From positions 708,023-772,022 of the forward strand of contig JBMORU010000001.1 in the NCBI GenBank assembly GCA_049322215.1: a stretch of DNA of 64,000 nt. Direction: 5' to 3'. This DNA comes from Patescibacteria group bacterium. Its GTDB lineage: Bacteria > Patescibacteriota > WWE3 > UBA101185 > UBA10185. The notes beneath the pieces are model-generated. The model did no database searches. It saw only the letters and a program-made list of their open reading frames with translations, and had not been told where the DNA came from. The position numbers and the translations under genes were made by a program. Below are positions 1 through 64,000 of this stretch, piece by piece; within the stretch, counting starts at the first letter, position 1, and every line of letters starts with the position of its first letter.

Positions 1-459
1 CACGATGCCATCAACGAACTGGTACCCTGGACTCGCATGGTGACCCCGTTTAATCCTATGAGCATTGTGTTGCCAATTGCTATGCAGTGGAATTACGTTT
101 TAAAAACCTCATATGGATCTTCAGGTAACGAGGTTCACATGGGTCGAAAAACGTTTCCTCTGCTGTGGTGGATGCACATGCTCAAAAGCCTCGTGACTCA
201 CGATAGTGTAGTTCAAAAAATGGATACACATGGTGGTTACGATTGGCCAATTTACCATGACGGTGAATTCGGTATTCAACGGCGCATCACCGATGTGAAC
301 CCTCACATTTTTGGTGGAACTGCTCCCGGAACTGCCATCGTTCGTTTTGGTTCGCCAAAGGGGCACCCTATTAACGTAGGTAATAGTGACCCAAGGCAAC
401 GAGGTGGTGTGTCATTACCGGTTTCTTCGGGTACCGTAATTCGTGCATTGAGAAGTTAA
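1..459 (+). CDS. 3' fragment of a gene entering from upstream; hypothetical protein. Markedly more GC-rich (about 47%) than the rest of the window.
   Basis: The open frame continues from nt 1 with no start and stops at 457-459. An antisense ORF at 121..399 is typical of GC-rich coding sequence. No recognisable motif. Confidence 0.35.
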   Translation, partial: HDAINELVPWTRMVTPFNPMSIVLPIAMQWNYVLKTSYGSSGNEVHMGRKTFPLLWWMHMLKSLVTHDSVVQKMDTHGGYDWPIYHDGEFGIQRRITDVNPHIFGGTAPGTAIVRFGSPKGHPINVGNSDPRQRGGVSLPVSSGTVIRALRS

Positions 460-614
460 TTCTGGCGCGTAACAACGAGAGCGAAACAAATAGAGAGAGA
501 TTCCTCAAGTATCAAGTTAGTATTTAAATTTAATTTGGTACTTGAGCCTCTATTAAATTAGAAATGCTAAAATTTTTGTATTAAATTGAGTATTTCTGCT
601 TTAAGGGAGGAATT

Positions 615-1331
615 ATGAAAAAGCTTTTATTATTACAATTTAGAGATGATATCTCTAAAGATCACGAGGTTGCTTGTTTTAAACAAGTGCTTGGTGTAAC
701 AGATGAAGAGTTTAAACATATAAACACTATTACAGATGAAATATCTGAAACTCCAGAGGAGTTACTAAAAGACGTCAGTGCTGTGCTGCTTGGCGGATCA
801 GGTCAGTATGACTTATCAAAAAATCCTGAGCCAATAGTGAATGCCATAAAAAAAACTCAAAAATTATTTGACTATATTTTAGAAAACGATTTTCCAACTT
901 TAGGTGTTTGTTTTGGACATCAGTTTATTGCAAGTAAGCTTGGGTCTATGGTGGAATCAGTTAAAAGTATGAGTGAAGCTGGTAATGCTAAGGTTGAACT
1001 AACTGAAGAAGGTAAAAACGACAAGCTATTTGGCGAGCTGCCTGAGGTATATACCGTAACTACAGGGCACAAAGAAAGCGTAATGTCGCTCCCTGAAGGT
1101 ACAGTTTTACTAGCAACTAACGAAACGTGCCCTATACAGGCATATAAATACAAAGAAAACATTTACTGCATGCAGTATCACCCTGAGTTAAATAAGGAAA
1201 GCGTGCTTTACAGATTACAAATGTACCCTGAGTACATTGAAGGCGGTAAAGCTGAAAACAGTTTACCCGAACTACAAGACACTTCTGACGCATCAAAGGT
1301 ACTTGTTTTGTTTAAACAAAGTTATCTTTAA
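615..1331 (+). CDS. Class I (triad) glutamine amidotransferase domain protein
   Basis: RBS AGGGAGG precedes ATG 615. The GVCFGHQ nucleophile-Cys motif and a downstream YHPE His/Glu motif are typical of GATase1. Confidence 0.65.
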   Translation: MKKLLLLQFRDDISKDHEVACFKQVLGVTDEEFKHINTITDEISETPEELLKDVSAVLLGGSGQYDLSKNPEPIVNAIKKTQKLFDYILENDFPTLGVCFGHQFIASKLGSMVESVKSMSEAGNAKVELTEEGKNDKLFGELPEVYTVTTGHKESVMSLPEGTVLLATNETCPIQAYKYKENIYCMQYHPELNKESVLYRLQMYPEYIEGGKAENSLPELQDTSDASKVLVLFKQSYL

Positions 1332-1361
1332 GAAGTGTAAAAGTTTAGAAATGGTGGGCTC

Positions 1362-2171
1362 TTACGAGCCCACTATTTCGTCACCAACACTTAAGTTTAA
1401 TATTTTACTACCGTTTTCTCGCTGAACACCTATTTCAATAAACCTTTTATCTTTTATACCCGAACTTCCTGTAAATATTCCTGTTTCCCCATGCGGAACA
1501 TCTTTTAGTCTTTCGTAGAGCTTAATTTTTCCAAGCTTAGTGTTTACGTACCCTTGCACTATTTCTAGTTCTTCAGGCAGTAAAGTTGTTTTGCAATTAC
1601 CAAATGAGTCAATATACCAAACACAACTAGGTACAGTGGCGATTTCATTTATAGAAACTTCTTTGCTAGGAATTTCTATACCTTCATGCACCCATTTTGC
1701 TAGTTTTGGCAAATATTCGTAACTTCTAAATTGTGTATTTTCTATGTAGTCTGCTGTTTCTTTATTAACTAGCCCTTCCGAACTAGCAAATGCCATTACT
1801 GTAGGAATATCAGTTAAATTAACATGCTGAATTAAGTTAAGCTTTTTAATTAAAGACAGGGTTAGTCCTTCGTATGTGCTTACAACTAGTGTTTTTTCGT
1901 ACTTAAAAAAACAAAATGGGGTTCCGTTTAACCACTTTTTTTGTGTCCCTCCTCGTGGGGCTACGTTAACTGCCACTATACCTTCTTTGCCTTCTCCCGC
2001 ATCTAAAACATCTATTAAATTTCCTGCAGCCTCTAATTCAGCAACTGAAGAATTAAGAAACGAACTTACTCCTACAGTATTTACAGTACAACTAAATAAA
2101 GATGCAAACCTTGTAGTTTGCCGTCCAAAATCGTTTTCACTTTTACAATCAGTAATAATTGTTATAAACAT
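1362..2171 (-). CDS. SAM hydroxide adenosyltransferase-like protein (DUF62, fluorinase/chlorinase SalL/FlA family)
   Basis: The N-terminus ITIITDCKSENDFG resembles the (I/L)TDFG..D signature of PF01887. Two-domain length of about 270 aa. Confidence 0.45.
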   Translation of the reverse strand: MFITIITDCKSENDFGRQTTRFASLFSCTVNTVGVSSFLNSSVAELEAAGNLIDVLDAGEGKEGIVAVNVAPRGGTQKKWLNGTPFCFFKYEKTLVVSTYEGLTLSLIKKLNLIQHVNLTDIPTVMAFASSEGLVNKETADYIENTQFRSYEYLPKLAKWVHEGIEIPSKEVSINEIATVPSCVWYIDSFGNCKTTLLPEELEIVQGYVNTKLGKIKLYERLKDVPHGETGIFTGSSGIKDKRFIEIGVQRENGSKILNLSVGDEIVGS

Positions 2172-2375
2172 ATTTTCCTAAAAAATTAGTAATTATAGGT
2201 ATTAAATTTTGTGTTAAGAAATTTGCCCGCTAAGGGGCATCATGGTAGGCATCATTGAAAAAATAGAGGTATTCATATGTGTAGCCTTTGTTTTGTCCAC
2301 GTTGAAATACTATAATATCAATGTTTATGAGTCAACTATAGTGTTATACTTAATAGCAATATTTAATTAAGGTAT

Positions 2376-2915
2376 ATGTTTATGAAAAACATGATTGTTC
2401 CTTTAGTTTTGGTTATCGCTGTAATAGGCGGTGTTTTATTTTTAAATTTTAATTCTGCTGAAGATTCCACAATAATAGAGCCCGTACCCTCAGCATTTCA
2501 AGTAGTTACAGAAGAAGAACCAATCACGGCAGCTGCAATTCCAGTTGAAGAAACAAACGCCGACTCTACGGAAAGTTCCAAAATCTCACTTACAGCAAAA
2601 AAGCCCGGTAGATATATAGACTACACTGCTACCTCTGTTACTGAAGCCGCTGAAAACAAAGGAAAAGCTGTATTGTTTTTTCATGCTGCTTGGTGCCCAA
2701 CATGTAAAGCAGCAGAAGAGGATATTTTGGCAAATGCAGATAAAATTCCGTCCGATTTAACAATAATTAAAACTGACTACGACACCGAAATAGAATTAAG
2801 AAAAAAATACGGAATAACTATTCAGCATACCTTTGTACAAGTTGATTCAGAGGGAAATCAAATATCTAAATGGGTAGGTGGAAACTTTTCTGAAATAGTA
2901 GAGAATATTGAATAA
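2376..2915 (+). CDS. Membrane-anchored thioredoxin-like protein (TlpA/thioredoxin fold, CxxC)
   Basis: N-terminal TM helix followed by a WCPTC active-site motif (AAWCPTCKA). Confidence 0.65.
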   Translation: MFMKNMIVPLVLVIAVIGGVLFLNFNSAEDSTIIEPVPSAFQVVTEEEPITAAAIPVEETNADSTESSKISLTAKKPGRYIDYTATSVTEAAENKGKAVLFFHAAWCPTCKAAEEDILANADKIPSDLTIIKTDYDTEIELRKKYGITIQHTFVQVDSEGNQISKWVGGNFSEIVENIE

Positions 2916-2946
2916 TCTAGTTTAAATCTAGTACAATAAAAGCACT

Positions 2947-4260
2947 ATGAATCCCGAAGATACTCAGCAGGTTTCTATGCCGTCTGAACCACAGCAAGCA
3001 CAAGTACCGGTACAGCCCCAACAAGTACCTCAGGAATTTAAACCTCCTGAAAAGGGAAAAGGGGATGCTAAGCCCGTGAAAAAAAAGAAGAAGCCTTTGT
3101 TATTTATACTTATTCTCACTTTTTTAGTTTTTTTACTTGGCGGAGGGTATTACATTTATAGCACTTACGGTGGTTTTTCTATTCAGCCTCCAGTTGTTGA
3201 ACCAGAGCCCGAACCTGAGCCTGAGCCCACTCCTCAACCACAACCCGAACCTGAGCCTGAACCCGAAACTCAAGTGTATACAAATACTGAATTTGAGTTT
3301 CGTTTCGAATATCCTTTAAACGCTTCCTACGGAGAGCAAAATCCTTTTAGCAATGATCCATCTTACTTTTTTGTAGCGCATGCTGGAGAAAGGCAAGAGT
3401 CCGAAATTTTATCAGAAAAGGATATAGTAGATGGTTATATGTTTAAGATTGTAGTTCATAAAGATGTTTTAAACACAGACTTAAATAAATTCATTAGCGA
3501 CAAACGCAAGTTGTTTGCTGTAAATTGCTATACCTACACAGAAATATCAGATGTTTTTGATGCGACCCTTTCTACAGCTTTTGGTAAAACTTTTAATGTT
3601 ATAAATTGTGACCAAGATTACATAGAAACTATAGTTTTACGTGATGATTTTATATTCGAAATTGTTCAAGTTTACAGAGGCGACTTGGGTTTCAAACAAA
3701 AATATAAAAGTATAACCGACGAAATATACTCAAGTTTTGTTTTCACAAACACACTAAAACCCACACCAGTAGATTCTTGGAGTACATATCAAGCAAGCGA
3801 TGCTCGCCTAACATTTAAATATCCTCAATTATTAAGCCAAACTTGTTGTACAGTTTCGGGGCCAGTATTAGGAAAATCAACAAAACTAGTAGTTTTTGGT
3901 GATGCAGAAGGTAAAAGTCAAAGTGTAGAAACATCGTTTAACGGTTTTGGTGTATACAATGTAATGAATGAAAATAGAATTCCTTTTGAAGATTACGTTG
4001 AAGAACAAAAGCAGGCACTAATTGAAAACTACAGAGTAGTTATTGGGAGAAATCCAACAACAACAGAAGAAATGATAACTATAGACGGCCAAGAAGCTTA
4101 CTTATTAAAAGGGTATGCTTGGTGGGGCGATGTGGTTTTTGTGCAAGTCCCTGAGTCTAATAGAATAGCTGTATTTTCAATGACAGAAGTATCCCCAGGA
4201 GAATTTGAAAGTGTATTTAGAGAAATTTTAAGCACCGTTGAATTTATAAGACTTCCTTAA
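2947..4260 (+). CDS. Hypothetical membrane-anchored protein with a Pro/Gln-rich cytoplasmic tail and a (PE)n/(PQ)n linker
   Basis: Single TM (LLFILILTFLVFLLGGGYYIY), then PEPEPEPEPTPQPQPEPEPEPE, then a globular domain of about 330 aa. Confidence 0.5.
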   Translation: MNPEDTQQVSMPSEPQQAQVPVQPQQVPQEFKPPEKGKGDAKPVKKKKKPLLFILILTFLVFLLGGGYYIYSTYGGFSIQPPVVEPEPEPEPEPTPQPQPEPEPEPETQVYTNTEFEFRFEYPLNASYGEQNPFSNDPSYFFVAHAGERQESEILSEKDIVDGYMFKIVVHKDVLNTDLNKFISDKRKLFAVNCYTYTEISDVFDATLSTAFGKTFNVINCDQDYIETIVLRDDFIFEIVQVYRGDLGFKQKYKSITDEIYSSFVFTNTLKPTPVDSWSTYQASDARLTFKYPQLLSQTCCTVSGPVLGKSTKLVVFGDAEGKSQSVETSFNGFGVYNVMNENRIPFEDYVEEQKQALIENYRVVIGRNPTTTEEMITIDGQEAYLLKGYAWWGDVVFVQVPESNRIAVFSMTEVSPGEFESVFREILSTVEFIRLP

Positions 4261-4347
4261 TAACCCATAGCCAATATTTTATATAAATGATAGAATTCAC
4301 TTAGTTTATCCGTAACTGAATGTCCAAATAGATAAAAGGAGATACAA

Positions 4348-4893
4348 ATGACACTTCGACAGGTATACGGTTTATTGTTTTTGATTTTAGCTGCAATCAT
4401 GCTTTTTGTCCCCGAAAGAACTCTTCAAAAATTTTCGGTGGACTTCAACACTATTCCTGCATGGATTCGTGTTGGGCTATTTGTAGTTGGAATCAGTATT
4501 CTTTTTGCGTCCGTCAATTTATGGACGAGCTGGGAAACACCTTTTTTAGAAACAAATGGTGTGGTGACCAGCAAGTTGTTAGGAAATTCGCTTAGGTTGC
4601 ACCCCCTGGCTGCCGGCGCATACATGATTGGCTTCTGGCTTTTGATTCCAGTAGCCTACAGTGTTGGAGGTACAGGTTTGGCTGCTGTTGCATGGGTAGC
4701 GGTAGGACCAATTTTCGAGATTCTTCAGGCAGTATTAGTTACAATCAAGGCCTTTGGGATTGGAATTTTTATTCAAAACCCCAGCTTTGGTTTACTACTG
4801 CTAGGAATTATCTTGAGTATTGTGGCCTTGTCCTACCTTACTGATCAGCTTTTCACCCGTGCTGAAGCTGCCTTAGCAACCGGCGGATCTTAG
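4348..4893 (+). CDS. Hypothetical polytopic membrane protein
   Basis: RBS AAAGGAG. Four to five hydrophobic helices. Confidence 0.5.
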   Translation: MTLRQVYGLLFLILAAIMLFVPERTLQKFSVDFNTIPAWIRVGLFVVGISILFASVNLWTSWETPFLETNGVVTSKLLGNSLRLHPLAAGAYMIGFWLLIPVAYSVGGTGLAAVAWVAVGPIFEILQAVLVTIKAFGIGIFIQNPSFGLLLLGIILSIVALSYLTDQLFTRAEAALATGGS

Positions 4894-5003
4894 TAGGAGT
4901 CACCGTATACACTGTTTTTTATAGTGTTTGCGGTGTCTCCTTTTTTTTTCAAAAAAAGAGGGCATAACTATGTTTGGTTTTTTTCCGAAACATAGTTATA
5001 CCC
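4894..5003. terminator. Two tandem hairpins with T/A runs between convergent genes (bidirectional intrinsic terminators)
   Basis: First hairpin: GGAGTCACCG...CGGTGTCTCC followed by T9. Second hairpin: ATAACTATGTTT-loop-AAACATAGTTAT, a perfect 12-bp stem. Confidence 0.6.
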
Positions 5004-5039
5004 AGTTGTATTTAAGAGCCTATAAATAAATTACCAATA

Positions 5040-5837
5040 CTAGCACTTGGAAGGATCTCCTAACGAGCCATCGCCTGTGAACCCTGACTTGTGATATCCA
5101 TCGTCGAAGCCAGAAAGACCAAAACCTTCCATATAAAAAAACAGATCTCCAACACCAGGACCAGCCAACACCTTAATAGCAATAACTGGTTCGGGGTTTA
5201 TAACACCTGTACAAAACTCAAATGTACCAGATGCATAGTACTTTTGCAGTTCTAGTCTGTTTCTTTTTCCAGCGGCATTTGGACTTTCATATTCTTCTCT
5301 GATTTCAGAATTTTTAAGGTCACAATATTTATATTCTCCACTACGGCGCAGTGTTGCTTCATTAATTGTAACTACCTGATGATATTGAGTGTACCAGGTA
5401 GCTCCAACAGCTTTGTAGTAAGAGTCTATCCACATTGCTCCATCTAACGGCACGTTATTTCCTTCAGTGTAAGTTACCCATTCCCAATCACCTCTAACAG
5501 GATCAAGAGTATAGGCTGCAGGTTCTCCATTTGAGCATTGAACGTTTCCATAAACTGGATACGGCGCCCAAGAAGTATCTGCACGTCGTCTTATTTGTCC
5601 TGCCTGCAAAATGAATTCTTCCCAGTTGCTTCCCTTCCACATACGAATTTCACCATTGGGTCCTGAGCTAAATTGAATTAGTTCCTGTCCCGTGGTGCCA
5701 TTGATGTAGTGAGTTTTTCCATTGACAATGAAATCTCGCAAATCAACAGAATATGCGGCCTTAGCGGAATTAACCGTTAACAAAACACTTGCCAGTAAAA
5801 ACAATAAAACGATCGGTAAGCTTACCTTATACTTCAT
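5040..5837 (-). CDS. Secreted hypothetical protein (cleavable signal peptide)
   Basis: RBS AAGGAGATAA precedes ATG. N-terminus MKYKVSLPIVLLFLLASVLLTVNSAKA. Confidence 0.5.
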   Translation of the reverse strand: MKYKVSLPIVLLFLLASVLLTVNSAKAAYSVDLRDFIVNGKTHYINGTTGQELIQFSSGPNGEIRMWKGSNWEEFILQAGQIRRRADTSWAPYPVYGNVQCSNGEPAAYTLDPVRGDWEWVTYTEGNNVPLDGAMWIDSYYKAVGATWYTQYHQVVTINEATLRRSGEYKYCDLKNSEIREEYESPNAAGKRNRLELQKYYASGTFEFCTGVINPEPVIAIKVLAGPGVGDLFFYMEGFGLSGFDDGYHKSGFTGDGSLGDPSKC

Positions 5838-6023
5838 AGCTAGTTATCTCCTTATTTAGCTGGTTTATAGCTCTACTTATATTATAACCTATAGTAAGTA
5901 GTGTTTGCAATGAATATGTAACTATAATTAAAAGAGGGATATTGTCTGTAGGCTTATAGTTTGAATAATTACCAATTATTTCATATAATTGTACCCTTAG
6001 AACAAATAAAAGGAGATAAATAA

Positions 6024-6566
6024 ATGGACGAAAATAGTAGACTTAAATCACTAGAGAAGAATTCAAACGTAAATCAAGCTGCCGAGGCAAAGTGGTTTAA
6101 CTTTGGATTTGGGGTTTTAGTAGCAATTGCACTTAACGTTTGGCTTATTGGCTGGGCGTTTAAATACTCTGGGAACCCGCTAGTTGTATTTGCCCTAGTG
6201 CCTGGCTTTTTAGCTTGTATAGCTGTTTGGCATCAAAAAGGCCCTCAGGTTTGGGGAAGTATTTTGGTGCAAGCTGTAGGTTACCATTCAATCTATGTCG
6301 CGGTTAAGACTTCTGAGCAAGAAATTGCGTTGTGGGCAATTTTTTATGTGGTTGCCTTAATGTTGCTCATACGTTACAGCCCGGTAGATTTTGACGCAAT
6401 GGAACCTTTTGGGGTTGCAATTGTAGCCTCAATTTTGATTGGCCTGGTAACGTACGGTATTCAAAAAACATATGAACCTAAGTTGATTCATGGAATATTG
6501 CTTATTTCCGTGCTTACAGGTTTGTGGGATTTTCGGAAACAAGTTTTGGAGTTTTGGAAGAGTTGA
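6024..6566 (+). CDS. Hypothetical membrane protein
   Basis: RBS AAAGGAG. Four to five TM helices. Confidence 0.5.
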   Translation: MDENSRLKSLEKNSNVNQAAEAKWFNFGFGVLVAIALNVWLIGWAFKYSGNPLVVFALVPGFLACIAVWHQKGPQVWGSILVQAVGYHSIYVAVKTSEQEIALWAIFYVVALMLLIRYSPVDFDAMEPFGVAIVASILIGLVTYGIQKTYEPKLIHGILLISVLTGLWDFRKQVLEFWKS

Positions 6567-6571
6567 TTAAA

Positions 6572-6617
6572 TTAGCAAATCGTTTTTGATTGTATTTTCA
6601 AAAAACGATTTGCTAAT
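6572..6617. terminator. Perfect 16-bp inverted repeat between convergent genes (bidirectional terminator)
   Basis: TTAGCAAATCGTTTTT-N12-AAAAACGATTTGCTAA. Confidence 0.6.
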
Positions 6618-6625
6618 CCTATTTG

Positions 6626-6979
6626 TTAGGCAAGTGCCCAGGCTGCAATTTCTTCTGCTTTTTTGTTGATTTTAGTCGCAGTATTAAGTTTACCCGTGTG
6701 CACAACCCATCTGTTACCTTTTTTTCCTCCACGCGGAAGATTTTCAGTATAAGCATCGGTTGCAAATACTGCTCCTGGATCAGTTGGGCTGTTTTGTACT
6801 GCAAACAACCTTACGGTGTCGCTTTTCCCAACAATTTTTGTACCAATACCTTGCTTACGTAGCATTTCAACAATAGTAATGGCCAGTAACGGAGTTTCGT
6901 TTGTTACAACTACATGCACAATTTTTTGGTTGCGCAGCTTTTTTTCTCGCTCTAATAGCTTTTCATATGGAATCGCCAT
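6626..6979 (-). CDS. Hypothetical protein
   Basis: ORF reading into the ORF below. No motif recognised. Confidence 0.4.
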   Translation of the reverse strand: MAIPYEKLLEREKKLRNQKIVHVVVTNETPLLAITIVEMLRKQGIGTKIVGKSDTVRLFAVQNSPTDPGAVFATDAYTENLPRGGKKGNRWVVHTGKLNTATKINKKAEEIAAWALA

Positions 6980-6989
6980 GGTTTGCTCC

Positions 6990-7253
6990 TTATTTTTTGC
7001 TCTCTTCGTCTAAGCAGGCAATTGCTTTTTTGTTGTCAGCATACACACGTACAATCAGGCGTCTTGATGCCAGTTTTCCCTTTCGGTGGTGCATTACGTA
7101 AACAACGTCTCTGTACTTTCTGCCAGTGCCTTCTTCAATTTTTAAACCAAAGCAGTTTTCTTTGCCTTGACGCCATTGACGGCCGTACTTTTCTTGTCTA
7201 ACAACTCGTGCAAATTCGATTGCCTGTTTTTGTGACAATTGTAATTCGTTCAT
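6990..7253 (-). CDS. Hypothetical small basic protein
   Basis: ORF. Lys/Arg-rich. No motif recognised. Confidence 0.4.
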   Translation of the reverse strand: MNELQLSQKQAIEFARVVRQEKYGRQWRQGKENCFGLKIEEGTGRKYRDVVYVMHHRKGKLASRRLIVRVYADNKKAIACLDEESKK

Positions 7254-7359
7254 GTTTACACTCCTTTATCTTATTTGTAGTTTAGAAATTATAGCTTTAT
7301 ATCGAAATATTGCAACTATAGGTTTTGGTGTATAATTATATTATAGGTTAAAAAATCTA

Positions 7360-8388
7360 GTGAATAATGATAAGTCGAAAACAGGAGATAACATGTTAAA
7401 TCGTGGTGCATTAACCTTTCTGATTATCGTTTTGATGATCGGCTCTGCCTTGATGTTTCGCCCGGCAACTGCTAAAGAAGATGGGGATAGTTACACTTAT
7501 CTCCCGCTTGTTATTGGTGGAAGTGATGCTACTCCAGCGCCTCCCCCAGAGCCAATTGCAGTACCAAATGGTCTTGCCTTTATTGAAGGGAATAGTGTTA
7601 CAGGCTTTTTCGAAAATAACCAAATTGAAGAAGTTTCATTAGCCACCTTCAATGATGCAACAGTTTGTGCAGGCATCTTGTGGATTGCAGATAACAATGG
7701 TATTGGATATGTAACAGCCCAAGGGGTTAGTTACGTATCTAATGTTGTAACCACTGTTATAGCTTCCCACCAAAAAACAGATACTTGCTACATAACCCTT
7801 GTCGATTCAAACTTACGTCTTGTAGTTTACAGTATTTCTGACTTGACGCTTACTGAAGAATGGTCGCAAGCTTTATTGTCAAATATGAATCCGTTAATTG
7901 ATATTGAGCTTGTTGCTCTCGATGAAGTTTACGTTTCTTCGGCTTTGGGAATTAGCAAAGTGCAACCACAGATGCACCAGTTTTATTCGCCAATCGGTGA
8001 TGTGGTTGACTTTGAAGTAAGCGCAAATTATGTAGTATTTGTCAGCGATGCGGGAGTACCAGAAATTTACGTAATTTCCCGAGATCCCTGGCAAGAAGTG
8101 GGTAGAAGTGAAAATACATTTGGGTTTTTAACAAAGCTCAATGGTATTGCAGTTTCTTCCGACGAAAGCGAAATATTAGTAACTGTTTCAACCTTTACGC
8201 AACAGTTTAGTGTTGAAAGTTACGATTTTGGTTTTATGCAAATATGTGCTGAAACGTATCAAGCTGACTCGGCAACTTACTTTAACGGTAATTTCTATGT
8301 AGGAGATGAAGGGCTTTCAACGGTTCAAAACTGTCAAATTACAAACAGTTGGCCAACCACAGAAGTCATAACAAACTTCATCAAATAG
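7360..8388 (+). CDS. Secreted or membrane-anchored hypothetical protein
   Basis: N-terminal TM/signal (ALTFLIIVLMIGSALMF) then a Pro-rich segment. Confidence 0.5.
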   Translation: MNNDKSKTGDNMLNRGALTFLIIVLMIGSALMFRPATAKEDGDSYTYLPLVIGGSDATPAPPPEPIAVPNGLAFIEGNSVTGFFENNQIEEVSLATFNDATVCAGILWIADNNGIGYVTAQGVSYVSNVVTTVIASHQKTDTCYITLVDSNLRLVVYSISDLTLTEEWSQALLSNMNPLIDIELVALDEVYVSSALGISKVQPQMHQFYSPIGDVVDFEVSANYVVFVSDAGVPEIYVISRDPWQEVGRSENTFGFLTKLNGIAVSSDESEILVTVSTFTQQFSVESYDFGFMQICAETYQADSATYFNGNFYVGDEGLSTVQNCQITNSWPTTEVITNFIK

Positions 8389-8393
8389 CATTT

Positions 8394-8443
8394 ATCCCTC
8401 GGTTTAGAATATGCACGCATATCTAAATCGGGGGATTTTTTTT
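8394..8443 (+). terminator. Intrinsic terminator
   Basis: Imperfect hairpin (about 17 bp) followed by T8, directly after stop codon 8386-8388. Confidence 0.55.
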
Positions 8444-8510
8444 ACCTATGCAAGTAACTTAGATGCAAACTGCATAAGAGCCGCATCGTTCATTTTATTT
8501 ATATGGTTTT

Positions 8511-9425
8511 ATGTATAATTTAACTATGGATGCTGCTGTACTTGAAATGGAAAGGATCAATCAAAATGAAGATGCGCCTATAACTGAAATAGGCGATAGA
8601 GAGGCGCGTTTTGAGATAAATAAAGTTGGTAACTTATGTGCCTCTGATAATCCAGAACTAGAACTGCGTGATGCAATAACCCCTTTAAGGCATGCTTATG
8701 TTGATTTATTTAAATCTAATATGGCATTTGAAAAGCTTTACGATAAAGACGACACATTGGCTAGAAGTACTGATGGAATAAATTTACTGATTAACGAAAT
8801 GCCTCCAGGTATGGAACAAGAAGAAATTATGCTCACAGAAGCTCGCACATTAGTGCAAAGTGTTTTAGATGCTCGGGATAACTTTAAAGAAAACCGCTTT
8901 AATTGGCAAAACAGCATTACTCCCACAATGCGCTTAACTACAGATGCAGAGGAACATGTAGCAATAGCATATAGAGGTATGTTTCCCAGTGGGGAATTTG
9001 TAGAAAAGAGCGATTTAGCAACGCAAATAGATGAACTAGATATTTACACCAATGGTGTAGCACATGAATTTGAATCTAGTTACTATTCTGTAAGACAGCA
9101 AACAGTAAGGGGGAGTCAGTCTATATCATATTTAGAAAGTATGCGTGCTACTGGAGAAAATAGTAAAAATAAATTAGATCTTGCTCTTGAACAGTTGGAA
9201 ATTGTAGAACATACATATAGAAATCGTGCATATGAAGAAGAGGAACTTTCTGTAAGAAGGCTTCGGCTTGATTTAGAAGAACTTCGTTTGGAGATGAGTA
9301 GGGGGCTGCTTGATATAGAAGACAAAGAAGTAAACTTTGTGGCAAAAGGTTCTCAGGCTACAGATAGGCTGATTGATGCTTCTTCTAAGTATGAGGCACT
9401 TAATAGTAATGTTGCTAAAGTGTAG
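8511..9425 (+). CDS. Hypothetical acidic cytoplasmic protein
   Basis: ORF only. Confidence 0.4.
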   Translation: MYNLTMDAAVLEMERINQNEDAPITEIGDREARFEINKVGNLCASDNPELELRDAITPLRHAYVDLFKSNMAFEKLYDKDDTLARSTDGINLLINEMPPGMEQEEIMLTEARTLVQSVLDARDNFKENRFNWQNSITPTMRLTTDAEEHVAIAYRGMFPSGEFVEKSDLATQIDELDIYTNGVAHEFESSYYSVRQQTVRGSQSISYLESMRATGENSKNKLDLALEQLEIVEHTYRNRAYEEEELSVRRLRLDLEELRLEMSRGLLDIEDKEVNFVAKGSQATDRLIDASSKYEALNSNVAKV

Positions 9426-9534
9426 AGCTAAGCTTAGGATTGGTTATCCTATGGAGATTTGTTTGACCACTTTTAGCTTACTTTTTTAGGAACTATACTA
9501 TGTAATGCCTCCTGATTAGTTTATACTTTAATAT

Positions 9535-10935
9535 ATGTGGTCATCAGACAATACGCAATTTGGATTTGCATTTATTCCTTTGCTTGTTTTTACTATTGCC
9601 ATAGTTTTTGTATTGTACGTCTCGCGAGACTATGTAAACAGACAAACAAGCCCATTAAGTTCATACACTTCCCGTGAAGAACTAACAAAACCAATAAAGT
9701 CTGACTATAATCTTTCTTTTCTAAAAGTGTCGGGAAAAAATATTACGGATGGCTCAGAAAAAATAGTTTATTTGAGAGGCTTTCAGGGATTAGGATTTTA
9801 TCCTATTCCATCAGATCTTTATATGGCAGCTATAAACAAAAAGGGCATAAGTTTTGCTAGCTTGGACTCAGCTGCCAAGGATTTAAACCAGTACACAATA
9901 ACAGAATACGATATTAATGAAATTAAAAGTACTGGTGCAAATGTGGTTAGAGTTTGGTTTGTTCTGCACGAAATAGAAAAAGAGCCTTACAAATACAGCA
10001 AAGAAGCACTTGATCTTTTAGAAACAACCATAAATGAGTTTGGGGATGCTGGGATTTATACAATCTTGGTATTAGGAAAAGTTGGACAAAATTCTTATCC
10101 CCCATCAAATCCCTATTTAAACCAAGGAATTAGTTTTTGGGAAAATACAGACAATATTCAAGACAGAACAGTAAAACTTTGGGGTATCTTGGCCGAGAGA
10201 CTTCAGAATAATCCAAACGTGGCAGCGTATGATGTAATAAATGAACCTGTTGCGCCTTCTAAAGATGCCTTAAGGTCTTATTATGAAGACGCAATCACTG
10301 AAATTAGAAAATATGATCTCAATCACATCTTAATTTTAGAAACAGATAATTTGCATAAAACAGAATATCAGCTTGGGGGGAAATATGAAGATACAAATTT
10401 AGTAGGAAGTTTTCATTTTTACTTTCCGCATGACTTTACGCTATCATCTGGGACTGAATATATGATTGACGGTCTTGAATACCCTGGTGGTACTTTTTGT
10501 GCACATGCAAACCGTCCTGGTTGTGAAAAAATTACATGGACAAAAAATACTCTTGAGGAAATCCTAATACAGGCACTTGCTGCCGAAGACTTTCAAGATA
10601 TTCCAGTTTTTGTTGGGGAATTTGGTGCGAACTCAGTTAGAGATGATACTGGGGCTCTTAAGTGGGTAGAAGACACCTTTTCTCTACTAAACAAATATAA
10701 TCTTCACTACACTTATCATAATTACCGTTTGCCCAATACCCATGGCTATTATTTTGTTCAAAACCCCGAAAAGCAGAAAAAGATAGAACGGGTAGTAAAA
10801 GAAATTTCTAGTGGGAACATTAAGTTTAGCGAAATTACAGAAGAGCAGAAAGAGTTATTAAAAACAGAGAATAGCTATAAATTACGCCCTGGGATTAAAG
10901 AAATAGTAACTAAAGGTTTTAAAAACCAACTATAG
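9535..10935 (+). CDS. Glycoside hydrolase family 5-like (clan GH-A) enzyme, membrane-anchored
   Basis: N-terminal TM. The sequences YDVINEP (acid/base NEP) and VFVGEFGAN (nucleophile Glu) are the two GH-A catalytic signatures. Confidence 0.6.
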   Translation: MWSSDNTQFGFAFIPLLVFTIAIVFVLYVSRDYVNRQTSPLSSYTSREELTKPIKSDYNLSFLKVSGKNITDGSEKIVYLRGFQGLGFYPIPSDLYMAAINKKGISFASLDSAAKDLNQYTITEYDINEIKSTGANVVRVWFVLHEIEKEPYKYSKEALDLLETTINEFGDAGIYTILVLGKVGQNSYPPSNPYLNQGISFWENTDNIQDRTVKLWGILAERLQNNPNVAAYDVINEPVAPSKDALRSYYEDAITEIRKYDLNHILILETDNLHKTEYQLGGKYEDTNLVGSFHFYFPHDFTLSSGTEYMIDGLEYPGGTFCAHANRPGCEKITWTKNTLEEILIQALAAEDFQDIPVFVGEFGANSVRDDTGALKWVEDTFSLLNKYNLHYTYHNYRLPNTHGYYFVQNPEKQKKIERVVKEISSGNIKFSEITEEQKELLKTENSYKLRPGIKEIVTKGFKNQL

Positions 10936-10937
10936 TT

Positions 10938-10956
10938 TGGTGACCCCACGGGGAAT
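10938..10956. repeat. 19-bp direct repeat identical to the 3' end of tRNA-Glu (11084..11102). att-like relic.
   Basis: TGGTGACCCCACGGGGAAT occurs at 10938..10956 and again at 11084..11102. Confidence 0.7.
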
Positions 10957-11083
10957 GTGCAGCTACGCTGCAGCCTTTTACTCACTACGTTCGTAAAAAT
11001 ACTGAACCCAACTACGTAGGTTTCTTCACTTACCTTGCGGATACCAAAAAATTGGCTACCACACAAGGTGATATCCACTTTTC

Positions 11084-11158
11084 TGGTGACCCCACGGGGA
11101 ATCGAACCCCGATTTCCAGGATGAAAACCTGACGTCCTAACCATTAGACGATGGGGCC
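11084..11158 (-). tRNA. tRNA-Glu (anticodon UUC)
   Basis: The reverse complement folds as a 75-nt cloverleaf. Acceptor GGCCCCA/TGGGGTC, anticodon loop TTTTCAT (U33, UUC, A37), T-loop GGTTCGATTCC, 3' ACCA. Confidence 0.85.
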
Positions 11159-11241
11159 AGGTGGCCATAAAGTATCGTAAATTATACAGAACTCGCCTAT
11201 TTTAACAATAAATAGTACTATTCAGCAAGAATCCATATAAT

Positions 11242-12696
11242 TTGGTAAAATTCTACTGCTTAGGTAACAGTATGTCTGCATTTATTAAAACAATATTATT
11301 TTATGTAACTTCCTTTATTTTAGCGGTTTATCCGGCTACTACTTATGTAGAAGGAGTTACAGGGCAACCTCAATCTTTCTTTCCTCATCAAGCAAGATCA
11401 CAAAATGATGTCACTATTTCAAATTTAGTTTATAGGGGATTATTTAAATACGACATTTATGGCGCCTTAGTGCCTGATTTAGCAGAAAGTTGGGCAATTT
11501 CAGAAGAAGGCATTGTGTATACAATAAAGTTAAAAGATGACCAATACTGGTCTGATGGTACTCAAATTACTGCTGATGATTTAATTTATACATCTTTTAA
11601 GCATCCGTTACTTCAAGGTGTGGCAACAGATAAAGTTGATAATTTAACTGTACGTTTTACTCTTCCAAATAAATTTTCACCATTTTTGAGTTTATTAACT
11701 GTAGGAATAATGCGGGTTAATTCGGAAGAAAATTATAATTCGCTAGAACCTGTAACTAGTGGGCCTTTTAGATTACTAAGTATTAAAAGGTCAGGCCCTA
11801 TAGTGCAGGAAGTCGTTTTACTAAACGAAAAATCTGATGATGAGTTTAGAAAGTTGGTTTTTAGGTATTACACCAATGAAGATGAGCTAGTTACTGCAGC
11901 ACAGTTGGGAGAAATTGATGGTTTTGTTGCCTCTGCAAACCATGAATTGGATAACTTTCAAAAGTATGAGTTTCCATTGCAAGGCGTTTACTACTCTTTA
12001 ATATTCAACTTGCGTAACGAAAAATTACAAGATGTGGAAACAAGGCGTTCTCTAGAAAAAGTTTTAAACAAAGATGACTTAATATATCCATTTGGTATTG
12101 CGGTTGAAGGTGCAATAAGTAGAAGCTCGTATACAGATGATGCTTTAGAATTTGATGCTTACGATAAAGATTTTGTTGGTGACTTAAAAGGTTTAGAACT
12201 CACTTTAACTTTACCCGATTTAGAACAACATGAAATAGTGTCAAAAAAGGTTCAAGATGCTTGGGAAGATAAATTGAATGCTGAAATAACTTTAAATAAA
12301 GTGGCACCTGCAGAAATGCAAGAACAAATCATAAAAGATCGAAATTTCGAAGTTTTACTTTATGGACAAGAGGTAGGAAGAGACCCCGACAGATACATAA
12401 ACTGGCACTCGACACAGCAAGATGTACCAGGTTTAAATTTGTCTGGTTTTGAGCAAATTCGTGCGGATCGCGCATTAGAAGAGGGTCGTAATGAGCCTGA
12501 TAGTGATATAAGATTTACACACTACCAAGAGTTTCAAAGAGTAGTGCATGAACAAGTTCCTGCAATATTTTTGTATCACCCTTTCATTAAGTATTATGTT
12601 TCTGACTATATTAAAGGTATCGGAGAAAAATACACATTTAGATACACCGATCGCTTTTTAGACTTTAGTAATTGGTCGCGCGAAAAGACCAACTAA
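11242..12696 (+). CDS. Extracellular solute-binding protein, family 5 (OppA/DppA-like). Orphan, with no adjacent permease genes.
   Basis: N-terminal TM/signal and overall SBP_bac_5 layout. Start codon uncertain; ATG 11269 is an alternative. Confidence 0.5.
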   Translation: MVKFYCLGNSMSAFIKTILFYVTSFILAVYPATTYVEGVTGQPQSFFPHQARSQNDVTISNLVYRGLFKYDIYGALVPDLAESWAISEEGIVYTIKLKDDQYWSDGTQITADDLIYTSFKHPLLQGVATDKVDNLTVRFTLPNKFSPFLSLLTVGIMRVNSEENYNSLEPVTSGPFRLLSIKRSGPIVQEVVLLNEKSDDEFRKLVFRYYTNEDELVTAAQLGEIDGFVASANHELDNFQKYEFPLQGVYYSLIFNLRNEKLQDVETRRSLEKVLNKDDLIYPFGIAVEGAISRSSYTDDALEFDAYDKDFVGDLKGLELTLTLPDLEQHEIVSKKVQDAWEDKLNAEITLNKVAPAEMQEQIIKDRNFEVLLYGQEVGRDPDRYINWHSTQQDVPGLNLSGFEQIRADRALEEGRNEPDSDIRFTHYQEFQRVVHEQVPAIFLYHPFIKYYVSDYIKGIGEKYTFRYTDRFLDFSNWSREKTN

Positions 12697-12791
12697 TTGG
12701 CCTATAGTCTTGATAATTTACTATATTGACGGTATAATCGTGACTCACTAGGTCAAATTAATCTGGTATAAAAATAAATAAGGAGACAGTA

Positions 12792-14078
12792 ATGACAATC
12801 TATGGAAAAAAGATCCCTGTTTGGGTGATCGCTTTACTTGGCCTTGGTTTGATGTTTTGCTTTGCTGCGGCATTTTTTGCTGGAGTATTGCTCACTAATA
12901 ATGGAGCCTTGCCTGAGAACCCTCTTGTACAGGTTGGCGCTTCTCCGGCACCACGATCTCAAACTGTAAGTGCAGAAGACGTAACCTTAGCCGGTTCTGG
13001 AGCAATTGAAACCGCCGTGTGCATTCATGTGGACTTCACATGGGATGATGGCAAAGACAAGTCTATGCTTGAGACTGCGAAACAAATTGGTGCTGATTGT
13101 GTTCGTGTAGGCAGTAGCTGGCGCTTGCAAGAAAAAGTCCAAGGTGCGTACGAAACCAATTGGTACGTGCCCGCTTTGGTGCAACGCTTGGTTTGGGCAC
13201 AAGAAAACGACCTTGCTGTGATCTTGATTCAAGGTCAAACACCTTGTTGGGCGTCGGCAGACCCCAATAAACCTGAGTGTGTAAACGCTGCGGGCGAAGG
13301 TGTTGAAGCTGGTTTTGATTTTTGGTGTCCTGCTCCCGAGCATTTTGGTGCTTTTGCGCAGTCAGTAAGGTTTTTGGTTGAAAACAATCCTGGGTACATT
13401 GTTGCCGTTGAGGTATGGAACGAACCCAATGATGCTGCTTTTTGGTGTGGAAACCCTGACCCGGCTGCTTACACCGAGCTTGTTCGCCAAACTGCTGTTG
13501 CTTTAGAAGGTCTTGATGTGCAGATTTATGGCGGTGCAATTGCTGGCGCTGACACTAACTTTACGCAAGCACTGTTTGATGCGGGTATTGGCAATCATAT
13601 TGACGCTTTTACCTTGCATGCCTACAGTGGAAGCTTGCCGCCTAGTAATTGTGGTAATCCTGAACGGTCGTTTCTCTGCGGAATCCAAGCAGTTCATGAG
13701 GTTGCAGTTGAAAATGGTTTCGAAGGCCCCCTAGTAGTAACCGAAGTTGGATGGCCTACAAACCCGATTGAGGTTTACAACCTTGTGGGGCAAGATGAAA
13801 CAGAGGATACACTTTCAATCGATGTGGATAGCTTTGTATTGGGTGAAGATGGCTTTGTTACCGAACCCACTCAAGCGCAGTACCTAGTAAACGCAATCAA
13901 ACTAGCTAACCAAATGCCGTTTGTTCAGGGAGTTGTGCTTTTTGAAATGCTTGATCGCCCTGGTGAAGGTGGCGCCCCCTCAATTTGGCGTGACCAAAAC
14001 TACGGCCTGTTTGACCTCAATGGAGATCCAAAGGAAGCAGCGTTTGCTTTGCAGGAAATTTTGGTTGAAGACGAATAA
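12792..14078 (+). CDS. Clan GH-A glycoside hydrolase, membrane-anchored, encoded on a GC-rich segment
   Basis: RBS AAGGAG. N-terminal TM. VWNEPN acid/base motif and VTEVGWPT nucleophile motif. GC-rich, so it produces several spurious antisense ORFs. Confidence 0.55.
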   Translation: MTIYGKKIPVWVIALLGLGLMFCFAAAFFAGVLLTNNGALPENPLVQVGASPAPRSQTVSAEDVTLAGSGAIETAVCIHVDFTWDDGKDKSMLETAKQIGADCVRVGSSWRLQEKVQGAYETNWYVPALVQRLVWAQENDLAVILIQGQTPCWASADPNKPECVNAAGEGVEAGFDFWCPAPEHFGAFAQSVRFLVENNPGYIVAVEVWNEPNDAAFWCGNPDPAAYTELVRQTAVALEGLDVQIYGGAIAGADTNFTQALFDAGIGNHIDAFTLHAYSGSLPPSNCGNPERSFLCGIQAVHEVAVENGFEGPLVVTEVGWPTNPIEVYNLVGQDETEDTLSIDVDSFVLGEDGFVTEPTQAQYLVNAIKLANQMPFVQGVVLFEMLDRPGEGGAPSIWRDQNYGLFDLNGDPKEAAFALQEILVEDE

Positions 14079-14199
14079 AAACAAATATGGAATGCTCTTC
14101 GTAAAGCGTATTCCTCCATGAGCCGGTTAAAGAAATTAAAAACTTCTTTGCTGGCTCTTTTTTCTTAATAGGGTAAAATGCGATATAATCAAAGTCGAT

Positions 14200-15774
14200 C
14201 TATGTTTTATGGTGGCCGTAGTTCAGTGGTAGAGCGCCTCCCTGTGGAGGAGGATGTCGCGGGTTCGAATCCCGTCGGCCACCCCATAGTATGCTTATCC
14301 GAATGCTTCCTAATTCTATTAAGTCCTTTATTCCTGGTGTTAAGTGAAATACTAGTTTTTTATCCTCAGTAACCTCTAGCTTCTCAAAGAAGATACCGAT
14401 GTAAATTCTCTTTTCATCGAGCGTAGCTTCCTTATATGCTTTACCAATATTTTCGGCTAACTTAAGGAATTTACTAAGCTCATTCAGCTTTTCATTGTAA
14501 TCTCTATCCACTTTTTTGAGCTTTTGCCCTATTTCCCTGAGATCGTTGGTATATCGCACAGCTATACTTTCATATTTATCTGAATCTATAGTCCTTCTTA
14601 AGAACCTATCATCTTCTAGCTCTCTTAAAGCATGTTCAATATTGGTTTTAGAAGCTATTAGGCTTTTCGTTTCTGAATCTACCATTGATCTGTTTACATG
14701 TATAACCTCTTTCGCTTGCGTCATTACCTCGTTTACGTACTCTTCGCTTAGCTGGATTTTTTCCATATATTTTTCCACTTGCTTTTCAAGTTTGTCACAA
14801 AGTATATAAGTTCCCCTATGCCTGGTTGAGTCGGAGTACCAACACGACCTTACACCCTGCTTATTTGTATGGTATTCAGCATATGCTAGACCTTGGGTCT
14901 TTCTGTAAAAAAGAATGCCTCTTAAAAGAAAATCATGCTTTCTTTTTCTACAAGCGTAGTGGTTACGTTTTGCCATAACCAGTTGAACATGGTCAAACAA
15001 CTCTTGGCTTATAAGTGGTTCATATTTGCCTTGGTGTATTTCTTCCTTCCATCTAAATTTCCCTATGTAATATGGATTTTTCAATATATGTTCAATAAGC
15101 CTGGCTGTGCACCGCTTAGCTCTTTTAGGTTTTATTCCCTTGTCATTAAGCATTTCTGCGAGGTACTCATATGAATATTCACCAGTAGAGTACATGTTAA
15201 ATAGCTGAATAATGTAGTTTTTAGTCTTTGGGTTGGGGATAACAATCTTTTTATCAAAGTTAGAACTTGGTGTATCGGGATTTTCCACGTTTTTATAGCC
15301 AATGGGTGCCTCCTTAGGAGGCCACCCAGCTTTGGCTTTTTGGTACATGTTATCACTAGTTACACGTTTGATTTTATCTGACTTATACTGTGCTATAGCT
15401 GCCATCATTGAATCTAGGAACATACCGTCGGGGTTAGATAGATCAATTTCCATTGTGGCATAGATTAATTTAACACCCTTTTCCATCAGTGTTTCTCGAA
15501 GAGCAGTATGTTCCTTAAGGTTTCTCATGAGCCTGTCATTTTCGTAGGTTATAATGGCATCAGGCTTATCTTCGTCAACTGCAGCCATTAGTAATTTATA
15601 CTCGGACCTCTGTGTGTTAGTTCCAGTCTTTCCCTTATCAATAAAGGTTCTGATAATACTGTATCCATTGATTTTAGCCCAATTGTTTAATGCTATTTCC
15701 TGAGCTTCTAAACTTAGACCCTTGTCTTTCTGTTTCTTTGTTGAAACACGAATATACGCTAATGCTGTTTTCAT
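14200..15774 (-). CDS. Large serine recombinase (resolvase catalytic domain, recombinase domain and zinc-ribbon/coiled-coil)
   Basis: N-terminus AYIRVSTKKQ with the catalytic Ser and a length of about 500 aa. The last roughly 25 codons are antisense to tRNA-His with no intervening stop. Confidence 0.8.
   Translation of the reverse strand: MKTALAYIRVSTKKQKDKGLSLEAQEIALNNWAKINGYSIIRTFIDKGKTGTNTQRSEYKLLMAAVDEDKPDAIITYENDRLMRNLKEHTALRETLMEKGVKLIYATMEIDLSNPDGMFLDSMMAAIAQYKSDKIKRVTSDNMYQKAKAGWPPKEAPIGYKNVENPDTPSSNFDKKIVIPNPKTKNYIIQLFNMYSTGEYSYEYLAEMLNDKGIKPKRAKRCTARLIEHILKNPYYIGKFRWKEEIHQGKYEPLISQELFDHVQLVMAKRNHYACRKRKHDFLLRGILFYRKTQGLAYAEYHTNKQGVRSCWYSDSTRHRGTYILCDKLEKQVEKYMEKIQLSEEYVNEVMTQAKEVIHVNRSMVDSETKSLIASKTNIEHALRELEDDRFLRRTIDSDKYESIAVRYTNDLREIGQKLKKVDRDYNEKLNELSKFLKLAENIGKAYKEATLDEKRIYIGIFFEKLEVTEDKKLVFHLTPGIKDLIELGSIRISILWGGRRDSNPRHPPPQGGALPLNYGHHKT
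14211..14286 (+). tRNA. tRNA-His (anticodon GUG) with the extra 5' G(-1)
   Basis: Cloverleaf with G-1. Acceptor GTGGCCG/CGGCCAC, anticodon loop CTGTGGA, T-loop GGTTCGAATCC, discriminator C, CCA. Confidence 0.85.
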
Positions 15775-15778
15775 CGTC

Positions 15779-16216
15779 TTATTCTCCTTTGCTTTTTAAT
15801 TTGCTTATTGTTTCGGCGTACTTGTGTATTACAGCTTCAAGATAGTTCTTTGCCTCTGTAATCAGTTGGATGATGCCCTCTGTCTCACCGTGTTCAGTGA
15901 AGATGTACTTAGTGTTTTTTGGTAGAAACACATTTACCAGAGCTTGGTAACTAAGGTAGTCAGGTGCTAGCCTTTTTATATCTGTGCAGAGCACAGTTCT
16001 GATGTCTGGTCTTTCCTTCAAAAAGCTCACCATTCTCTTAAACCCAGTACCTTCATGTTCATAGTAGTTATCTCCATTCACAGTGTCAGCAAATACCTCT
16101 ACTGGTTCTAGGCCTTCTCTAACACAAAAATTTATACATTCTCTTCTTTGTTTTGCGACACTATTTTTAGTACCTTTACTGTTTAAATAGATAACGCATT
16201 CTTTATTGTTGTTCAT
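15779..16216 (-). CDS. Resolvase N-terminal-domain-like protein (possibly degenerate; accessory to the recombinase)
   Basis: VIYLNSKGTKNS...Q resembles the YxRVS(T)xxQ region. Ends 4 bp upstream of the recombinase start. Confidence 0.4.
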   Translation of the reverse strand: MNNNKECVIYLNSKGTKNSVAKQRRECINFCVREGLEPVEVFADTVNGDNYYEHEGTGFKRMVSFLKERPDIRTVLCTDIKRLAPDYLSYQALVNVFLPKNTKYIFTEHGETEGIIQLITEAKNYLEAVIHKYAETISKLKSKGE

Positions 16217-16565
16217 CTTTGTCTTTCTAGATTGCCCTATATGTATGGAGTGCTATACTCAAACAACTAGAGCAATCGTAATTTAATTACTAATTAAATA
16301 CTTTTGCACTTCAAATAAGGACTTCGCCTATCAAACAGAGGTCCTTATTTTTATTTTATAGGCTTAACAAATAATCACTATTTGTATAGCCAATCGGCTG
16401 TGCATGAGCGCAAGCGAAGCGAGCGCGAATGCGCGATAGAGTCAAGGGATGTAATCCCTTGCGAGGGGTGTGGGGGCGAGGAGCCCTCACAGTTCATTTA
16501 TAAGAATTACCTTGTATTATTAGTGTTCTATAGCATGTCCGAAATGCCGTACAATAATGTCCCAT

Positions 16566-16934
16566 TTACTTTGACTTCTTATAAATGTTGTTATCTCTTA
16601 TCAGACCCTCCAGATAATAGATATTTGATCTGACTCCTATTTTTCTCTCAGTTCCGTTCTTCTTATTTGCTACGTGTACTACACCGCCTCTTTTAACTTT
16701 TAACAGTTTTTCTTTTTCTAGGATTCTTACTAAACGTCTGATTTGTCTTACGGAAAGCCCCAGATCAGTTGATATCAGCTCTTGACTAGGCCAGCAGTGA
16801 TCTTTGCCTCCTAGTTTTTTAATCAGGTACTCCAGCAGTAGTTTTGCGCCACTAGGAATGTTTTTGTTGCTTAGAACGTTTGCTACTTTTTTTATATCCC
16901 TCACGTAGTACTTCTCTTGTACCTTGTCTTTCAT
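16566..16934 (-). CDS. Winged helix-turn-helix DNA-binding protein (mobile-element regulator or replication-organiser type)
   Basis: CWPSQELISTDLGLSVRQIRRLVRILEKEKLL is the classic 'CWPS...G.S.R.I.R...L...GLI' wHTH signature. Confidence 0.5.
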   Translation of the reverse strand: MKDKVQEKYYVRDIKKVANVLSNKNIPSGAKLLLEYLIKKLGGKDHCWPSQELISTDLGLSVRQIRRLVRILEKEKLLKVKRGGVVHVANKKNGTERKIGVRSNIYYLEGLIRDNNIYKKSK

Positions 16935-17107
16935 CTAAATCACCTCCTTTAGAAAACTCATTACATTTATTGGAAGACCTATTCAACTGAAGGTAGAAAA
17001 GCTCAGCTAGTTGTTTAGCTACTATTTTGTTTTTCGCCTCCAATTTGGTTTCCATGGAGGACATCATAGGGGGGTTTTATTAGAATGTCAGGGACAGTAA
17101 AAAGCTA

Positions 17108-17908
17108 TTAGCTGTATTGTTTATCATGCCGATATAACGCCAAATTATTAGTGTATCTTGCAAGTGCCTTTTCTACAGATTTTGAGTCAAGTGCTACGTT
17201 ACAGTATATGCAGTCCTTTAGTTCACTTGCGGTATGTTTACTTTTCTTTGGACATTTGCTTATTAAGAATTCTTCTATTTCTTTTTTACTTCTAGTTATA
17301 TTTATGCCTTGAAGTAGCTTAGGTCCGTTCACGAACCAATAGAGAGACCTGTCTCTGTCAATTTCTTTTTTGATCTTGCTATGTTCTGCATAATACCCAA
17401 TATAACTAGAATCTCTATTAGTTTCCCCTTTCTGTATTGCTACAACAGCTCTATTTCGTTTATTTTCGAATTCCTTGAAACACTGCTCTACTTCTAGTTG
17501 GCTTGATTCAGGCGTAATAACAATCATGTATTCCTTATCGTTTAGGAATAACTCAGGGTGTTTGAGATTTGGTGGTTGTAGCATCCTTTCTTGTAGCATT
17601 GTAGGCACGTAGCTATCATCAAACACCTTCCCATAAATTACAGCATCTGATATTACGTCGAAATAAGGATAAGTTCTTGCGAACTTAATTCTTATCTCGT
17701 TAATGTCGTTTTCAAATTCAACCGATTCTTCATAAGACAGCTTTGCTTTGAATTTATGTGTTTTTACCTTAGCTTTTTTAGGTTTTAGTTTCCACTTCTT
17801 CCTTAACCTCTCAACTTCGTGAAGAAAGTCGGTATTATCTACTAAATAGGCTATGTTAGCCCTATTTTTACTTGATTTAATATTTCTTAAGTTTATTATT
17901 TCTATCAT
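17108..17908 (-). CDS. Hypothetical protein (island backbone)
   Basis: ORF only. Lys-rich. Confidence 0.4.
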   Translation of the reverse strand: MIEIINLRNIKSSKNRANIAYLVDNTDFLHEVERLRKKWKLKPKKAKVKTHKFKAKLSYEESVEFENDINEIRIKFARTYPYFDVISDAVIYGKVFDDSYVPTMLQERMLQPPNLKHPELFLNDKEYMIVITPESSQLEVEQCFKEFENKRNRAVVAIQKGETNRDSSYIGYYAEHSKIKKEIDRDRSLYWFVNGPKLLQGINITRSKKEIEEFLISKCPKKSKHTASELKDCIYCNVALDSKSVEKALARYTNNLALYRHDKQYS

Positions 17909-18059
17909 CCAAATCCTTCAAAAAGCCCATCTATGTATGTTTTTATATTACTATATTGCTTGGCCTTAAGTCCTTATTATTTAGAAAAACCACCATTATA
18001 TTTCCTTACATTTACTTATAGCAGTATTTATCCGCATCCTTACGTTATAATAAAACCAT

Positions 18060-19514
18060 ATGTTCGAACAAGCTTTTAGAAATATAGACAATGCCTTATG
18101 GAAAGACCCTGGTTGTTCTAGTGAATTAGACTATGTGGAGCAAACCTCTTGGATTTTGTTTTTGAAGTACCTAGATGATTTGGAGAAAGATAAAGCTACA
18201 GAAGCTTCTTTAGCAGGTCGTTTATTTGGGCCTATTATTTTGCCAGAATTTCAATGGGATTCATGGGCATGTCCTAAGGGAAAAGATGGGAAAATTGATT
18301 ATAACAAGGCTAGAACAGGAGATGACTTGCGAGATTTTGTTAACGACTCATTGTTTCCATATCTAAGAAAGTTTAAGGCCAATGCTGAAAGCGCAGATAC
18401 TATCGAATATAAGGTAGGTGAAATCTTCAGCGAATTAAAAAACAAAGTACAAAGTGGTTACACCTTAAGAAATGTACTGGATATTGTGGATACCATGAGT
18501 TTTAGGTCACAAGAAGAAAAGCATGAACTATCTTATCTTTATGAAGCAAAAATACAAAACATGGGCAATGCTGGTCGTAATGGCGGTGAATACTACACGC
18601 CACGACCACTAATTAAAACTATTGTTAAAGTTGTAGCTCCTAAAATAGGGGATAGAGTTTATGACGGTGCCGTTGGGTCAGCAGGATTTTTGGTAGAGGC
18701 ATACGAGTATCTTAAAAAGACAAAGGATTTAACCACTAAAGACATAGAAACTCTACAAAGAAGTACCTTCTATGGTAAAGAGAAGAAGTCTTTAGCTTAC
18801 ATCATAGGCATAATGAACATGATTTTGCACGGGATTGAAGCTCCAAACATTATCCATACAAATACTCTTTCAGAAAACATTACAGATATACAGGAAAAAG
18901 ATAGGTATGACATAGTTCTAGCAAATCCTCCTTTTGGTGGTAAGGAAAGACAAGAGGTTCAACAAAACTTTCCTATTAAAACAAGTGAAACAGCCTTTTT
19001 ATTCCTACAACACTTCATAAAGATACTTAAGGCAGGAGGTAGTGCAGGTGTTGTTATAAAAAACACCTTTTTGTCTAACACAGACAATGCATCTACAGCA
19101 CTAAGACAACATTTACTAGAAACATGCGATTTACACACAATACTAGATTTACCAAGTGGCGTATTTACAGGTGCAGGTGTAAAAACAGTCGTTTTGTTTT
19201 TTAAAAAAGGCTCTCCAACTAAAAAGGTTTGGTACTACAGATTAAATCTAGCTCGTAATTTGGGCAAAACAAATCCTTTAAATGAAAAAGACTTAGTTGA
19301 TTTCGTTGAGTTACAAAAAACAAAGGCGGATAGTGATAGCTCTTGGAGTGTTGATGTAAAAGACATAGATCAAAAGACATTTGATTTGTCGGTAAAAAAT
19401 CCAAATTCAGTTGAAGAGGTGATTTTACGCGATCCTCAAGAAATACTGGCAGAAATTAGGGAACTAGATGAGGAAAGTAGGAAAATTTTAGATAACATTG
19501 CAGGACTAATTTGA
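18060..19514 (+). CDS. hsdM: Type I restriction-modification system, N6-adenine DNA methyltransferase subunit M
   Basis: GEYYTPRPL (motif I region) and NPPFGG (motif IV). Confidence 0.85.
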   Translation: MFEQAFRNIDNALWKDPGCSSELDYVEQTSWILFLKYLDDLEKDKATEASLAGRLFGPIILPEFQWDSWACPKGKDGKIDYNKARTGDDLRDFVNDSLFPYLRKFKANAESADTIEYKVGEIFSELKNKVQSGYTLRNVLDIVDTMSFRSQEEKHELSYLYEAKIQNMGNAGRNGGEYYTPRPLIKTIVKVVAPKIGDRVYDGAVGSAGFLVEAYEYLKKTKDLTTKDIETLQRSTFYGKEKKSLAYIIGIMNMILHGIEAPNIIHTNTLSENITDIQEKDRYDIVLANPPFGGKERQEVQQNFPIKTSETAFLFLQHFIKILKAGGSAGVVIKNTFLSNTDNASTALRQHLLETCDLHTILDLPSGVFTGAGVKTVVLFFKKGSPTKKVWYYRLNLARNLGKTNPLNEKDLVDFVELQKTKADSDSSWSVDVKDIDQKTFDLSVKNPNSVEEVILRDPQEILAEIRELDEESRKILDNIAGLI

Positions 19515-20717
19515 ATGTCATTAGGTAATTGGACATCACATAAGTTAAAAGATTTGTGCTATAAAATTACTGATGGTAGCCATAACCCACCAAAAGGTGT
19601 ACCTTCAAGTCCTTATTTAATGCTAAGTTCCAAGAATGTTAATAACGATCTGCTAACTTTTGATAAGCCTAGGTACTTAGACGAAAAGAATTATATTGCA
19701 GAGAATAAACGTACACAGGTGCAGGAAGGAGACGTGCTTCTGACTATTGTAGGGACTATTGGTAGAGCTGCAGTTATTTCTAAAGGAGTAGAAAATTTAA
19801 CATTCCAACGTAGTGTTGCAGTACTAAAGCCTAGAAAGCAACTTGTAAGCTCTAGGTTTTTAATGTATTTGTTGCAGTTTAATTTTGAGTTGTTAAATAA
19901 AAACGCCAGGGGGGTTGCTCAAAAGGGTATTTACTTAAGACAACTGAATGATCTATCAGTTTATATACCAGATATTCCCACTCAAGATCATATAGTTAGT
20001 GTACTTGATGATGCATTTGTCGATTTAGAAAAGGTGTCCTTCAAATTAGTGGAAAACAGCAAAAATGCAGAGGAACTGTTTTTCTCGCATCTCAATCAAG
20101 CTTTTACTGCACCACTTGATGATAATTGGGTTAGGACACCACTTAGCGCCCATGTAAGGTTCATAGATTACAGAGGAAGGACCCCGAAAAAAACTGAATC
20201 TGGGTTGAAGTTAATTACAGCAAAAAATGTGAAAATGGGCTATTTGCAAAATGCGCCTGAGGAATTTGTTGACGAAAATATCTACAGTTCTTGGATGGTC
20301 CGTGGCATTCCATTAATGGGGGATATTCTTTTTTCCACTGAAGCTCCGATGGGAAATGTTGCTACACTCCATACAAATGAAAAGGTGGTTTTTGCTCAGA
20401 GAATTATCATACTTCAACCTGACAGAAGCATTATAAACCCTGAATTTCTCAAATTTATGCTCATGTCATCTTATTTTCAGAATCTATTGTCAGCTAATGG
20501 TACTGGCGCAACTGTCAAAGGTATTAAATCCAGTATTTTAAAAAGGCTTCCAATAGTATTTCCCAAATCTTTAGGAGAACAGAAAAATCTAGCAGAAAAG
20601 TTCACTCGTTTATCTAGCCAATGCGATGTGCTTAAGGATTCATATAACCACAAGAAAACTATTGTGGAGGAACTAAAAAAATCAATCCTAAACAAAGCCT
20701 TTAGCGGTGAGCTATAA
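19515..20717 (+). CDS. hsdS: Type I restriction-modification system specificity subunit S (two target-recognition domains)
   Basis: Start abuts the hsdM stop. Duplicated TRD architecture with conserved spacer repeats. Confidence 0.75.
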   Translation: MSLGNWTSHKLKDLCYKITDGSHNPPKGVPSSPYLMLSSKNVNNDLLTFDKPRYLDEKNYIAENKRTQVQEGDVLLTIVGTIGRAAVISKGVENLTFQRSVAVLKPRKQLVSSRFLMYLLQFNFELLNKNARGVAQKGIYLRQLNDLSVYIPDIPTQDHIVSVLDDAFVDLEKVSFKLVENSKNAEELFFSHLNQAFTAPLDDNWVRTPLSAHVRFIDYRGRTPKKTESGLKLITAKNVKMGYLQNAPEEFVDENIYSSWMVRGIPLMGDILFSTEAPMGNVATLHTNEKVVFAQRIIILQPDRSIINPEFLKFMLMSSYFQNLLSANGTGATVKGIKSSILKRLPIVFPKSLGEQKNLAEKFTRLSSQCDVLKDSYNHKKTIVEELKKSILNKAFSGEL

Positions 20718-20742
20718 TAAATTTAATTAATTTTTAATATTT

Positions 20743-23061
20743 ATGAACGAAGCAGAAACAAGAGCAGAATACATTGATCCTATGCTAACTAATGCAGGTT
20801 GGGGAGTTGTTGACGGCTCTAAAGTGCTTCGAGAACATCATTTAACAGCAGGAAGAATCCAAGTAGGCGGTGTCAGAGGTAAAAAAGACATTGCTGACTA
20901 TGTTTTAGTATATAAAAACCAAAAACTAGCCATTGTAGAAGCCAAAAAGTTTGATTCTTTACCTACAGAAGGTGTTGCACAAGCCAAGCTTTATGCTGAG
21001 AAGCTTCAACTTTCTTATACATATTCAACCAATGGTCAAAAAGTATATGAGATATGCATGGATACAGGTAAAGAAGACTATATCGATGCTTTTCCTACTC
21101 CTGACGAGCTTTGGAGTAGAGTACATACGGAGCAAAATACATGGAAAGATAAGTTTTCAGCTATACCATTCGAAGATTTTGGTGGTACAAAGCAACCTAG
21201 ATATTATCAGGAAAATGCAACCAACAACGCACTAAATGCCATAGCTGATGACAAAGACCGTATATTGCTAACTTTAGCTACAGGCGTAGGTAAAACATAT
21301 CTTGCATTCCAGATTGCTTGGAAATTATTTCATGCTAGATGGACATTACAAAAAGATGGAGCAAGAAGACCTCGTATACTCTTTCTAGCTGATAGAAATA
21401 TATTAGCCGATCAAGCATTTAACTCCTTCTCGGCTTTTCCAGAAGACGCACTAATAAGAATTAATCCGCTAGATATAAGAAAAAAAGGTGCTGTCCCTAA
21501 AAATGGAAGTATATTCTTTACTATTTTTCAAACCTTTATGAGTGGGCAAGACAATACACCTTACTATGGCGACTATCCTCCTGATTTCTTTGATTTAATA
21601 ATAATTGATGAATGCCATCGTGGTGGTGCTAATGACGAATCTAACTGGCGTGGGATTATGGAATACTTTTCGCCTGCGGTTCAACTAGGTTTAACAGCTA
21701 CACCTAAAAGAAAAGATAACGTGGATACCTATCGTTATTTTGGTGAGCCTGTGTACACATATTCACTTAAGGAAGGTATTAATGACGGATTTTTGACACC
21801 ATTTAAGGTTAAGCGGATTAGAACAACACTAGATGAATATATCTATACCTCTGATGACAAAGTTGTTGAAGGTGAAGTAGAGCAAGGAAAGGTCTACACA
21901 GAACTAGATTTTAACCGAACTATAGAAATTGAAGAACGTGAACGTACCAGAGTAAGAATATTCATGGATGAAATCAACCAAAACGAAAAGACATTGGTGT
22001 TTTGTGCAACTCAAGGGCATGCCTTGTTAGTAAGAGACTTAATCAATCAACTAAAAGAAAGCAAAGATCCTAACTATTGTGTGCGAGTTACTGCTAATGA
22101 TGGGTTTTTAGGTGAACAATATCTAAGGGAATTTCAAGACAACGAAAAAACTATACCTACAATACTTACAACCTCACAAAAACTATCAACTGGTGTTGAT
22201 GCTCGCAATGTTAGAAATATTGTCCTTATGCGTCCTATAAATACAATGGTTGAATTTAAACAAATTGTAGGTAGGGGAACTAGATTATTTGACGGCAAGG
22301 AGTATTTTACAATTTATGACTTTGTTGACGCTTATAAGATGTTTTTAGATGACGAATGGGATGGCGAGCCTGTTGATGAAACTACAATCGATGAAGGTGG
22401 TGGCAGAGAAAAACCAAAAGGTGGTAGAAAAGGTCCAATAGACCCGCCTCCAACACCTCCAGAGCCTGGTCCAGAACCAGTTAAAAGATTAAAAATAAAA
22501 CTAGCCGATGGTAAAGAGCGAGAAATACAGCACATGGTATCAACGTCATTTTGGAGTCCAGATGGCAGGCCTATTTCTGCAGAAGAATTTTTAAAGGAAA
22601 TGTTTGGCAAGCTACCTGAGTTTTTCCAAAGCGAGGAAGAACTACGCTCAATTTGGGCAAATCCAACCACGAGAGCACAATTTTTAGACAAGCTAGAGGA
22701 GCAAGGTTACGGAAAAGCAGAACTAGAGAACCTTAAAAAGGTAGTAAATGCCGAAAATAGCGACTTATTTGATGTTTTGTCTTATGTCTCTTATGCTATT
22801 ACTCCAATCACTAGAGTTGAACGAGTAGCTAAAACCACACCTTTAATGCTGTCAGGTTTAAACGAAAGACACATTGAGTTTTTAGAGTTTGTGTTATCCA
22901 AATATGTTGAAATTGGGGACGAAGAATTGGAAGAAAAGAAGTTGCCAATACTATTAAATTTGAAGTACCAAGCTATTGCAGACGCTGAAAAACTACTAGG
23001 TGGTGTGGAAAAGATTAGAGACACATTTTTTAACTTCCAAAAAGCTTTGTATTCTGCATAA
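20743..23061 (+). CDS. hsdR: Type I restriction enzyme R subunit (short, 772 aa)
   Basis: N-terminus MNEAETRAEYIDPML, Walker A TGVGKT, DECH box (IIDECHRG), helicase C-terminal QIVGRGTR. Confidence 0.8.
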   Translation: MNEAETRAEYIDPMLTNAGWGVVDGSKVLREHHLTAGRIQVGGVRGKKDIADYVLVYKNQKLAIVEAKKFDSLPTEGVAQAKLYAEKLQLSYTYSTNGQKVYEICMDTGKEDYIDAFPTPDELWSRVHTEQNTWKDKFSAIPFEDFGGTKQPRYYQENATNNALNAIADDKDRILLTLATGVGKTYLAFQIAWKLFHARWTLQKDGARRPRILFLADRNILADQAFNSFSAFPEDALIRINPLDIRKKGAVPKNGSIFFTIFQTFMSGQDNTPYYGDYPPDFFDLIIIDECHRGGANDESNWRGIMEYFSPAVQLGLTATPKRKDNVDTYRYFGEPVYTYSLKEGINDGFLTPFKVKRIRTTLDEYIYTSDDKVVEGEVEQGKVYTELDFNRTIEIEERERTRVRIFMDEINQNEKTLVFCATQGHALLVRDLINQLKESKDPNYCVRVTANDGFLGEQYLREFQDNEKTIPTILTTSQKLSTGVDARNVRNIVLMRPINTMVEFKQIVGRGTRLFDGKEYFTIYDFVDAYKMFLDDEWDGEPVDETTIDEGGGREKPKGGRKGPIDPPPTPPEPGPEPVKRLKIKLADGKEREIQHMVSTSFWSPDGRPISAEEFLKEMFGKLPEFFQSEEELRSIWANPTTRAQFLDKLEEQGYGKAELENLKKVVNAENSDLFDVLSYVSYAITPITRVERVAKTTPLMLSGLNERHIEFLEFVLSKYVEIGDEELEEKKLPILLNLKYQAIADAEKLLGGVEKIRDTFFNFQKALYSA

Positions 23062-23064
23062 CCT

Positions 23065-23271
23065 ATGGCATTACCAGATCAAGCTATTGTTGAATTTATA
23101 GAAATTTACAAAAAAGAGATTGGTGAAACTCTAAATATGCCAGAGGCTAGAGTACGTGCTCAGAAATTTTTTGATTTTTGTAAAGTTATAACCAAACCAA
23201 TTCAAAATAGTGATAAATCCGTTGTAGGTATAAGCAAAGCTAAGGATGCCAAGTTGAGTACAGGCAAATAA
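23065..23271 (+). CDS. Small hypothetical protein immediately after hsdR
   Basis: ORF starts 3 bp after the hsdR stop. Confidence 0.3.
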   Translation: MALPDQAIVEFIEIYKKEIGETLNMPEARVRAQKFFDFCKVITKPIQNSDKSVVGISKAKDAKLSTGK

Positions 23272-23441
23272 TCAGACATATATCCCTGAGCTTTTACAAT
23301 CCATTCTAAACCCATTTAAATTACTTTCAGGTATGTTTATGTGGTTTGAGGTATAAATTTATTACAAACCATTTTACGAGTTTTAAGCGTACCCTTAGGG
23401 TTTCTAAGGTTTTATTATAAAAAGATTATAATTATAATTAT

Positions 23442-23996
23442 TTACAATCCCCAGATCGCTGTAGTTTGATTATCGCAAAACATTGTAAGTGTTTGTGGCT
23501 TCATGCTGAATGGATTAAATCTGTTTGAGTCTTTGTCTACAAACTTTGCATATCCAAGTGTTAATGTTTCTCCTATCTCTACACCAAACACCTCTTGTGG
23601 TTGTGCAAACTTTGGGTACGAAGGGAAGTAGTAGGCGTTATTCAAGCTCATGTAGCAATTTTCCCATGCAAAGTTGTTAAGGTTTGTAAGTTTCACTTGA
23701 GCATCGTTGTGTAGTAACTCAGACTGGGTTTGTCTTTTTGTAGGCTTAGGAGTTGGTGCCGTTTGAGGTGTTTCAGCAGGTAGGCTTGATGGGTCAACGA
23801 ATAACATTGTTACAAAACCCGACAGTGCTCCAATTATAAGTAGTAGCATGAAGCCTTTAATTATGGTTTCAAGGAACGAACCTTTTTTCTTTTTTACTGG
23901 GGAGGTGTTTGAATTTTGTACTGAGGAATTACGAATTTGAGCACGAAATTGCTCTTCTTCTAGAATCTTTTGCTTTTCAGTTTCTGTTAATGCCAT
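23442..23996 (-). CDS. Hypothetical single-pass membrane protein
   Basis: The ORF track begins at a TTG (24056). I prefer the internal ATG giving MALTETEKQ... One TM helix. Confidence 0.4.
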   Translation of the reverse strand: MALTETEKQKILEEEQFRAQIRNSSVQNSNTSPVKKKKGSFLETIIKGFMLLLIIGALSGFVTMLFVDPSSLPAETPQTAPTPKPTKRQTQSELLHNDAQVKLTNLNNFAWENCYMSLNNAYYFPSYPKFAQPQEVFGVEIGETLTLGYAKFVDKDSNRFNPFSMKPQTLTMFCDNQTTAIWGL

Positions 23997-24030
23997 CTTG
24001 ACCTTTCCAGAGTTGTTGAATAAATACAAA

Positions 24031-24143
24031 AAGGGACAACTCTTCTGTAACGTCAAGCCGGGAAGCCATTAGTCCTAGGAAAGAGTTGCCCCTTTTTAGG
24101 ACTAATGGCATTGCCATAAGTTTAATTAATAGCTTCCCGGCTT
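24031..24143. repeat. Nested triple inverted-repeat structure (complex stem-loops)
   Basis: Outer pair AAGCCGGGAAGC/GCTTCCCGGCTT, middle pair CATTAGTCCTAG/CTAGGACTAATG, inner pair GGGACAACTCTT/AAGAGTTGCCCC. Confidence 0.55.
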
Positions 24144-24190
24144 ATTTAGTTATATGTGGATTATATAATATAAAAATCAAAAGTGAGAGC

Positions 24191-24484
24191 TTATTCGTCA
24201 ATAGGAAATAAAGAAAGAGAAGTAAATCTTTTTGAAGCTTTCATTATAGGTTCCAGCTCCTCACACAGAGTGTTAAAGTCCTGACTTGTTTTTTCTAATG
24301 ATTTATAGAAGCAGTTTATACAATATCTGAAATTTCCCATACCCCTACAGCGTTTAATATCTACAGCGTAATTTCCTGCAAGCAGTTGCTCATTGCATAT
24401 TTTACATTTGGATACTTTTTTGACTTTAACCAACTTTGGTTTTCCCAGATTACTGCTGATCAAAGAGGGTGGTGTTTTGGACAT
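24191..24484 (-). CDS. Small zinc-ribbon protein (two CxxC pairs)
   Basis: CKIC...CRG...CINC pattern. Its start overlaps the 3' end of the helicase gene by 35 nt. Confidence 0.45.
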   Translation of the reverse strand: MSKTPPSLISSNLGKPKLVKVKKVSKCKICNEQLLAGNYAVDIKRCRGMGNFRYCINCFYKSLEKTSQDFNTLCEELEPIMKASKRFTSLSLFPIDE

Positions 24485-26528
24485 CTTTCTTTATAATCTT
24501 GCTTTGTTTTGCAAGAATCTCATCTCTTAATTTTCTACTAATCTCAGGTAGCGACCTAATGATTTCTTTAAACTCTGTTATTGACCACTGGTTACGCTCT
24601 TTGTTGCCAAGACTATATTTTATCTTCTGATTTAGCAAAATTTTTAGTGCCACTAAATTATTTGAAGCATTTGGTAGCTGGTAGCCATATTTAAAAGGAA
24701 TCTCGATTCCGGTAACTTCTAACTTGCATATATTTAGTATGGCTTTCACATTTCTCGATACGTCTGCGTCTAGTCGTGCCCTTAATCCCTGCCATTCCTT
24801 TTGAGGTTGTACTACTATTTTAGGCATTGCCCTCACAGTGTCCATTCCCTTATGACGGCTTTCTAAAGTTTTTTCAATTAATTCCTCTGTAATATCTACT
24901 CCTAAGTTAGCGTAGAATGATCTGATTTCTTTTTTGAGTAATTCCTCATCATCAAGAAAATCTTCAGTAAATAGTTGATCCACTATTTCCTTGTTTACAA
25001 CCACCCTTTCTTCCATTCTTTGAATTGTCCTACCTTCTTTTATATCTTCTCGTGGAATGCTAGGTTCCGGACTTGGTTCTCCCCCCAGGACACTTGCCCA
25101 AAATTCTTCGTCGTCGCTATCAAATGCTCTAAACTCTTCGAATCTGTTATCAAGATTCATGCCTATATGGGTCACTATATACCCGTAGTTATCTGGGTGC
25201 CCGGGAGAATTCTGTACTACTACACGTAGTATTCTGCCTACGAATTGTATGTATGGGGATAAAGATCTAAATGGGTTGAAGATTGCTGCTACACTTAGCT
25301 TTGGATGATCAAAACCTTCTCCAAGCATTTGTACTTGCACAATGCAATCCAAAAGCCCTGCTTTAAGCTTTCTTTTTACCTCCTCCTGTTTTCCTGGATC
25401 CATTTTGGAATGTATTACCTCAGTTGTGTATCCGCGTTCATTGTACAAACTGCATATTTTTTCTGCATGTGAAATTGACATAGCTACTGCTATTATTTGG
25501 TGTTGTGTGCCTGTTAGTCTTAGCTCCTCTAGTTTTCCCAGGCTGTTGTCAACAATACTTATGTTGCAGGCTTCTGAGGTAGCTATCCCTCTACTAAACC
25601 AATCCTCTTCCTTCATTTTAAGAATCTCTTCTAGGGTGTATTCCTTCGTGCTTTTTTCATCCGTAAATTTCAATTCTATAGTATCAGGGGCAACATAATA
25701 TGATGCTAATCGTTTAATAAATCCTTTGGTAGTAGCACTTTTAAAAGAATATCTATAAACTAACTTACCTTCAATTTCCTGTTTATCAGATCTAAATGGT
25801 GTCGCAGTTAAGAATAGTTTTTTAGCGTTAGTAAACTTATTAAAAACCATAGTCCAGCTCTTCGCAGGGCTGTGGTGTGCCTCATCAACAATTATCATAT
25901 CGAAAAAGTCTGATTCAAACTTGTCTAACCATTTATTTGGGTTTGTTGCAAGCTGTTGCACGTTTGATACTACGAAGTGAGATTCTTGGCAAATGGAGAG
26001 GTTAGAATTCTCAAGTGTTGTTACGTAGGGACCTGATAGCATGTCCTCTTCTCTTAATACGGAAGTTTTTTTCCAAAAACACTTAGAATGATTAAGATCT
26101 AGCGTATCCCTAAGTTCGTCTCTTATTGTTAGATTAGGTGAAAGAACAAGCACCCTACCAGATGACACCCCGAATGGGACTATTGCTGCAGTTCCAGATT
26201 TTCCACATCCCACAGGCAATTGTACAATTGCTGGTGTAACTTCATTACCACTATCAAAATAATCTCTTACTGCAACATATGCTTCCATCTGTGGTTCTCT
26301 TAAGGAGTAATTGTCTTCAATGTAGGCATGTGTGCTCTTGAAAAAATCCTTTATGCCTTTGCTTCTTAATACCCACTCATCTAGTAATTCCCTGTTGAAT
26401 ACCCAACGGTTCTTAACCTTGTTTACTGGAATTTTTCCGTTTTGTGCAAGGCCATAAAGCGTAGTTTTCCCTATGCTAAGGTATTTAGAAGCTTGTTCAA
26501 GTGTCAGCCAGTTATCGTTAGTTATCAT
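24450..26528 (-). CDS. Excisionase-type HTH fused to an SF2 DEAH-box helicase (ResIII-like N-lobe plus helicase C-lobe) with an uncharacterised C-terminal domain of about 200 aa
   Basis: N-terminus LTLEQASKYLSIGKTTLYGLAQNGKIPVNKV (HTH_17-like). Walker A GCGKSG, DEAH (IVDEAHH), TAT motif III, motif VI QFVGRILR. Confidence 0.7.
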   Translation of the reverse strand: MITNDNWLTLEQASKYLSIGKTTLYGLAQNGKIPVNKVKNRWVFNRELLDEWVLRSKGIKDFFKSTHAYIEDNYSLREPQMEAYVAVRDYFDSGNEVTPAIVQLPVGCGKSGTAAIVPFGVSSGRVLVLSPNLTIRDELRDTLDLNHSKCFWKKTSVLREEDMLSGPYVTTLENSNLSICQESHFVVSNVQQLATNPNKWLDKFESDFFDMIIVDEAHHSPAKSWTMVFNKFTNAKKLFLTATPFRSDKQEIEGKLVYRYSFKSATTKGFIKRLASYYVAPDTIELKFTDEKSTKEYTLEEILKMKEEDWFSRGIATSEACNISIVDNSLGKLEELRLTGTQHQIIAVAMSISHAEKICSLYNERGYTTEVIHSKMDPGKQEEVKRKLKAGLLDCIVQVQMLGEGFDHPKLSVAAIFNPFRSLSPYIQFVGRILRVVVQNSPGHPDNYGYIVTHIGMNLDNRFEEFRAFDSDDEEFWASVLGGEPSPEPSIPREDIKEGRTIQRMEERVVVNKEIVDQLFTEDFLDDEELLKKEIRSFYANLGVDITEELIEKTLESRHKGMDTVRAMPKIVVQPQKEWQGLRARLDADVSRNVKAILNICKLEVTGIEIPFKYGYQLPNASNNLVALKILLNQKIKYSLGNKERNQWSITEFKEIIRSLPEISRKLRDEILAKQSKIIKKDVQNTTLFDQQ

Positions 26529-26622
26529 ATGCTATCAAATGATAACACAGATCATTTGTATGTCAACGACTCTGGGAATTTCTATGTGTAATCTATAAAA
26601 CTGGTCTTTGCTATTTTATTCT

Positions 26623-26631
26623 TGATATAAT
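26623..26631 (+). promoter_or_regulatory. Extended -10 promoter element (TGaTATAAT) upstream of the small basic ORF
   Basis: TTGATATAATG, about 100 nt upstream of ATG 26736. Confidence 0.3.
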
Positions 26632-26735
26632 GTATGTGCTTTGGGTAGTCCTTTGCTCTGAGCTGAAATACGAGGTGCTTGAGGAGAACTCTCCTGGTCT
26701 CGCCTCTAGTATTTTGGCGAGAAAGGAGCAAAAAA

Positions 26736-26909
26736 ATGTCTAACTCTCAAATTGCCTACACGGGCAAACCGGCACCTAGGTCTGGACAGTACCGAGCTTC
26801 TGGTAGCAACGTAGAGATTACGTTGGTCAAGGGCAAACGTACACCCCCAAACAACATGGGTGTAAGACAAAAGTTCTTTTTAGTTGACAAGACTAAACAC
26901 AAGAACTAA
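26736..26909 (+). CDS. Small basic protein (57 aa) with a strong RBS
   Basis: GAAAGGAGCAAAAAA then ATG. Lys/Arg-rich. Confidence 0.3.
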   Translation: MSNSQIAYTGKPAPRSGQYRASGSNVEITLVKGKRTPPNNMGVRQKFFLVDKTKHKN

Positions 26910-27179
26910 TGTGAGGCAGGACTACCCAGGCATGTATTCTTAAGTTAACTTAGCCAAATCAAAACCACCCGTGTAAAACTCCCCATAAATGAAATCCTCC
27001 ACATACTGCCTCACTTTTGTAGCATATGTTGAAGGACCCCAATAAAAACACCCTTTAACAGCAACATTTCTAGCTATACCCAAATGTTAAATTGAACCCC
27101 AGTTAACCCTGTAGTATACTAGCCCCAAGTTATATTCCCGTTAATACTGGTCATCTGACACAAAGGAGAAAGCTATCTA

Positions 27180-27593
27180 ATGTCCAAAGCCTTAATTATG
27201 CTTAAGCCTGATGGTGTAGGACTGCATTTAGACGTTGAACTTGAGGATTTGTTACGAGTCTCAGGTTTGCGTGTTGTTGAAAGAAAAAAGGTCAGATTGA
27301 CTGAACAAACAATTCGTAAGCTGTATGGTAAGTACCAGGAGAGGTGGTTCTTCGATGAATTGATCGTGTACTTAACCTCAGACAATTGTCTTTTATACAT
27401 CTGCGAAGGTAAAGATGCATTTAGGAAGGTTAAAGAAATCTGTGGTAACAGCTACGATGGAACTGGTATACGAGGTAAGTACTCTTCTCATAGGTTAGAA
27501 GACCCAAGTGGTAGAGTAGTGTTGATGAAAAACGTTGTGCATGTGTCTGATAGTTGTGATTTTAATAGGGAATATGAATTACTTAAAGCGTAG
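27180..27593 (+). CDS. ndk: Nucleoside diphosphate kinase-like protein (divergent)
   Basis: RBS AAAGGAG. IMLKPDGV, a Kpn-loop-like GTGIRGKY and the active-site region NVVHVSDS (corresponding to NxxHGSD). Confidence 0.6.
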   Translation: MSKALIMLKPDGVGLHLDVELEDLLRVSGLRVVERKKVRLTEQTIRKLYGKYQERWFFDELIVYLTSDNCLLYICEGKDAFRKVKEICGNSYDGTGIRGKYSSHRLEDPSGRVVLMKNVVHVSDSCDFNREYELLKA

Positions 27594-27637
27594 GTATTTT
27601 TTGATACCATAGTAAAATACTTACGCTTTTTTTTGTT
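27589..27637 (+). terminator. Hairpin plus T8 overlapping the ndk stop and abutting the next start codon (attenuator or partial terminator)
   Basis: GCGTAGGTATTTT-loop-AAATACTTACGC then TTTTTTTT, followed directly by ATG 27638. Confidence 0.5.
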
Positions 27638-28378
27638 ATGAATAGTAATGAAATTATAAACTTATATTCAAAAACTTTAAGAAAGGAATTACCCAATAAA
27701 GTAGAATCCACTTTTTTGTTCGGTATGTACCAGATGTTGTACAGAATGTTTGATGCATATAATACTGACTTCCATGTATTGCATGCCTCCAGTTCTGTGA
27801 GTGAATCTGGAAAAGTAGTGCTTTTTGGTGATGATGGGATTTTTTCTGTAGGAAAAACATTCTGTTCTTTACTTTTGGCTGCACAGTCGGGTATTTATGT
27901 TTCTGATGAGTATTGCTTACTCGATAAGTATACGTTAGGTATCTACGGTAACGGGGATATTCCACTAAACCTAAAAGGGGATACGGCAAGCTATATAATG
28001 GAAAGTTTTCAACTTAAGCTAAAGGACTCCAAAGTCATTTATGCTAACGATTACTTTAAAATCGTACCTAGCTCCAAGATAAATTATGTTGTAATACCCT
28101 ATATGTGTTCGGAAAAATCTAGTATTGAGCCTGTCTCAGACACGGATCAGAAAGCATCCATTGCTAAAGGTATAGTGTATGGACACAATGTTAAATTTTT
28201 ACAACCTGAATTTGATAGAGTTTCCATCTTACGTAATGAGCAAGGTAGCCTTGAATCCAATATGAGTACTCTTTTGAATGCTTACCCAGTACCAAATTTT
28301 CCTTTTGATATTGTGAGAATGTATGTGAAAAACCCAGATGATATTTTGCCCATGATTAAGGAAATTGAACATGTCTGA
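27638..28378 (+). CDS. HPr-kinase-like P-loop kinase domain protein
   Basis: VLHASSSVSESGKVVLFGDDGIFSVGKTFCSLLLAAQSGIYVSDEYCLLD follows the HprK C-terminal layout, including Walker A GIFSVGKT. Confidence 0.45.
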   Translation: MNSNEIINLYSKTLRKELPNKVESTFLFGMYQMLYRMFDAYNTDFHVLHASSSVSESGKVVLFGDDGIFSVGKTFCSLLLAAQSGIYVSDEYCLLDKYTLGIYGNGDIPLNLKGDTASYIMESFQLKLKDSKVIYANDYFKIVPSSKINYVVIPYMCSEKSSIEPVSDTDQKASIAKGIVYGHNVKFLQPEFDRVSILRNEQGSLESNMSTLLNAYPVPNFPFDIVRMYVKNPDDILPMIKEIEHV

Positions 28379-29105
28379 GCAAAACCCAAAACTATGTGTA
28401 GCTGAGTTCATAAATAGTATTAAAGGTATAGAGGATTCAAAAGTTCTAGGTGTAATTAGAACTGGGGAACTTGACTACAGTGATTTTGTACCAAACTGGA
28501 GTGATATAGACCTCTTTGTTATTTTGGAGGAAATGAATATAACTGCAGTGAAAACCATAACAAGGCTTACAAAAAGTCTTTCCAAAAAACACAACATTCA
28601 TATTGGCTTAGCTCTTATGACCTCGCAGGAGTACTATTCCACAACACCAGAAGTTAACTGCTTAAAGAATTTGTTAATGAAAAAAGGTTTTTCCTATGGG
28701 AGAAATAATATCGAGTGGGGTAATCTAACCCCCTGTGAATTAAATTTACCGAATAAACTTCCTAGTATGATAAGAGAAGTTAATTACTTCAAGGCATATA
28801 TGCGTAATGGACTTAGAGACCTAAACGAAGATGAGCTATTGCGCCGTATTATTAAGTGTGCTCACTATATTTTACTTTGTTCTCTTTTAGCGGAATATCC
28901 ATTACTGGTAGACACAAAACCAAATAAGGCATTATCTGAGGAACTATTCCATGACTTTGGGTTGGGGTTTTCCATTTACGATCATATTTCAGCAATTAAA
29001 AAAGAATTTGATACAATCGTTGATGCGGAATCGGAAGCGTATGTAATTGCCGATTATCTTGAAAAATTTTTAGTGTATTTTTATAGAAGAACAACAAATG
29101 TATAA
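28365..29105 (+). CDS. Pol-beta-superfamily nucleotidyltransferase
   Basis: GVIRTGELDYSDFVPNWSDIDLFV is the G[GS]x(9-13)DxD signature. Overlaps the kinase gene by 14 nt. Confidence 0.55.
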   Translation: MNMSEQNPKLCVAEFINSIKGIEDSKVLGVIRTGELDYSDFVPNWSDIDLFVILEEMNITAVKTITRLTKSLSKKHNIHIGLALMTSQEYYSTTPEVNCLKNLLMKKGFSYGRNNIEWGNLTPCELNLPNKLPSMIREVNYFKAYMRNGLRDLNEDELLRRIIKCAHYILLCSLLAEYPLLVDTKPNKALSEELFHDFGLGFSIYDHISAIKKEFDTIVDAESEAYVIADYLEKFLVYFYRRTTNV

Positions 29106-29835
29106 ACAAGCGGGTTTTTATGTAAGAAAAACTTTGGTTGAGGACATAGTATTTAATGTTTTTTTTACCGATCTGTCTAAACCGTGGATTATCTTTTTAC
29201 CTGGTCTTCCTCAATATATACACAAACACTGGTACCTTAAGGACTTGATTCAGGATTATTGTGTGCTTAATCCCTATTATCCAGGTTCTTTCCATTCGTT
29301 TGGGGAGTTCACGCCCACATCTTTTACTAAAACAGTAGACACAAGCATAACTTTGCTCGAAACTAAAGAATTTTTTGATCATTTTGAACAAAAAGCTTTT
29401 GAACATACAGGAGTTATTTCAGGGATTTGGGGATTGAGTTTTGGCGCTAATTTAATTGTAGAGTACCTGTCACGTACTAGTAATGTTGATATACCTGTTG
29501 TGATAGTCAGTCCCATGCTAAAAATGTCCATGCCTGTACTTAATGATTACTGGAAACAAAAAACTAGATTTCTAGCATCCCCCGTTTACCAAAACATATT
29601 TCGTGGATTAAATGATGCTGCATTTCGTGACTGGCTAAATTCTACTGAAGCCTTAGAGATTCCACCTAAAACTAGAGGTGTATTGTTATACGGGAAAAAC
29701 GACCGTTATATGGATGCAGACTTTTTAAGTGCCAAATTTTCTGCACTTGATATACATATTTTAGAAGAATATGCCCATGAGGTTGATAATATCATAGGCT
29801 TTTATGTAAAAAGTAACTATGCTATAAATAACTAA
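29098..29835 (+). CDS. Alpha/beta-fold hydrolase
   Basis: GLSFG nucleophile elbow (GxSxG). Overlaps the upstream gene by 8 nt. Confidence 0.45.
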   Translation: MYKQAGFYVRKTLVEDIVFNVFFTDLSKPWIIFLPGLPQYIHKHWYLKDLIQDYCVLNPYYPGSFHSFGEFTPTSFTKTVDTSITLLETKEFFDHFEQKAFEHTGVISGIWGLSFGANLIVEYLSRTSNVDIPVVIVSPMLKMSMPVLNDYWKQKTRFLASPVYQNIFRGLNDAAFRDWLNSTEALEIPPKTRGVLLYGKNDRYMDADFLSAKFSALDIHILEEYAHEVDNIIGFYVKSNYAINN

Positions 29836-30266
29836 TGAAAAAGCATCTTTCCGCAGGAGGTATACTCCTTAATTCAGCTAAACAAGTCTATTTACTGCAT
29901 AAAATAAGCCGTGATGAATGGGGACTACCTAAAGGAACAATTGAAGAAAATGAAGATACTTTAGATGCGGCTATTAGAGAAATTAAGGAAGAAACTGGTT
30001 ACAAAAATATTATACCTTTGGAAGATAAACCATTCGAAACTGTTAACTGGCAAATGACACACCCTAAAACAGGCGAAGAAATAGACAAAACCGTTTATTA
30101 CTTTATGTTTGAGCTTTTAGATGAGGAATTTGAACCCACACCTGAGATGGAAGCAGAAGAGCTAGAAGGAGATTGGTTTGATATTGATACCGCAGTAGAG
30201 AAAGTCACTTTTGACGATCTGCGTGAAGTATTAAAGAAAGCTAAATCTTCAGAATACTTCAACTAA
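29835..30266 (+). CDS. NUDIX hydrolase
   Basis: The Nudix box GTIEENEDTLDAAIREIKEETGY fits Gx5Ex7REUxEExGU. Its start overlaps the upstream stop. Confidence 0.75.
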   Translation: MKKHLSAGGILLNSAKQVYLLHKISRDEWGLPKGTIEENEDTLDAAIREIKEETGYKNIIPLEDKPFETVNWQMTHPKTGEEIDKTVYYFMFELLDEEFEPTPEMEAEELEGDWFDIDTAVEKVTFDDLREVLKKAKSSEYFN

Positions 30267-30380
30267 AGTATCCATTAAAATTTTTATTTCTTGTATAATT
30301 TGACTCAACTCGAACTTCATCTCCGGCCTCAACGAAGTTCGAAATAGCGCCATACTTCTATTTCTTTTATACTTCAAATA

Positions 30381-31115
30381 ATGAACTTCAAATTCTTAAT
30401 AGACGAAAAACTACTATTCTTTGTATGTTTAACCAAAGGTAACAAAACAGAAAGCTGGGTTGATTTGCAAAATGAACTTTGGGACAAATACAGGCTAGGT
30501 TATAAATTACTTCAGGGTAAAATGTTGGGTTTCTTTGTCTCATCCAAAGAGGATTCATTGTCAAAAGCAACTGCAGAAGTTGACGCCTTGTTTAAAGAAG
30601 GTTTGACCTCACATGTATTTTCTACAATATTAAAAAACACCCAAGAATATAAACAGTGGCTAGAAAACGAATGGAAACACAACAAGACCAAAGTTTTAAC
30701 TGAACTGGAGGACATCTTAAAAATACCTCTTCCAAACCAAGAACATGAAGTTTTCGTTATTTCACGTAAGAGCAACGCAGGCAGAAATATTGGAGGTAAC
30801 AAAATACTATTTGGTCATTCCGAAGATTGGAAAAACTACAGCATAGCATACTTAGTTCATGAAGCATTATATTCTGTATTTGGCAAAAGTGACTTAGAGC
30901 ATGCATTAATAGAATTAGCTACTGATAATGAATTAAGGATTCGCTTAAATGATGGGGAAAAATATTTTAAAGTTGGGGAGTTGGAAGTAGGGCATAAATA
31001 TCTACGTGAGTTAGAAAAGGAAATACTTCCGGAGTGGAGGAAACATTTGGAAGGTAAAAATTCAGTGAATGAGTTGATTAAAAAGTTGAAGTCCACACAA
31101 ATAACTCAAGCCTAA
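30381..31115 (+). CDS. Hypothetical protein
   Basis: ORF only. Confidence 0.4.
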   Translation: MNFKFLIDEKLLFFVCLTKGNKTESWVDLQNELWDKYRLGYKLLQGKMLGFFVSSKEDSLSKATAEVDALFKEGLTSHVFSTILKNTQEYKQWLENEWKHNKTKVLTELEDILKIPLPNQEHEVFVISRKSNAGRNIGGNKILFGHSEDWKNYSIAYLVHEALYSVFGKSDLEHALIELATDNELRIRLNDGEKYFKVGELEVGHKYLRELEKEILPEWRKHLEGKNSVNELIKKLKSTQITQA

Positions 31116-31221
31116 TTAGTTAAGTAGCATAACTTCTCTTCTTACATTCCTCACCACGCCACCCCAAGTTTCACCCACAGTCAAACTTGACATTACTCTT
31201 TGTGTAGAATACTTTCAGTTT

Positions 31222-31764
31222 ATGGACTTTCTTCAATCAGGAAACCAAACCCAAATAACTCCTAAAATCCAAAAAATTTCAGATAGGTTAGAAGGTACTG
31301 CATTTAATTACATTGCCAACGTTTTGCTCTGGATTGAACAAAATATAAAAACTCAAAGAAACCACCCAGACAAAGGTAAACTTCTACGCACACGAACTGC
31401 GGATCAAATAATTTCTGACGGTTTTGCAACTGGCTGCACAGACATAGCTTTAGTGTTTATTGTGCTAACCCGAGCAAAAGGCCTACCAACAAAATATGTG
31501 GAAGCAATAAAAGAAAGTTGGTTACAAAGGGGTAGTGAAAACAGTTTAGAAGGCCATGTTTTTGCTGAGGTTGAAATAGATGACAATTGGTATCAAGTAG
31601 ATCCGGATATGTTAACTATTAAGCTTTACCGAAGTTATAAAGGTTTTCAAATATACGAAAAGGGTTTGGATTCTTGGGATTTAGGAATTGATTCATTTGA
31701 AAAACTTAAAGAGGTGTTTTTAGAGTTTAGGAGTTTACATGCGCAAAAGTATTTCAGTAGGTAA
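31222..31764 (+). CDS. Transglutaminase-like cysteine protease superfamily protein
   Basis: GCTDIA (Cys), GHVFAEV (His) and DPD (Asp) are spaced as in the transglutaminase core. Confidence 0.5.
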   Translation: MDFLQSGNQTQITPKIQKISDRLEGTAFNYIANVLLWIEQNIKTQRNHPDKGKLLRTRTADQIISDGFATGCTDIALVFIVLTRAKGLPTKYVEAIKESWLQRGSENSLEGHVFAEVEIDDNWYQVDPDMLTIKLYRSYKGFQIYEKGLDSWDLGIDSFEKLKEVFLEFRSLHAQKYFSR

Positions 31765-31781
31765 TGGTGCTCTTTAACAAA

Positions 31782-32330
31782 CTATAACTCTTTAAGAAAT
31801 TCCCCAAGTTTTTTCCACGCATCCCCCCATACCTTAACACGTTCTTCATGGCTCATTTCTGCTAATGTCTTTTTCTTCTCAGGCACATAAAAAATGTAAT
31901 CATAGTTATATCCGTCATCGCCTCTTTTTTCACTAATTATTTCTCCGTGTCCTTTAGAGCTAAATACTTCCAAAACTTTTCCATCGGTGTATCCAATCAT
32001 TCTCTGAACATAGGCTGTACAGTTAGGAATTGTATTTGCAAGCGTCATTAACCCTTCTTCCCCAATAGTTTCTAATACATACTTTGTGTAGACACCTGGG
32101 AATCCTCCAAGACTCTCAATAAACAAACCAGAATCCATAGCTATTAAAGGTTTTTGTATTATTTCGTAGCACTTTTTAACTTTGTCTTTAATTACTTCTT
32201 CCGGAGAATTTGATTGTATTTCTGGCACTTCTACTTCTTGTCCTATTACATTTATGCCATATTTGTTTAAAACACTCTCTGCTGATTTTATTTTATGTTT
32301 GTTAGTTGTAGTGAAAATTATTTCTTTCAT
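31782..32330 (-). CDS. Non-canonical purine NTP pyrophosphatase (Ham1/RdgB/ITPase family)
   Basis: FTTTNKHKIKSAE corresponds to the FATGNxGKxxE N-terminal motif. Length 182 aa. Confidence 0.65.
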   Translation of the reverse strand: MKEIIFTTTNKHKIKSAESVLNKYGINVIGQEVEVPEIQSNSPEEVIKDKVKKCYEIIQKPLIAMDSGLFIESLGGFPGVYTKYVLETIGEEGLMTLANTIPNCTAYVQRMIGYTDGKVLEVFSSKGHGEIISEKRGDDGYNYDYIFYVPEKKKTLAEMSHEERVKVWGDAWKKLGEFLKEL

Positions 32331-32404
32331 ATTCTATTTATACATCAGTGGATCTTTCATTACCTTAACATTATTTAAACAACGCACTTTGTTATACTCA
32401 CTAT

Positions 32405-32887
32405 ATGAAAAATGATTTAGTAAACTTAGCAAAAGAAACAATTTCAAACAACCAATACATGACCATTGCGACATCGAATGAAAACGGTAATGCCTGGGCA
32501 TCACCAGTAGCGTATGTGTTTGATTATAAATACAATTTTTATTGGGTTTCTGTTCCAGAATCCAAACATCAACAAAATATAAATTATAATCCAAACGTAT
32601 CTATTGCTATTTTTGATTCACATCAACTTTGGGGCGAAGGTGTTGGTGTGCAAATAGAAGCAACAGTTGAGCGGGTTTCGTTAGTTGATTTACCTAAAGT
32701 TACTAAGCTATATTTCTCAAGAGAATATCCATATGGAAGTGCTACCGGCGCTTTTGGTGACGGTTTAAAAGATTTACTAAAAGGTAAAATCTATCATTTT
32801 TACAAAGCTATCCCAACAAAAGTATGGGTTCCTGACCCGAATGCAGATGTGGATGCTCGCATTGAAGTTAATCTAAGCAATAACTAA
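32405..32887 (+). CDS. Pyridoxamine-5'-phosphate-oxidase-like FMN-binding protein (general stress protein 26 type)
   Basis: N-terminal YMTIATSNENGNAWASPVAY pattern of the PNPOx-like split barrel. Confidence 0.5.
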   Translation: MKNDLVNLAKETISNNQYMTIATSNENGNAWASPVAYVFDYKYNFYWVSVPESKHQQNINYNPNVSIAIFDSHQLWGEGVGVQIEATVERVSLVDLPKVTKLYFSREYPYGSATGAFGDGLKDLLKGKIYHFYKAIPTKVWVPDPNADVDARIEVNLSNN

Positions 32888-33025
32888 ATTAAATAAATTT
32901 CTTGCAATGCTTTCTTTGTTATAATTGTCTTTATTATAAGCAATAAACAAAATCTACATAAAATTACTATCATAGTAACTACATATAACGAGCCAAACAC
33001 CATTTACAAATGTGTATCTTCTTTA

Positions 33026-33841
33026 TTGCCTCAAATGTCTTTACAAGACGAATTATTACTTGTTAGCCCTGATGACAACGCAAAAAAAATCCTCGAAAAA
33101 AATCTACCCTCTATAGCTCAACTAAGATTTATTAAAGACGAAGGAAAAGGTAAACCAGCAGCATTAAATCTTGCTTTAAAAGAGGCAAAAAACGAAATTT
33201 TAGTTTTAACTGATGGTGATGTATTTGTGGATAAAAATGCTTTAAGCGAGTTACTAAAACCCTTTTCTGATAATTCTGTAGGTGCAGTTACCGGTCATCC
33301 TGTAAGCTTAAATAAAAAAGATAATATGTTAGGTTACTGGTCTCACTTTTTAACTGATGCGGCACACAATGTGAGAATGAAATGCCTAGAGAATAAATCA
33401 TTTATTGAATGTTCTGGCTATTTATATGCTTTTAAACGTAACTTAATCTCTGAAGTTCCCCTGGATGTACTTTCTGACGATGCTGTAATCTCTCATTTAA
33501 TTGCTTCAACAGGTAGCAAAATAACTTATGCTCCGGAATCATACGTTTATGTTAAGTATCCTAATAACTTTAGCGACTGGCTTAAACAAAAAGTAAGATC
33601 TGCTGGCGGTTTTGCTCAGGAGTATATTAAAAGTTCGCCTTTTAAAATGCGAACGGTTCTTTTTGAAGGTACTCATGGCTTTGTGTTTGCTCTTAAATAC
33701 CCTAAAAGTATAAAGCAGTTTTTTTGGATGTTGTGTTTATTTTTAGCCCGAATTTATTTGTGGTTTCAGGTTTTTGTAAATGTTAGAGTTTTAAATAAGC
33801 CATTTTCATCATTGTGGGTGCGTATTGAGTCTACGAAATGA
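33026..33841 (+). CDS. Family 2 glycosyltransferase with C-terminal TM helices. The true start is probably upstream, near 32960.
   Basis: DGD (DxD) motif LTDGDVFVD. The conserved N-terminal strand KITIIVTTYNEP is encoded in frame upstream of the first TTG/ATG. Confidence 0.6.
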   Translation: MPQMSLQDELLLVSPDDNAKKILEKNLPSIAQLRFIKDEGKGKPAALNLALKEAKNEILVLTDGDVFVDKNALSELLKPFSDNSVGAVTGHPVSLNKKDNMLGYWSHFLTDAAHNVRMKCLENKSFIECSGYLYAFKRNLISEVPLDVLSDDAVISHLIASTGSKITYAPESYVYVKYPNNFSDWLKQKVRSAGGFAQEYIKSSPFKMRTVLFEGTHGFVFALKYPKSIKQFFWMLCLFLARIYLWFQVFVNVRVLNKPFSSLWVRIESTK

Positions 33842-33848
33842 TTTTTTT

Positions 33849-34871
33849 CTAATCATCGTTTAATAAAGGAAACAGCGCGAAAGGAGTTATCCAAGTTATA
33901 TATTGTGGAAAAATTACAGGGTTAAAAATAGTAAAGACAAAAAATGATAAAAACAAATATGCTCCCTTTTTAACTTTCCCAATAAACAACAAACCAACAG
34001 TTAAAAGCATTGAAATAAATAGTGGTAATCTCGGAACGAGCTTTTCTAAAATTTCCGTATCGCTATAGCTTTCTTGTGGTGCGCTAAGTAAACCATTATA
34101 ACCATAAATTATTTCTGATTCAGATGGGCTTCTTGTAAGGCTAAAAAGTATTGACCTTGTAAAGCTATTATAGTCTTCAACTATATATGGTATTACAGGT
34201 ATTAGGATGATTGAAAACAGCAGAACTAAGTTTATTACTAACATTTTCAACGGCATCTTTTTGCTTAAATAAGGAACAATAAATATTGGAAGTGCAAAAA
34301 TGCCAATGTATTTAATTCCTAAAGATAACCCATAAAATATGTAAGAAATAGGTGTAAGTTTTTTACTAGTAAGGAAGTAAAAAGACATAATTAGCAATCC
34401 AATAGCTAATACATCCTGTTTTAGGTAAATAATGCTGTTAAGAGTCCATACATTAAAGACATAAAACAAAGAGGCACATAGCCCTAAAAATGGTTTATCT
34501 TGTTTTTTAAAAATGAGATAGAGAAATGTTCCACCAATACTTTGCGCAACAAACAGCACAAACCTAAATCCCTCTATGAAACCGCTAAAGTTGTCGTCAG
34601 ATTTGTCTCTGACTACTGTTAAAAACTTGTAGTAATGAGGTAACTGCGTAGCGTACTTGTCGTTTTCAAGCATATCACCTTCTAAAATTCTAAGGTAAGG
34701 ATTTACTCCTTTTTGTATTTGTTTTGCAGCATCATACTCGTAATATATATCTTCTCTTTTAAAGTAAAACTCTGCGTCTTTATCTATAGAAAAATCTATT
34801 TTATGTACCAAAAATATAAGGAAAATAAAAAGAACTAGTTTAAAAATTTTCATGCATTGTAATGTTACCAC
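33849..34871 (-). CDS. Polytopic membrane protein, possibly a GT-C-type glycosyltransferase
   Basis: Eight to ten TM helices. Convergent with the GT2 gene. Confidence 0.4.
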   Translation of the reverse strand: MVTLQCMKIFKLVLFIFLIFLVHKIDFSIDKDAEFYFKREDIYYEYDAAKQIQKGVNPYLRILEGDMLENDKYATQLPHYYKFLTVVRDKSDDNFSGFIEGFRFVLFVAQSIGGTFLYLIFKKQDKPFLGLCASLFYVFNVWTLNSIIYLKQDVLAIGLLIMSFYFLTSKKLTPISYIFYGLSLGIKYIGIFALPIFIVPYLSKKMPLKMLVINLVLLFSIILIPVIPYIVEDYNSFTRSILFSLTRSPSESEIIYGYNGLLSAPQESYSDTEILEKLVPRLPLFISMLLTVGLLFIGKVKKGAYLFLSFFVFTIFNPVIFPQYITWITPFALFPLLNDD

Positions 34872-34889
34872 TTTTGTTATAATCCACTT

Positions 34890-35408
34890 ATGACCTTAAC
34901 AAATGAAGTAACTAACTATTTAAACGAGTTTATACCTAAAGTTGAAGCTACCGGAATAGATGTTTCAAATTTAAACTTAGATCATGTTGCCTACCAGGCA
35001 AGTTCTTCTGAAGATTATGAAAAAATAAAACCCCTATTTGAAGAAGTTACTGACTATACTCACGAAGCAATTGTTGGAGGAAGAAGAGTAGGTGTTTTTA
35101 AACTAAAGCAACCCATATTTTACAAAGGTAATAAAATTGTAGCTATAGAACTTATTGAGCCAAAAGAGGGTCAAATATGTAAATCGGCTTGGGAACATGC
35201 CGAATATGTTCTTACTGAAGATTACAAAGAATTTATAAATAAATACTCTGACTTAAATTGGAACACGTCAAGCATTGATAGAAACATATACTCGCATTTA
35301 AAATTACAGCTAGATTCTGAAAATCAAGTTAAATTTCATTTGCACGACATTTTAGAAACAATAAAGTTAGAAGAAGATTCTACTAGGGCTGCAGCTTTTG
35401 ATAATTAG
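34890..35408 (+). CDS. Hypothetical protein (possibly a VOC/glyoxalase fold)
   Basis: LDHVAYQ...GVFKL...AIELIEP weakly resembles VOC beta-alpha-beta-beta-beta modules. Confidence 0.3.
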   Translation: MTLTNEVTNYLNEFIPKVEATGIDVSNLNLDHVAYQASSSEDYEKIKPLFEEVTDYTHEAIVGGRRVGVFKLKQPIFYKGNKIVAIELIEPKEGQICKSAWEHAEYVLTEDYKEFINKYSDLNWNTSSIDRNIYSHLKLQLDSENQVKFHLHDILETIKLEEDSTRAAAFDN

Positions 35409-35526
35409 TAGTATTTCTGTTATTAGTGGCGTTTAAGTTTAAACCCATAGCATTTGCAACGTAGAAATACCAATGTATAATAAATAGAGCTTCTATTAAT
35501 GATCAAAACTGTGTAAGGAGAACAAA

Positions 35527-35817
35527 ATGAGTGACTTTGAGGATCAATTCACGGCCCTAGTTTGCCCAAACTGCCAAGGAGAAGTAGAGTTGTCTAAGGT
35601 TAATACCGATGACTTTGTCGTGGTCTCGGGCAGTGCTGTTGTATATATCGGGGAAGGTCAGGGGCACAACGCCAAATGTACGCATTGCGGCACTAAGTTT
35701 ATTCGCAAACAGCAATACCAAGGAAAGCCAAAGACAGCTACCAATACAACTGTTTTTCTTGGTAAAGTTACCGGCCCTATTCATACCGGGTCTGGAAACA
35801 TTAACATTAAAGGCTAA
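35527..35817 (+). CDS. Small zinc-ribbon protein
   Basis: RBS AAGGAG. CPNC ... CTHC. Confidence 0.4.
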   Translation: MSDFEDQFTALVCPNCQGEVELSKVNTDDFVVVSGSAVVYIGEGQGHNAKCTHCGTKFIRKQQYQGKPKTATNTTVFLGKVTGPIHTGSGNINIKG

Positions 35818-35987
35818 CTTACTAATATGGAGTGTGTTGCTATGCAATTATTTGCTGCAGTGCACTCCTTTTTTTTAGTCACTTCAGTTAATCCCGTTAT
35901 AGTTACTGTCATGAATTGCTTCAAATGCTATAGGGTGTTATAATATATGTATTACTGATCTAGATCATAACCTTTAAGGAGAACAAA

Positions 35988-36524
35988 ATGAACAAGAGAA
36001 AGCCAGTGGATGTAGTTTTGATGTGGGTTTTTGTACTCATTATGGTAGCGTTGAGTTTGCTTTCAAACGGTTGTCGGCAAGAACAAAAAGTTGTGGCTGT
36101 ACTCACCGCAGAACCTATGGCTACCGTGACAGTCATCGAAACGCTGCCAGAGCCTGAGGTTGAAGTAACTTACCCTGAACCTGCATCCGACTCAGAGGCA
36201 TACCCCAGCTTTGATCCCGTTGAGGCTGAAAGCGAAGAATTGGAAATTTCGGAAGCTCAAGAGCGTGTGAAGCAAGTATGGATTATGCTTGAGGTAACGA
36301 CAATCATTTCTTTCACGCAACCTGATGAAACAATGGAAGAAGAGGTCGCATGGTGGGCTACTGAGGTAACACGTATACTAAATGGCTCGCATGCACAAAC
36401 TTTCCAGAGTTGTATTGTAGATGGATTGCCCACAGAAGAAAATCAAAAACCCAACCCACAAGTTTTTCGCGATCATTTGGATACCTGCATCGACTTCATT
36501 GACAAGATGGAACACGGCGCGTAA
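35988..36524 (+). CDS. Hypothetical membrane-anchored acidic protein
   Basis: RBS AAGGAG. N-terminal TM. Confidence 0.4.
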   Translation: MNKRKPVDVVLMWVFVLIMVALSLLSNGCRQEQKVVAVLTAEPMATVTVIETLPEPEVEVTYPEPASDSEAYPSFDPVEAESEELEISEAQERVKQVWIMLEVTTIISFTQPDETMEEEVAWWATEVTRILNGSHAQTFQSCIVDGLPTEENQKPNPQVFRDHLDTCIDFIDKMEHGA

Positions 36525-36537
36525 CAAATAGTCATTC

Positions 36538-36595
36538 GGCAAGGTGAAAGTTGACACAGAAACAATCGTCAATTTTCATCTTGCCATTTTTTTTT
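36538..36595 (+). terminator. Intrinsic terminator
   Basis: GGCAAGGTGAAAGTTGAC...GTCAATTTTCATCTTGCC followed by T10. Confidence 0.6.
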
Positions 36596-36618
36596 AAACT
36601 TTCAAAAAAGCAGTCAAA

Positions 36619-37335
36619 TTACCTTATTTGTTTCAACGTTATTTTCCTAAACACAAGCTTATGAAACTCTATAAAAAAGGGAAGGGTTTTTAATTTTGTT
36701 TCTTCACTCCCATATATTGCAGGAATTTTTACATCAACAATTTTTGCCTTCTTTTTACTTAATTCTATTATTAGTGAGGTTTCATATCCAAAGCGTTTTT
36801 CTAATTTTCTTTTGTCTAGTTTAGAAAACATTTCTTTTGTAATTGCAGTGTAGCCATTTAACGGGTCTGAAACTTTCCAGTATTGTGTAGCTATCTTTAA
36901 TATCAAGCTTGCGTAAATGTTACCTAAAAGTCTAATCAAAGGCATTCCGGTTGTTCCACCTGGATATAAACGCATACCTTTTGTAAAATTTGCTTCCTTC
37001 TTTACCAAAGGTTCTAGTAGCTTAGGTAGGTAAGTAGTGTCCATTTGATTATCCCCGTTAATAACCACAGAAATATCATAGCCGGATTTAAAGGCAAAAT
37101 TATGTGCGGTCAATATGCTTGCTCCTACTCCCAAATTTTCTTTTGCACTAATTAACTTCAGCTTTGTATTTTTTATAGCAAGTTTATTTAAAATTTTTTC
37201 AGAATTATCTGTACTTGCGTCATTAACCACTACTACTAAATCAACCCACTTTGGAATATTTCTTACAACTTCTTTTATATGCTTTTCTTCATTAAAAATT
37301 GGTATTGATACTGAGATTTTTTTATTTTTATACAT
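36619..37335 (-). CDS. Family 2 glycosyltransferase (polyprenyl-phosphate sugar synthase / Dpm1-like)
   Basis: N-terminus ISVSIPIFNEEKHIKEVV...VVVVNDASTDNS. Confidence 0.7.
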   Translation of the reverse strand: MYKNKKISVSIPIFNEEKHIKEVVRNIPKWVDLVVVVNDASTDNSEKILNKLAIKNTKLKLISAKENLGVGASILTAHNFAFKSGYDISVVINGDNQMDTTYLPKLLEPLVKKEANFTKGMRLYPGGTTGMPLIRLLGNIYASLILKIATQYWKVSDPLNGYTAITKEMFSKLDKRKLEKRFGYETSLIIELSKKKAKIVDVKIPAIYGSEETKLKTLPFFIEFHKLVFRKITLKQIR

Positions 37336-37339
37336 AAAG

Positions 37340-39655
37340 ATGAAATTGGGCTACTTTAAGCATTATCATATAATGATTATGCTTATGCAATTGAAGAGTA
37401 TTTTTAAAAACAGCTATTTTAAATACGATGTCCTAGTTGTGTTACTAGTCTTTGGCAGTGTTTGGTACTTGTTCACAAATTATCTTCTGCTGTTGGCTTT
37501 TTTTATTTTGTTAGTTTTACTGGGTATTTTTTTCTTATTCTATCGTCAAAGTCGATTTAAGCTAAAACTATCTTTGTTTAGTATTTTGCTTGTGGGTTTG
37601 GTAGTAATTACTTTATTTGTTAACTTCTATACTTTTTACTTTTATGTATACCTGTTTAAGACTTCTTACACTTTAAATACTTTTTTTGAAATAAATCAAA
37701 ACTTATTTATTTTACTAGTTAAGTATTTAGTATTGTTTGCTACTTATTCATATACTTCCTACACGTTGGGAGATTCTGTTTTAAAAAAATTATATCGCAA
37801 AAAAGCCAACCTGTTTCATTATTATGAAGAGGTTTTTGTTTCAGTTGTTTTGGGTTTAAGTATTCACGTATTATTTTTGTTCGGGTTAGGTTCATTTGGT
37901 TTAATTTCGGGCATTTCTTTACTTACTTATGCGGGGTTGTTGCTAGCAGCTTTTCATAAAAGAATGCTTAATGATGCTCAAGTTTTATACAAAATCTTTT
38001 TTATCAAAAAGTTATATTTTGGTGCTTCGTCTTTCATCGAATCATTTGTTCAGATTTTATTTTTTGTGTTTTTTTGTTCAACAGGGGCCGTAACTTTTAG
38101 ATCATTCACGTTTGGTCCTGATGCCTGGCGGGCATATTTACTAAATATAAAAGAACTCGCCACAACCGGGTCATTACTTGCTACTGCTAATATTGTATCG
38201 TCACCTTACCCAGTTGAGCTATTGTTTGCACCCGCTTTTTTGTTAGGTGGTATACCATTAACTATTAGTCTCGTTTATACATTTTCTCTTTTGTTTTTGA
38301 TTGGTTTTGCACTATGCTTTCGTACTTCAGCAAAAGAAAAATCTTTTTTACCTTTAGTTTTATTGCTTGCCTCTACTCCTTTAATTATTAACTTTTTGGC
38401 CATACAGTTTAAAACTGATTTATTCTTGTTATTAGTTGCAAGTGTTGTTTTACTTTTAACCTTAAAATACTTAAAAACCCTAAATTTTGAACTTGCCGTT
38501 CTTATTTTTTACTTTATGGGATTTGCATTGCTAATCAAAGCTACCTCGTTGTTTTTTGTGTGCCCAGTTAGTTTGGTGTTATTATTTTTGTATTTTAAAC
38601 ATTCTAAACTGCCAAAACTACGCATAATCAAACAACTACTGGCTTTTTGTTTGGCTTCTTTAGTATCCCTTATTCTATGGATTTTTTTATATAAGGTTAA
38701 TTTAAAATATATAGGAGATATTGGTATGGGTTTAATTCCGCTTAATGTTATAGCTACAGATACAAAAAAGTTGGGGCAAGCAGGGGAATGTTCACTTTAT
38801 GACTATGAAATGGATACGCTTTATCAATTTAATCACACTTTTACTAGTTACAAAGAAATTCCAACATATATTTTAAATGGTACCGATGCAGGCCCTTTTT
38901 TTGATTTGTCCGAGTACGGGGTACCTGTTTTTTTTCTCTTGCTTTTTAGCCTAATATTTTTTAGGAAAATGCTTATTGAGCATGGTAAAGGCAGATTGAA
39001 TTTACTTTTTGGTAGCGTTCTTTTAGGTTATATAGGCTTTTTGTTGGTTGTGCCTATTTATGGTTGGTATGGATTGCCCGTGTTGTTTATACTACTCACA
39101 CTTATTACCCAGAGAATACTAGAGCTTTCTGAAAAGCATACTCTAACTTTCAAATACTTTTTATACTTTTTCTCGTCTTTATATATGACAGCTGCCTTTG
39201 GCTTTATTTATCCTGAGCATTATTTTCCTCTACAAAAAACCGTTGCGAAAGATTACTTAAATTTTGCTAGTAAAAATTCTCCTGGGGCAGATGTAGGATA
39301 TATTCACTATAAAGATGCTACTGATTTAGCCGAATTTTTGAATGAAAACAGTTTTTCAACTGATAAGTTTTTATTTACTTACTCTGTTACCTTTATCAAC
39401 TTTAACTACTATATTGATAACTATTTTGAAAAGGCAATATTTTTAGAACCAACGGTAGCTATGCCAAGTCAAAATGATTTTTTAAATTATATTCGCACAA
39501 CAAATATCAAATATTTTGTATATAACAAACTTATAGACAATATAGAACTAACTTGCTCAAAAAATTCTGCAATACAGTACCATAATTATTTTTCCGAATT
39601 TGGTGAGCTAGTTTACAAAAACAGTACTTATGAAGTTTATAAAAAGATAAACTAA
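37340..39655 (+). CDS. Large polytopic membrane protein, GT-C-like (ArnT/PMT-type) candidate glycosyltransferase
   Basis: More than 12 TM helices, then a C-terminal soluble domain of about 200 aa. The ORF track's 5' extension (37115) overlaps the divergent GT2. ATG 37340 is preferred. Confidence 0.45.
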   Translation: MKLGYFKHYHIMIMLMQLKSIFKNSYFKYDVLVVLLVFGSVWYLFTNYLLLLAFFILLVLLGIFFLFYRQSRFKLKLSLFSILLVGLVVITLFVNFYTFYFYVYLFKTSYTLNTFFEINQNLFILLVKYLVLFATYSYTSYTLGDSVLKKLYRKKANLFHYYEEVFVSVVLGLSIHVLFLFGLGSFGLISGISLLTYAGLLLAAFHKRMLNDAQVLYKIFFIKKLYFGASSFIESFVQILFFVFFCSTGAVTFRSFTFGPDAWRAYLLNIKELATTGSLLATANIVSSPYPVELLFAPAFLLGGIPLTISLVYTFSLLFLIGFALCFRTSAKEKSFLPLVLLLASTPLIINFLAIQFKTDLFLLLVASVVLLLTLKYLKTLNFELAVLIFYFMGFALLIKATSLFFVCPVSLVLLFLYFKHSKLPKLRIIKQLLAFCLASLVSLILWIFLYKVNLKYIGDIGMGLIPLNVIATDTKKLGQAGECSLYDYEMDTLYQFNHTFTSYKEIPTYILNGTDAGPFFDLSEYGVPVFFLLLFSLIFFRKMLIEHGKGRLNLLFGSVLLGYIGFLLVVPIYGWYGLPVLFILLTLITQRILELSEKHTLTFKYFLYFFSSLYMTAAFGFIYPEHYFPLQKTVAKDYLNFASKNSPGADVGYIHYKDATDLAEFLNENSFSTDKFLFTYSVTFINFNYYIDNYFEKAIFLEPTVAMPSQNDFLNYIRTTNIKYFVYNKLIDNIELTCSKNSAIQYHNYFSEFGELVYKNSTYEVYKKIN

Positions 39656-39792
39656 TAACTCCTCTAAATTTCTATATAAGAAGTAATACGTAACTTATGT
39701 TTGATATAAAAAAGCCTATGTAGGTTACTTTGGTTCTAGTTATATACCATAAAACAGGATATGTCGCGCCAAAAACTATAGGTTGACTAAAT

Positions 39793-40281
39793 ATGATGGG
39801 TGATCTAAAATTATTATCAAAATTTGGCAAATCTGGTGTAAAGGAGAACAAAATTCTAATGACAAAAAAGCCAATTAGCAGGACAGCACACTTATATTCA
39901 TTCATGTGGGTATTATTTATGCTGGCCTATGTTTTGTATCAAATCTTTAATTGGGGTTTAGAGCGTCCGTTTTTTAACGCCCTGATTAATCTGGCTGTTA
40001 CTATTATCGCAATACTAGTGACCGCTGTTACTGGTCTTGGAGATGGGGAAACTGTGCAGAGGCTTCTCTTATCTATAGATGAAAGCTTCGTGCTTCCGCG
40101 CCTTATAGCTCATAGCATTGTTGGTGTAGCGTCTAACGTTTCTATACTCAGCCTTGTATTATGGGTAATTTACGGTGCAATACAAAAAGTATTGGGAACT
40201 ACCACAGCTTTGTTTATTGGGGGTCTTGTAGGAACCCTAGTTGTTCTTGCAATAATTATTTTCAGCGCTAGGAAAAATTAA
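39793..40281 (+). CDS. Hypothetical membrane protein
   Basis: Three to four TM helices. Confidence 0.4.
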   Translation: MMGDLKLLSKFGKSGVKENKILMTKKPISRTAHLYSFMWVLFMLAYVLYQIFNWGLERPFFNALINLAVTIIAILVTAVTGLGDGETVQRLLLSIDESFVLPRLIAHSIVGVASNVSILSLVLWVIYGAIQKVLGTTTALFIGGLVGTLVVLAIIIFSARKN

Positions 40282-40489
40282 CTACATTTTTTAGAATAGC
40301 TGTGCCAGGATAACATAATTGAATTTGTGTTACTCCTGGCTTTTTTTTCTTTCGCGTAAATACTTCGACTAAAATATAGTTTAGCTTATTGGAAATATGC
40401 ATTTTCTGCATTAAACTCTTGTTTTATCATATAGCCTATAGTATAATATAAATACTTTGTAAATAACCAAGATAATAAGGAGAAACGAA

Positions 40490-40966
40490 ATGAAGAAAAA
40501 CAAAGTTTATTTCAAGTTAGGTCCTGCATTTGGTGATGTAATTATCGTTCAAGCGCTATGGAAACCTAAATTTGATGGAGAACACTGCCCAGTTTGTGGT
40601 CAAAAACCTACAATTGGTGGTGGCCGGGTTACATCGTCATGTGAACATTTAGCAACTCGTTCAGGCTTTCCCGCGTCATTACGTGATAGAAAGCTGGTAT
40701 TGGCTAAATCGCGTACATGGAATGGAACCCAAGAAAAACCAATGTCTTGGCATAATGGTTGGCCTGTGTCCCGAATTACCTTGCTCGAAAACGGATGGAT
40801 GGTACGCCATTTGGATAAGCCTACGTTTGAGCAAGATATGCGGCGTAAAATTTATGCTGCAAATGGGCCGGCGCTTCGCAAAACAAACGGTTTTAGTGTT
40901 GCGAAGGACTCAGCTTTATGTAAAGAACTGGGAATAAAAACCGGTTGGAACTTACTAGAAGAATAG
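40490..40966 (+). CDS. Hypothetical protein with a CPVC...C.H metal-binding-like motif, encoded on a GC-richer segment
   Basis: RBS AAGGAG. An antisense ORF is present, indicating higher GC. Confidence 0.4.
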   Translation: MKKNKVYFKLGPAFGDVIIVQALWKPKFDGEHCPVCGQKPTIGGGRVTSSCEHLATRSGFPASLRDRKLVLAKSRTWNGTQEKPMSWHNGWPVSRITLLENGWMVRHLDKPTFEQDMRRKIYAANGPALRKTNGFSVAKDSALCKELGIKTGWNLLEE

Positions 40967-41237
40967 TATGTACAAATTTGACTTAGGCTGTTAAGCGCCC
41001 ATCCTCGCAGTAACTAAATAAGTTAGCTGTGTGCAAGGATTTAAAACAAAACCTAAAAATACTTAGGTAAGACTTAACTAAACCAAAGGGGTAAGAACTA
41101 GACTTTTGGCAAGAGGATAACCTCTACTAAGCTCAGGTACGGCGAGCGTTCTTGAAAACAGGCGGTACGTAACCACCGGAGAACCTGTTTTGACGGAAAT
41201 AACCAAGGAAAGAGTTACACAGAAATCATTTTCTTTC

Positions 41238-41289
41238 AAAGCCATTTAGCAGCACTTTATTATTATTGCTGTTGAATGGCTTTTTTTTT
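41238..41289 (+). terminator. Strong intrinsic terminator ending a noncoding region of about 300 nt
   Basis: GCCATTTAGCAGC...GCTGTTGAATGGC followed by T9. Confidence 0.6.
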
Positions 41290-41406
41290 ACATCATATAT
41301 TGCTCAAGATTTACGAAAGATATAAAATGTTGTTATAGAAAAGATTACCGAAATCACAATAAGAAGGTCTGATAAAGCACTAATAATCGAAACCTTATAC
41401 CTTTTT

Positions 41407-41844
41407 GTGCCTTTTCTAGCTGGTTTAATAGCATTTCTTTTATCTTACATTGTAATATTCAATAGGTTTATTTCCTTTAAAACTTTTTTTGGTTTAAATA
41501 TACTGTTATTGATTCTTTTTTCAGTGATATTGCTTTTTAACTTTTTAAGCATAAAAAGAGTTTGGAATACCAAAAAATACATTGTTACTCAAGACAACAT
41601 AATAATAAGAGATAGTGTTGTTGGTGCTCAATACAGATCACATAATCTAAAAGGTGTAACAAATATAAAGTTAAACCAGTCTCCTTTTGGTGAAAAGTTT
41701 GATTACGGAACTCTCACTATTTATTTTATGGGTGGAAGTTTTATAACTCTTACACATATATCTAGCCCAGTTGAACACTTAGATAATATAAACGCACTAA
41801 TTAATAAAGGATTTATAGAAACTGAAACTACATTTAATGCTTAA
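41407..41844 (+). CDS. Membrane protein with a bacterial PH (bPH_2 / YdbT-like) domain
   Basis: Two N-terminal TM helices then ...FGEKFDYGTLTIYFMGG, typical of bPH_2. Confidence 0.45.
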   Translation: MPFLAGLIAFLLSYIVIFNRFISFKTFFGLNILLLILFSVILLFNFLSIKRVWNTKKYIVTQDNIIIRDSVVGAQYRSHNLKGVTNIKLNQSPFGEKFDYGTLTIYFMGGSFITLTHISSPVEHLDNINALINKGFIETETTFNA

Positions 41845-41942
41845 ATAAACTCGCAACCTATACTATAGGGTAAGTTATATGTTATAATTCATATAATTTT
41901 AAATAGGTATTCATGTAGCTATGCATACTCAAGGAGATAAAG

Positions 41943-42347
41943 ATGAAAAAGCATGGTGTGGTCTTGAATCCGATTGTGCTTACCTTTATTGCGTTAGTAC
42001 TTCAGTGGGTATTTGTGAAACTATTCCAAATTGGTGCAAATATCCCTGCTCTAAAAACCTTTATTGGGCAGCACCTAATGACTATCGGGGTTGTTGGACT
42101 TGTATTACCTGTATTTAGCATGTTTTATGCATCCCTAAAGTTGGGGAAAACAAATACACAGAAAACAATTTTGTTCGCACTTCAGACTGTAGTTTGTTTG
42201 ATCTTGTTTTTGGTTTTCTCTATTTTGGGAGTTACTGACCTAAGTGACTTAATTGGCTTTGCTATTGTTGTAATTGTGTCCGGTACCGCTATAGCCTTTT
42301 TAACGTCACTTGGAGTGTATATCTTGGACGAGTTACTAACTCTGTAA
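41943..42347 (+). CDS. Hypothetical membrane protein
   Basis: RBS AAGGAG. Four TM helices. Confidence 0.45.
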   Translation: MKKHGVVLNPIVLTFIALVLQWVFVKLFQIGANIPALKTFIGQHLMTIGVVGLVLPVFSMFYASLKLGKTNTQKTILFALQTVVCLILFLVFSILGVTDLSDLIGFAIVVIVSGTAIAFLTSLGVYILDELLTL

Positions 42348-42513
42348 ATAGATACCCCTCAAAGAAGAAGTTGTTACATTCATAAAAAAGTAACAACTTC
42401 TTCAACCTTTTTTTGCTTTTTGTTGCTAACTTTTCATAAAGTATAATTTAATAGGTTTTTCTTAAGAAAACTGTTATATATGTATCACAATACTTGAGAA
42501 CAAGGAGAAAGCT

Positions 42514-42846
42514 ATGTTAATTGAAGAATTGGCCTACAGATGCCCTTACTGTGACAAAATTTTTTGGGGAAGACATGCGAAAAAACAAGGGGAGTCGCAT
42601 ATTGATAAACTGGGTCCTCCGGTTTACGCTTATTCAGTTGGGTTTGCGTTTATGGCAGAGCTAGGAATGCAAGGAATTCCAGTAAAAGTGCAAATCTTTG
42701 AACTAGGTAGTGACGAAAACCATTGCCCAATTTATAGACTAAAACGAGCTGATACTGGTGAGTCTTTGCGCGGTTGGCATGGTGAACACCTAATTCGTGT
42801 TGAACTGGCAAGTATACATAATCGCAAACAAGTTTTAGCAGGCTAG
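42514..42846 (+). CDS. Hypothetical protein with CPYC/HCP motifs
   Basis: RBS AAGGAG. Confidence 0.4.
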   Translation: MLIEELAYRCPYCDKIFWGRHAKKQGESHIDKLGPPVYAYSVGFAFMAELGMQGIPVKVQIFELGSDENHCPIYRLKRADTGESLRGWHGEHLIRVELASIHNRKQVLAG

Positions 42847-43015
42847 CGCATAATATTTACTAAGGCATCTTGAACACAGCTTCAATTTGCCTTAGTACAC
42901 CTTCTTATAGTAAAGTTTCTGAAATTCTATAGGGGAATATTGTAATCGTTGGCATTGAAAAATAAAGCCATAGGTAATGAATGTTTTATATTCAATACCC
43001 ATGGCCAATAAAGCG

Positions 43016-43453
43016 TTAAAGATATTTGCGTAAGTCCCACCAGGGTAGACTTGCTTTCCAGGCAGAAACCTTTCGGGCTGTTTCTTCAGCTATAGTCTTT
43101 GCCACCTTTTTCGCGCCACGCTCGAAATTGCCGTACATGGTTTGGTTGGTTGCAAAGCGCACGAAGAAGAACGCGACCGCGGTTCCATCTGGCGCATAAA
43201 TTCTTGTTTCGTCTCCTTTTGTGTGTTTACGCCATCCCTCTGGTTCATGCAACACCAGGTTATTTCCCAACACCTTGACGTTAAATCCTAGTGCTTCAAA
43301 AAAAGCCTCTGGTGTTAGCCCGTCTGGGATGTTTTCTTGTGACATCTTTCGTGGAACTCTCCAAGGATATTGAAGGGCATATTCTTTTCCTGAGTCTAGT
43401 TCCATTCGGTGCATGAAGTTTCTGACCTCAACCATTTCGTATGTTGGTTTCAT
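43016..43453 (-). CDS. Hypothetical protein (GC-richer)
   Basis: RBS AAAGGAG. Confidence 0.4.
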   Translation of the reverse strand: MKPTYEMVEVRNFMHRMELDSGKEYALQYPWRVPRKMSQENIPDGLTPEAFFEALGFNVKVLGNNLVLHEPEGWRKHTKGDETRIYAPDGTAVAFFFVRFATNQTMYGNFERGAKKVAKTIAEETARKVSAWKASLPWWDLRKYL

Positions 43454-43550
43454 TTAAAAATCTCCTTTAGGTAGTTATTCCTATATTATACCCTATAGTT
43501 ATGTTGATGTAAATTTTAAGCAATAGCCTTTACTATGATAATATCTATGT

Positions 43551-44438
43551 ATGGAAGGCATTACCCCCATTGAAGCGTTATATGACTATGATGAAGAAGA
43601 TGACTATGAGGATGAATCTAATGTAACACAACAGCTGATAGAGGCTATAGATAACCTATATGGTAAAGAAACTCCAAACCGTGAACAAAAAATAGCGCTA
43701 ATTCAGCAAATTTCTGAAAATTTAGTTGAAGAAATGGATGCTTACTTACAGGCTGAAGAGATTAATTCTCGCATTTATGCAGAATTTCATGGAAACTTAC
43801 CTAGAGAATTTTTAGAAGGTGCACACTTACGAGGAGAACTGTTTGAAAGACTAGCTTCCGCAGAATATGTATCAGACCCCCCGGAAATAGGGGAGGAAAT
43901 TTTATCTTTAATGCGAAATCCCGATAGATTTAATTTTTTAGAAGAATTAGGTTATGTGAGAAATCCAGATTTGGCTGTTGTTGAATTAAATGCCGAAGGA
44001 AACTTAACAATTTTGCAGGCAGGTGATGCAAAACTTGGTACTTTCAATTATAGAATGTATAGGCAATTTAAAGATTCAGGGTTTAAAGCAGGTATGGAAA
44101 CCATGGCTGAAGCCATTAATTCTACTAGCAACTTGGCAGAACATGGTCTTGAATCGCTTCAAGTTGCAAAAGATATAGGAAGTAAAATTGAAATTTCCCC
44201 CGACTACTCCCAATATGTTATTGTTCCGTATGATAGAGACGTTGATAACCCTGAAAGCTTAATAAAAAAATCGGATTTTAGAAACCCTGCTGAATACGAA
44301 GATTTCAAAAAGATGCTTGAAAACGAGGATATTACGGTAGTGCCCTCAATTTTTACTACACAAGAGGTATATGAAATGTCTAAAGTACTTGAAGATCTTA
44401 TCGATAGACGTAGATTTCCTGATGAATACGAAGATTAA
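43551..44438 (+). CDS. Hypothetical highly acidic protein
   Basis: ORF only. Confidence 0.4.
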   Translation: MEGITPIEALYDYDEEDDYEDESNVTQQLIEAIDNLYGKETPNREQKIALIQQISENLVEEMDAYLQAEEINSRIYAEFHGNLPREFLEGAHLRGELFERLASAEYVSDPPEIGEEILSLMRNPDRFNFLEELGYVRNPDLAVVELNAEGNLTILQAGDAKLGTFNYRMYRQFKDSGFKAGMETMAEAINSTSNLAEHGLESLQVAKDIGSKIEISPDYSQYVIVPYDRDVDNPESLIKKSDFRNPAEYEDFKKMLENEDITVVPSIFTTQEVYEMSKVLEDLIDRRRFPDEYED

Positions 44439-44446
44439 CCACTTAT

Positions 44447-44983
44447 TTACTCAATAAGTAAATTTAAGTTGTTAATGCTGTATGCCCCATTATTTCTCAA
44501 AGTTTCCTCAACATTTAATATATCTGTGTCTTCTTTTAGGTAAACGTATAGTAAGTAATTACCTTTTTCTACTTCTTCTTCATACTTTCTAGCTATGTTT
44601 TCATCTATCCCTAGCTCTTTGAGTCCAGTAACTAGTCCCCCAGCAATTGCTCCTGTTATAGCTCCTGCAGCTGTAGTGCCTATTATTCCTGTAATACCAA
44701 GTGCAACAGCTAATGGCCCTGTAACAAATAAAGCCCCAATTCCTGGAACGGTAAGTGTACCCACACCCGCTATTAATCCCAGGATTCCGCCTAATAAGCC
44801 TCCGGTTTTAGCCCCATTTCTTATGCCTGCCTCGGTGTTATTATCTACTCTAATTTTATCTATAGAACTTTCTTTAGTAATAATTGTAATATCACCTTCT
44901 GTATATCCTTGATCAGCTAGTTCATTTAGGGAGTTATCTAAATCAATTACGTTGTCATATACACCAAAGACTGTATTTTCCAT
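44447..44983 (-). CDS. Glycine-zipper membrane protein (general-stress YflT/DUF1269-like)
   Basis: GxxxG-rich segment GGLLGGILGLIAGVG...GAITGAIAGG. Confidence 0.35.
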   Translation of the reverse strand: MENTVFGVYDNVIDLDNSLNELADQGYTEGDITIITKESSIDKIRVDNNTEAGIRNGAKTGGLLGGILGLIAGVGTLTVPGIGALFVTGPLAVALGITGIIGTTAAGAITGAIAGGLVTGLKELGIDENIARKYEEEVEKGNYLLYVYLKEDTDILNVEETLRNNGAYSINNLNLLIE

Positions 44984-45089
44984 ATTCTCTCCTATAAATT
45001 TATAACCTACTTACTTTTATATAATTTTTGTATTAAGCGAATACGAAAAGTTTGTAAGAAACTAAAGAGTATCAATTAAGCACAAATCG

Positions 45090-45119
45090 TTGACACTACA
45101 CCCCAGTAGGGTGTATACA
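45090..45119 (+). promoter_or_regulatory. Sigma-70-like promoter (TTGACA -N18- TATACA) with an embedded 7-5-7 palindromic operator TACACCC-CAGTA-GGGTGTA (45097..45115)
   Basis: Perfect inverted repeat sitting between -35 and -10. The ATG at 45126 follows the -10 almost directly, suggesting a leaderless or very short-leader transcript. Confidence 0.5.
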
Positions 45120-45125
45120 CTTATA

Positions 45126-45371
45126 ATGGAAAATAAAACTACTGAACAATTACTAAACAATGTAATAGGTCAGCTAAATGGCGTGAAAAAAATGATGGGT
45201 GAAGAAAAGGATTGTGTTGCAGTTCTTTCTCAAATGAAAGCAGCCAAATCTGCTATTGCATCAATTATGGATAAATATGTTCAAGAAAATGCCACATCTT
45301 GTTTAGAAGACGTGGGATCTGAAAACAAAGTAACGTTATTAAAATTAATTAAGGAGTTATCTAAAAGATAA
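45126..45371 (+). CDS. CsoR/RcnR/CstR-family (DUF156) metal- or persulfide-sensing transcriptional repressor, two-Cys type
   Basis: QLNGVKKMMGEEKDCVAVLSQ...SC matches the xxGQxxGVxxMxEExxxCxDxLxQ core. The ORF track's start (45090) would include the operator, so ATG 45126 is preferred. Confidence 0.55.
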   Translation: MENKTTEQLLNNVIGQLNGVKKMMGEEKDCVAVLSQMKAAKSAIASIMDKYVQENATSCLEDVGSENKVTLLKLIKELSKR

Positions 45372-45378
45372 AAAATAT

Positions 45379-45627
45379 ATGAGTGAAAAAATTAATAAAA
45401 AAGTAAAAGTATTTTCTACACCTACATGTCCATGGTGTAATGTAACTAAAGAGTTTTTAACCGCTAACAACGTGGAGTTTGAAGATGTTAATGTAGCTAG
45501 CGATAATGCAGCTGCTCAACAAATGGTAATGAAATCAGGACAAATGGGAGTGCCTCAAATTTGGATTGATGATGCCGTTATTGTTGGTTTTAACAAGCAT
45601 GCTCTTGAAGAATTACTAGAACTTTAG
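45379..45627 (+). CDS. Glutaredoxin/NrdH-like thiol-disulfide oxidoreductase
   Basis: CPWC active site. About 80 aa thioredoxin fold. Confidence 0.7.
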   Translation: MSEKINKKVKVFSTPTCPWCNVTKEFLTANNVEFEDVNVASDNAAAQQMVMKSGQMGVPQIWIDDAVIVGFNKHALEELLEL

Positions 45628-45650
45628 TTTTTACTTAAGTTTTTTTTACT

Positions 45651-46184
45651 TTGTTTTGGTATTATAAAAAAATGAGTACGAAACAAAGACCAAATTGGGA
45701 CATTTTCTGGTTCGCTCAAGCGCTAATATATTCCACACGTGGAACTTGTGATCGCCTAAGAACTGGATGCGTCATTGTTAAAAACAAACGCATAGTTGGT
45801 GCAGGATACAACGGGTCGGTTTCTGGATTACCTCATTGTGACGATGTGGGTCATCACATAATTGAAGGTCATTGTGAAAGAACATTACACGGAGAAGAAA
45901 ATGCAGTACTCAATACAGCCAGAAATGATTTAAAAGAAGCAACTGCGTATGTTATTGCCACACCTTGCTATAGATGTGCAAAAATTTTGGTAAATGCGGG
46001 TGTTAGCGAAGTAAAATATTTAGGATCCTATTCTAACTCACGAGGTAAAGACTGGCTCGAAAGTTTATCTAAAGATTGCGGTGTTCCTTTTACACACTTT
46101 GATTCTAGTCCATTAGAAATACTAAATATCCATGTTGAACGTTTGAAGTCAAAGGGCGGTGCCCTTTATGCCAATAAAAAGTAA
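45651..46184 (+). CDS. dCMP deaminase (ComEB / cytidine-deoxycytidylate deaminase family)
   Basis: HGEENAV and PCxxC (TPCYRCAKIL) zinc-binding motifs. Confidence 0.75.
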   Translation: MFWYYKKMSTKQRPNWDIFWFAQALIYSTRGTCDRLRTGCVIVKNKRIVGAGYNGSVSGLPHCDDVGHHIIEGHCERTLHGEENAVLNTARNDLKEATAYVIATPCYRCAKILVNAGVSEVKYLGSYSNSRGKDWLESLSKDCGVPFTHFDSSPLEILNIHVERLKSKGGALYANKK

Positions 46185-46186
46185 GC

Positions 46187-49100
46187 TTACTCGGTTAATT
46201 TTTCTAGAATTAAATTATCAAACCAAACAGTGCCCGAACCGTTTAGTGACAAATCGATTTTGGCGTAAGTAGCATCTGTGGGAGCTGTTCCTACTAATTC
46301 AATTGGTGTCCAACCATCACCTTTAAGTTGTGCGGATGGTATATTTACTTCGTAACGGTTTATATAACGAAGGCTTACAAGTCCTCCATAAAAATTCATA
46401 GTAATTTTCGCATTTTTTGTAACGTTAAAAGCCTTAACCCATACAGTTAGTTTGTAGGTTGTGTTTCCTTGGGGCAGAGGAATGTAACTTGGTTTGCTTA
46501 GCCAGTCTCCTCCGTAGCGATCATCTAACTGTATTATACTTAGTGATTTTGAACCTTTGTAGGCTTGATTTGCCCATTCAAATGTAGTTTGTCTTCCTCT
46601 TGTATTAAATGTTGTGCTTGGGTCACTTTCAAAGCTATCTGTGAATACTTCACCTGCTGCTAAGAGTTGTGTTTCATTAATTCCTGTCAATTCTTCAGTT
46701 GTACTTTCTTGGGTTTGATCAGGTTGCGTATTGTCAGTGTCTGTTCCGCCTTGTGGGTTTATTGGTGAAGTATTGCCAAAAGGGCTAACTATACTTTGTG
46801 TTCCTGGCCCAACATAAGCTAGTGTTAAGTAATCTATATCAGGACCTCCTTTATTAGTAGTGGCCTCAATACTTATTACGTTTGTCCCTTCTTGTAGTGT
46901 AATTGTTTTAGAAACATACCCTCTTGTGGTCCATGATCCTGTGCTTTCAAAAGGAATTACTTCTAAAGCAGTTCCATTTATGCTTAACGACATGTTTCTT
47001 GTTCCCTTGTTAAGGGCATAGTATATTTTCATGTCGTATTCACCTGCATTTTGTACTGTAATGCTCCATGTTATATAACCACCTTTGCCTAAAGGGTAAT
47101 CACTTAAATTAACATAACCTGTTCCACTGTATCCTTCGTGTACTGTTGCTACTTTAGATTCTCCACCTCTGACTTTGTCACCAAATTCTGCATCTTCGGC
47201 TTCGTACTTGTCTGATAAATCAGATCCACATGTTCCGCAGTCAGTTTCGCAACTGTTGCATGTTTCACTTTGTGAACATATATTGTCTCCACAAAAATCA
47301 CCCGGAATTGGATCAGGGTCTGGGCCTGGGCCTGGGTCTGGGTCAGGCAAAGGGTTACTGTATTGACTTACTTTTAGGTAGTCTAAGTTAGGTCCACCAT
47401 AAGTGGTAGTTGCCAAAAGTTCTATAGTATTAACACCTGCAACTAAGGGTGCATTAGTTGCTAAAATTTGCCAATTTGCCCAGTTTCCTGTTGTATTAAA
47501 GGTTAGTGTTTCTACAACCTTACCATTTACTATTAAGTTCATATCTCTTGCAAGTTTAGCTAATCCGTAGTTAAATCCTAACTCATATTCTCCAGTTTCT
47601 GAAGCTGTGATAGTCCATTTTACATAGCCCCCCGCACCATTTGGAAAGTCGCTTGTGTCTACGAATCCTGTTCCACTAAACCCGGCATGATTTGTTGCTA
47701 TTTTAGTGGTTCCTAATCCTGATGAATCACCAAATTCTGCATCTTCGGCTTCATAAACACCTGTTAAATTTGGTGTATTAACCGTTTCATCAGAAAGAAG
47801 TAAATCTCCCCAGCCAACTGGTTGATTTATACTTCCGCCGTCAGAGTTGGACCAAATGCTTTGATCTCTTCCTGATCCGGTTTCATCGTTTAAACCAATA
47901 TCGATAGAAATAGTTTTGTTGTCGGATGCCACATAATTTAAATCACTCCAGGGAATTCTTAGTTCCATTGTATAGCCCTCATCTGAATTATTATTATTTC
48001 CAACTGTCCCGCTAACTTTAACTTTAGACTCAAGTGAGCTATTCCAAGTTGCATCCGTGGCATGTTCGTCCCTTACTACATTTAAAATATTTAGTATAAA
48101 TTTATATACAGCTGTATCTTTAGAGTTTAATGCTTGTTTGCTTGTATCTACTACAAATTCTAGAGAATCATCTTGCCAAACGGAAGTATCAGTTACGGTG
48201 TTAACTGCATTTAGTGTGGTATCTGTTACATTTGCTCCAATATATAATGCATTTTCATCCCAAAGTAACTTATATGTTCCTGTACTTTGAGGCGTTTCGA
48301 GTACTAATTCGTTTGCATTTTCAAATTCATTTATTTCACCGTCAATGGATATAGGAGTTTCAGTTTTTTTAGCTTTGTACAGCTTGTCTGAACCTGTGCA
48401 TACACCACAGTCTGATGAGCAAGTACTGCAAGTTTCAGTGCCATTACATACATTGTCACCACAAGTAGGATCTGGGTCAGGTACTGGATCTGGATCTGGA
48501 TCTGGAGGTGGTGGTGTTGTGGAAGTGTAACCCGATTCTATAGCGCCTATATCTGGTTTGTTTCCTGCGTAATCATAATTAACTGGTTCGTTATTAGTCC
48601 AAGTAATACTTTTATCAACTGTAAGATCATTGTTATTGTAATTAACTGAAGTTACGCGCACTGTATCATCACCAATTCTTATCAAGTCACCTGCCTGAAG
48701 AGTGTAGCCATCTGTAAAGTATCTTGCATCTTTTACACTAATAACTTTTCCGTTACCTGCGCTATCTGTTGTTGTTAAGTTACCACCAGCATCAATTGCA
48801 GGGGAACCACTTGCAAGATTAAAATTTCGGGCACTTGCATTTACAAATTTAGGATCAGCTTCAAATGAGTTTTGATCTTTACCTGTTCCCGCTTTGTAAT
48901 CTGTAAAATTGTCATATACCGTATTTGTCCACTTAAATGTTTTTGGAGTAGAACCCGAGTAAAACAAATTGTAATCTAGTTGCCATGTTGAAGTATCTAC
49001 AAAATCGCGTGAAATATCATAGTGTTTTTTAGTAGCACTGCCTATGTGTGCCACAATATTGTTTTTATATCTGTAGTTTATTCCGCACTGGTGTCTGGAA

Positions 49101-50311
49101 CTTGCCGTAGTAGAATTATTGTCGGAATAAAAAGTGTTGTGCACATAAACTATGTCTTCGTTGGCTACTACTTCATCACAGCTTGTAGCTTCTGTAGAGT
49201 GTGCTGAGCTTCTCCCCCCAAAGTTTGAATTAAAACCATTGTTGTATGCTATATTTCTGCGGAGAATTCCATGTTTATAGTCTAAACCTGATGTAACACC
49301 TTCGCCTGCTATAATTACACCTTGTTTTGAATCAAACGCTAAGTTATCTTCCACAATTACATAGTCTCCAGGGGCATCCAGGTAAATAGCATTACCTACA
49401 TCGTCTACTAGGTTTCCTTTAACCAAAACGTAATCGGCTTGATCTACATTTAAGTCATCAGCATGTGCCGGTAAACTATCATCATTTTTCCAGCTTCGTC
49501 CTGCAATGGTAATCCCAATACTGTAACATTCATAAACTTCGTTATTAAGTATTCGCAAATAATCCACATTTCCACCTACTTGAATACAGTCAGCGTTGTC
49601 GTTAAGGTCACCTGATACGCCATATTTGTCATCTATGGTTACGTTACCTTCAATTAAAACATCTTGGACGCGCAAATAAACTGGGGGTTCATCATTACCT
49701 CCCCAAGAAGTAACACGAATATATGTCATATCTGGAGTATCTGTAGTATTTTCAAAGGTATTGTTTACAAATTGCACTCCTTTTGTTGTTTTAGTCTCAG
49801 CTTCGTGCGTAAGTGTAGAGTTAGGTACGTTTTCAAAGCGCAAGCCTTCTACTCTAATGTAGTCCTTTCCTTTAAAACGTAACGCAGTGTTTTTAAGTAT
49901 GGGTGTTTCGCCAGGATAATTTTTAAAAGTTATGTAGTTTCCACTAGACCCTGAAGGACCTGTGTTTATTATTAAAACACCTTCACTGTATGTACCTGCT
50001 CTTAAACACACCGTATCTCCAGGAGATAAATTGTTTGTTGAAGTAGCATATTTTATTGTTTTCCATGGTGAAGAAGCAGAAGTGCCTGAGCTGTTGTCGT
50101 TACCGTTTGGTGCCACATAATGGGTACAGCTTGAAGAGGAGGATTGCAAAACATCGCCAACATTTTTTTGTATTATCTGAGAGATTTTATTTTCTGAGTT
50201 GTTTAAAGTAAGGGCGGTGACTCCTACTACAACAAGTAGCGCTACTGCAATACCTACGTGAACGAATCCCTTTTGCTCAGTGTTATGCTCAGCTGGATAT
50301 ATAGATAACAT
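46187..50311 (-). CDS. Giant (1374 aa) membrane-anchored surface protein. Right-handed beta-helix (pectate-lyase-like), two Cys-rich modules, two CBM6/CBM35-like modules and a C-terminal domain of unknown function.
   Basis: N-terminal TM. Asn-rich PbH1-like repeats. PDPDPDP linkers. CGDN[VI]C...ETC..C..DCG.C occurs twice. YEAEDAEFGD...GFSGTGFVD occurs twice. Confidence 0.7.
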   Translation of the reverse strand: MLSIYPAEHNTEQKGFVHVGIAVALLVVVGVTALTLNNSENKISQIIQKNVGDVLQSSSSSCTHYVAPNGNDNSSGTSASSPWKTIKYATSTNNLSPGDTVCLRAGTYSEGVLIINTGPSGSSGNYITFKNYPGETPILKNTALRFKGKDYIRVEGLRFENVPNSTLTHEAETKTTKGVQFVNNTFENTTDTPDMTYIRVTSWGGNDEPPVYLRVQDVLIEGNVTIDDKYGVSGDLNDNADCIQVGGNVDYLRILNNEVYECYSIGITIAGRSWKNDDSLPAHADDLNVDQADYVLVKGNLVDDVGNAIYLDAPGDYVIVEDNLAFDSKQGVIIAGEGVTSGLDYKHGILRRNIAYNNGFNSNFGGRSSAHSTEATSCDEVVANEDIVYVHNTFYSDNNSTTASSRHQCGINYRYKNNIVAHIGSATKKHYDISRDFVDTSTWQLDYNLFYSGSTPKTFKWTNTVYDNFTDYKAGTGKDQNSFEADPKFVNASARNFNLASGSPAIDAGGNLTTTDSAGNGKVISVKDARYFTDGYTLQAGDLIRIGDDTVRVTSVNYNNNDLTVDKSITWTNNEPVNYDYAGNKPDIGAIESGYTSTTPPPPDPDPDPVPDPDPTCGDNVCNGTETCSTCSSDCGVCTGSDKLYKAKKTETPISIDGEINEFENANELVLETPQSTGTYKLLWDENALYIGANVTDTTLNAVNTVTDTSVWQDDSLEFVVDTSKQALNSKDTAVYKFILNILNVVRDEHATDATWNSSLESKVKVSGTVGNNNNSDEGYTMELRIPWSDLNYVASDNKTISIDIGLNDETGSGRDQSIWSNSDGGSINQPVGWGDLLLSDETVNTPNLTGVYEAEDAEFGDSSGLGTTKIATNHAGFSGTGFVDTSDFPNGAGGYVKWTITASETGEYELGFNYGLAKLARDMNLIVNGKVVETLTFNTTGNWANWQILATNAPLVAGVNTIELLATTTYGGPNLDYLKVSQYSNPLPDPDPGPGPDPDPIPGDFCGDNICSQSETCNSCETDCGTCGSDLSDKYEAEDAEFGDKVRGGESKVATVHEGYSGTGYVNLSDYPLGKGGYITWSITVQNAGEYDMKIYYALNKGTRNMSLSINGTALEVIPFESTGSWTTRGYVSKTITLQEGTNVISIEATTNKGGPDIDYLTLAYVGPGTQSIVSPFGNTSPINPQGGTDTDNTQPDQTQESTTEELTGINETQLLAAGEVFTDSFESDPSTTFNTRGRQTTFEWANQAYKGSKSLSIIQLDDRYGGDWLSKPSYIPLPQGNTTYKLTVWVKAFNVTKNAKITMNFYGGLVSLRYINRYEVNIPSAQLKGDGWTPIELVGTAPTDATYAKIDLSLNGSGTVWFDNLILEKLTE

Positions 50312-50411
50312 TTAATTTATTATGTTTCACAGATATATAGGCTGTCAAGACACAAAAAAAATGGGAGTAGCATAAACACAATTTATGATTGTTTATGATA
50401 CTCCCTTGGAA

Positions 50412-50783
50412 TTATCCATTTGCTGCAATAACCGCCTTCAAAAGGTGGCTCTGCAACTGATCAAATTGACGTTCCCCCTTAAAAATATTGTGAAAGCAGT
50501 AATGTTCCTCGTTATGAAAAAACTTCCACAATTCTACTTCATCTTTCATGTTGAGTAGGTCCAGCAATAAAGTCACCCACCCTTCCAGTGAAAAATCTAC
50601 GATTTTACCCATAATGCTCACAATTGCATCTGAAATGGGATTTGCTACGCCAATCTCCTGGTTATGATCAATTCTTTCCACAAGCTGCGTATGCACCATC
50701 ATATATTTTTCATGCTTTTCTGCAAGGCCTATGAAAACGTGTGGATTTACTTTACGACTGATTTGAACATGTTGAGCTCGCAT
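50412..50783 (-). CDS. Hypothetical protein (weak hemerythrin-like H/E motifs)
   Basis: FHNEEHYCFH and other His/Glu pairs. Low confidence. Confidence 0.3.
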   Translation of the reverse strand: MRAQHVQISRKVNPHVFIGLAEKHEKYMMVHTQLVERIDHNQEIGVANPISDAIVSIMGKIVDFSLEGWVTLLLDLLNMKDEVELWKFFHNEEHYCFHNIFKGERQFDQLQSHLLKAVIAANG

Positions 50784-50933
50784 TTTTTGTTTCTCCTTAT
50801 GTATCTGGTTATTTGACTGATATTATTATTATACAATTAAAGCCCAATTTCGGCAACCTATAGCATTAAACGGTTTACGTTTCTATAGTATAATGCTCAT
50901 TACAAACTCGCAAAATATAAATAAGGAGACAAA

Positions 50934-51206
50934 ATGCGAACAAAAAGCGCAAAGATACTAAACATTGAGAAATTAGATTTACCTAATTCCATTGGCAAGA
51001 GAGTAGTTATGCAATTGGAGACTTCTGCCAGTACATCGGTTACGCTGATTCCAACAAAAGTTGAAGGAAACAAGGTTACTGGCAATGTTGTTATGGTAGG
51101 GGCTCACAAAAACAGCGAATGGACAGAGGTGTTTTTCTGGTGTATTGGTAACGATCCTTTTGGAATAGTGGAAAACGGAGTTTTTACTATTTATGTAGAA
51201 GATTAG
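50934..51206 (+). CDS. Hypothetical protein
   Basis: RBS AAGGAG. Confidence 0.35.
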   Translation: MRTKSAKILNIEKLDLPNSIGKRVVMQLETSASTSVTLIPTKVEGNKVTGNVVMVGAHKNSEWTEVFFWCIGNDPFGIVENGVFTIYVED

Positions 51207-51250
51207 TGCAAAACAGCCTCTTAAAGTACAAAGACGTATTTTAAGGGGCT

Positions 51251-51457
51251 TTACTTTTCACCAAGCCATGCTTTTTCTGATACCTTTGCTTCTTTTTCAG
51301 AAATTACTTTTACAATAATTCCCATTTGAACCATTACATAATCTCCCACTTTTAATTCTTCTCCACCTGTTAAAACCTTGCGTTCTTCACTAGGATATTT
51401 AACAGTAGCTTGTTGCCCATTTAGTTCTATAATTTTACCTGGTATTGCCAAACACAT
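51251..51457 (-). CDS. hypC: [NiFe]-hydrogenase maturation chaperone HypC/HupF
   Basis: Begins MCLAIPGKIIE, the invariant MC(L/I)AIP N-terminus. The ORF track's GTG extension is rejected. Confidence 0.7.
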   Translation of the reverse strand: MCLAIPGKIIELNGQQATVKYPSEERKVLTGGEELKVGDYVMVQMGIIVKVISEKEAKVSEKAWLGEK

Positions 51458-51498
51458 TGGTGTTATTATAAACACATATAGTTAGATATAAAACAAAA

Positions 51499-52017
51499 AT
51501 GCAAACAGAGAATTTACAAACACTTCAACAAGCTCCATCAAAAAAGTTAGTTATTGGTTGGTTTTCATTTACTTGCTGTGAAGACAGTACTATTTTAATG
51601 ACAGAAATGTTAAATGACCATTTAGATGAATGGAAGAAACTTGTGGAATTTAGATATGCGCGTGCACTAAAGACAAAAAACGAAATAAGAGATTTAGATG
51701 TAGCCTTTATTGAAGGGGCAATTTCGTCTGAAACTCAGGCAAGAGAAGTGCAAAAAATAAGAGACAATTCAAAGTATGTTGTAGCAATAGGAGCTTGTGC
51801 TTGTACAGGTATGCCTTCTGCAAGTAGAAACGAATTTGTTGATGATCAAATTAATGAGAAAATAGAATGGTATTTTAGTCATTTTGATTACAGTAAAAAA
51901 GTAGTAAAACTTGATGAAATTATTAAAATTGATGATCAAGTTAATGGTTGTCCAATGAACGCTAATGTGTTTTTGGAAGTATTAAATAAGTATTTAAAAA
52001 TTTTTGAAATTATATAA
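51499..52017 (+). CDS. [NiFe]-hydrogenase small subunit (short NuoB-like type, proximal [4Fe-4S] cluster only)
   Basis: TCCEDS, GACACTG and GCPM correspond to the CC...C...GCPP cluster-binding pattern. Confidence 0.65.
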   Translation: MQTENLQTLQQAPSKKLVIGWFSFTCCEDSTILMTEMLNDHLDEWKKLVEFRYARALKTKNEIRDLDVAFIEGAISSETQAREVQKIRDNSKYVVAIGACACTGMPSASRNEFVDDQINEKIEWYFSHFDYSKKVVKLDEIIKIDDQVNGCPMNANVFLEVLNKYLKIFEII

Positions 52018-53319
52018 ATGCATAGTGGTGAAATAAACATAGATAATATTACAAAAATAGAAGGTTCTGCCGGGTTAAAAGTAACTGTAAAAGACGGCAA
52101 AGTAGAGGATTTGAAGTTTATTATTAGCGACTATAGAAGGTTTTACACAGAAGCTGTTAAAGGTAAACCCTTTATTGCTGCTCCTTCGTTTTTATCTAGA
52201 ATTTGCGGAACGTGTTCGGTAGCCCATTTATTTGCAGCATTAGAGGCTATAGAAAAATCTCAAGGTATACAAAATACAGAGCAAACCAAGCTTTTAAGAC
52301 GTTTAGCCTATACAGGTTTAATGATTAGAGATCATGCTCTACATTTATACTTTTTTGTTTTACCAGATATTTTAGGAATAGATTCTATTTTAGATATTCC
52401 AGATGATCACGATGATTTAGGTCACGTATTACTTCATGATTCATTTGATATTAAAAAATTAGGTACCGAAATTACAAACGTTATAATTGGTGCTGCAATA
52501 CACGCACCTTATCCAACCCCTGGTGGGTTTTTGAAAAACCCTGATCCAAGTAAGTTTCCTGCACTTATTGAACAATTACAAAAAATAAGACCTCAAGTTT
52601 TACGTGGCATTGAAACATTCGCGGCCTGGGATCATAAGTTAATAAGAAATTCAGACTATTTATGTTTACGCAATGATAATCACTTTGACTTTTTGGAAGG
52701 TGATGTTATTAATTCCTCAGGTAAGCGTGTTTCAGAAGAGAAATTTCATGACTTCTTAAAGTCAGTTGTAATACCTTATTCTCAAGCAGAAGGTTATGTC
52801 TTTTCAGACGCGCATTCTGATTATTTTGTTGGATCCTTAGCACGCATAAACTTCAATAAAGATTTATTACATCCAAATACACAAAAAGACGCTGCTGAAC
52901 ATTTAAAATTGTTTCCTTCAAACAATATTCATCATAACGACTTGGCTCAAGCAATAGAAATTTTACATTGTGTAGATGATGCTATTGATATTTTAAGTTC
53001 AATCGAAATAAAAGACGAAAAACCTATTAGGGTACCTTTTAAAGCAGGTATTGGGGTAGGAGTTATAGAAGCTCCTCGCGGGATTTTGTATCATATGGCA
53101 GAAATTGATAATACAGGAATGATTATCGATTATGATGTAATTGTTCCTACTGCACAAAATCAAATAAATATAGAAAACGATTTAAAAAAGTACTTTAATG
53201 AAAATATTTCCAAGGACAAAGACACACTAAGGCTTGAAGCTGAAAAAATTATTAGAGCTTATGATCCTTGTATGTCTTGCGCAACCAACTTTTTAAAAAT
53301 GGAGTGGATAGAGGAGTAA
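52018..53319 (+). CDS. [NiFe]-hydrogenase large subunit (group 3-like, 433 aa)
   Basis: N-terminal RICGTCSVAH (RxCGxC) and C-terminal DPCMSC (DPCxxC) Ni-Fe ligand motifs. Starts 1 nt after the small-subunit stop. Confidence 0.75.
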   Translation: MHSGEINIDNITKIEGSAGLKVTVKDGKVEDLKFIISDYRRFYTEAVKGKPFIAAPSFLSRICGTCSVAHLFAALEAIEKSQGIQNTEQTKLLRRLAYTGLMIRDHALHLYFFVLPDILGIDSILDIPDDHDDLGHVLLHDSFDIKKLGTEITNVIIGAAIHAPYPTPGGFLKNPDPSKFPALIEQLQKIRPQVLRGIETFAAWDHKLIRNSDYLCLRNDNHFDFLEGDVINSSGKRVSEEKFHDFLKSVVIPYSQAEGYVFSDAHSDYFVGSLARINFNKDLLHPNTQKDAAEHLKLFPSNNIHHNDLAQAIEILHCVDDAIDILSSIEIKDEKPIRVPFKAGIGVGVIEAPRGILYHMAEIDNTGMIIDYDVIVPTAQNQINIENDLKKYFNENISKDKDTLRLEAEKIIRAYDPCMSCATNFLKMEWIEE

Positions 53320-53663
53320 TCTTTTTTCGTAAGTCTTGAAGGAATTCCAATTAAAACTGTATCTCCTAGTTTTCCTAATTTATTGAGGTATTTTAATTGA
53401 AAGCCTAAATCAAAATCATGCACTGAGTTTCTAGGAGAAAGAACAAGTTTTTCTATAGCATTTTTTGTAAAAGTTTTAGGAGATGGTAAGTCTAAAATCA
53501 CATCTAGTATTATTACTTTTGGTTTATTTGCAAAAGGTAAATCTTCGTTTGGCTTTACATTTATAAAATTTATTTCAGGAAACTCCTTTTTTATTTTTTT
53601 AGCTATTTTAATAGAACTATTATCTATTTCTAAATCTTCATTGCCAAAAATATAGACTTCCAT
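53259..53663 (-). CDS. Hydrogenase maturation endopeptidase (HycI/HoxW-like)
   Basis: VYIFGNEDLEIDNSS and SVHDFDLG resemble the GNxxxxDDGxG and xxHxxGL motifs. The 3' end overlaps the large-subunit 3' end by 61 nt (convergent). Confidence 0.45.
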   Translation of the reverse strand: MEVYIFGNEDLEIDNSSIKIAKKIKKEFPEINFINVKPNEDLPFANKPKVIILDVILDLPSPKTFTKNAIEKLVLSPRNSVHDFDLGFQLKYLNKLGKLGDTVLIGIPSRLTKKDYSSIHSIFKKLVAQDIQGS

Positions 53664-53692
53664 ATTAAATTATCTTACCCTAAGGCAGTACC

Positions 53693-54418
53693 ATGCGTAA
53701 GACTAATAAAAAAACAGAAGGATTACAGTTAGTAGCAAGATTTGCTTTACCCCCAAATTCCATGGGGTATTGTGGTCGTGATAGCGCTCCCGAAAAGTTT
53801 AAAAAGTGTTTCATTCATGGAGAATGTGTAGATATTGAAGAAGAGGTAACAAAGTTTATAGTTCTTAACCCTTATTTGCAAACTATTTCAAAAGTTACTG
53901 GTTTGCCTTTTTGTTCAAAAAAGGTTGTTGAATGCTACTGGCTTGGGAATGACTTAATACATGAATTTAAGATAGAACACTACAATTTACTACTTGATGA
54001 GTTTTTAAAGCAGGGAGTTCCTACGTGGTTTGTAGAAGAATTGCGCGAAAAGCAACCTAAAAAATTTATTCCAACACACTTGTTTCAGGTTATGCACGTA
54101 GGTGTTGGTAAAGCAAGCGGTACTGTTCCGTTTAATTTGGAGTCTATAAATAGTTGTATGATTCGATGGGGACAAGTTTTATCTATTTCGTCAAATACTT
54201 TCACAGCACTTACAAAATACATAACTCAAAAAAGTGATGGAAACTACTTTATATCCCAAGTTGAAGAAACTTTTGAGTATGTTTCTGATTTTCTTCCAAA
54301 TTTAAGTGTTGGCGATATTGTAGCTGTTCACTGGAAGCAGCCTGTAAAAATACTAACTAATGCTGAAGTGGAAAATTTAGTTAAATGGACTAATAACGTT
54401 CTTCAAGTAATTCAGTAG
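53693..54418 (+). CDS. Hypothetical protein with an N-terminal CGR...C...C cluster, within the hydrogenase neighbourhood
   Basis: MGYCGRDSAPEKFKKCFIHGEC. Confidence 0.35.
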   Translation: MRKTNKKTEGLQLVARFALPPNSMGYCGRDSAPEKFKKCFIHGECVDIEEEVTKFIVLNPYLQTISKVTGLPFCSKKVVECYWLGNDLIHEFKIEHYNLLLDEFLKQGVPTWFVEELREKQPKKFIPTHLFQVMHVGVGKASGTVPFNLESINSCMIRWGQVLSISSNTFTALTKYITQKSDGNYFISQVEETFEYVSDFLPNLSVGDIVAVHWKQPVKILTNAEVENLVKWTNNVLQVIQ

Positions 54419-55364
54419 CACTGTAGGGTTTTAACACAAATAATAGTATGCAAATTCCTGCTACAATGAGTACTGTCTGAACAGACAAATTAAAGTTCCA
54501 CACTTTTGTAATAAAAACTGCAGAAAGAATATTTGTCACTAGTGTAGAACTAGCAAGCACTGTTGCTACAGTAATTGCTTTTTCTTCACTAAGCGCTTTA
54601 TACCAAGTAGATACGTAAAGAAGTAATGTTATCACAGTGGCAGAAACCCAAAATATTTGCGTAGTTGTTAATTCCGTAACTTGTAAAAATGTACTTGGTT
54701 TGGTTATATAGCTTGCCACTAAAAGTATTATTGATCCAATACCCATTCTAAACAGAACTACTATTTGTGAATCTACCGTTTGTAATGCTTTCTTTGCAAT
54801 TATATTTTCTATTGCCCAAAAAATCGTAGCTGCCAAAACCATTAACTCTCCTAATGAGAATCTAAAACCTTGAAATCCGCCTACAAACACGTTCCCACCA
54901 AAAACAGCTAAAATTGCAATTGTGTGCCATTTAGTAATTTTTTCTTTTAAAAATGGTATTGCCAATAAAGCAACCCATAAAACTAAAGTTTTATGTATTA
55001 GGGCAGCATTTAAGGCAGGAATTAAAGTTATTCCTTTAAAAAATAAATAAAAAGGTATGGTTCCTCCAACAATTCCTATTAGTGTTAAAGTTTTGAAATC
55101 TTTTTTAGTTATTTTTGTTAAGTTTTTCCACCTGCTTGTTAGTATTAATAAGCTAATTATTAGTAAAGTAACCGCGGAGTTTTTTAATGCGGTAAAAAAT
55201 AGGGGAGAGTCGAATGCATCAACAGCAAATTTGTTTATAAATATTGAAACACCAGATATTAGAGATGTAGTAAGTGCCAAATATAGGCCTTTGTTTTTAT
55301 TTAAGTTCATTATTTCAGTATTAATTTGGCCAAACCTGATTTCCTGCTTCGTCCCATACCACAA
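54390..55364 (-). CDS. EamA/DMT-superfamily transporter (10 TM helices)
   Basis: Two-repeat layout of 5+5 TM helices. Confidence 0.5.
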   Translation of the reverse strand: MWYGTKQEIRFGQINTEIMNLNKNKGLYLALTTSLISGVSIFINKFAVDAFDSPLFFTALKNSAVTLLIISLLILTSRWKNLTKITKKDFKTLTLIGIVGGTIPFYLFFKGITLIPALNAALIHKTLVLWVALLAIPFLKEKITKWHTIAILAVFGGNVFVGGFQGFRFSLGELMVLAATIFWAIENIIAKKALQTVDSQIVVLFRMGIGSIILLVASYITKPSTFLQVTELTTTQIFWVSATVITLLLYVSTWYKALSEEKAITVATVLASSTLVTNILSAVFITKVWNFNLSVQTVLIVAGICILLFVLKPYSATELLEERY

Positions 55365-55563
55365 TTGCCTTTGTTGGGCATGATTGTGCTGCCATAAGAA
55401 CGTTTTCTAGTGTGTCGGCACTTGTGTCTTGAATTACTGCTTTATTTTCTCCATCTAAAACAAATGTTTCTGGTGAAAATGCTAAACAAGATGCTGCGCC
55501 AATACAGGCGTTTCTTAAAACTTGAACTTTAAAATTACCAATTTGAACTATTTTATCTTCCAT
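55321..55563 (-). CDS. Small ferredoxin (3-Cys plus CP type)
   Basis: CIGAASC ... SCP. Confidence 0.5.
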   Translation of the reverse strand: MEDKIVQIGNFKVQVLRNACIGAASCLAFSPETFVLDGENKAVIQDTSADTLENVLMAAQSCPTKAIVVWDEAGNQVWPN

Positions 55564-55604
55564 AAATATAAGAATAATGCTTTAAACTTTTATTTTCAAT
55601 ATTA

Positions 55605-56462
55605 TTACGCATACTTTTTATATAATGCTTGTAAATTGGATCTTTCTAAGGGTTGCTTTACAAGTGGTTTATTTGCTAATTGGGAAAGTTGTTCTTCGTA
55701 AGTTGGTTTTTCTATTTTGTAAAACACACCTAATGGTATTTGTTTTTCACCAAACTCTCTTGATTTTTTAAATGCAGCGTCTAAGTTGGTTACGTCATGT
55801 GTGTCATCTAAATAATATGTATTTTGCTGATACAATTCGTGTGTACAAACATTATTAAACGTGGTGCATGGTTGTAATATATCTACAAACGAAAAGCCTT
55901 TGTGTTTAGATGCTTCAATCATTATTTCAGTTAGTTTAGGAATGTCGCTTGAGTAGGCTCTTGCAACAAATGTTGCCCCTGCAGAAATAGCTAAGGTAAT
56001 TGGTGTTACAGCGTTATCTATATTTCCTGAAGGGGTTGATTTTGATTTATAGCCGTTTTGGGTTACAGGTGATGTTTGACCGGTTGTGAGAGCATATAAA
56101 CCGTTATCATGAAGAAACAAGTTAATGTCATGGTTTCTTCTACATGCGTGTAAAAAGTGGTTTCCACCTTCCCCTAAACAGTCGCCATCTCCCGAAAAAA
56201 CGAAAACATTTAAATCAGAATTTGCCATTTTTATACCTTCTGCTACGGGTAAAGGTCTTCCGTGAAGCCCTTCAAATGAAGTTAGTTTGGTGAAGTTGAC
56301 TATATGTCCATGACATCCTATACCTGCAACTAGCACAGAATTGGTATTATCCCAGCCTTCTTTTACTGATGCATTTTTAAAGGCTGCCCAAAGTGCTATG
56401 TTTCCACATCCTGGACACCAGTTTGGAGGACATGAAGTTGATAATTCTGCTAATGTTGGCAT
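55605..56462 (-). CDS. 2-oxoacid:ferredoxin oxidoreductase, beta (TPP-binding) subunit
   Basis: CPGCGN and GDGD TPP/Fe-S motifs. Confidence 0.8.
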   Translation of the reverse strand: MPTLAELSTSCPPNWCPGCGNIALWAAFKNASVKEGWDNTNSVLVAGIGCHGHIVNFTKLTSFEGLHGRPLPVAEGIKMANSDLNVFVFSGDGDCLGEGGNHFLHACRRNHDINLFLHDNGLYALTTGQTSPVTQNGYKSKSTPSGNIDNAVTPITLAISAGATFVARAYSSDIPKLTEIMIEASKHKGFSFVDILQPCTTFNNVCTHELYQQNTYYLDDTHDVTNLDAAFKKSREFGEKQIPLGVFYKIEKPTYEEQLSQLANKPLVKQPLERSNLQALYKKYA

Positions 56463-56463
56463 T

Positions 56464-58188
56464 TTAACCTTTCAGTAAACTTTCAATTTTATTCTGTATA
56501 TCTTCAACATAAAAAGGACGGCCATCGTATTTAAGCATATTATCTTTTATTTCCACCGAAGTTTGCTGTTTTATCCATCCTCCCATTTGTGCTGAATAAT
56601 TGCATTCAATGTTAACAACATGTTTTGCATTGTTTAATACTTGCTTAACTTTTTCTACTGGAAAAGGATTAGCCCATGTAATATGTAGGTAGTTTACGTT
56701 TTTATAATTTTTTATAGCTTGTAGAATACTGCCTTTATTGCTTCCCCACGATACTAAGGTAATGTCAGCCTTTTCAGGCCCGTACAAAGTTGGATCTTGC
56801 ATATCTTGCTCGGCACATGTAACTAGTTTTTGCATTCGTTTTTTCATTTGTTCATTTCTATTTTTTATTTCTTCGTTAGATAATCCTTGCAAGTCATGTT
56901 CATCTGAATTAGCTATAAAAAAGTTACCGCTTCCTGGTACTGATCTCTGAGATATTCCGTCGCTTTCTAATTTGTATCTTTCAAAGTTTTCTATTTTTTC
57001 CAAAACCAGTTTCCCTCTATCGGTTTTGTAATTTGTAGGGTCAAACATAGGAACGCTTTGGTCGTTTTCGCATAGGTTTTTGTCAATTAAAATTACTACA
57101 GGTGTTTGGTATTTTTCAGCTAAATTAAAAGCTTTCATTGTCGTATCAAATACTTCTTGTGCATCACCTGGCGTTAAAATAATTTTAGGAAATTCACCCT
57201 GGTGCGCGTGAATTACAAATCTTAAATCATCTTGAGCACTCCAGGTAGGTAATCCTGTGGCAGGGCCTCCGCGCATACCCTCTACAATTACAATTGGGGT
57301 TTCTGTTATGCCTGCCAAGCCATAACCCTCAGACATTAAGCAAAATCCGCCGCCAGAAGTTGCAGTCATGGCTCTAGCCCCTGCAAAAGAGGCGCCCAAC
57401 GCCATATTTATTGCAGATATTTCGTCTTCGGGTTGTTTATATACATATCCATATTCTTCCTGGTGCTCTGCTAAAACATGTAAGATGTTTGAAATAGGTG
57501 ACATCGGGTAAATAGCTGCAAATTGTAACCCTGCAGATATTGCTCCCAAGGCAACCGCTTCGTTTCCATTTACAATCATATTTTCTTTTAGGGAAGCTAT
57601 TGAAGTTTCTGGTGACAGTGTGCTTTTTTGTATGTTTGCATAATTGCTTAACGCGTAATTATAGCCAAGTTCCGCGGCTTTTAAGTCGGCTAACACAATG
57701 CTTTCGCCTTTATGCTCAAACTGCTCTCTTACAAATTTTTGAAGCAATATCAAATTTCCGCTTAGGAGTCCTGCTGCTGCTCCCAAAGCTACCATATTAA
57801 TTAAAATTTCCTTACCCCCCGCTTCTTCGGCAAGTTTTGCTAAAGGTATTGGACAAAGTTTAACGTTAGGATTCACATTTTCTGTTTTTAGTTTTTTATC
57901 GCCGTCAAAAATTATGCACGACTTTGGTGTTAATTCGTTTAAATGTAAATTTATAGTTTCTTGATTAAGTGCAACTAATAAGTCGGTTTTGTTACTTGGT
58001 CCTAGCACTTCTTCATTGGACACATTTACCTGAATTACGTTGTGCCCTCCTTTTATAATTGATGGGTACTCAACGTAGTTATATATATGTTTGCCGGATC
58101 TTGCTGCATATTTTGCAAAAAGCTGTCCTGACGACTTTACACCTTGCCCTGCTGCTCCCCCAATTTTTAAGGTTAAAATGCTTTGCAT
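56464..58188 (-). CDS. 2-oxoacid:ferredoxin oxidoreductase, alpha subunit with N-terminal gamma domain fused (two-subunit type)
   Basis: N-terminal gamma-domain LKIGGAAGQGV, then an alpha domain. Starts 1 nt before the beta gene. Confidence 0.8.
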   Translation of the reverse strand: MQSILTLKIGGAAGQGVKSSGQLFAKYAARSGKHIYNYVEYPSIIKGGHNVIQVNVSNEEVLGPSNKTDLLVALNQETINLHLNELTPKSCIIFDGDKKLKTENVNPNVKLCPIPLAKLAEEAGGKEILINMVALGAAAGLLSGNLILLQKFVREQFEHKGESIVLADLKAAELGYNYALSNYANIQKSTLSPETSIASLKENMIVNGNEAVALGAISAGLQFAAIYPMSPISNILHVLAEHQEEYGYVYKQPEDEISAINMALGASFAGARAMTATSGGGFCLMSEGYGLAGITETPIVIVEGMRGGPATGLPTWSAQDDLRFVIHAHQGEFPKIILTPGDAQEVFDTTMKAFNLAEKYQTPVVILIDKNLCENDQSVPMFDPTNYKTDRGKLVLEKIENFERYKLESDGISQRSVPGSGNFFIANSDEHDLQGLSNEEIKNRNEQMKKRMQKLVTCAEQDMQDPTLYGPEKADITLVSWGSNKGSILQAIKNYKNVNYLHITWANPFPVEKVKQVLNNAKHVVNIECNYSAQMGGWIKQQTSVEIKDNMLKYDGRPFYVEDIQNKIESLLKG

Positions 58189-58895
58189 TATAAAAACCTT
58201 TCTTTATAAATTCTTTCTTTGGGACATCCCGTGCTAAGAAGTATGTTTGTAGCCCCCTCAATCATTGCTGGGTGGCCACATAAGTAAGCACCGCAGTCAC
58301 TTGTGTTTTGAAAATCATTTTTCATCAGGTCGGTGTTATAACCTTTATGTCCGTTCCATTCGTTATCAGGTTCTAATAGTGCAAAGCGAAAATGAAAGTT
58401 TTTGTATTTTACTTCTAACTCTTCAAAATAATCTTTCCAAAAAATTTCTTTATTATTGGTTAATCCAAAATATAAATATAGTGGAATTTCACTGCTTAAT
58501 GTTTTTAGTTGATAATCAACCATACATTTTAATGGGCTAATACCTGAACCTGTGCCCAGTAGTAGTAAGTTTTTGGCACCGTCCTCAGGATGAATTATAA
58601 ACACACCAAGGGGGCCTAAAAATTCGATTTCATCGTTTTTTTTGAGTCTTTCAAAAAATTGAGAACCCGGCCCTCCAGGTCTAGTATCTACCAGCAACCC
58701 AAATTTTTTGTTTCCATCTTTAGTTGCTAAGGAATATGCACGAAAAGTATGTTCTGCAACTATTACATTTATGTACTGCCCTGGAATAAAGTTAAAATCT
58801 TCTGTAGTTTGAAATTCAAAATAATTAAATTTAGAGGCAAGATTTTTGCTAAGTGTAGTTGTGGCTTTATATCTCAATGGTTTCTGAATGGGCAT
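58188..58895 (-). CDS. FAD/NAD(P)-binding oxidoreductase of the ferredoxin-NADP+ reductase family
   Basis: RAYSLA (RxYS FAD motif), LLLGTGSGISP, CGHPAM. No Fe-S tail. Confidence 0.6.
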   Translation of the reverse strand: MPIQKPLRYKATTTLSKNLASKFNYFEFQTTEDFNFIPGQYINVIVAEHTFRAYSLATKDGNKKFGLLVDTRPGGPGSQFFERLKKNDEIEFLGPLGVFIIHPEDGAKNLLLLGTGSGISPLKCMVDYQLKTLSSEIPLYLYFGLTNNKEIFWKDYFEELEVKYKNFHFRFALLEPDNEWNGHKGYNTDLMKNDFQNTSDCGAYLCGHPAMIEGATNILLSTGCPKERIYKERFL

Positions 58896-58933
58896 GCTAT
58901 CAGTTTATTCAAGTTTCATTTCACTGTAAAGAA

Positions 58934-59536
58934 TTAGCGTATTATTTTTAGCTCGGGCCATTTTTTTAACCATTTAGAGGTTTTGGCTTCAAACACTTTT
59001 TCTATTGTATATGGCTTGTTTATACGCACAGTCATGTTAAATAAATCTTGTAGTCCGTAAGGTGCAACAACAAAGTAGTTATTATTTCTTTTAGTGATAC
59101 CTATGCAAGTTGCTGTAGATGGCCAAGTGCTTATAGAATGTTCTAGGTTTTTATACTTTTCAATTTTTTGTCCAAACTTTTCGTGAAACCAAGTGTGTAC
59201 GCCGGCTTCATTTGTTACATCTAGTTTATTAAAGTTTAAATGAGAGAAATTTTGTGAAAGCTTGTTTTCAAGGGCTACTTCTTTTTCCCTAGAATAGCTG
59301 TCATCCCAATAAACTAAGTCGTAGTCGCCAATTCCTTGTGTAATTTCTCTGCTAGTTAAATAGTTCCAAACAGTTTGATTTATGCATCCAGCGCCATAGT
59401 ACCAAGCAAACTTTATGTGCTCTCCTGTTTTATCTAGCAACTCATTTAACACTGGATTGAGTTTAACTATACGTACAAGCTCTTTTTTTTGAACTTCAAT
59501 GGGTGAATTAGCTATGTCTACTTTGGAGTTTCTCAT
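58934..59536 (-). CDS. Nucleotidyltransferase-fold protein (uncharacterised)
   Basis: GAGCINQTVWNYLTSREITQGIGDYDLVYWDD resembles a G[GS]...D.D Pol-beta-like motif. Confidence 0.35.
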   Translation of the reverse strand: MRNSKVDIANSPIEVQKKELVRIVKLNPVLNELLDKTGEHIKFAWYYGAGCINQTVWNYLTSREITQGIGDYDLVYWDDSYSREKEVALENKLSQNFSHLNFNKLDVTNEAGVHTWFHEKFGQKIEKYKNLEHSISTWPSTATCIGITKRNNNYFVVAPYGLQDLFNMTVRINKPYTIEKVFEAKTSKWLKKWPELKIIR

Positions 59537-61962
59537 TAAACTACAATATTAACTATTTTATTAGGTATATAAATAAATTTTTTCACATTTTGGTTTTCTA
59601 CATACTTACTGATCTGCTCATTACTTAGTGCTAATTTTTTAACGGTTTCTTCCTTAGCGTTTCTTTCTATTTCGAGTGTAGCTCTTACTTTTCCGTTTAC
59701 TTGTATAGCAATGTTTACTGTGTTTCCCAAAGCCAGTTCTTTGCTAAACTCTGGCCAGTCCTGCAAGTGAATGCTGTTTTCCTTTTTCCAGTGCTTGTAG
59801 CTTTTGAACTCCTGCCATAGTTCTTCTGTAACGAATGGAGCGAATGGTGCTACCACTTTTAAAAATCCTTCCCAGTGGTTTTCATTTATGTTCTTTTCGT
59901 CTTTAGCTGAATTTACGAATTTCATTATTTCGCTAACTGCTGTGTTCATTTTTAAGTCAGTCATCATTTCTGTAACACTTTTTACCATTTGATGATAGGC
60001 CTGAGTTAAAAATTTAGAAGACTCTTTTTTTGAAACTTTTGTACGCAACCGATAAATGTTAGCTAACAATTTGTGGCAAGCTGTTACCGCTCTAGGATTC
60101 CAAGGGTAAGTTTCGTCGTAAGGTCCCAAGAAACATAAAACCATTCTTGCTGCGTCTGCTCCGTAAGTATCTAGTAAGTCTTGTGGATTTACAGAGTATT
60201 CAGGGCGAGATTTAGACATTTTTTTGTTGTCTTGACCTAAAAGCATTCCTCCGCTCATTCTCCAGTTAAATGGTTCTGGAGTAGGTAGAAGTCCTTGCTC
60301 ATATAAAAACCTGCACCAAAATCGTGCATATAGCAAGTGGGCGGTAGTGTGCCCTGCGTCTCCAAAATATTTATCTACAGGTAACCAATATTTCATTTTT
60401 TCCATATCAGCAAAGATTTCTGAGTTTTTTGGGTCGATGTAACGTATAAAATACCAGTTTGATCCTGCCCAAGTAGGCATTGTGTCTGTTTCACGTTTTG
60501 CGGGGTTACCGTTACTGTCTGTAGTATTGACCCAGTCTTCAAACTCGCTTAGCGGAGGAAAGTCATCTCTGTTTTTAACTGTATAGGGGTCAATTTCCGG
60601 GATTTTTACTGGTAATTCCCAGTCTGCTTCTATATTTCCGTTTTGAGTATAAATTAAAGGAATAGGATCCCCCCAGTAGCGCTGTCTTGACCAAATTTGA
60701 TCTCTAAGTTTGTATGTTGTTTGTGCTTTACCAATTCCTTTTTGTTCTAAATCTGCAATAATTTTTTTTCTGAATTCGGTTGTGTGCAAACCGTTATATT
60801 TACTGGAGTTAATTGCTGTTCCTTCACCTGAATAACATTCTTCATTTGTTTTTTCATCGGGTGTGTATACGTAGATAATGTTTAAGTTATATTTTTTTGC
60901 AAATTCAAAGTCTCTTTCGTCATGAGCAGGAACACCCATTATTGCCCCTGTTCCAAAAGCCACCATTATGTAGTCTGCTAAAAATATGGGAATCTCCTGA
61001 TTGTTTAATGGGTTTACTGCTTTTATACCTTTTACCTCAATTCCTGTTTTCTCTTTAGTTTGGCGTTCCATGTCAGATAGCTCTGATGAAGTTTTAATAT
61101 AATTCTTCATTTCGCTTTTGTTTTCGGCATTTTTTATCAAATCTTTCACTATTTTATGTTCGGGGGAAATTGCAATAAACGTTGCACCGTAAATAGTATC
61201 AGGTCTGGTTGTAAATACAGTAATTTTTGAAGAATCGGTTGTTTCAAAATCTATTAAGGCCCCTTCCTTTTTTCCTATCCAGTTAATTTGCCCCAGTTTT
61301 ACTGAGTCCATGTATTCTGTGTCTTTTAAGCCCTCTAACAACTTATCTGCGTAATCGGTAATTTTTAAATTCCACTGTTTAAAGGTCTTTCTTTCTACAG
61401 CATAACCACCTCGTTCTGACACTTTGTTGCCTTTTGAGTCGGTAAGTACTTCTTCATCAGCTAAGACCCCAAGTTCAGCACACCACCATACAGGCATTTC
61501 TTTTTGTTCTACTACACCGTTTTCCCACATTTTCAAAAACATCCATTGTGTCCATTTGTAGTATTCTGGGTCACACGTGTTTATTTCACGGTTCCAGTCA
61601 ATTGCATAGCCCATTAATTGCATTGCATTTTTAAAGTCTTTTTCTGCTTGCGCAATAACTTGTTGAGGAGTTTTATTTGTTTTTAAGGCAAATGTTTCTG
61701 CAGGAAGACCAAAAGAATCCCATCCCATGGGGAACATTACGTTATAACCTTGCATACGTAAAAATCTGGAATAAACCTCAGGAACGGTATATCTCATCAT
61801 ATGTCCTGCGTGTAAATACGCACCAGAAGGGTAAGGAAGTTCGGCTAATATATATTTTTTAGGTTTTTCACTAAAATCTATAGCTTCGTAAATATTGTCT
61901 TCGTACCATTTTGATCTCCAGTTTTCTTCTATTTGCTTGTGGTTGTATTTTCTTTCTTTCAT
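59536..61962 (-). CDS. leuS: Leucyl-tRNA synthetase
   Basis: HAGH (HIGH-class), KMSKS, editing domain and overall 808 aa LeuRS layout. Confidence 0.9.
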   Translation of the reverse strand: MKERKYNHKQIEENWRSKWYEDNIYEAIDFSEKPKKYILAELPYPSGAYLHAGHMMRYTVPEVYSRFLRMQGYNVMFPMGWDSFGLPAETFALKTNKTPQQVIAQAEKDFKNAMQLMGYAIDWNREINTCDPEYYKWTQWMFLKMWENGVVEQKEMPVWWCAELGVLADEEVLTDSKGNKVSERGGYAVERKTFKQWNLKITDYADKLLEGLKDTEYMDSVKLGQINWIGKKEGALIDFETTDSSKITVFTTRPDTIYGATFIAISPEHKIVKDLIKNAENKSEMKNYIKTSSELSDMERQTKEKTGIEVKGIKAVNPLNNQEIPIFLADYIMVAFGTGAIMGVPAHDERDFEFAKKYNLNIIYVYTPDEKTNEECYSGEGTAINSSKYNGLHTTEFRKKIIADLEQKGIGKAQTTYKLRDQIWSRQRYWGDPIPLIYTQNGNIEADWELPVKIPEIDPYTVKNRDDFPPLSEFEDWVNTTDSNGNPAKRETDTMPTWAGSNWYFIRYIDPKNSEIFADMEKMKYWLPVDKYFGDAGHTTAHLLYARFWCRFLYEQGLLPTPEPFNWRMSGGMLLGQDNKKMSKSRPEYSVNPQDLLDTYGADAARMVLCFLGPYDETYPWNPRAVTACHKLLANIYRLRTKVSKKESSKFLTQAYHQMVKSVTEMMTDLKMNTAVSEIMKFVNSAKDEKNINENHWEGFLKVVAPFAPFVTEELWQEFKSYKHWKKENSIHLQDWPEFSKELALGNTVNIAIQVNGKVRATLEIERNAKEETVKKLALSNEQISKYVENQNVKKFIYIPNKIVNIVV

Positions 61963-62054
61963 AATTCCTTTTTTAGACTATAAATAAAATTTTAGCAAAC
62001 CAAATGTTTGCTGTATAAACCTTACACAGAATAATTTAATATTCTGCTATTTAC

Positions 62055-62231
62055 TTATTTGAGCTTGTTAATTTCTTTATGAAGAGTTTTTTTGCGTAAA
62101 ACGGGGTTATACTTCATTAATTGAAGTTTATCTGGTGAGTTTACTTTATTCTTTTCTGTTACATAGGTACGTCGTCCTGTTTCGGTGCATTCAAGTGCTA
62201 TTAGAACTCTGTTACCTTTTTTCTTTGCCAT
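62055..62231 (-). CDS. rpmG: 50S ribosomal protein L33
   Basis: [29 protein letters not shown]...KKTLHKE. Starts at the internal ATG of the longer ORF. Confidence 0.8.
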
Positions 62232-62329
62232 AACGTTGCGATAATACAATATATTAAAGTAATGAGCAAGTAGGGAAGTTGTGCTAAAATTTTCAACTAC
62301 AAATCAAATATAACCTATAAAGGAGTAAG

Positions 62330-62713
62330 ATGATGTTTAAAACGTTAGCTAGGGCTTTAAAGATTTTTAACGAAGCTAAATCTCTTCAACGAAATAAGGC
62401 TTCTGTAGTTGATATTTCACAAGCATTGCGTCACCAAGATTTTCTTGGTTTAGGGCATCTTTCGGAAGAAGAGTATGAAGCTGTTTTGGTTAGAGCGTCT
62501 TGCTTATTTTGGAAGCCGGTAAATTTGTGTCATCAGCTTAGCTGGCCAGAGTTTATCATCATTGTAGCGTGGAGTATGAAACATCGTACAACAAGAACTG
62601 ACTTTGACGAAAAAACTATGCTTATTTTGCGGGCTGTTGGCACTGTGGGTGGTATGACTAGGCAAGGTATGTCTCACTATTTTTCTTTTAAGGGTTGGCA
62701 GCCTATTCAATAG
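62330..62713 (+). CDS. Hypothetical protein
   Basis: RBS AAGGAG. Confidence 0.35.
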   Translation: MMFKTLARALKIFNEAKSLQRNKASVVDISQALRHQDFLGLGHLSEEEYEAVLVRASCLFWKPVNLCHQLSWPEFIIIVAWSMKHRTTRTDFDEKTMLILRAVGTVGGMTRQGMSHYFSFKGWQPIQ

Positions 62714-62781
62714 CCTATAGCGTTTGAATTTGAGACTTGAATGGCGTATAATTCAAAAAAAACAATAAGGAGATATACGTT

Positions 62782-63126
62782 ATGCGCAAGCTAAAAAAGC
62801 TTATTTTACGTTTGTTTAAGCGCAGCAATTACGCCCCAGTGCCTGGTAAAGAACTGACTGCACCTTGGTGTGAATTAGTAAACTTGAAGGCGCTTGTTTT
62901 TGTTACAGTAAAAAAGGAGTGGGGTCGTTATGTATGGTTTTCTAAACCAGTACTTGGACGCTTGTACGGTAGGGAAACCAAAGAAGGTTGGGAAATCACA
63001 CACCCGGCCCTGAAGACGCCTGCAACCGCCGTTGCTTTCCAGTATGATCAAACGCCCCTTTACACCTCTGGTATTAGGATTTACTTACCAGTGTATCCTA
63101 AACCCGAGGGTGCGCCCAAACGCTAA
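62782..63126 (+). CDS. Hypothetical protein
   Basis: RBS AAGGAG. Confidence 0.35.
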   Translation: MRKLKKLILRLFKRSNYAPVPGKELTAPWCELVNLKALVFVTVKKEWGRYVWFSKPVLGRLYGRETKEGWEITHPALKTPATAVAFQYDQTPLYTSGIRIYLPVYPKPEGAPKR

Positions 63127-63210
63127 TGCATTAACTTGTCTTTGGTAGTGAAATCAACCTCATTGCCAAAGACATTTTTTTTCGAATCAAATTTAAGCTA
63201 TTATGTCCCT

Positions 63211-64000
63211 ATGCCTGATAAATACAAAGCGTTATGGATTTCATATTCTTCAATGTCTGATTTTTTAAATTGTCCAAGAGCTTATTACTTAAAAAATGTG
63301 TATAAAAATCCGGAAACTAACAAAAAAATTGAAATAACTAAACCCGCGTTGTCTTTAGGTTCTGCAGTTCATAAAGTAATAGAACCTTTAGCTAAACTAA
63401 AGCCTGAAGATCGTTTTACTAGCGATTTATTTGAAAAATTTTCAGAAGTATTTTCCACATACGAAGGCAAACGAGGCGGATTTGTAGCTAAATCTGATTT
63501 TGATTATTTTAAAAAGCAAGGCTTAGGTATGATTTCAACAGTAATTCAAAATAACGAGCCCCTTATAAAACAGACTTATGTTGCAGAACAAGATTTATTG
63601 CATGGTTGGCTGTCAAAAACTGATGAGGTTATTATTTGTGGGAAAATAGATTGGATTAACCAGCTAGAAGACGACAAACTTGAGGTTATTGACTTTAAAA
63701 CAAGCAAAAGAGAAGAAGAGGATTCGTTGCAGCTACAAATTTATACATTACTTTTATTTTTGCTAAATAAGCAGCAAGTAAATTCTCTAAATTACTGGTA
63801 TTTAAGATTAAACAAAGATTTAACACCTGTAGACTTACCTGATGTTAGAGAGTCAAAAAAAATTGTTTTAGATATTGCCCTAGAAATGAAAGAAGCCCGC
63901 GAAAATAGCAATTTCATATGCCCTAAAAGTGGTTGTTTTCACTGCGAAGAATATGAACAAATAATAAGTGGAAATGCCGAAATGGTAGGCGTAGGTGAAT
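63211..64000 (+). CDS. PD-(D/E)xK nuclease of the Cas4/RecB-exonuclease type with a four-Cys cluster. Truncated at the 3' end by the window edge.
   Basis: Not in the ORF track because no stop is reached. Translation MPDKYKALWISYSSMSDFLNCPRAYYL..., D...EVIDFKTSK (D-ExK) and ...QIYTLL..., with C-terminal CPKSGCFHC. One N-terminal Cys plus three C-terminal Cys is the Cas4/AddB [4Fe-4S] arrangement. Confidence 0.5.
   Translation, partial: MPDKYKALWISYSSMSDFLNCPRAYYLKNVYKNPETNKKIEITKPALSLGSAVHKVIEPLAKLKPEDRFTSDLFEKFSEVFSTYEGKRGGFVAKSDFDYFKKQGLGMISTVIQNNEPLIKQTYVAEQDLLHGWLSKTDEVIICGKIDWINQLEDDKLEVIDFKTSKREEEDSLQLQIYTLLLFLLNKQQVNSLNYWYLRLNKDLTPVDLPDVRESKKIVLDIALEMKEARENSNFICPKSGCFHCEEYEQIISGNAEMVGVGE

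Follow-up and report, generated by a model that had tools for sequence, protein, structure and literature searches.

A large serine recombinase gene antisense to a host tRNA-His marks the probable left end of an integrative island in a Patescibacteria genome

Results

An integrase reading frame that crosses tRNA-His

The 64,000-nucleotide stretch that we analyzed (the window), from a WWE3-like Patescibacteria genome of 1.11 Mb, very probably holds the left end (attL) of an integrative island that carries restriction-modification (RM) genes and was inserted by a large serine recombinase (LSR) into the host tRNA-His gene, right at its 3' end. The features of the locus are listed in Table 1. The 524-aa LSR ORF starts with MKTALAYIRVSTKKQ and ends with SILWGGRRDSNPRHPPPQGGALPLNYGHHKT in translation and, as the original prediction had claimed, it crosses the entire tRNA-His in antisense without a stop. 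The tRNA is matched over its full length by Rfam RF00005 (67.4 bits). The encoded CCA corresponds in antisense to codon W497 (TGG, 14284-14286), and residues 497-521 are tRNA-encoded throughout, in agreement with the roughly 25 tRNA-dictated residues that had been predicted; residues 522-524 and the TAG stop come from the 12 nt 5' of the tRNA. The expected order of a resolvase-domain ORF 4 nt upstream of int, an HTH_36 ORF, and a 266-aa ORF was also confirmed by Pfam and by the coordinates.

Table 1. Positions of the integrase, its target, the neighboring genes and the candidate right ends in the window.
Feature	Position	Strand	Basis
LSR (integrase) ORF, 524 aa	14200..15774	minus	Pfam Resolvase and Recombinase
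Host tRNA-His(GTG) with encoded CCA; integration target, attB side of attL	14212..14286	plus	ARAGORN, Rfam
tRNA-antisense C-terminal tail, residues 497-524, WGGRRDSNPRHPPPQGGALPLNYGHHKT	14203..14286	minus	Sequence itself
Putative attL core region, last 5-9 nt of tRNA-His (GCCACCCCA), common to the candidate attR cores	14278..14286		Analogy with five relatives with both ends located
145-aa resolvase-domain-only paralog	15779..16216	minus	Pfam Resolvase 1.7e-8; 4 nt upstream of int start
122-aa winged-HTH protein, HTH_36	16566..16934	minus	Pfam 4.2e-11
266-aa hypothetical protein	17108..17908	minus	No Pfam, PHROGs or PADLOC match
Type I RM: hsdM 18060-19514, hsdS 19515-20717, hsdR 20743-23061	18060..23061	plus	Pfam, PADLOC
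204-aa ORF without assigned function (23442-24056); 692-aa helicase with excisionase-type HTH_17 N-terminus (24450-26528)	23442..26528	minus	Helicase: Pfam HTH_17, ResIII, Helicase_C
Candidate CDS of the episomal-form Int tail, WGPSTYATKVRQYVEDFIYGEFYTGGFDLAKLT followed by a stop	26943..27041	minus	Inferred; in frame from candidate attR core 27036-27041
Four copies of the tRNA-His 3' pentamer CCCCA (26981, 27037, 27097, 27123)	26981..27127	plus	Densest CCCCA cluster in the window
Alternative attR or outer border of an older accreted module: exact 9-nt tRNA-His 3' copy (GCCACCCCA)	31158..31166	plus	Intergenic spacer, then AG as at relatives' empty sites

The LSR matches the Resolvase domain at residues 5-150 (PF00239, 6e-33) and, after this catalytic domain, the Recombinase domain at residues 183-270 (PF07508, 4.1e-17), and it has the motif YIRVSTKKQ (Y-x-R-V-S-T-x-x-Q type) with the Ser nucleophile. 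We retrieved 278 homologs; in the alignment, R9, S11, Q15, R81, and R84 do not vary, and conservation of the body stops at about residue 494-496 (...GSIRISIL). Pfam gave no match to the zinc-ribbon PF13408 in the window LSR, and the four zinc-ribbon cysteines are absent, the cysteine columns being occupied by Y, T, or S in both the window LSR and its homolog P0002. The AF2 model (mean pLDDT 82.6) still has the beta-rich region at residues 288-325 and the C-terminal hairpin, with a coiled coil inserted in the C-terminal domain (helices 344-392 and 398-441, pLDDT ~85-94), and the top Foldseek matches are the full-length serine integrases Bxb1, PhiC31, and LI integrase. As judged by its predicted structure, the window protein is a large serine recombinase with a confident full-length fold.

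These features bear on whether the element is a decayed, immobile relic, in which int persists by chance or has been domesticated and the tRNA overlap is a functionless frozen accident. The lost cysteines fit such decay, as do the heavy rearrangement around this locus in CPR genomes, the failure to find a recombination directionality factor or, in the window, a clear attR, and the multiple short core copies described below, which suggest old, eroded events. However, the 524-aa ORF is unbroken, keeps every catalytic-domain motif, and has a confidently predicted full-length LSR fold, the RM operon and helicase are intact, and the Cys-less zinc-ribbon variant is common to P0002 and other LSRs also located at tRNAs. 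We consider a relic rather improbable, and the element would still appear to be mobile.

The tRNA-His belongs to the host

The host order tRNA-Glu (minus strand), SBP, and tRNA-His (plus strand) is kept in relatives, which are distant, their SBP being 60 to 65% identical at the amino acid level. In L165, L166, and L169, tRNA-His follows SBP and has no integrase there, while in L082 it is occupied by a 51%-identical int. The empty tRNA-His in the first three genomes shows that the tRNA belongs to the host and that the site is polymorphic, so the comparison with genomes lacking the segment, proposed with the original prediction, bears out its placement of the left end of an integrated element here. 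The strain has one further assembly (Logan SRR32167788), in which the tRNA-His site is occupied as well.

Since tRNA genes are known on mobile elements and phages, and the window has no displaced tRNA fragment, the tRNA-His might instead be borne by the element, with the overlap internal to it. The empty sites directly after SBP speak against this, as does the fact that the integrase family overlaps 12 isotypes beside host core genes such as rpoD and dnaG, and that identity between the two element ends in relatives is confined to the last 7-11 nt of the tRNA. An element-borne tRNA is largely refuted and highly unlikely.

The antisense tail is dictated by the tRNA

The tail of 25-28 residues is not conserved among LSR homologs, and residues 495-524 have pLDDT values below 50 and no secondary structure in the AF2 model, so they are predicted to be disordered. 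The closest homolog (P0002 of L082), which sits at the same tRNA-His, ends after WGG because one acceptor-stem base pair differs, giving TGA in place of the CGA of the window; this difference is a compensated change of pair 6:67. The window LSR has a long tail because its tRNA-His holds no in-frame antisense stop. Aligning homologs, the check proposed for a C-terminus extending through the tRNA, upheld the overlap itself, which is found clade-wide (see below), but not any conservation of the tail.

A tail selected for function, whether it regulates the prophage-state integrase, marks it for degradation, or acts through the antisense-tRNA part of the int mRNA, would be in keeping with a C-terminus that is changed by integration across the whole clade and with the read-through tails of 10-50 residues that are common in it. 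Yet tail length and sequence depend solely on the first stop in each tRNA (2 residues in P0002, 27 here), nothing is conserved apart from what the tRNA imposes, and the tail is predicted to be disordered, all of which makes a functional tail very unlikely. The tail of ~27 residues is an accident that exists in its tRNA-dictated form in the integrated state only, and the ORF across the whole tRNA is a by-product, not a special gene.

Overlap with tRNA genes is a trait of the whole integrase clade

Among 116 nonredundant relatives, the ORF ends within a complete antisense tRNA in 58, with 12 isotypes represented and entry always from the tRNA 3' end, and a further 14 run into partial tRNAs. At 58 of 116 homologous loci, the int/tRNA overlap is far beyond chance, and it is a trait of the whole LSR clade, not of the window alone; it arises because the att core sits inside the int ORF. 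The clade is hosted by Patescibacteria, Actinomycetota, Acidobacteriota, Melainabacteria-like Cyanobacteria, Bacteroidota, Verrucomicrobiota, and others. Its islands carry defense genes (RM, Abi, Schlafen-like), and tandem accretion at one tRNA occurs among them.

Both element ends were located in five relatives (L154, L165, L031, L076, and L047), whose cores, 7-11 nt long, lie at the 3' terminus of the tRNA and within the int ORF. In L154, which has rpoD and dnaG beyond the tRNA, the core is TGGCTCC, and attR, at a distance of 7.4 kb, encodes a conserved tail, WLPSPELIITLENW.... The element of L165 has an 11-nt core, is 7.8 kb long with a Type III RM, and lies in a tRNA-Glu of the same host lineage as the window. 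At 13 "class B" loci, an uninterrupted ORF has the same conserved tail as L154; in the subclade of L154 and these loci, the replaced tail is a conserved sequence of ~35 aa. Because the core lies within the int ORF, integration in these relatives exchanges the integrase C-terminus: read from the junctions of the five elements and of class B, the episomal and integrated states would encode different products. The relatives' junction sequences also suggest that this clade carries out attP x attB recombination at a 2-bp crossover, and by analogy the crossover dinucleotide in the window would fall inside int codons W497-G499. As the window int has no stop before the core, its episomal and integrated products should differ too, with the episomal tail itself a candidate sequence.

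Candidate right ends in the window

The original prediction held that no tRNA-fragment copy marks the right end. We found no long copy of the 3' part of tRNA-His elsewhere in the window (at least 17 nt, up to 3 mismatches), as predicted, but the end is probably marked after all, by a short copy of the tRNA-His 3' terminus (a 5-6 nt core or a 9-mer). Around this locus, synteny with relatives is too poor to place the right end.

The cluster of four CCCCA copies within 147 nt (Poisson 3e-6 per window, ~1e-3 after scanning) is likely the best candidate for attR together with older attR relics, with cores of 5-6 nt. Trinucleotide composition shifts near 27 kb, and next to the core at 27123-27127 stands ATACTAG, which matches the P' arm TAGTATGCT as an inverted copy at 8/9; arm symmetry tests at the cores are weak (background ~6%), and single 6-mer cores (ACCCCA) are not significant alone. 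Two His-type relatives, P0016/L172 and L142, have non-tRNA junctions that are similar to the antisense junction TGGGGT|CC and its peptide WGPS. We infer that the right end most likely lies at ~27,036-27,127, which would give an element of ~12.8 kb.

Alternatively, the island could be a single 16.9-kb element with attR at the exact 9-nt copy, whose cargo would be NDK, three ~245-aa ORFs, NUDIX, and a 244-aa ORF and whose episomal Int would end in WGGVVRNVRREVMLLN and a stop. The 9-mer is in the right orientation, lies in an intergenic spacer followed by AG like the relatives' empty sites, and has a length that fits their 7-11 nt cores. PNPOx, just to its right, is the sole gene in common with the tRNA-His neighborhood of L167, and the 244-aa gene has an 81%-identical copy in L171 with other surroundings, which suggests mobility. 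Against these points, the chance expectation of the 9-mer is not negligible (about 0.1-0.2; 0.20 per shuffled window, both strands), it shows no arm symmetry, the composition of 27-31.5 kb is nearer to that of the rest of the chromosome than to that of 14-26.6 kb, the 244-aa protein is widespread in CPR genomes, and the CCCCA cluster at ~27 kb is left unexplained. We therefore think a single 16.9-kb element unlikely and prefer the end at the cluster, with an older module that may extend the island to 31,166.

Genes between the two ends

The 145-aa paralog lacks the catalytic R-x-S (YL--NSKG replaces YxRVST in the alignment; the L082 counterpart has RFAV) and is sporadic in the LSR family, and we regard it as a candidate accessory or regulatory partner of the integrase. 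The 122-aa winged-HTH protein matches PHROGs replication-initiation and DnaD-like families (5e-9 to 2e-5) and resembles the DNA-binding domain of replication initiators; a homolog adjoins int in L151. The HsdM, HsdS, and HsdR genes are all present together (PADLOC MTase_I 2e-159, Specificity_I 6e-56, REase_I 6e-134). The 692-aa helicase matches a PHROGs DNA helicase (1.5e-56), has an excisionase-type HTH, and is PbeA-like in PADLOC.

The original prediction had assigned both the Type I RM and the cassettes to its right to the cargo. For the RM this is supported, since Type I RM genes recur beside family integrases in ~6 other distinct elements. The genes beyond ~27 kb (NDK, NUDIX, Ham1, PNPOx, and others) do not appear to share this role and more probably represent host DNA or a module from an older accretion.

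Discussion

In this clade, the recombination core lies within the final 5-11 nt of a tRNA gene and simultaneously within the last codons of int, in an integrase that has no stop codon upstream of the core. With no stop there, the ORF of the episomal (attP) form would read on into the opposite end of the element; after integration, the ORF continues into the antisense strand of the tRNA and ends at the first in-frame stop. In the window, this stop is reached 12 nt past the tRNA-His 5' end, which gives the integrated-state protein 27-28 tRNA-dictated residues predicted to be disordered.

The window LSR resembles the phage and ICE enzymes PhiC31, Bxb1, A118/LI, and TP901-1 in its Ser catalytic domain, its recombinase domain, and, in the model, a zinc-ribbon-like beta region into which a coiled coil is inserted, and in having int at the element end and a short core without long direct repeats. 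It differs in that its best phage match is at most 29% identical, it lacks the four zinc-ribbon cysteines, it targets a tRNA gene where they target a protein-coding gene, and the att core lies in the integrase ORF, so that the episomal and integrated products differ.

Tyrosine-integrase islands in tRNA genes (the Islander signature) share with the island described here an intact tRNA beside int, defense cargo, sporadic occupancy, and tandem accretion. Their crossovers in the anticodon loop or T-loop leave tRNA fragments of ~20-50 nt, whereas here the catalytic family differs and the displaced fragment is 5-11 nt (acceptor end and CCA). In SSV1-type archaeal tyrosine integrases, the int gene is partitioned upon integration. 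In the integration-dependent immunity of mycobacteriophage BPs, attP lies inside the repressor ORF, and the swap removes a C-terminal degradation tag (PMC3694055). All of these have an att site within a coding sequence, such that free and integrated genomes encode different protein forms, but the present enzyme is a serine recombinase whose own gene is the one affected, and the extreme C-terminus alone is exchanged with the catalytic body intact. Given serine rather than tyrosine chemistry, the likeness to SSV and BPs is an analogy of mechanism, not membership.

Serine integrases are treated in the literature as avoiding tRNA genes. A tRNA-Leu gene is the target of serine recombinases of Mycobacterium AICEs (Ghinet et al. 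2011, PMC3218068), and tRNA-Ser that of a small serine recombinase from phage phiRSM; like the clade, they use a tRNA gene 3' end as attB, and enzymes of this type have been described as rare exceptions. The Actinomycetota branch of the clade, with GFEP, GIEP, and GLEP tails, probably includes the AICE kind, whose enzymes are putative members. In the literature searched, we found no description of an att core within an LSR ORF, of an ORF running through the core, or of a C-terminus swap.

With the core in the int ORF, integration might physically switch the integrase from one isoform to another, with the episomal tail from the far end lost and arbitrary tRNA-antisense residues gained; we put this forward as a tentative and somewhat doubtful extension. 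C-termini ending in an ssrA-like -AA are found in 18 of 159 non-tRNA but 1 of 98 tRNA-encoded tails in the clade, a statistical hint that the exchanged segment may hold a functional signal such as a degradation tag. The candidate episomal Int tails of the window element end in -LT or -LN, not -AA.

Taken together, a large LSR clade aims at the final nucleotides of tRNA genes of at least 12 isotypes, and as its islands leave repeats of 5-11 nt only, they escape finders that seek displaced tRNA fragments. They carry defense cargo in genomes of ~1 Mb, where mobile DNA is poorly charted, and as many natural integrase/attB pairs at conserved tRNA ends, they may serve genome engineering. The core in the int ORF predicts that the enzyme made before integration is not identical to the one made afterward. 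Should the tail govern stability or directionality, serine recombinases would have their own equivalent of integration-dependent immunity and of SSV-type gene partition, and if the isoform switch is true, the element would have a built-in sensor of its own integration.

The integrase gene reads through the whole of tRNA-His

The open reading frame of the large serine recombinase (int) spans the entire tRNA-His on the opposite strand. ARAGORN and Rfam both recognize a full tRNA and the ORF coordinates agree, confirming the original prediction on this point. The encoded CCA of the tRNA is the antisense of int codon W497 (TGG, 14284-14286), residues 497-521 are encoded by tRNA-His, and residues 522-524 and the stop are encoded by the 12 nt preceding it. 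This agrees with the roughly 25 C-terminal residues said to be set by the tRNA. A search for a terminator of tRNA-His or int found none. Pfam also agrees with the gene content first described, from the small resolvase-domain ORF 4 nt away, through the winged-helix and 266-aa ORFs, to a complete Type I restriction-modification (RM) system beyond the latter (Pfam, PADLOC). At ~17357-17387, inside the 266-aa ORF, both Logan contigs of this strain (L081, L170) come to an end, overlapping by ~30 nt; this suggests an assembly-graph branch, e.g., a strain variant or a repeat.

Features of the window and predicted episomal (attP) junctions for three candidate right ends
Feature	Position	Strand	Details
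tRNA-Glu	11084-11158	-	no element inserted
SBP_bac_5 gene	11242-12696	+	
GH5-like gene	12792-14078		Cellulase, weak Pfam match
int, 524-aa ORF	14200..15774	-	start MKTALAYIRVSTKKQ; Pfam Resolvase 6e-33, Recombinase 4e-17
tRNA-His(GTG), complete	14212-14286	+	ARAGORN; Rfam 67.4 bits
145-aa resolvase-domain ORF	15779-16216		ends 4 nt upstream of int start; Pfam Resolvase 1.7e-8
122-aa ORF (wHTH)			Pfam HTH_36
266-aa ORF			no Pfam match
244-aa protein	30381-31115		no Pfam family
Predicted attP junction	27,041 joined to 14,287		...AAGCATACTATGGGGTCCTTCAACATATGC; matching attB: tRNA-His then ATAAAAACACCC
Predicted attP junction	right end 27,127		...CATACTATGGGGCTAGTATACTACAGG; matching attB: tRNA-His then AGTTATATTCCC
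Predicted attP junction	right end 31,166		...CATACTATGGGGTGGCGTGGTGAGGAATG; matching attB: tRNA-His then AGTTTCACCCAC

Overlap with a tRNA is a trait of the integrase family

In a first alignment of homologs, many C-termini were tRNA-antisense-like in a single register, W-x4-D-S-N. We surveyed 80 loci from GTDB species genomes and 80 from metagenomes with ARAGORN, keeping 116 after duplicates and loci with an unaligned C-terminus were removed. The int ORF ended within a complete antisense tRNA at 58 of the 116 loci, entered a partial tRNA with a T-arm at 14, went on into non-tRNA sequence at 36, and was cut by a contig end at 8. Entry into the tRNA was always from its 3' end. The isotypes at the 74 overlapping loci before de-duplication were His (21), Asn (18), Ala (8), Glu (7), Val (5), Arg, Leu, and Lys (3 each), Asp and Gln (2 each), and Tyr and Pro (1 each). 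Hosts included Patescibacteria, Actinomycetota, Acidobacteriota, Gastranaerophilales, Gammaproteobacteria, Bacteroidota, Verrucomicrobiota, Elusimicrobia-like, and Chloroflexota genomes. In the Patescibacteria branch, the W codon usually falls on CCA; a frame offset of one in the Actinomycetota/Acidobacteriota branch gives GFEP, GIEP, or GLEP tails. The overlap is a family trait, consistent across the clade. Among known phages, we found no close relative of int, and IMG/VR yielded only two weak loci.

The att core lies at the tRNA 3' end, inside the int ORF

As expected of a serine recombinase, no long direct repeat of the tRNA 3' half was found in the window, nor within 6-10 kb upstream in 66 relatives, and on these grounds a crossover in the anticodon loop or T-loop was rejected for this clade. 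Since no long fragment repeats lay upstream of the integrated relatives, short cores were searched instead, and both ends were located in five relatives. At L154, int ends ...ITSPNWLRW* within tRNA-Asn, with rpoD and dnaG beyond the tRNA. A copy of TGGCTCC lies 7.4 kb upstream on the same strand (5.9 kb before the int start) and is followed in frame by WLPSPELIITLENWTYIATLKEKLIDLNKLSVLM*, which is the conserved tail found after NWLP at 13 loci where an uninterrupted int does not abut a tRNA. At L165, the 11-nt core TGGTGACCCCA recurs 7.75 kb upstream; at L031 and L076, the cores are 7 and 9 nt and the in-frame tails share ...NWNQV(F/V)xEI...; at L047, the core is 11 nt. At the sequence level, these paired ends show an att core that takes up the final 7-11 nt of the tRNA in this clade, with CCA, the discriminator, and some or all of the 3' strand of the acceptor stem, and that falls within the int ORF. 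Integration replaces the C-terminal tail of the integrase with tRNA-antisense codons.

Loci with non-tRNA int tails are attP-type junctions, and some of them are tandem arrays. At L114, int lies 8 kb from tRNA-Asn and rpoD, and at L095, L135, and L140 another int is located downstream. At L116, the int 3' end and its tail are present twice (115-234 and 5358-5477), 5,243 nt apart and 87% identical, which points to a small element that is in tandem or partly duplicated.

Two further sets of junctions, classes C and D, had been considered as T-loop and anticodon-loop crossovers. This reading was dropped after L114, where true identity extends over only 7 nt plus a degenerate B-arm-like similarity and tRNA-Asn is 8 kb further on. 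In class D loci (L099, L113, L086, L011, L104), the int stop is closely followed by a perfect tRNA-Asn 3' half that extends as far as the anticodon loop; next come a conserved hairpin showing compensatory changes and the conserved motif GGACTAT(A/C)TCAT, and no tRNA 5' half was found nearby. Class D probably reflects accretion of a second, different element, possibly the end of another element family that later entered the anticodon loop. In L126 and L145, TGGGGTG recurs 47 nt before int; as this is conserved element sequence, it was rejected as attR (the far end).

The long tail in the window is an accident of its tRNA-His

The closest homolog of the window int, P0002 (51% identity), lies at L082, which repeats the order SBP/tRNA-His/int. 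There the antisense tRNA reads TGG GGT GGC TGA and P0002 ends ...VLWGG; in the window, it reads TGG GGT GGC CGA. The difference is a single compensated acceptor-stem pair, U6-A67 versus C6-G67. The long tail is an accident, arising because the window tRNA-His has no in-frame antisense stop. In agreement with this reading, the tRNA-encoded tail is not conserved in the alignment, and residues 495-524 have pLDDT <50 and no secondary structure in the AlphaFold2 model. In the homolog alignment suggested as a check of this extension, many homologs end in tRNA-antisense-like peptides; the long tail itself is unconserved, and P0002 stops after only a few such codons.

tRNA-His belongs to the host

Relatives of the SBP gene bear candidate division WWE3 names, and the order tRNA-Glu(-)/SBP(+)/tRNA-His(+) is kept in four relatives, with SBP 60-65% identical. 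tRNA-His lacks an integrase in L165, L166, and L169. The shared layout and these integrase-free genes show that tRNA-His is a host gene, with an integrase at this site in some lineages and none in others. The integrated-element reading first put forward was essentially right. In the one other assembly of the strain, tRNA-His is also occupied. The tRNA-Glu that is empty in the window is occupied in L165 by a 7.8-kb element (1203-9030) with a 498-aa large serine recombinase and a Type III RM system, bounded by the 11-nt core; tRNA-Glu is a second target of such recombinases in the same host lineage. Between SBP and tRNA-His, the window has a GH5-like gene with a G+C of 0.48 (13001-14000) versus ~0.36 around it. 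In all relatives, tRNA-His comes straight after SBP and this gene is missing there; it is probably a separate horizontal acquisition.

Candidate right ends of the element

Housekeeping-type genes begin at 27,180 with NDK, followed by NUDIX, Ham1, and PNPOx. The intergenic stretch before NDK has the densest cluster in the whole window of CCCCA, the terminal pentamer of tRNA-His, with four copies in 147 nt (26981, 27037, 27097, 27123; Poisson probability 3e-6 per window, ~1e-3 after scanning). The candidate core ACCCCA at 27036-27041 reads TGGGGT|CC in antisense, as do the non-tRNA junctions of the His-type relatives P0016/L172 (TGGGGTCCCAGT, WGPSQDLTRN...) and L142; an in-frame tail of 33 codons opens from this core. 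ATACTAG stands before the copy at 27123-27127 as an inverted 8/9 match to the P' arm TAGTATGCT, with CC as the centre of symmetry. Symmetry of the arms is also seen at 27036 (AGCATA/TATGCT), and runs of at least 6 nt occur at ~6% of random positions under tolerant scoring; given this background, P/P' symmetry was not decisive as a selector of attR. A 9-nt copy, GCCACCCCA, at 31158-31166 lies in an intergenic spacer and fits the relatives' cores in length (chance expectation, 0.20 per shuffled window). The trinucleotide profile changes near 27 kb and is intermediate at 27-31 kb, in a test that partly trains on itself.

Comparison with relatives, suggested for defining both ends, yielded the empty tRNA-His sites; synteny cannot fix the right end, as L165-L169 and L171 have hardly any gene order in common past SBP and the tRNA. 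We infer that the current element runs from 14,287 to ~27,04x-27,12x, ~12.8 kb. It would comprise int, the resolvase-domain paralog, the wHTH protein, the 266-aa ORF, the Type I RM system, a 204-aa ORF, and an HTH_17 helicase. The further cores, possibly with that at 31,158 among them, would be scars left by accretions at an earlier time. The 244-aa protein has homologs across many CPR lineages, and an 81%-identical copy lies at L171 (2210-2950) in a completely different gene context.

Integrase fold and accessory proteins

The AlphaFold2 model of int (23 homologs; mean pLDDT 82.6) has a catalytic domain with a long E-helix, a recombinase domain, a beta-rich zinc-ribbon-like region, and a two-helix coiled coil (344-441), followed by a hairpin, helix, and strand to about residue 493. 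The top Foldseek matches in the PDB were full-length serine integrase complexes (Bxb1, PhiC31, and Listeria LI integrase). All four zinc-binding cysteines are replaced, a trait common to the closest homologs, and a Pfam search did not detect PF13408. The four zinc-ribbon cysteines (int residues ~285-325) are lost in the sub-branch with P0002, P0008, and P0009; its domain may be a zinc-independent variant, the fold being kept in the model of the window int.

The 145-aa protein lacks the catalytic R-x-S (YL--NSKG), and its L082 counterpart (457-801) reads RFAV. Small ORFs of this kind are also present in L012, L024, and L147, but such paralogs next to family integrases are sporadic, and a conserved family partner was dropped as an interpretation for that reason. 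Those lacking the catalytic motif may be inactive or regulatory partners of int. The HTH_36 protein is similar to replication initiators in their DNA-binding part (PHROGs), and the helicase bears an excisionase-type HTH, HTH_17 (PHROGs, Pfam). RM genes are recurrent cargo across elements of this int family; the ORFs searched with Pfam, PADLOC, and PHROGs included no conjugation or virion genes.

Discussion

Integration of serine recombinases into tRNA genes was called rare by Ghinet et al. (PMC3218068), whose examples are eight Mycobacterium AICE enzymes at tRNA-Leu and, from phiRSM, a small recombinase. In a 2026 provirus survey, tyrosine integrases preferred RNA loci and had longer att cores than serine integrases. 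The open-access literature searched contained no description of an att core inside the ORF of a large serine recombinase. The nearest mechanistic analogies, both with tyrosine recombinases, are the SSV-type partition of int and BPs-type integration-dependent immunity. In the latter, the repressor ORF contains attP, and a C-terminal degradation tag is lost on integration.

Among non-redundant proteins, 18 of 159 non-tRNA int C-termini end in -AA versus 1 of 98 tRNA-encoded ones. They include those at loci L004, L115, L116, and L133 and proteins P0034, P0052, P0078, P0079, P0082, P0091, P0100, P0109, P0113, P0115, and others; the window's own candidate episomal tails do not end in -AA. The resemblance to ssrA-type ClpXP tags hints at a putative degron, and integration would remove this C-terminus.

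A clade of large serine recombinases that targets tRNA 3' ends with an ORF across the att core seems undocumented. This is the underlying design in the window as well, and the read-through of the whole tRNA-His is its by-product.

Follow-up and report, generated by a model that had tools for sequence, protein, structure and literature searches.

An HTH-helicase gene and an overlapping zinc-finger gene form a conserved two-gene module that is a candidate DNA-conflict system

The gene pair and its two proteins

The window, a 64-kb stretch of DNA from a Patescibacteria group bacterium, carries on its minus strand two overlapping genes that together span 2.4 kb. The upstream gene (24450..26528) starts with ATG and encodes a 692-aa HTH-helicase. 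The downstream gene (24191..24484), also with an ATG start, encodes a small zinc-finger protein of 97 aa. Both open reading frames contain nucleotides 24450–24484, which confirms the 97-aa gene and the 35-nt overlap given in the original prediction. This overlap suggests that the small gene is translationally coupled to the helicase gene; in homologue loci the two genes mostly overlap by 4–20 nt. The features of both proteins are far beyond chance.

A type I restriction-modification (RM) operon (hsdM, 18060–19514; hsdS, 19515–20717; hsdR, 20743–23061) converges on the pair and lies 1.1 kb away, in agreement with the neighbour first proposed. Its HsdR shows HSDR_N and EcoEI_R_C by Pfam. Farther out, a large serine recombinase (14200–15774) abuts a tRNA-His gene (14212–14286), which is the only Rfam match over 13–28 kb. 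Between 14.1 and 27.4 kb, a search for att-type direct repeats at the ends of the island returned only short repeats at chance level. Two further open reading frames were considered as members of the system, one of 204 aa downstream (23442–24056) and one of 57 aa upstream. Both were rejected because they have no family matches and no third gene is conserved across loci. Three consecutive reading frames of ~245 aa at 27638–29835 were checked as possible paralogues and are not paralogous.

A very stable hairpin (24054..24144, minus strand; −50.5 kcal/mol, z = −6.3) lies ~50 nt downstream of the small gene. None of 200 shuffled sequences folds as well. No U-tract follows the hairpin, which may end the operon transcript.

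The helicase begins with an HTH_17 DNA-binding domain of the excisionase/MerR-like type (aa 7–55; 26364..26510, minus strand; Pfam 5e-12), and the same N-terminus matches TIGR01764 excise at 1.3e-9. An SF2 helicase/translocase core follows (25221..26309, minus strand), in which RecA1 corresponds to ResIII (aa 74–246, 2.5e-24) and RecA2 to Helicase_C (aa 333–436, 5.3e-14) by Pfam, with a beta-rich region inserted between them at aa ~250–330. The motifs VGCGKSG (aa 106–112), DEAHH (215–219), TAT (241–243) and QFVGRILR (428–435) are all present, so that the HTH fused to a complete SF2 core, as originally described, is borne out. About 150 family-invariant residues are kept in the window protein, including K110, D215, E216, H218, T241–T243, Q428 and R432. 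The nearest solved structures to the core are archaeal XPB, E. coli RadD and TFIIH XPB. Helicase homologues form thousands of clusters, with hundreds of full-length members at 51–57% identity.

After an acidic linker (aa 482–507) of low model confidence comes a family-specific C-terminal domain (aa ~505–692; 24453..25016, minus strand). The AF2 model predicts it to be mostly helical, with a helix of ~40 residues at the end. The model of the whole protein is moderate (pLDDT 76) and is low across motifs V–VI. Pfam gives nothing significant for aa ~440–692, a profile search against the PDB gave nothing meaningful for the C-terminal domain, and in a search of 1.84 billion proteins its matches were confined to its own helicase family (76 representatives, all family members or fragments). 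The domain, for which the original prediction could name no motif, thus remains an orphan. No nuclease domain was detected in the helicase by Pfam, which returned HTH_17, ResIII and Helicase_C only and no HSDR_N, PD-(D/E)xK or PLD match.

In the small partner, a conserved, basic peptide (TPSL...G.P) at the N-terminus precedes a Cys4 zinc finger, and a long helix (aa 56–88) makes up the C-terminal part. The ligands C27, C30, C55 and C58 (nt ~24311–24436) are invariant in 56 homologues. Searches with an alignment of the proteins from homologue loci place it in a family of ~80–90-aa proteins that has at least 708 clusters. The predicted model (pLDDT 84) has its fold matches in the Zn1/Zn2 fingers of PARP-1 and the zinc finger of DNA ligase III (Foldseek E ~0.1). 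It also has the features of the zf-PARP fold, a three-stranded sheet plus helix with one Zn site made of two ligand pairs ~25–30 residues apart. In-register sequence matches are weak (profile against PDB, PARP-1 at E 0.05; hhalign probability 4–9%), and zf-PARP (PF00645) is matched by none of the 56 family members among the Pfam matches listed. On this weak, structural match, the small protein is predicted to resemble the zinc fingers with which PARP-1 and DNA ligase III sense DNA breaks. It differs from them in having CCCC rather than CCHC ligands, in standing alone as a protein, and in its extra N-terminal peptide and long C-terminal helix. Of the Cys4 zinc ribbon proposed earlier, the four cysteines stand; the fold matches favour a PARP/ligase III-like zinc finger over a ribbon. 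The small partner has no match in PADLOC v2 and no nuclease family match in Pfam or NCBIfam.

Promoter and putative operator

The pair has its own promoter-like sequence, a near-consensus sigma-70-type site on the minus strand (26539..26566) with TTGACA, a 16-nt spacer and a TG-extended TATCAT. It scores 11 of 12 consensus matches with the TG present. Promoter function is inferred here, because the scan scores likeness to a consensus and the region as a whole holds no more promoter-like sites than shuffled sequences do. The −10 element ends 11 nt ahead of the helicase ATG, and the mRNA would therefore be nearly leaderless.

Overlying this site is a putative operator (26523..26558, minus strand) made of three copies of a 9-mer, TATCATTTG, that is conserved upstream of homologues across phyla. 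One copy is exact and in gene orientation (26536–26544), and it is the only exact copy in the 64-kb window. The other two are inverted with one mismatch each, at 26550–26558 and, over the start codon, at 26523–26531. The copies extend over the spacer of the promoter, its −10 element and the start codon.

Allowing at most one mismatch, the 9-mer occurs upstream of 72 of 100 HTH-bearing homologues, compared with 3.1% of 934 control windows. At least two copies, often at 10-bp spacing, are found in 45% of the HTH-bearing upstream windows and in 0.4% of controls. No such pairs occur upstream of 16 HTH-less relatives, and HTH clades at 40% identity have their own, different tandem repeats upstream. 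The 9-mer resembles a −10 element (TATCAT), which was rejected as its sole explanation because two to three copies recur across phyla, at 10-bp spacing or as palindromes, and are lost in HTH-less relatives. The presence of the motif in HTH-bearing promoters and the lack of pairs in HTH-less relatives point to autoregulation. The HTH_17 domain is predicted to bind such tandem or inverted repeats, as is usual for regulators with this fold.

Linkage, distribution and genomic contexts

Co-occurrence in other genomes, a check suggested with the original prediction, was examined and favours it. Of 94 close homologue loci, 93 have the small gene immediately after the helicase gene; counted as clusters at 80% identity, the figure is 33 of 34. 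Lack of a conserved gene neighbourhood had been named as an outcome that would count against the module; the pair itself is conserved in these loci, and conservation is absent only beyond it, with no third conserved gene among 868 neighbouring ORFs. Conservation that stops at the pair would be expected of a self-contained mobile cassette. The two genes form a real, self-contained module.

A single-protein scan of genome contigs gave 8 loci, and the larger samples came from IMG/VR and metagenome scans with an alignment. Linked pairs were found in Patescibacteria, Bacteroidales, Gammaproteobacteria and Alphaproteobacteria, on plasmids and in a T7-like prophage. The distribution is cross-phylum and patchy at ~50–56% identity and includes an alphaproteobacterial plasmid; plasmid homologues of the helicase come from Alphaproteobacteria and, at ~40% identity, from Actinomycetota. 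The two families span at least five phyla, including the ultra-small Patescibacteria. More distant helicase clades retain a small downstream partner even when its sequence class differs. No full-length helicase homologue was found in 50,697 phage genomes, where none of 1,139 matching records covers at least 80% of the protein.

Beyond the pair, gene content varies and mobile-element and defence genes abound, as is typical of accessory or defence cargo. Small serine recombinases lead the list of neighbours (9 loci), followed by tyrosine integrases (8 loci); integrases are present in fewer than 20% of loci. Single homologue loci include a ThsB-TIR/TIR/HipA island beside an integrase, a PIN toxin-antitoxin pair with an integrase, and a SMODS gene with a 4TM effector. 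A Rhodococcus plasmid homologue has a Type ISP RM enzyme nearby, and a Paracoccus plasmid homologue has RM genes and a resolvase. In the prophage, the pair is a moron-like insertion on the opposite strand between T7-type capsid and scaffold genes. A random set of 146 neighbours includes, in raw counts, methyltransferases (~4), LmuB, AbiLi, type IIG, BsoBI and AbiEii-like AAA_21 genes, besides integrases and resolvases. Many homologue neighbours are housekeeping or metal-resistance genes. The majority of loci, in chromosomal islands or on metagenomic contigs, lack conjugation genes.

Known relatives and proposed function

A family for the pair was not found in PADLOC v2, Pfam, NCBIfam (2026), PHROGs, the PDB or the literature searched, and all significant library matches are limited to the generic helicase core or the HTH. 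PADLOC-DB v2 assigned no system and gave PbeA as best match, in the core only, which agrees with the failure of the original prediction to match the pair to a described helicase-containing system. For Hachiman, Gabija, DISARM, Druantia, Zorya and Hma, no match to HamB, GajB, DrmA, DrmD, DruE, ZorD or HmaA was returned by PADLOC at E ≤ 1, and neither helicase-DUF2290 nor any other PADLOC v2 system fits by both its helicase model and its signature partner. The NCBIfam DrmD model of DISARM scores 13.6 bits against a cut-off of 610, and DpdF of Dpd matches the helicase weakly in the RecA2 region (PADLOC, E 2e-5). The YprA helicase belongs to a different family, marked by DUF1998 (PMC12458937).

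The restriction-type translocases, namely type I HsdR, type III Res, Type ISP, SauUSI (type IV) and PbeA, share ResIII plus Helicase_C motors and a place in defence islands. The best PADLOC matches, to PbeA (4.5e-18), mREase_IV (1.5e-12) and REase_I (7e-10), all fall within the motor at aa ~72–437. Unlike type I, type III and ISP enzymes, the helicase has no nuclease domain, and no methyltransferase or specificity gene is conserved among the 868 neighbours. The PbeA match (63 bits) covers model positions 249–617 of 672, again the motor only, and no dnd or pbe partners of PbeABCD are conserved nearby. MADS is similar in that the N-terminal 50 residues match the MAD1 model as well as HTH_17 and TIGR01764. 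However, MAD1 reaches 49.1 bits against a cut-off of 80 through the HTH only, the HTH here is fused to a helicase, and the other MADS genes are absent.

Closer likeness is found among repair proteins. The helicase core finds its best structural match in archaeal XPB-Bax1 (Foldseek E 4e-11; phmmer 6e-13 to XPBII), where an SF2 dsDNA translocase-type helicase likewise has a partner from a separate gene and this partner determines which DNA structure is acted on. Bax1 is a nuclease of ~400 aa, far larger than 97 aa, and the N-domain of XPB recognises damage. In the pair described here, the partner is a 97-aa zinc finger without a nuclease, the N-domain is HTH_17, and the C-terminal domain is unrelated. 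The structural similarity to XPB/Rad25 is restricted to the RecA-like core, and TIGR00603 scores 16.9 bits against a cut-off of 328.7. RadD (YejH) matches over the whole helicase core, aa 74–437 (NCBIfam 1.4e-18; PDB 6jde 2.6e-10), yet NF053632 gives 66.6 bits against an equivalog cut-off of 720 and aligns over model positions 1–343 of 573 only. The C-terminal part of RadD has no counterpart in the helicase, and neither an HTH nor an obligatory small partner gene is known for RadD.

These relatives raise the question of whether the pair is a mobile accessory for DNA repair or damage tolerance, in which a PARP/ligase III-like sensor of nicks and breaks recruits an XPB/RadD-like helicase to damage or stalled forks. 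The nearest structures are all repair factors (XPB-Bax1, RadD, TFIIH XPB and the PARP-1 and DNA ligase III zinc fingers), JGI pipelines annotate helicase homologues as ‘DNA repair protein RadD’, an ImuB/DnaE2/RecA-like cassette lies within 10 kb at one locus, and the lack of a nuclease would be natural in a repair helicase. Plasmids carry umuDC-type or imuABC-type genes, and a repair cassette would travel likewise. Membership of the RadD or XPB families nevertheless fails by the scores above, the patchy distribution is tied to mobile elements such as a prophage moron and small plasmids rather than to the core genome, and an autorepressed promoter that travels with its cassette is more typical of conflict or toxin-antitoxin modules. 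We regard a repair role as rather unlikely. A toxin-antitoxin-like arrangement, which we consider unlikelier still, would have an unrestrained helicase that is toxic as in PsyrT/RqlH, a zinc-finger protein that neutralises it and an HTH that autoregulates, together maintaining plasmids or islands. PsyrTA/RqlHI is also a two-gene combination of a helicase and a small protein on mobile elements and is listed as a defence system, but its helicase is RecQ-like, not of the XPB/RadD/ResIII type, and its partner is unrelated. Compact overlapping genes, operator repeats in their own promoter, occurrence on small plasmids and islands, and the small partner kept by distant clades all suit such a role. 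The weak PsyrT match (PADLOC, 1e-4), a further point in its favour, is restricted to the generic Helicase_C of RecA2, and the gene order and sizes are atypical, with a 692-aa ‘toxin’ that carries the DNA-binding domain coming first and a 97-aa partner second. This function also overlaps with abortive-infection defence, and the two are not mutually exclusive.

A part in replication or excision appears improbable. The HTH could bind iteron-like repeats and load the helicase as an origin-binding initiator, or serve as a directionality factor of the excisionase type. In favour of such a part, HTH_17 is the excisionase family, the tandem 10-bp repeats beside the gene resemble iterons, integrases and resolvases are the commonest neighbours (at one locus a same-strand integrase lies immediately upstream), and PHROG 16 ‘DNA helicase’ matches at 1.5e-56. 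Against this, two to three repeats over the −10 element and start codon have the geometry of an operator and not of an origin with an AT-rich unwinding element, and the XPB/RadD-type SF2 helicases, its nearest likenesses, are not known to serve as replicative initiators. The pair also resides on plasmids with their own, separately typed replicons and inside the structural module of the T7-like prophage. The original prediction had named a plasmid or phage replication module as the finding that would overturn it; primase and Rep genes are not conserved among the 868 neighbouring ORFs, integrases are confined to a minority of loci, and the phage genomes hold no full-length homologue. Least probable of all, and by our estimate very much so, is an anti-defence or establishment function of plasmids and islands, for example clearing host restriction or nucleoid proteins from incoming DNA. 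Sensing of nicks or ends would suit incoming conjugative DNA, and on the Paracoccus plasmid the pair sits between the resolvase and an ArdC-like zincin metallopeptidase, near a MobQ relaxase. This is a single supporting context, most loci lack conjugation genes, leading-region genes are not described as being repressed by an HTH that their own cassette encodes, and the pair adjoins restriction systems of its own host.

The reading we prefer, held tentatively and with slightly less than even confidence, is that the pair is an autoregulated mobile two-gene cassette for defence against phage or invading DNA, or for DNA conflict, which couples a break sensor to an XPB/RadD-like translocase. The case that it is a new anti-phage or DNA-conflict system is circumstantial and comes from genomic context; on that footing it is a credible candidate, and each of the suggested checks that was run favoured its standing as such a candidate. 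Both proteins have their closest structural relatives among DNA-repair proteins, which counts against the defence reading, and no defence-specific domain was found in the pair. A narrower version, possible but on the whole doubtful, is a nuclease-free new class of immunity in which a bacterial PARP/ligase III-type zinc finger, standing alone, senses nicks or ends in invading or replicating DNA and licenses an XPB/RadD-like translocase equipped with an operator-binding HTH.

In the defence mechanism that we propose, the HTH_17 domain of the helicase would bind the TATCATTTG repeats and repress its own operon. The helicase itself, judging from its complete and invariant XPB/RadD/ResIII-type SF2 motifs, would be an ATP-driven DNA translocase or unwinding enzyme. 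The small partner would recognise DNA discontinuities such as nicks, gaps and ends, and would dock on the orphan C-terminal helical domain of the helicase. On meeting such structures in foreign or replicating DNA, the partner may recruit or license the helicase. The helicase would then unwind or strip that DNA, so that replication or packaging is blocked or the DNA is exposed to host nucleases, possibly at the cell's expense. Neither a nuclease nor any other effector domain was found, so the killing or blocking step is pure inference.

If the pair is an immune system, it would add a widespread family, with thousands of helicase clusters and at least 708 partner clusters across at least five phyla. 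Its logic would be unlike that of the known helicase-nuclease systems (Hachiman, Gabija, DISARM, Zorya and type I/III RM) in having no nuclease and a PARP-1/ligase III-like sensor. It would offer a testable bacterial precedent for zf-PARP-type DNA-break sensing. On the narrower version above, a eukaryotic-type DNA-break-sensor fold would already be at work in bacterial conflict systems, and the cassette would be portable across phyla because it carries its own promoter, operator and near-leaderless start. Whatever its function, the putative TATCATTTG operator that co-varies with the fused HTH provides a clean, testable case of a helicase regulating its own mobile cassette.

The helicase and its family

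The helicase gene (24450..26528, minus strand, a 692-aa ORF) and its small partner gene (24191..24484, minus strand, 97 aa) share 35 nt, exactly as the original prediction placed them. All four of the helicase motifs it named are present, within VGCGKSG, DEAHH, TAT and QFVGRILR. The fusion of an HTH to an SF2 helicase is borne out by Pfam, which assigns HTH_17 (aa 7-55), ResIII (74-246) and Helicase_C (333-436). An identical helicase is recorded as 'DEAD/DEAH box helicase' in a Patescibacteria MAG. All ~150 family-invariant residues, catalytic ones included, are kept, so the gene looks functional; at the sequence level the SF2 motor is intact.

Past ~aa 440, Pfam gives no significant match. 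The C-terminal ~190 residues are modelled with moderate confidence (pLDDT 76) as a helical domain with a ~40-residue helix at its end. No relative was found in the PDB, and the domain is confined to this helicase family, with 76 representatives in a set of 1.84 billion proteins. Among solved structures the helicase is nearest to archaeal XPB (XPB-Bax1 complexes included), E. coli RadD and TFIIH XPB, with SauUSI and type I HsdR ranked lower; every such match spans the RecA-like core only. Scores against curated models fall far below the cut-offs for RadD (66.6 bits vs 720), rad25 (16.9 vs 328.7), EcoAI-type HsdR (54 vs 550) and DISARM DrmD (13.6 vs 610). In PADLOC-DB v2 the helicase gives core matches only (PbeA at 63 bits, mREase_IV, REase_I) plus the HTH of MAD1, and the partner gives zero matches. 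Pfam and curated family models detect no nuclease domain in either protein. The module fails membership of RadD, XPB, type I/III/ISP restriction enzymes, Pbe and MADS, and it fits no helicase-containing system in PADLOC v2. Neither the partner nor the C-terminal domain has a dedicated model in Pfam (2025), NCBIfam (June 2026) or PHROGs, and literature searches turned up no account of the pair. Within the limits of these tools, the pair is uncharacterised.

Pairing with a small zinc-finger partner

Relatives of the helicase number in the thousands, and hundreds are full-length (~660-680 aa), with three Pfam domains identical in kind and 51-57% identity. A small Cys4 gene lies directly downstream in 12/12 of the first homologue loci, drawn from Bacteroidales, Gammaproteobacteria, Gottesmanbacteria, Paceibacterota and long NCBI/JGI contigs. 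When IMG/VR, metagenome and plasmid loci were added, the partner was present in 93/94 close homologue loci whose downstream sequence runs to 300 bp or more and in 33/34 clusters after collapse at 80% identity, which answers the question of co-occurrence in other genomes. It usually overlaps the helicase stop by 4-20 nt. The sole partner-less close homologue locus among those with enough downstream sequence (L082, 9983-12234) has an unrelated 67-aa ORF next after the helicase and may be a decayed copy of the pair. When 868 neighbouring ORFs were clustered all against all, no third gene proved to be conserved; the most frequent neighbours were small serine recombinases, at 9 loci, and tyrosine integrases, at 8. 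The conserved unit is therefore exactly two genes.

The partner family comprises at least 708 clusters, all of ~80-90 aa, unnamed and none with a Pfam domain. P6, L8, G14, P16 and all four cysteines are invariant; in the window protein the latter form two CxxC pairs (C27/C30 and C55/C58), confirming the Cys4 assignment. The AF2 model (pLDDT 84) has a conserved, disordered N-terminal peptide, a small three-stranded sheet bearing both CxxC pairs and a long helix (aa 56-88). In an independent Foldseek comparison, ~22 of the top 24 matches are PARP-1 Zn1/Zn2 or the zinc finger of DNA ligase III-alpha (E ~0.1, probability mostly 0.8-0.99). Sequence comparisons are weak but in register: PARP-1 at E 0.05 for the partner profile against the PDB, and a pairwise E of 0.0035-0.0099 at probability 4-9% with hhalign. 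Pfam gives no zf-PARP match. Given the Foldseek matches and this weak in-register support, we describe the partner as predicted to be PARP/Lig3-like in fold, short of demonstrated zf-PARP membership. By its model, it may bind DNA breaks.

More distant relatives keep the arrangement. A ~40%-identity clade on Rhodococcus, Mycobacterium and Mesorhizobium plasmids has a small ORF downstream. So does an HTH-less clade (~600-620 aa, ~32-35% identity) on Acinetobacter, Xanthomonas and Priestia plasmids and proviruses (IMG/VR proviruses L026, L033-L035 and L037; also L016, L027-L030, L032 and L036). The class of this ORF differs from clade to clade; one variant is a C/H-type finger ('RSHxCQANxxHR..GDxRLKVRNGRSWDHYCxxC'), and another, in low-G+C loci, has ~105 aa and zero cysteines, both being seen among the HTH-less relatives. 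This variation suggests that the helicase-plus-small-partner architecture predates the specific zinc finger, with partners probably swapped within it.

Promoter repeats and genomic settings

A near-consensus promoter (TTGACA-16-TG-extended TATCAT, 26566-26539, minus strand) is predicted to end its -10 element 11 nt short of the helicase ATG, and CAAATGAT-n7-ATCATTTG overlaps it. The same 9-mer, TATCATTTG, a putative operator, recurs 5' of helicase homologues across different phyla, often as 2-3 copies 10 bp apart (such as -26, -16 and -6) or in palindromic form. When up to one mismatch is allowed, it occurs in 72/100 upstream windows vs 3.1% of 934 control windows taken within these loci, and at least twice in 45/100 vs 0.4%. 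By 80%-identity clusters, 29/35 have at least one copy and 20/35 at least two. The density of the exact 8-mer ATCATTTG upstream is ~60-fold that elsewhere in the loci. Paired TATCATTTG copies were found in 0/16 HTH-less relatives. In the two 40%-identity HTH clades, TATCATTTG is replaced by other, clade-specific tandem repeats immediately 5' of the gene, namely TGCATAAGGT x2 (L038, ~9960-10000) and AATGTTGT x3 (L015, ~6850-6960). These clade-specific repeats fit co-evolution of the HTH and its putative operator. The repeats co-vary with HTH presence and type, and on this strong, if indirect, basis we infer that the fused HTH_17 binds the putative operator in its own promoter.

In the window, a type I RM operon (hsdM, hsdS, hsdR; 18060-23061) converges on the pair and ends 1.1 kb away. 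A large serine recombinase gene (14200-15774, minus strand) overlaps tRNA-His (14212-14286, plus strand) at its 3' end and adjoins a truncated resolvase-like ORF (15779-16216). The 14200-14286 region resembles the left boundary of an element that has inserted at tRNA-His; direct repeats flanking it were not detected. Just left of the tRNA, a GC spike (0.48 vs ~0.36 around; 12792-14078, plus strand) coincides with a 428-aa ORF with a weak GH5 cellulase match. The island also encodes a 122-aa HTH_36 protein (16566-16934, minus strand) and, because this matches PHROGs of phage replication initiators and DnaD-like proteins (5e-9), may carry a remnant replication function apart from the pair. Downstream of the small gene and ahead of the following ORF, an unusually stable, long hairpin (24054-24144, minus strand; -50.5 kcal/mol, z = -6.3), with neither U-tract nor Rfam match, could be a terminator, processing site or repeat element. 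Divergent from the helicase promoter region lies a 57-aa ORF (MSNSQIAYTGKPAPRSGQYRASGSNVEITLVKGKRTPPNN..., 26739-26912, plus strand) with a strong AAAGGAG ribosome-binding site; it has no Pfam match and is not conserved beside homologues.

Elsewhere the settings are varied and mostly accessory. At individual loci, the pair adjoins a PIN/HTH toxin-antitoxin pair and an integrase; lies within an integrase/primase integrative element; lies beside an integrase and a PLD-like gene; directly follows an integrase, adjoining two ThsB-TIR genes, a TIR_2 protein and HipA; sits in a metal-resistance element that also has a serine recombinase; or adjoins a SMODS gene with a 4TM effector. On a Rhodococcus plasmid its neighbour is a Type ISP RM enzyme, and on a Paracoccus plasmid of 16.6 kb its surroundings include RM genes, a resolvase and an ArdC-like gene. 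In a prophage (L020, 8830-13098) it is inserted, moron-like and on the opposite strand, between T7-type major capsid (Gp10A-like) and capsid-assembly genes. HicB and AAA_14/DUF4143 insertions also occur there, so the region looks like a hotspot for moron-like cargo. A random 146 neighbours within 4 kb include mobile (integrases, resolvases), defence-type (methyltransferases, LmuB, AbiLi, type IIG, BsoBI, one HsdR, AbiEii-like ATPases), housekeeping and metal-resistance genes, and the enrichment is qualitative only. A set of 50,697 phage genomes gave 1,139 matching records, not one of which reaches 80% coverage of the helicase, and the matches listed are core-only; 25/372 matching plasmid records do reach it. 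The module is cross-phylum, patchy in distribution and tied to mobile elements.

Candidate functions of the module

The module is self-contained: two genes with a conserved repeat motif and a predicted promoter of their own. In the mechanism we propose, the fused HTH would autorepress the operon. The partner would recognise nicks, gaps or ends, dock on the orphan C-terminal domain and steer the helicase to invading or replicating DNA. By unwinding or stripping such DNA, the helicase would block replication or leave the DNA open to host nucleases. A defence or conflict role by this partner-directed mechanism is plausible, if short of probable. The original prediction of a defence module is supported as a candidate reading.

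The nearest structural relatives of both proteins are repair factors, which would suit a mobile DNA-repair accessory, an explanation we consider unlikely. Stabilisation of the toxin-antitoxin type, which overlaps with abortive infection, seems distinctly improbable. The upstream repeats can be read as iterons of a replication or excision helper; repeat geometry, helicase class and genomic contexts speak against this, leaving it very improbable, and an anti-defence role is scarcely credible. 

The quantified strictness of pairing, the conserved putative operator and the predicted PARP/Lig3-like fold of the partner are additions to the first reading. On the favoured defence or conflict reading, the module's closest parallel in action would be a sensor-plus-motor pair of the XPB-Bax1 kind, and its way of life resembles that of defence-island genes. 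We rate it as a helicase-based accessory or defence module whose partner and regulation are unprecedented.

Follow-up and report, generated by a model that had tools for sequence, protein, structure and literature searches.

A conserved Patescibacteria and phage gene module that joins an NDK-like enzyme, a predicted PEPCK/HprK-fold phosphotransferase, a predicted nucleotidyltransferase and a NUDIX hydrolase

Five genes in the window (the whole stretch of 64,000 nucleotides of Patescibacteria DNA that was analysed) form one operon, and four of their products recur together as a module: an NDK-like enzyme, a predicted P-loop phosphotransferase (A), a predicted nucleotidyltransferase (B) and a NUDIX hydrolase (D). 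We propose tentatively, giving the idea somewhat less than an even chance, that this module is a self-contained pathway making and turning over one nucleotide-linked, pyrophosphate-bridged intermediate. The first-pass annotation of this DNA had not recognised the gene combination, and a search of the literature and of PADLOC indeed returned no described system or paper with it.

Results

Organization of the operon

The open reading frame list places five co-oriented genes, all on the + strand, at positions 27180-30266 of the window. The genes and the signals associated with them are as follows.

27092..27120, + strand: candidate sigma-70-like promoter TTGAAC-17-TATACT upstream of ndk (9/12 matches in a consensus scan, a weak pattern match only)
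27163..27168, + strand: Shine-Dalgarno sequence AAGGAG, 11 nt 5' of the ndk ATG, read off the sequence
27180-27593, + strand: ndk-like gene, 137 aa
27585..27634, + strand: intrinsic-terminator-like hairpin followed by U8, with a 16-bp stem and a 13-nt loop
27638-28378, + strand: gene A, 246 aa
28365-29105, + strand: gene B, 246 aa from a TTG start; the alternative ATG at 28371 (244 aa) is NCBI's start
29098-29835, + strand: gene C, 245 aa
29835-30266, + strand: gene D (NUDIX), 143 aa

Genes A and B overlap by 14 nt with the TTG start of B and by 8 nt with its ATG start, B and C overlap by 8 nt, and C and D by 1 nt, in agreement with the co-oriented block and the overlaps of 14, 8 and 1 nt described previously. 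Together with the 3 nt that separate the U8 tail from the ATG of A, these junctions make the five genes one operon.

The hairpin had been reported as lying over the ndk stop close to the next ATG, and both its position and its folding confirmed this. The 5' arm (27585-27600) contains the ndk stop codon TAG (27591-27593), the 3' arm occupies 27614-27629, and the T8 run at 27627-27634 ends 3 nt ahead of the gene A ATG at 27638. The predicted free energy is -18.1 kcal/mol (z = -4.3), and none of 200 shuffled sequences folded equally well. A consensus terminator scan overlooked this structure because its loop limit is 8 nt. With the hairpin and U8 placed on the ndk stop, transcription of genes A to D would probably require that a ribosome translates ndk all the way. 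Relatives lack the hairpin, their ndk and A frames sharing 17 nt, and this proposed control is lineage-specific.

The NDK-like protein and the NUDIX hydrolase belong to known families

The product of the first gene matches Pfam NDK at 1.5e-18 (67.4 bits against a gathering score of 27), which confirms its description as a divergent NDK. Its best PDB match is the NDK 3vvt (6.9e-13) and the catalytic NxxH(V)SD motif is present as N-V-V-H-V-S-D, together with KPD. The 70 bits that it scores on the NCBIfam equivalog NF001908, with a cut-off of 155, do not place it among housekeeping Ndk orthologues. Alignment with other NDKs of the module revealed an insertion of ~10 aa ahead of the active-site His, a residue retained in all six module NDKs aligned. 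The enzyme is an integral and conserved member of the module, although it could simply be the housekeeping ndk of a 1.1-Mb genome that is seen here through the window only.

Gene D had been assigned to the NUDIX hydrolases and matches Pfam NUDIX at 4.4e-19, with a canonical Nudix box (Gx5Ex7REUxEExGU) that reads G-TIEEN-E-DTLDAAI-RE-I-K-EE-T-G-Y. The best PDB match, over the full length, is the Aquifex Ap4A hydrolase 3i7u (6.6e-12), followed by MutT1, other Ap4A hydrolases, Dcp2 and Ndx1. By sequence, D is therefore classed as an Ap4A-hydrolase/MutT1/Dcp2-like NUDIX hydrolase, closest to the Ap4A hydrolases and, more broadly, to enzymes cleaving N-p(n)-N or N-pp-X bonds. It has the W-x-L-P-K-G context in common with Aquifex 3i7u, MutT1, NUDT2, Dcp2 and Ndx1; unlike those enzymes, D and its kin share an operon with A, B and NDK or form one protein with A, B or a GT2 glycosyltransferase.

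Gene A encodes a predicted third branch of the PEPCK/HprK fold

The gene A protein has no Pfam or NCBIfam match by profile search. It had been described as HPr-kinase-C-like, and the motif layout behind that description, VLHASSSV...GKVVLFGDDGIFSVGKT...SDEY, is present. The motifs comprise H49-A-S, a Walker A G67-x4-G72-K73-T74 and an acidic pair D90-E91; from motif order and general knowledge of HprK, we take H49, the Walker A and D90-E91 to be the counterparts of the HprK catalytic His, GxxxxGK[ST] and DD. Residues H49, D65, K73 and D90 are invariant across 56 members of the A family. A significant match to an HprK-family profile was the part that did not hold: the window protein does not match Hpr_kinase_C (PF07475), none of the family reaches its gathering score of 33.3 bits, and sub-threshold matches occur in two of the 56 members (best E 0.012). 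Searched against the PDB, the A-family profile found ATP-PEPCK alone, at E 2.2.

The protein has both the fold of the HprK C-terminal domain and that of the PEPCK nucleotide-binding domain. Alignments with HprK/P (PDB 1ko7, 1jb1, 1knx, 3tqf) extend over 121-131 residues at 15-18% identity, and those with the C-terminal nucleotide-binding domain of ATP/GTP PEPCK (1ii2, 9e32, 1j3b) over 189-195 aa at 8-11% identity. Kinship with HprK is visible at the level of the fold only, and PEPCK is about equally close. Neither relative is matched in architecture: HprK/P, which phosphorylates Ser46 of HPr, carries an N-terminal regulatory domain whereas A has only two N-terminal helices ahead of the P-loop domain, and at 246 aa A is at most half the size of PEPCK (>500 aa), whose N-terminal domain binding oxaloacetate and PEP it lacks. 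The family ranges from ~245 to 325 aa without fusions. We conclude that A is a new family of predicted PEPCK/HprK-fold P-loop phosphotransferases, a third branch of this fold.

Gene B encodes a predicted AadA-like nucleotidyltransferase

The gene B protein likewise has no Pfam or NCBIfam match; Adenyl_transf and NTP_transf_2 of Pfam are reached weakly, and by B orthologues only. The earlier assignment to Pol-beta-type nucleotidyltransferases was upheld by fold and motifs and not by a Pfam match of the window protein. The motif G-S...W-S46-D47-x-D49, with E89, provides the hG[GS]...D-x-D and third acidic residue of the Pol-beta superfamily. Among 21 sequences S46, D47 and D49 are invariant and G34, S35 and E89 near-invariant; the motifs align to SDLDFLVVV of AAD(9), and E89 to the Glu that follows the AAD(9) DxD. 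The structural model, which is poor in the C-terminal domain (pLDDT about 50-60), shows a nucleotidyltransferase domain followed by a C-terminal helical domain and resembles AadA. B is thus a predicted Pol-beta-fold nucleotidyltransferase of the AadA/ANT(3'')(9)-like type, at 12-13% identity to AadA / ANT(3'')(9) / AAD(9) (6sxj, 7uy4).

Because B in its structure is most like spectinomycin/streptomycin adenylyltransferases, and because drug modification is a classic activity of kinases and alpha/beta hydrolases, the nucleotidyltransferase, the kinase and the esterase might each serve to inactivate some foreign compound, for instance an aminocyclitol, with NDK and NUDIX being incidental. We regard this as very improbable. 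All resistance-family profiles scored below threshold, and resistance genes are not typically carried by phages or set in a housekeeping context. B itself sits in a conserved multi-enzyme operon, not in a resistance cassette or integron as AadA-type genes do, and NDK and NUDIX are not incidental, because no other partners are linked so constantly and fusions even join them to A or B.

Gene C is a clade-specific addition

Gene C had been claimed as a GxSxG hydrolase, and the catalytic residues are kept: G112-L-S114-F-G116 is followed by D202 and H227, and this triad is invariant in three orthologues at 39-45% identity. The match to alpha/beta-hydrolase profiles is weak, Abhydrolase_1 (0.0078; 16.3 bits vs 25.8) and Hydrolase_4 (0.018) both falling below the gathering threshold. 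An hhalign comparison with an Abhydrolase_11 protein gave E 0.036 with the motifs in register, and no PDB match was found by sequence. C is a probable alpha/beta-fold serine hydrolase, weakly assigned from its sequence. Among carriers of the module it is confined to this Patescibacteria clade, and it is a dispensable, clade-specific part.

The module recurs in three architectures

Synteny was read in a few sampled loci out of 74 A-family loci. These show three arrangements of NDK, A, B and NUDIX, which occur in Patescibacteria and on four viral contigs. In type I the order is NDK-A-B-C-NUDIX (the window, Ca. Dojkabacteria L001/L015, the MAG L016, and L007-L012). Type II consists of A(-)NUDIX, a mini-NTase and NDK (viral contigs L013, L017, L027 and L028, and genome contig L024). 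Type III (L014, L018, L023) comprises a SAM methyltransferase, an NDK fused to a second, AK/CoaE-like P-loop kinase domain, a NUDIX fused to GT2 or B, and then B, A and a DHQS-like cyclase. The methyltransferase, the NDK fusion and NUDIX fusions are also present in L019-L021, partial or incomplete loci where A was not detected. The gene order is retained in relatives at only 30-45% identity, so the gene set reflects more than chance, and the four-gene block proved strongly syntenic across relatives and not scattered, the point on which the first-pass annotation had proposed to check it. That annotation had overlooked the NDK as a module member, the dispensability of C and the fact that phages also carry the module.

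Domain fusions link the same enzymes. A is fused to NUDIX in P0012, P0033, P0052 and the L017 protein, NUDIX to B in six proteins, and NUDIX also to GT2 glycosyltransferases; the Nudix boxes are intact in those fusions that were read, the L017 sequence included. The NUDIX fusions to A, B and GT2 predict enzymes that act on one common intermediate.

The same gene set could be read as a route to a non-canonical nucleotide, in which NUDIX would convert NTP to NMP, A (with the AK/CoaE-like domain in type III) and NDK would raise a modified NMP to NTP, and B would join it to the end of a nucleic acid or to some other acceptor. The flow through the T4 dCTPase, dNMP kinase and NDK is an analogue. Such a route accounts for the trio of NDK, kinase and NUDIX, for the A-NUDIX fusion and for phage carriage, and it suits the SAM methyltransferase and the NDK fused to a P-loop kinase in type III as well as the presence of the template-independent nucleotidyltransferase HalB among the structural neighbours of B. 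We nevertheless consider it decidedly unlikely, since type I and type II loci contain no base-modifying enzyme, hydrolase C has no role in it, and we know of no NMP kinase with a PEPCK/HprK fold.

Genomic context

The module had been placed in a defence/cargo region. In the window its neighbours are a type I R-M system, a PbeA-like helicase and serine recombinases, but relatives carry the same operon among housekeeping genes: in Ca. Dojkabacteria and the MAG L016 it lies between rsmD/SDR and thrS-infC-rplT-pheST. Membership of a defence region was therefore not retained. A phage-host conflict module, in which a nucleotide signal or pool is made, modified or destroyed for defence in bacteria and for counter-defence or takeover in phages, seems to us unlikely. 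It would explain the window neighbours, AbiEii at L024, the large ResIII/Eco57I protein at L021, and the presence of the compact form on four viral contigs, one of which (L013) has ERF, terminase and RNA ligase next to it and another (L017) a Macro/hexapeptide protein. However, the housekeeping context just described argues against it, there is no obvious effector (nuclease, NADase or pore), and A was not found in GenBank phages, PHROGs or BFVD phage proteins. No significant match to a PADLOC model was obtained: in PADLOC-DB v2 NDK, A and C have no match at all, B reaches PDC-S09 at 3.8e-4 over 50 residues, and NUDIX reaches PDC-S07 at 2.4e-5 through the Nudix box only.

Comparison with lasso-peptide tailoring

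The first-pass annotation had pointed to kinase and nucleotidyltransferase pairs as peptide-tailoring enzymes, and this precedent is real: on a lasso peptide, the HprK-family kinase PsmK phosphorylates the C-terminal Ser and the ANT-like, NTase-fold PsmN then decorates the phosphate (PMC6993621). In pseudomycoidin the kinase phosphorylates the hydroxyl once, twice or three times before the NTase-fold enzyme adds a group to the phosphate (PMC6993621). PadeK/PsmK with PsmN (PMC6993621) place an HprK/PEPCK-fold P-loop kinase beside an aminoglycoside-NTase-like enzyme, as do A and B, and the order PsmK then PsmN follows the same logic as that proposed here for A then B.

By analogy the module could carry out reversible phospho-nucleotidylation of a protein or peptide, A phosphorylating Ser/Thr, B capping or decorating the phosphate, NUDIX and C erasing the mark and NDK supplying NTP; PsmK and PsmN act on lasso peptides as A and B would on a peptide. 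We judge this improbable. Unlike lasso clusters, the module comes without precursor, macrolactam synthetase, B1/B2 protease or exporter; it has NDK and NUDIX as obligatory partners, which are not known from lasso clusters, and it is found in Patescibacteria housekeeping regions and phages, unlike the PsmK/PsmN pair. No RiPP gene (precursor, Asn-synthetase-like cyclase or B1/B2 leader peptidase) flanks the module in the window or at any other locus examined, in line with the earlier remark that precursor and cyclase genes were not evident. A small ORF at 26737-26909 does not end in Ser, has no Pfam/NCBIfam match and is not conserved with the module, nor is a nearby transglutaminase-like gene (31222-31764); these results lend the RiPP-tailoring idea no support. 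The longer alignment of A with PEPCK, a small-molecule enzyme, than with HprK, and the GT2 and DHQS-like partners in type III, which point to small-molecule or glycan chemistry, also count against a peptide substrate.

Discussion

The pathway that we favour starts from the operon structure, the folds and families, the intact catalytic motifs, the synteny and the domain fusions described above, and its core is the NDK-like enzyme, A, B and D. Its substrate, order of steps and product are what we infer, as is every chemical step given below. A would add a phosphate to a substrate X, either at a hydroxyl or at a phosphate already there; X is most likely a small molecule, for instance a sugar, a cyclitol or a nucleoside-like compound. 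Using NTP, B would attach NMP at this site, so that the product is either nucleotidylated or a pyrophosphate-bridged N-pp-X, and NDK would recharge the NDP, probably non-adenine, to NTP locally. Cleavage of the pyrophosphate bridge by NUDIX would serve for recycling, for proofreading or as an off-switch; C, which this clade has in addition, may act as a Ser-Asp-His hydrolase that takes off or swaps an ester-linked group of the substrate or product. The GT2 fused to NUDIX and an NDP-recycling NDK fit an NDP-X-type intermediate.

Several points count against this pathway. To our knowledge, none of the known sugar-1-phosphate nucleotidylyltransferases has a Pol-beta fold. ANT-type enzymes normally nucleotidylate a free hydroxyl, and the resulting phosphodiester would not be cleaved by NUDIX. 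A kinase, a nucleotidyltransferase and a NUDIX acting on one intermediate also look partly futile. The HprK side of the fold family of A consists of protein and peptide kinases, so the target may instead be macromolecular. More speculatively, and with a chance that we put at well below even, this may be a previously unrecognised four-enzyme system that makes and degrades a new nucleotide-linked molecule, for example an N-p(n)-X compound that is cofactor-like or acts as a signal, or else a new phospho-nucleotidyl group at the end of a macromolecule. Patescibacteria and their phages would have the system in common, and the phages would use it to redirect or oppose the nucleotide chemistry of the host.

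Patescibacteria (CPR) have tiny genomes and depend largely on salvaged nucleotides. Four or five genes given over in such genomes to nucleotide phosphorylation, transfer and pyrophosphate cleavage are therefore likely to matter for physiology or phage conflict, and their presence in several CPR lineages and on phage contigs reinforces this likely importance. A and B are families without any Pfam, NCBIfam or PHROG model. Knowing what this intermediate is might bring to light a new nucleotide conjugate, or show HprK-like and ANT-like enzymes in a new role beyond RiPP tailoring and antibiotic resistance.

The operon and its internal hairpin

The NDK-like gene and genes A (P-loop phosphotransferase), B (nucleotidyltransferase), C (probable hydrolase) and D (NUDIX) form a single operon, NDK-A-B-C-NUDIX, in a window that is AT-rich (about 35% G+C).

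Features of the operon
27180-27593, plus strand: NDK-like gene, ORF of 137 aa
27585-27600 pairing with 27614-27629: hairpin found by folding, 16-bp stem and 13-nt loop, with a U8 tract at 27627-27634
27638-28378, plus strand: gene A, ORF of 246 aa
28365-29105 (TTG start) or from 28371 (ATG, the NCBI choice), plus strand: gene B, 246 or 244 aa
29098-29835, plus strand: gene C, ORF of 245 aa
29835-30266, plus strand: gene D (NUDIX), ORF of 143 aa

The tight overlaps described in the first-pass annotation are borne out by the ORF coordinates: A and B share 14 (or 8) nts, B and C 8 nts, and C and D 1 nt. The Shine-Dalgarno sequence of ndk is a strong AAGGAG, and an Rfam scan of 26300-27800 revealed neither a riboswitch nor a leader 5' of this gene. 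The hairpin proposed between ndk and A also holds, with a folding energy of -18.1 kcal/mol (z = -4.3) and none of 200 shuffles as stable; a consensus pattern scan overlooked it because the loop limit of the scan was 8 nts. The stop codon of ndk (27591-27593) lies within the 5' arm and the U8 tract ends three nts ahead of the gene A ATG. This position over the ndk stop suggests that masking of the 5' arm permits transcription of A-D: a ribosome completing ndk would cover the arm and allow read-through. Such control would be lineage-specific; the hairpin is unique to the window genome because ndk and A overlap by 17 nts in L001 and L016, two type I loci of other genomes. No T-tract terminator was found 3' of the NUDIX stop. 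A 9-bp hairpin (UCGAACUUC/GAAGUUCGA) without a U-run is present there, at 30309-30341.

Three architectures of a conserved module

The gene combination is conserved, more widely than could be known from the window, and occurs in three architectures. Type I (NDK-A-B-C-NUDIX) is found with unchanged gene order in Ca. Dojkabacteria AnMBR.bin475 (L001/L015) and in an uncultured MAG (L016), and also in a third lineage (L007-L012), there with a divergent NDK-like gene head-to-head; pairwise identity between type I proteins and those of the window is 30-45%. Gene C is present in type I loci only. Type II is a compact form made of A(-)NUDIX, a mini-NTase of ~150 aa and NDK. It was found in the genome contig L024 and in four viral contigs, L013 (which also encodes ERF, terminase and RNA ligase) and, from IMG/VR, L017, L027 and L028. 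The mini-NTase is tied to B via the B protein of L023, which scores with both HMMs, and by a weak hhalign link. Type III (L014, L018 and L023) consists of the core with extra genes. It carries B and a longer A, a SAM methyltransferase (UbiE/TehB-like), a fusion of NDK with a second P-loop domain of CoaE/AK-like type, and a sugar-phosphate cyclase that is DHQS-like (AroB-like at 1.2e-69, yet below the cut-off). The NUDIX is standalone or joined with either B or a GT2 glycosyltransferase; L018 additionally has an APH-type kinase. Loci L019-L021, which are partial or incomplete, have the methyltransferase together with the fusions of NDK and of NUDIX, and no A was detected in them. This extended module (L014, L018, L019-L021 and L023), carried by Patescibacteria-like contigs, resembles a biosynthetic cluster for small molecules or glycans. 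Ca. Magasanikbacteria is the source of one cluster member.

The fusions observed (A~NUDIX, NUDIX~B and NUDIX~GT2) are a classic sign that the enzymes cooperate. Four enzyme families are conserved, their catalytic motifs intact, and the physical fusions centre on the NUDIX.

In L017 (IMG/VR UViG_3300018080_000330), a 380-aa protein is encoded immediately 5' of the phage A~NUDIX fusion, at 6853-7995. It has a weak N-terminal Macro-domain match (1.7e-3) and a region of hexapeptide repeats of the left-handed beta-helix type, which may point to ADP-ribose or acyl-transfer chemistry next to the phage module.

Protein A defines a new family

Protein A has no match among PDB sequences or in Pfam, NCBIfam, PADLOC and PHROGs, and HMMER, run exhaustively over 1.84 billion cluster representatives, retrieved only 74 relatives. 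Residues R36, H49, D65, K73, D90, K186 and D193 are invariant in 56 family members, and the conserved set includes a canonical Walker A (G67-x4-G-K73-T) and a D-E pair. The AlphaFold model computed from the 56-member alignment is confident (pLDDT 95.4). The earlier assignment of A as an HprK-like kinase is upheld by fold and motifs and fails at the profile level: Hpr_kinase_C matches 2 of the 56 members with a best E of 0.012, which is not significant, and family profiles built from 3 or 56 sequences did not retrieve HprK from the PDB, giving chance-level matches only, plus ATP-PEPCK at E 2.2. As the profile-level link to HprK is not significant, A is a new family within the PEPCK/HprK P-loop fold and not a demonstrable HprK-family member. 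It lacks the N-terminal domain of HprK/P and likewise that of PEPCK. The sole match of A in BFVD was a giant-virus PEPCK, and the match of GenBank phages to the phage A~NUDIX fusion was limited to the NUDIX half. A locus search with a narrower A alignment returned just 2 loci from genomes and 1 from a virus.

The NCBI gene model of A (P0001, MFZ5424912.1) has 210 aa and starts at the internal Met37. Homologues conserve the 246-aa form up to its N-terminus (Q32 is invariant in the ten closely related sequences and R36 in all 56), and a Logan copy, P0102, is also 246 aa long. From this N-terminal conservation, the deposited model is N-terminally truncated.

The partner enzymes

Direct searches of Pfam, NCBIfam, PADLOC, PHROGs and PDB sequences gave almost nothing for B, which has no Pfam match, or for C. 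A single-sequence search retrieved B alone and a 5-sequence profile was required to collect its homologues. Orthologues of B weakly match NTP_transf_2, Adenyl_transf and Polbeta, and in the PDB the family profile reached an MNT-type NTase at 5.9e-6 and AadA at 7e-4. The motif S46-D47-x-D49 does not vary in the family and E89 is nearly invariant; the model has a pLDDT of 64 overall and is good in the N-terminal domain only. In motif and fold B, a putative nucleotidyltransferase, agrees with AadA-type NTases; drug inactivation as the role of the module is very improbable. An HEPN RNase role for the C-terminal domain of B was rejected, the RxxxxxH of the window protein not being kept in orthologues.

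Protein C scored below threshold with alpha/beta-hydrolase profiles (0.0078 and 0.018). Its orthologues have invariant G-L-S114-F-G, D202 and H227, and hhalign against an Abhydrolase_11 protein placed the motifs in register (E 0.036). By these sequence comparisons, C is probably a serine hydrolase.

The NDK-like protein matches Pfam NDK at 1.5e-18 and is well under the NCBIfam equivalog cut-offs (70 vs 155 bits). It keeps the phosphohistidine motif N-V-V-H-V-S-D and KPD, with an insertion of ~10 residues preceding the active-site His. Gene D encodes a canonical NUDIX (Pfam, 4.4e-19); among solved structures it is nearest to the Ap4A hydrolase of Aquifex, matched over the whole length at 6.6e-12 in a PDB sequence search, followed by MutT1, other Ap4A hydrolases, Dcp2 and Ndx1. 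A non-canonical NTP route as the function of the module is doubtful, at little more than one chance in ten.

Genomic neighbourhood

Features flanking the operon
14200-15774 and 15779-16216: serine recombinase/resolvase genes, the first overlapping tRNA-His (14212-14286)
18060-23061: complete type I R-M system (hsdM 18060-19514, hsdS 19515-20717, hsdR 20743-23061)
24450-26528: HTH_17-ResIII-Helicase_C protein with PbeA-like PADLOC scores
26737-26909, plus strand: 57-aa ORF (MSNSQIAYTGKPAPRSGQY...) with a good Shine-Dalgarno, AAAGGAG
30381-31115: orphan 244-aa ORF without family match, a perfect TATAAT (30293-30298) ahead of it
31222-31764: transglutaminase-core protein, 3' of the operon
31782-32330, minus strand: Ham1/ITPase, 3' of the operon
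32405-32887: PNPOx-like protein, 3' of the operon

The segment 14200-26528 is probably a mobile or defence island. Placing the operon in a "defence/cargo region" was fair for the neighbourhood; in Dojkabacteria and L016 the operon is placed between rsmD/SDR and thrS-infC-rplT-pheST, so being island cargo is not intrinsic to it. The adjacent genes were rejected as module members. The 57-aa ORF, without Pfam or NCBIfam match and separated from ndk by ~270 non-coding nts without Rfam match, is not conserved beside the module elsewhere, nor are the transglutaminase-like, Ham1 and PNPOx genes; the 244-aa gene has its own TATAAT and no homologue in the other fetched loci. Ham1/ITPase is another nucleotide-sanitising enzyme, unlinked to the module in other genomes. 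Further upstream, G+C peaks locally at 0.48, compared with about 0.36, in 13001-14000, inside an ORF (12792-14078) with a weak GH5 cellulase match; a second GH5-like gene (9535-10935) and an SBP_bac_5 solute-binding protein (11242-12696) are also present.

A model for the module

We tentatively propose, at somewhat less than an even chance for the full model, that the conserved enzymes all act around one nucleotide-linked intermediate. A would phosphorylate a hydroxyl or phosphate on a substrate, and B would move an NMP from an NTP onto the position phosphorylated by A. NDK would recharge the NDP, the Ap4A-hydrolase-like NUDIX would cleave the pyrophosphate bridge so formed, for recycling or proofreading or as an off-switch, and C, in the type I clade only, would take off an ester-linked group. 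An intermediate of NDP-X type would fit the GT2 fusion, the DHQS-like cyclase and NDK.

In pseudomycoidin, the lasso-peptide tailoring pair PsmK/PsmN comprises an HprK-fold kinase and then an ANT-like enzyme acting on one hydroxyl (PMC6993621). Phospho-nucleotidylation of a protein or peptide by the module is improbable; no RiPP genes are present with it. A conflict module targeting nucleotide signals would be in line with its carriage by phages, and PADLOC gave no significant system match; we give this reading an equally low probability. Literature searches on the enzyme combination found no mention of it in the library covered. We regard the module as a kinase and NTase tailoring logic assembled from known superfamilies, with a substantial, though less than even, chance of its being a categorically new nucleotide-conjugate system. 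In conclusion, the module is clearly real, conserved and also carried by phages.
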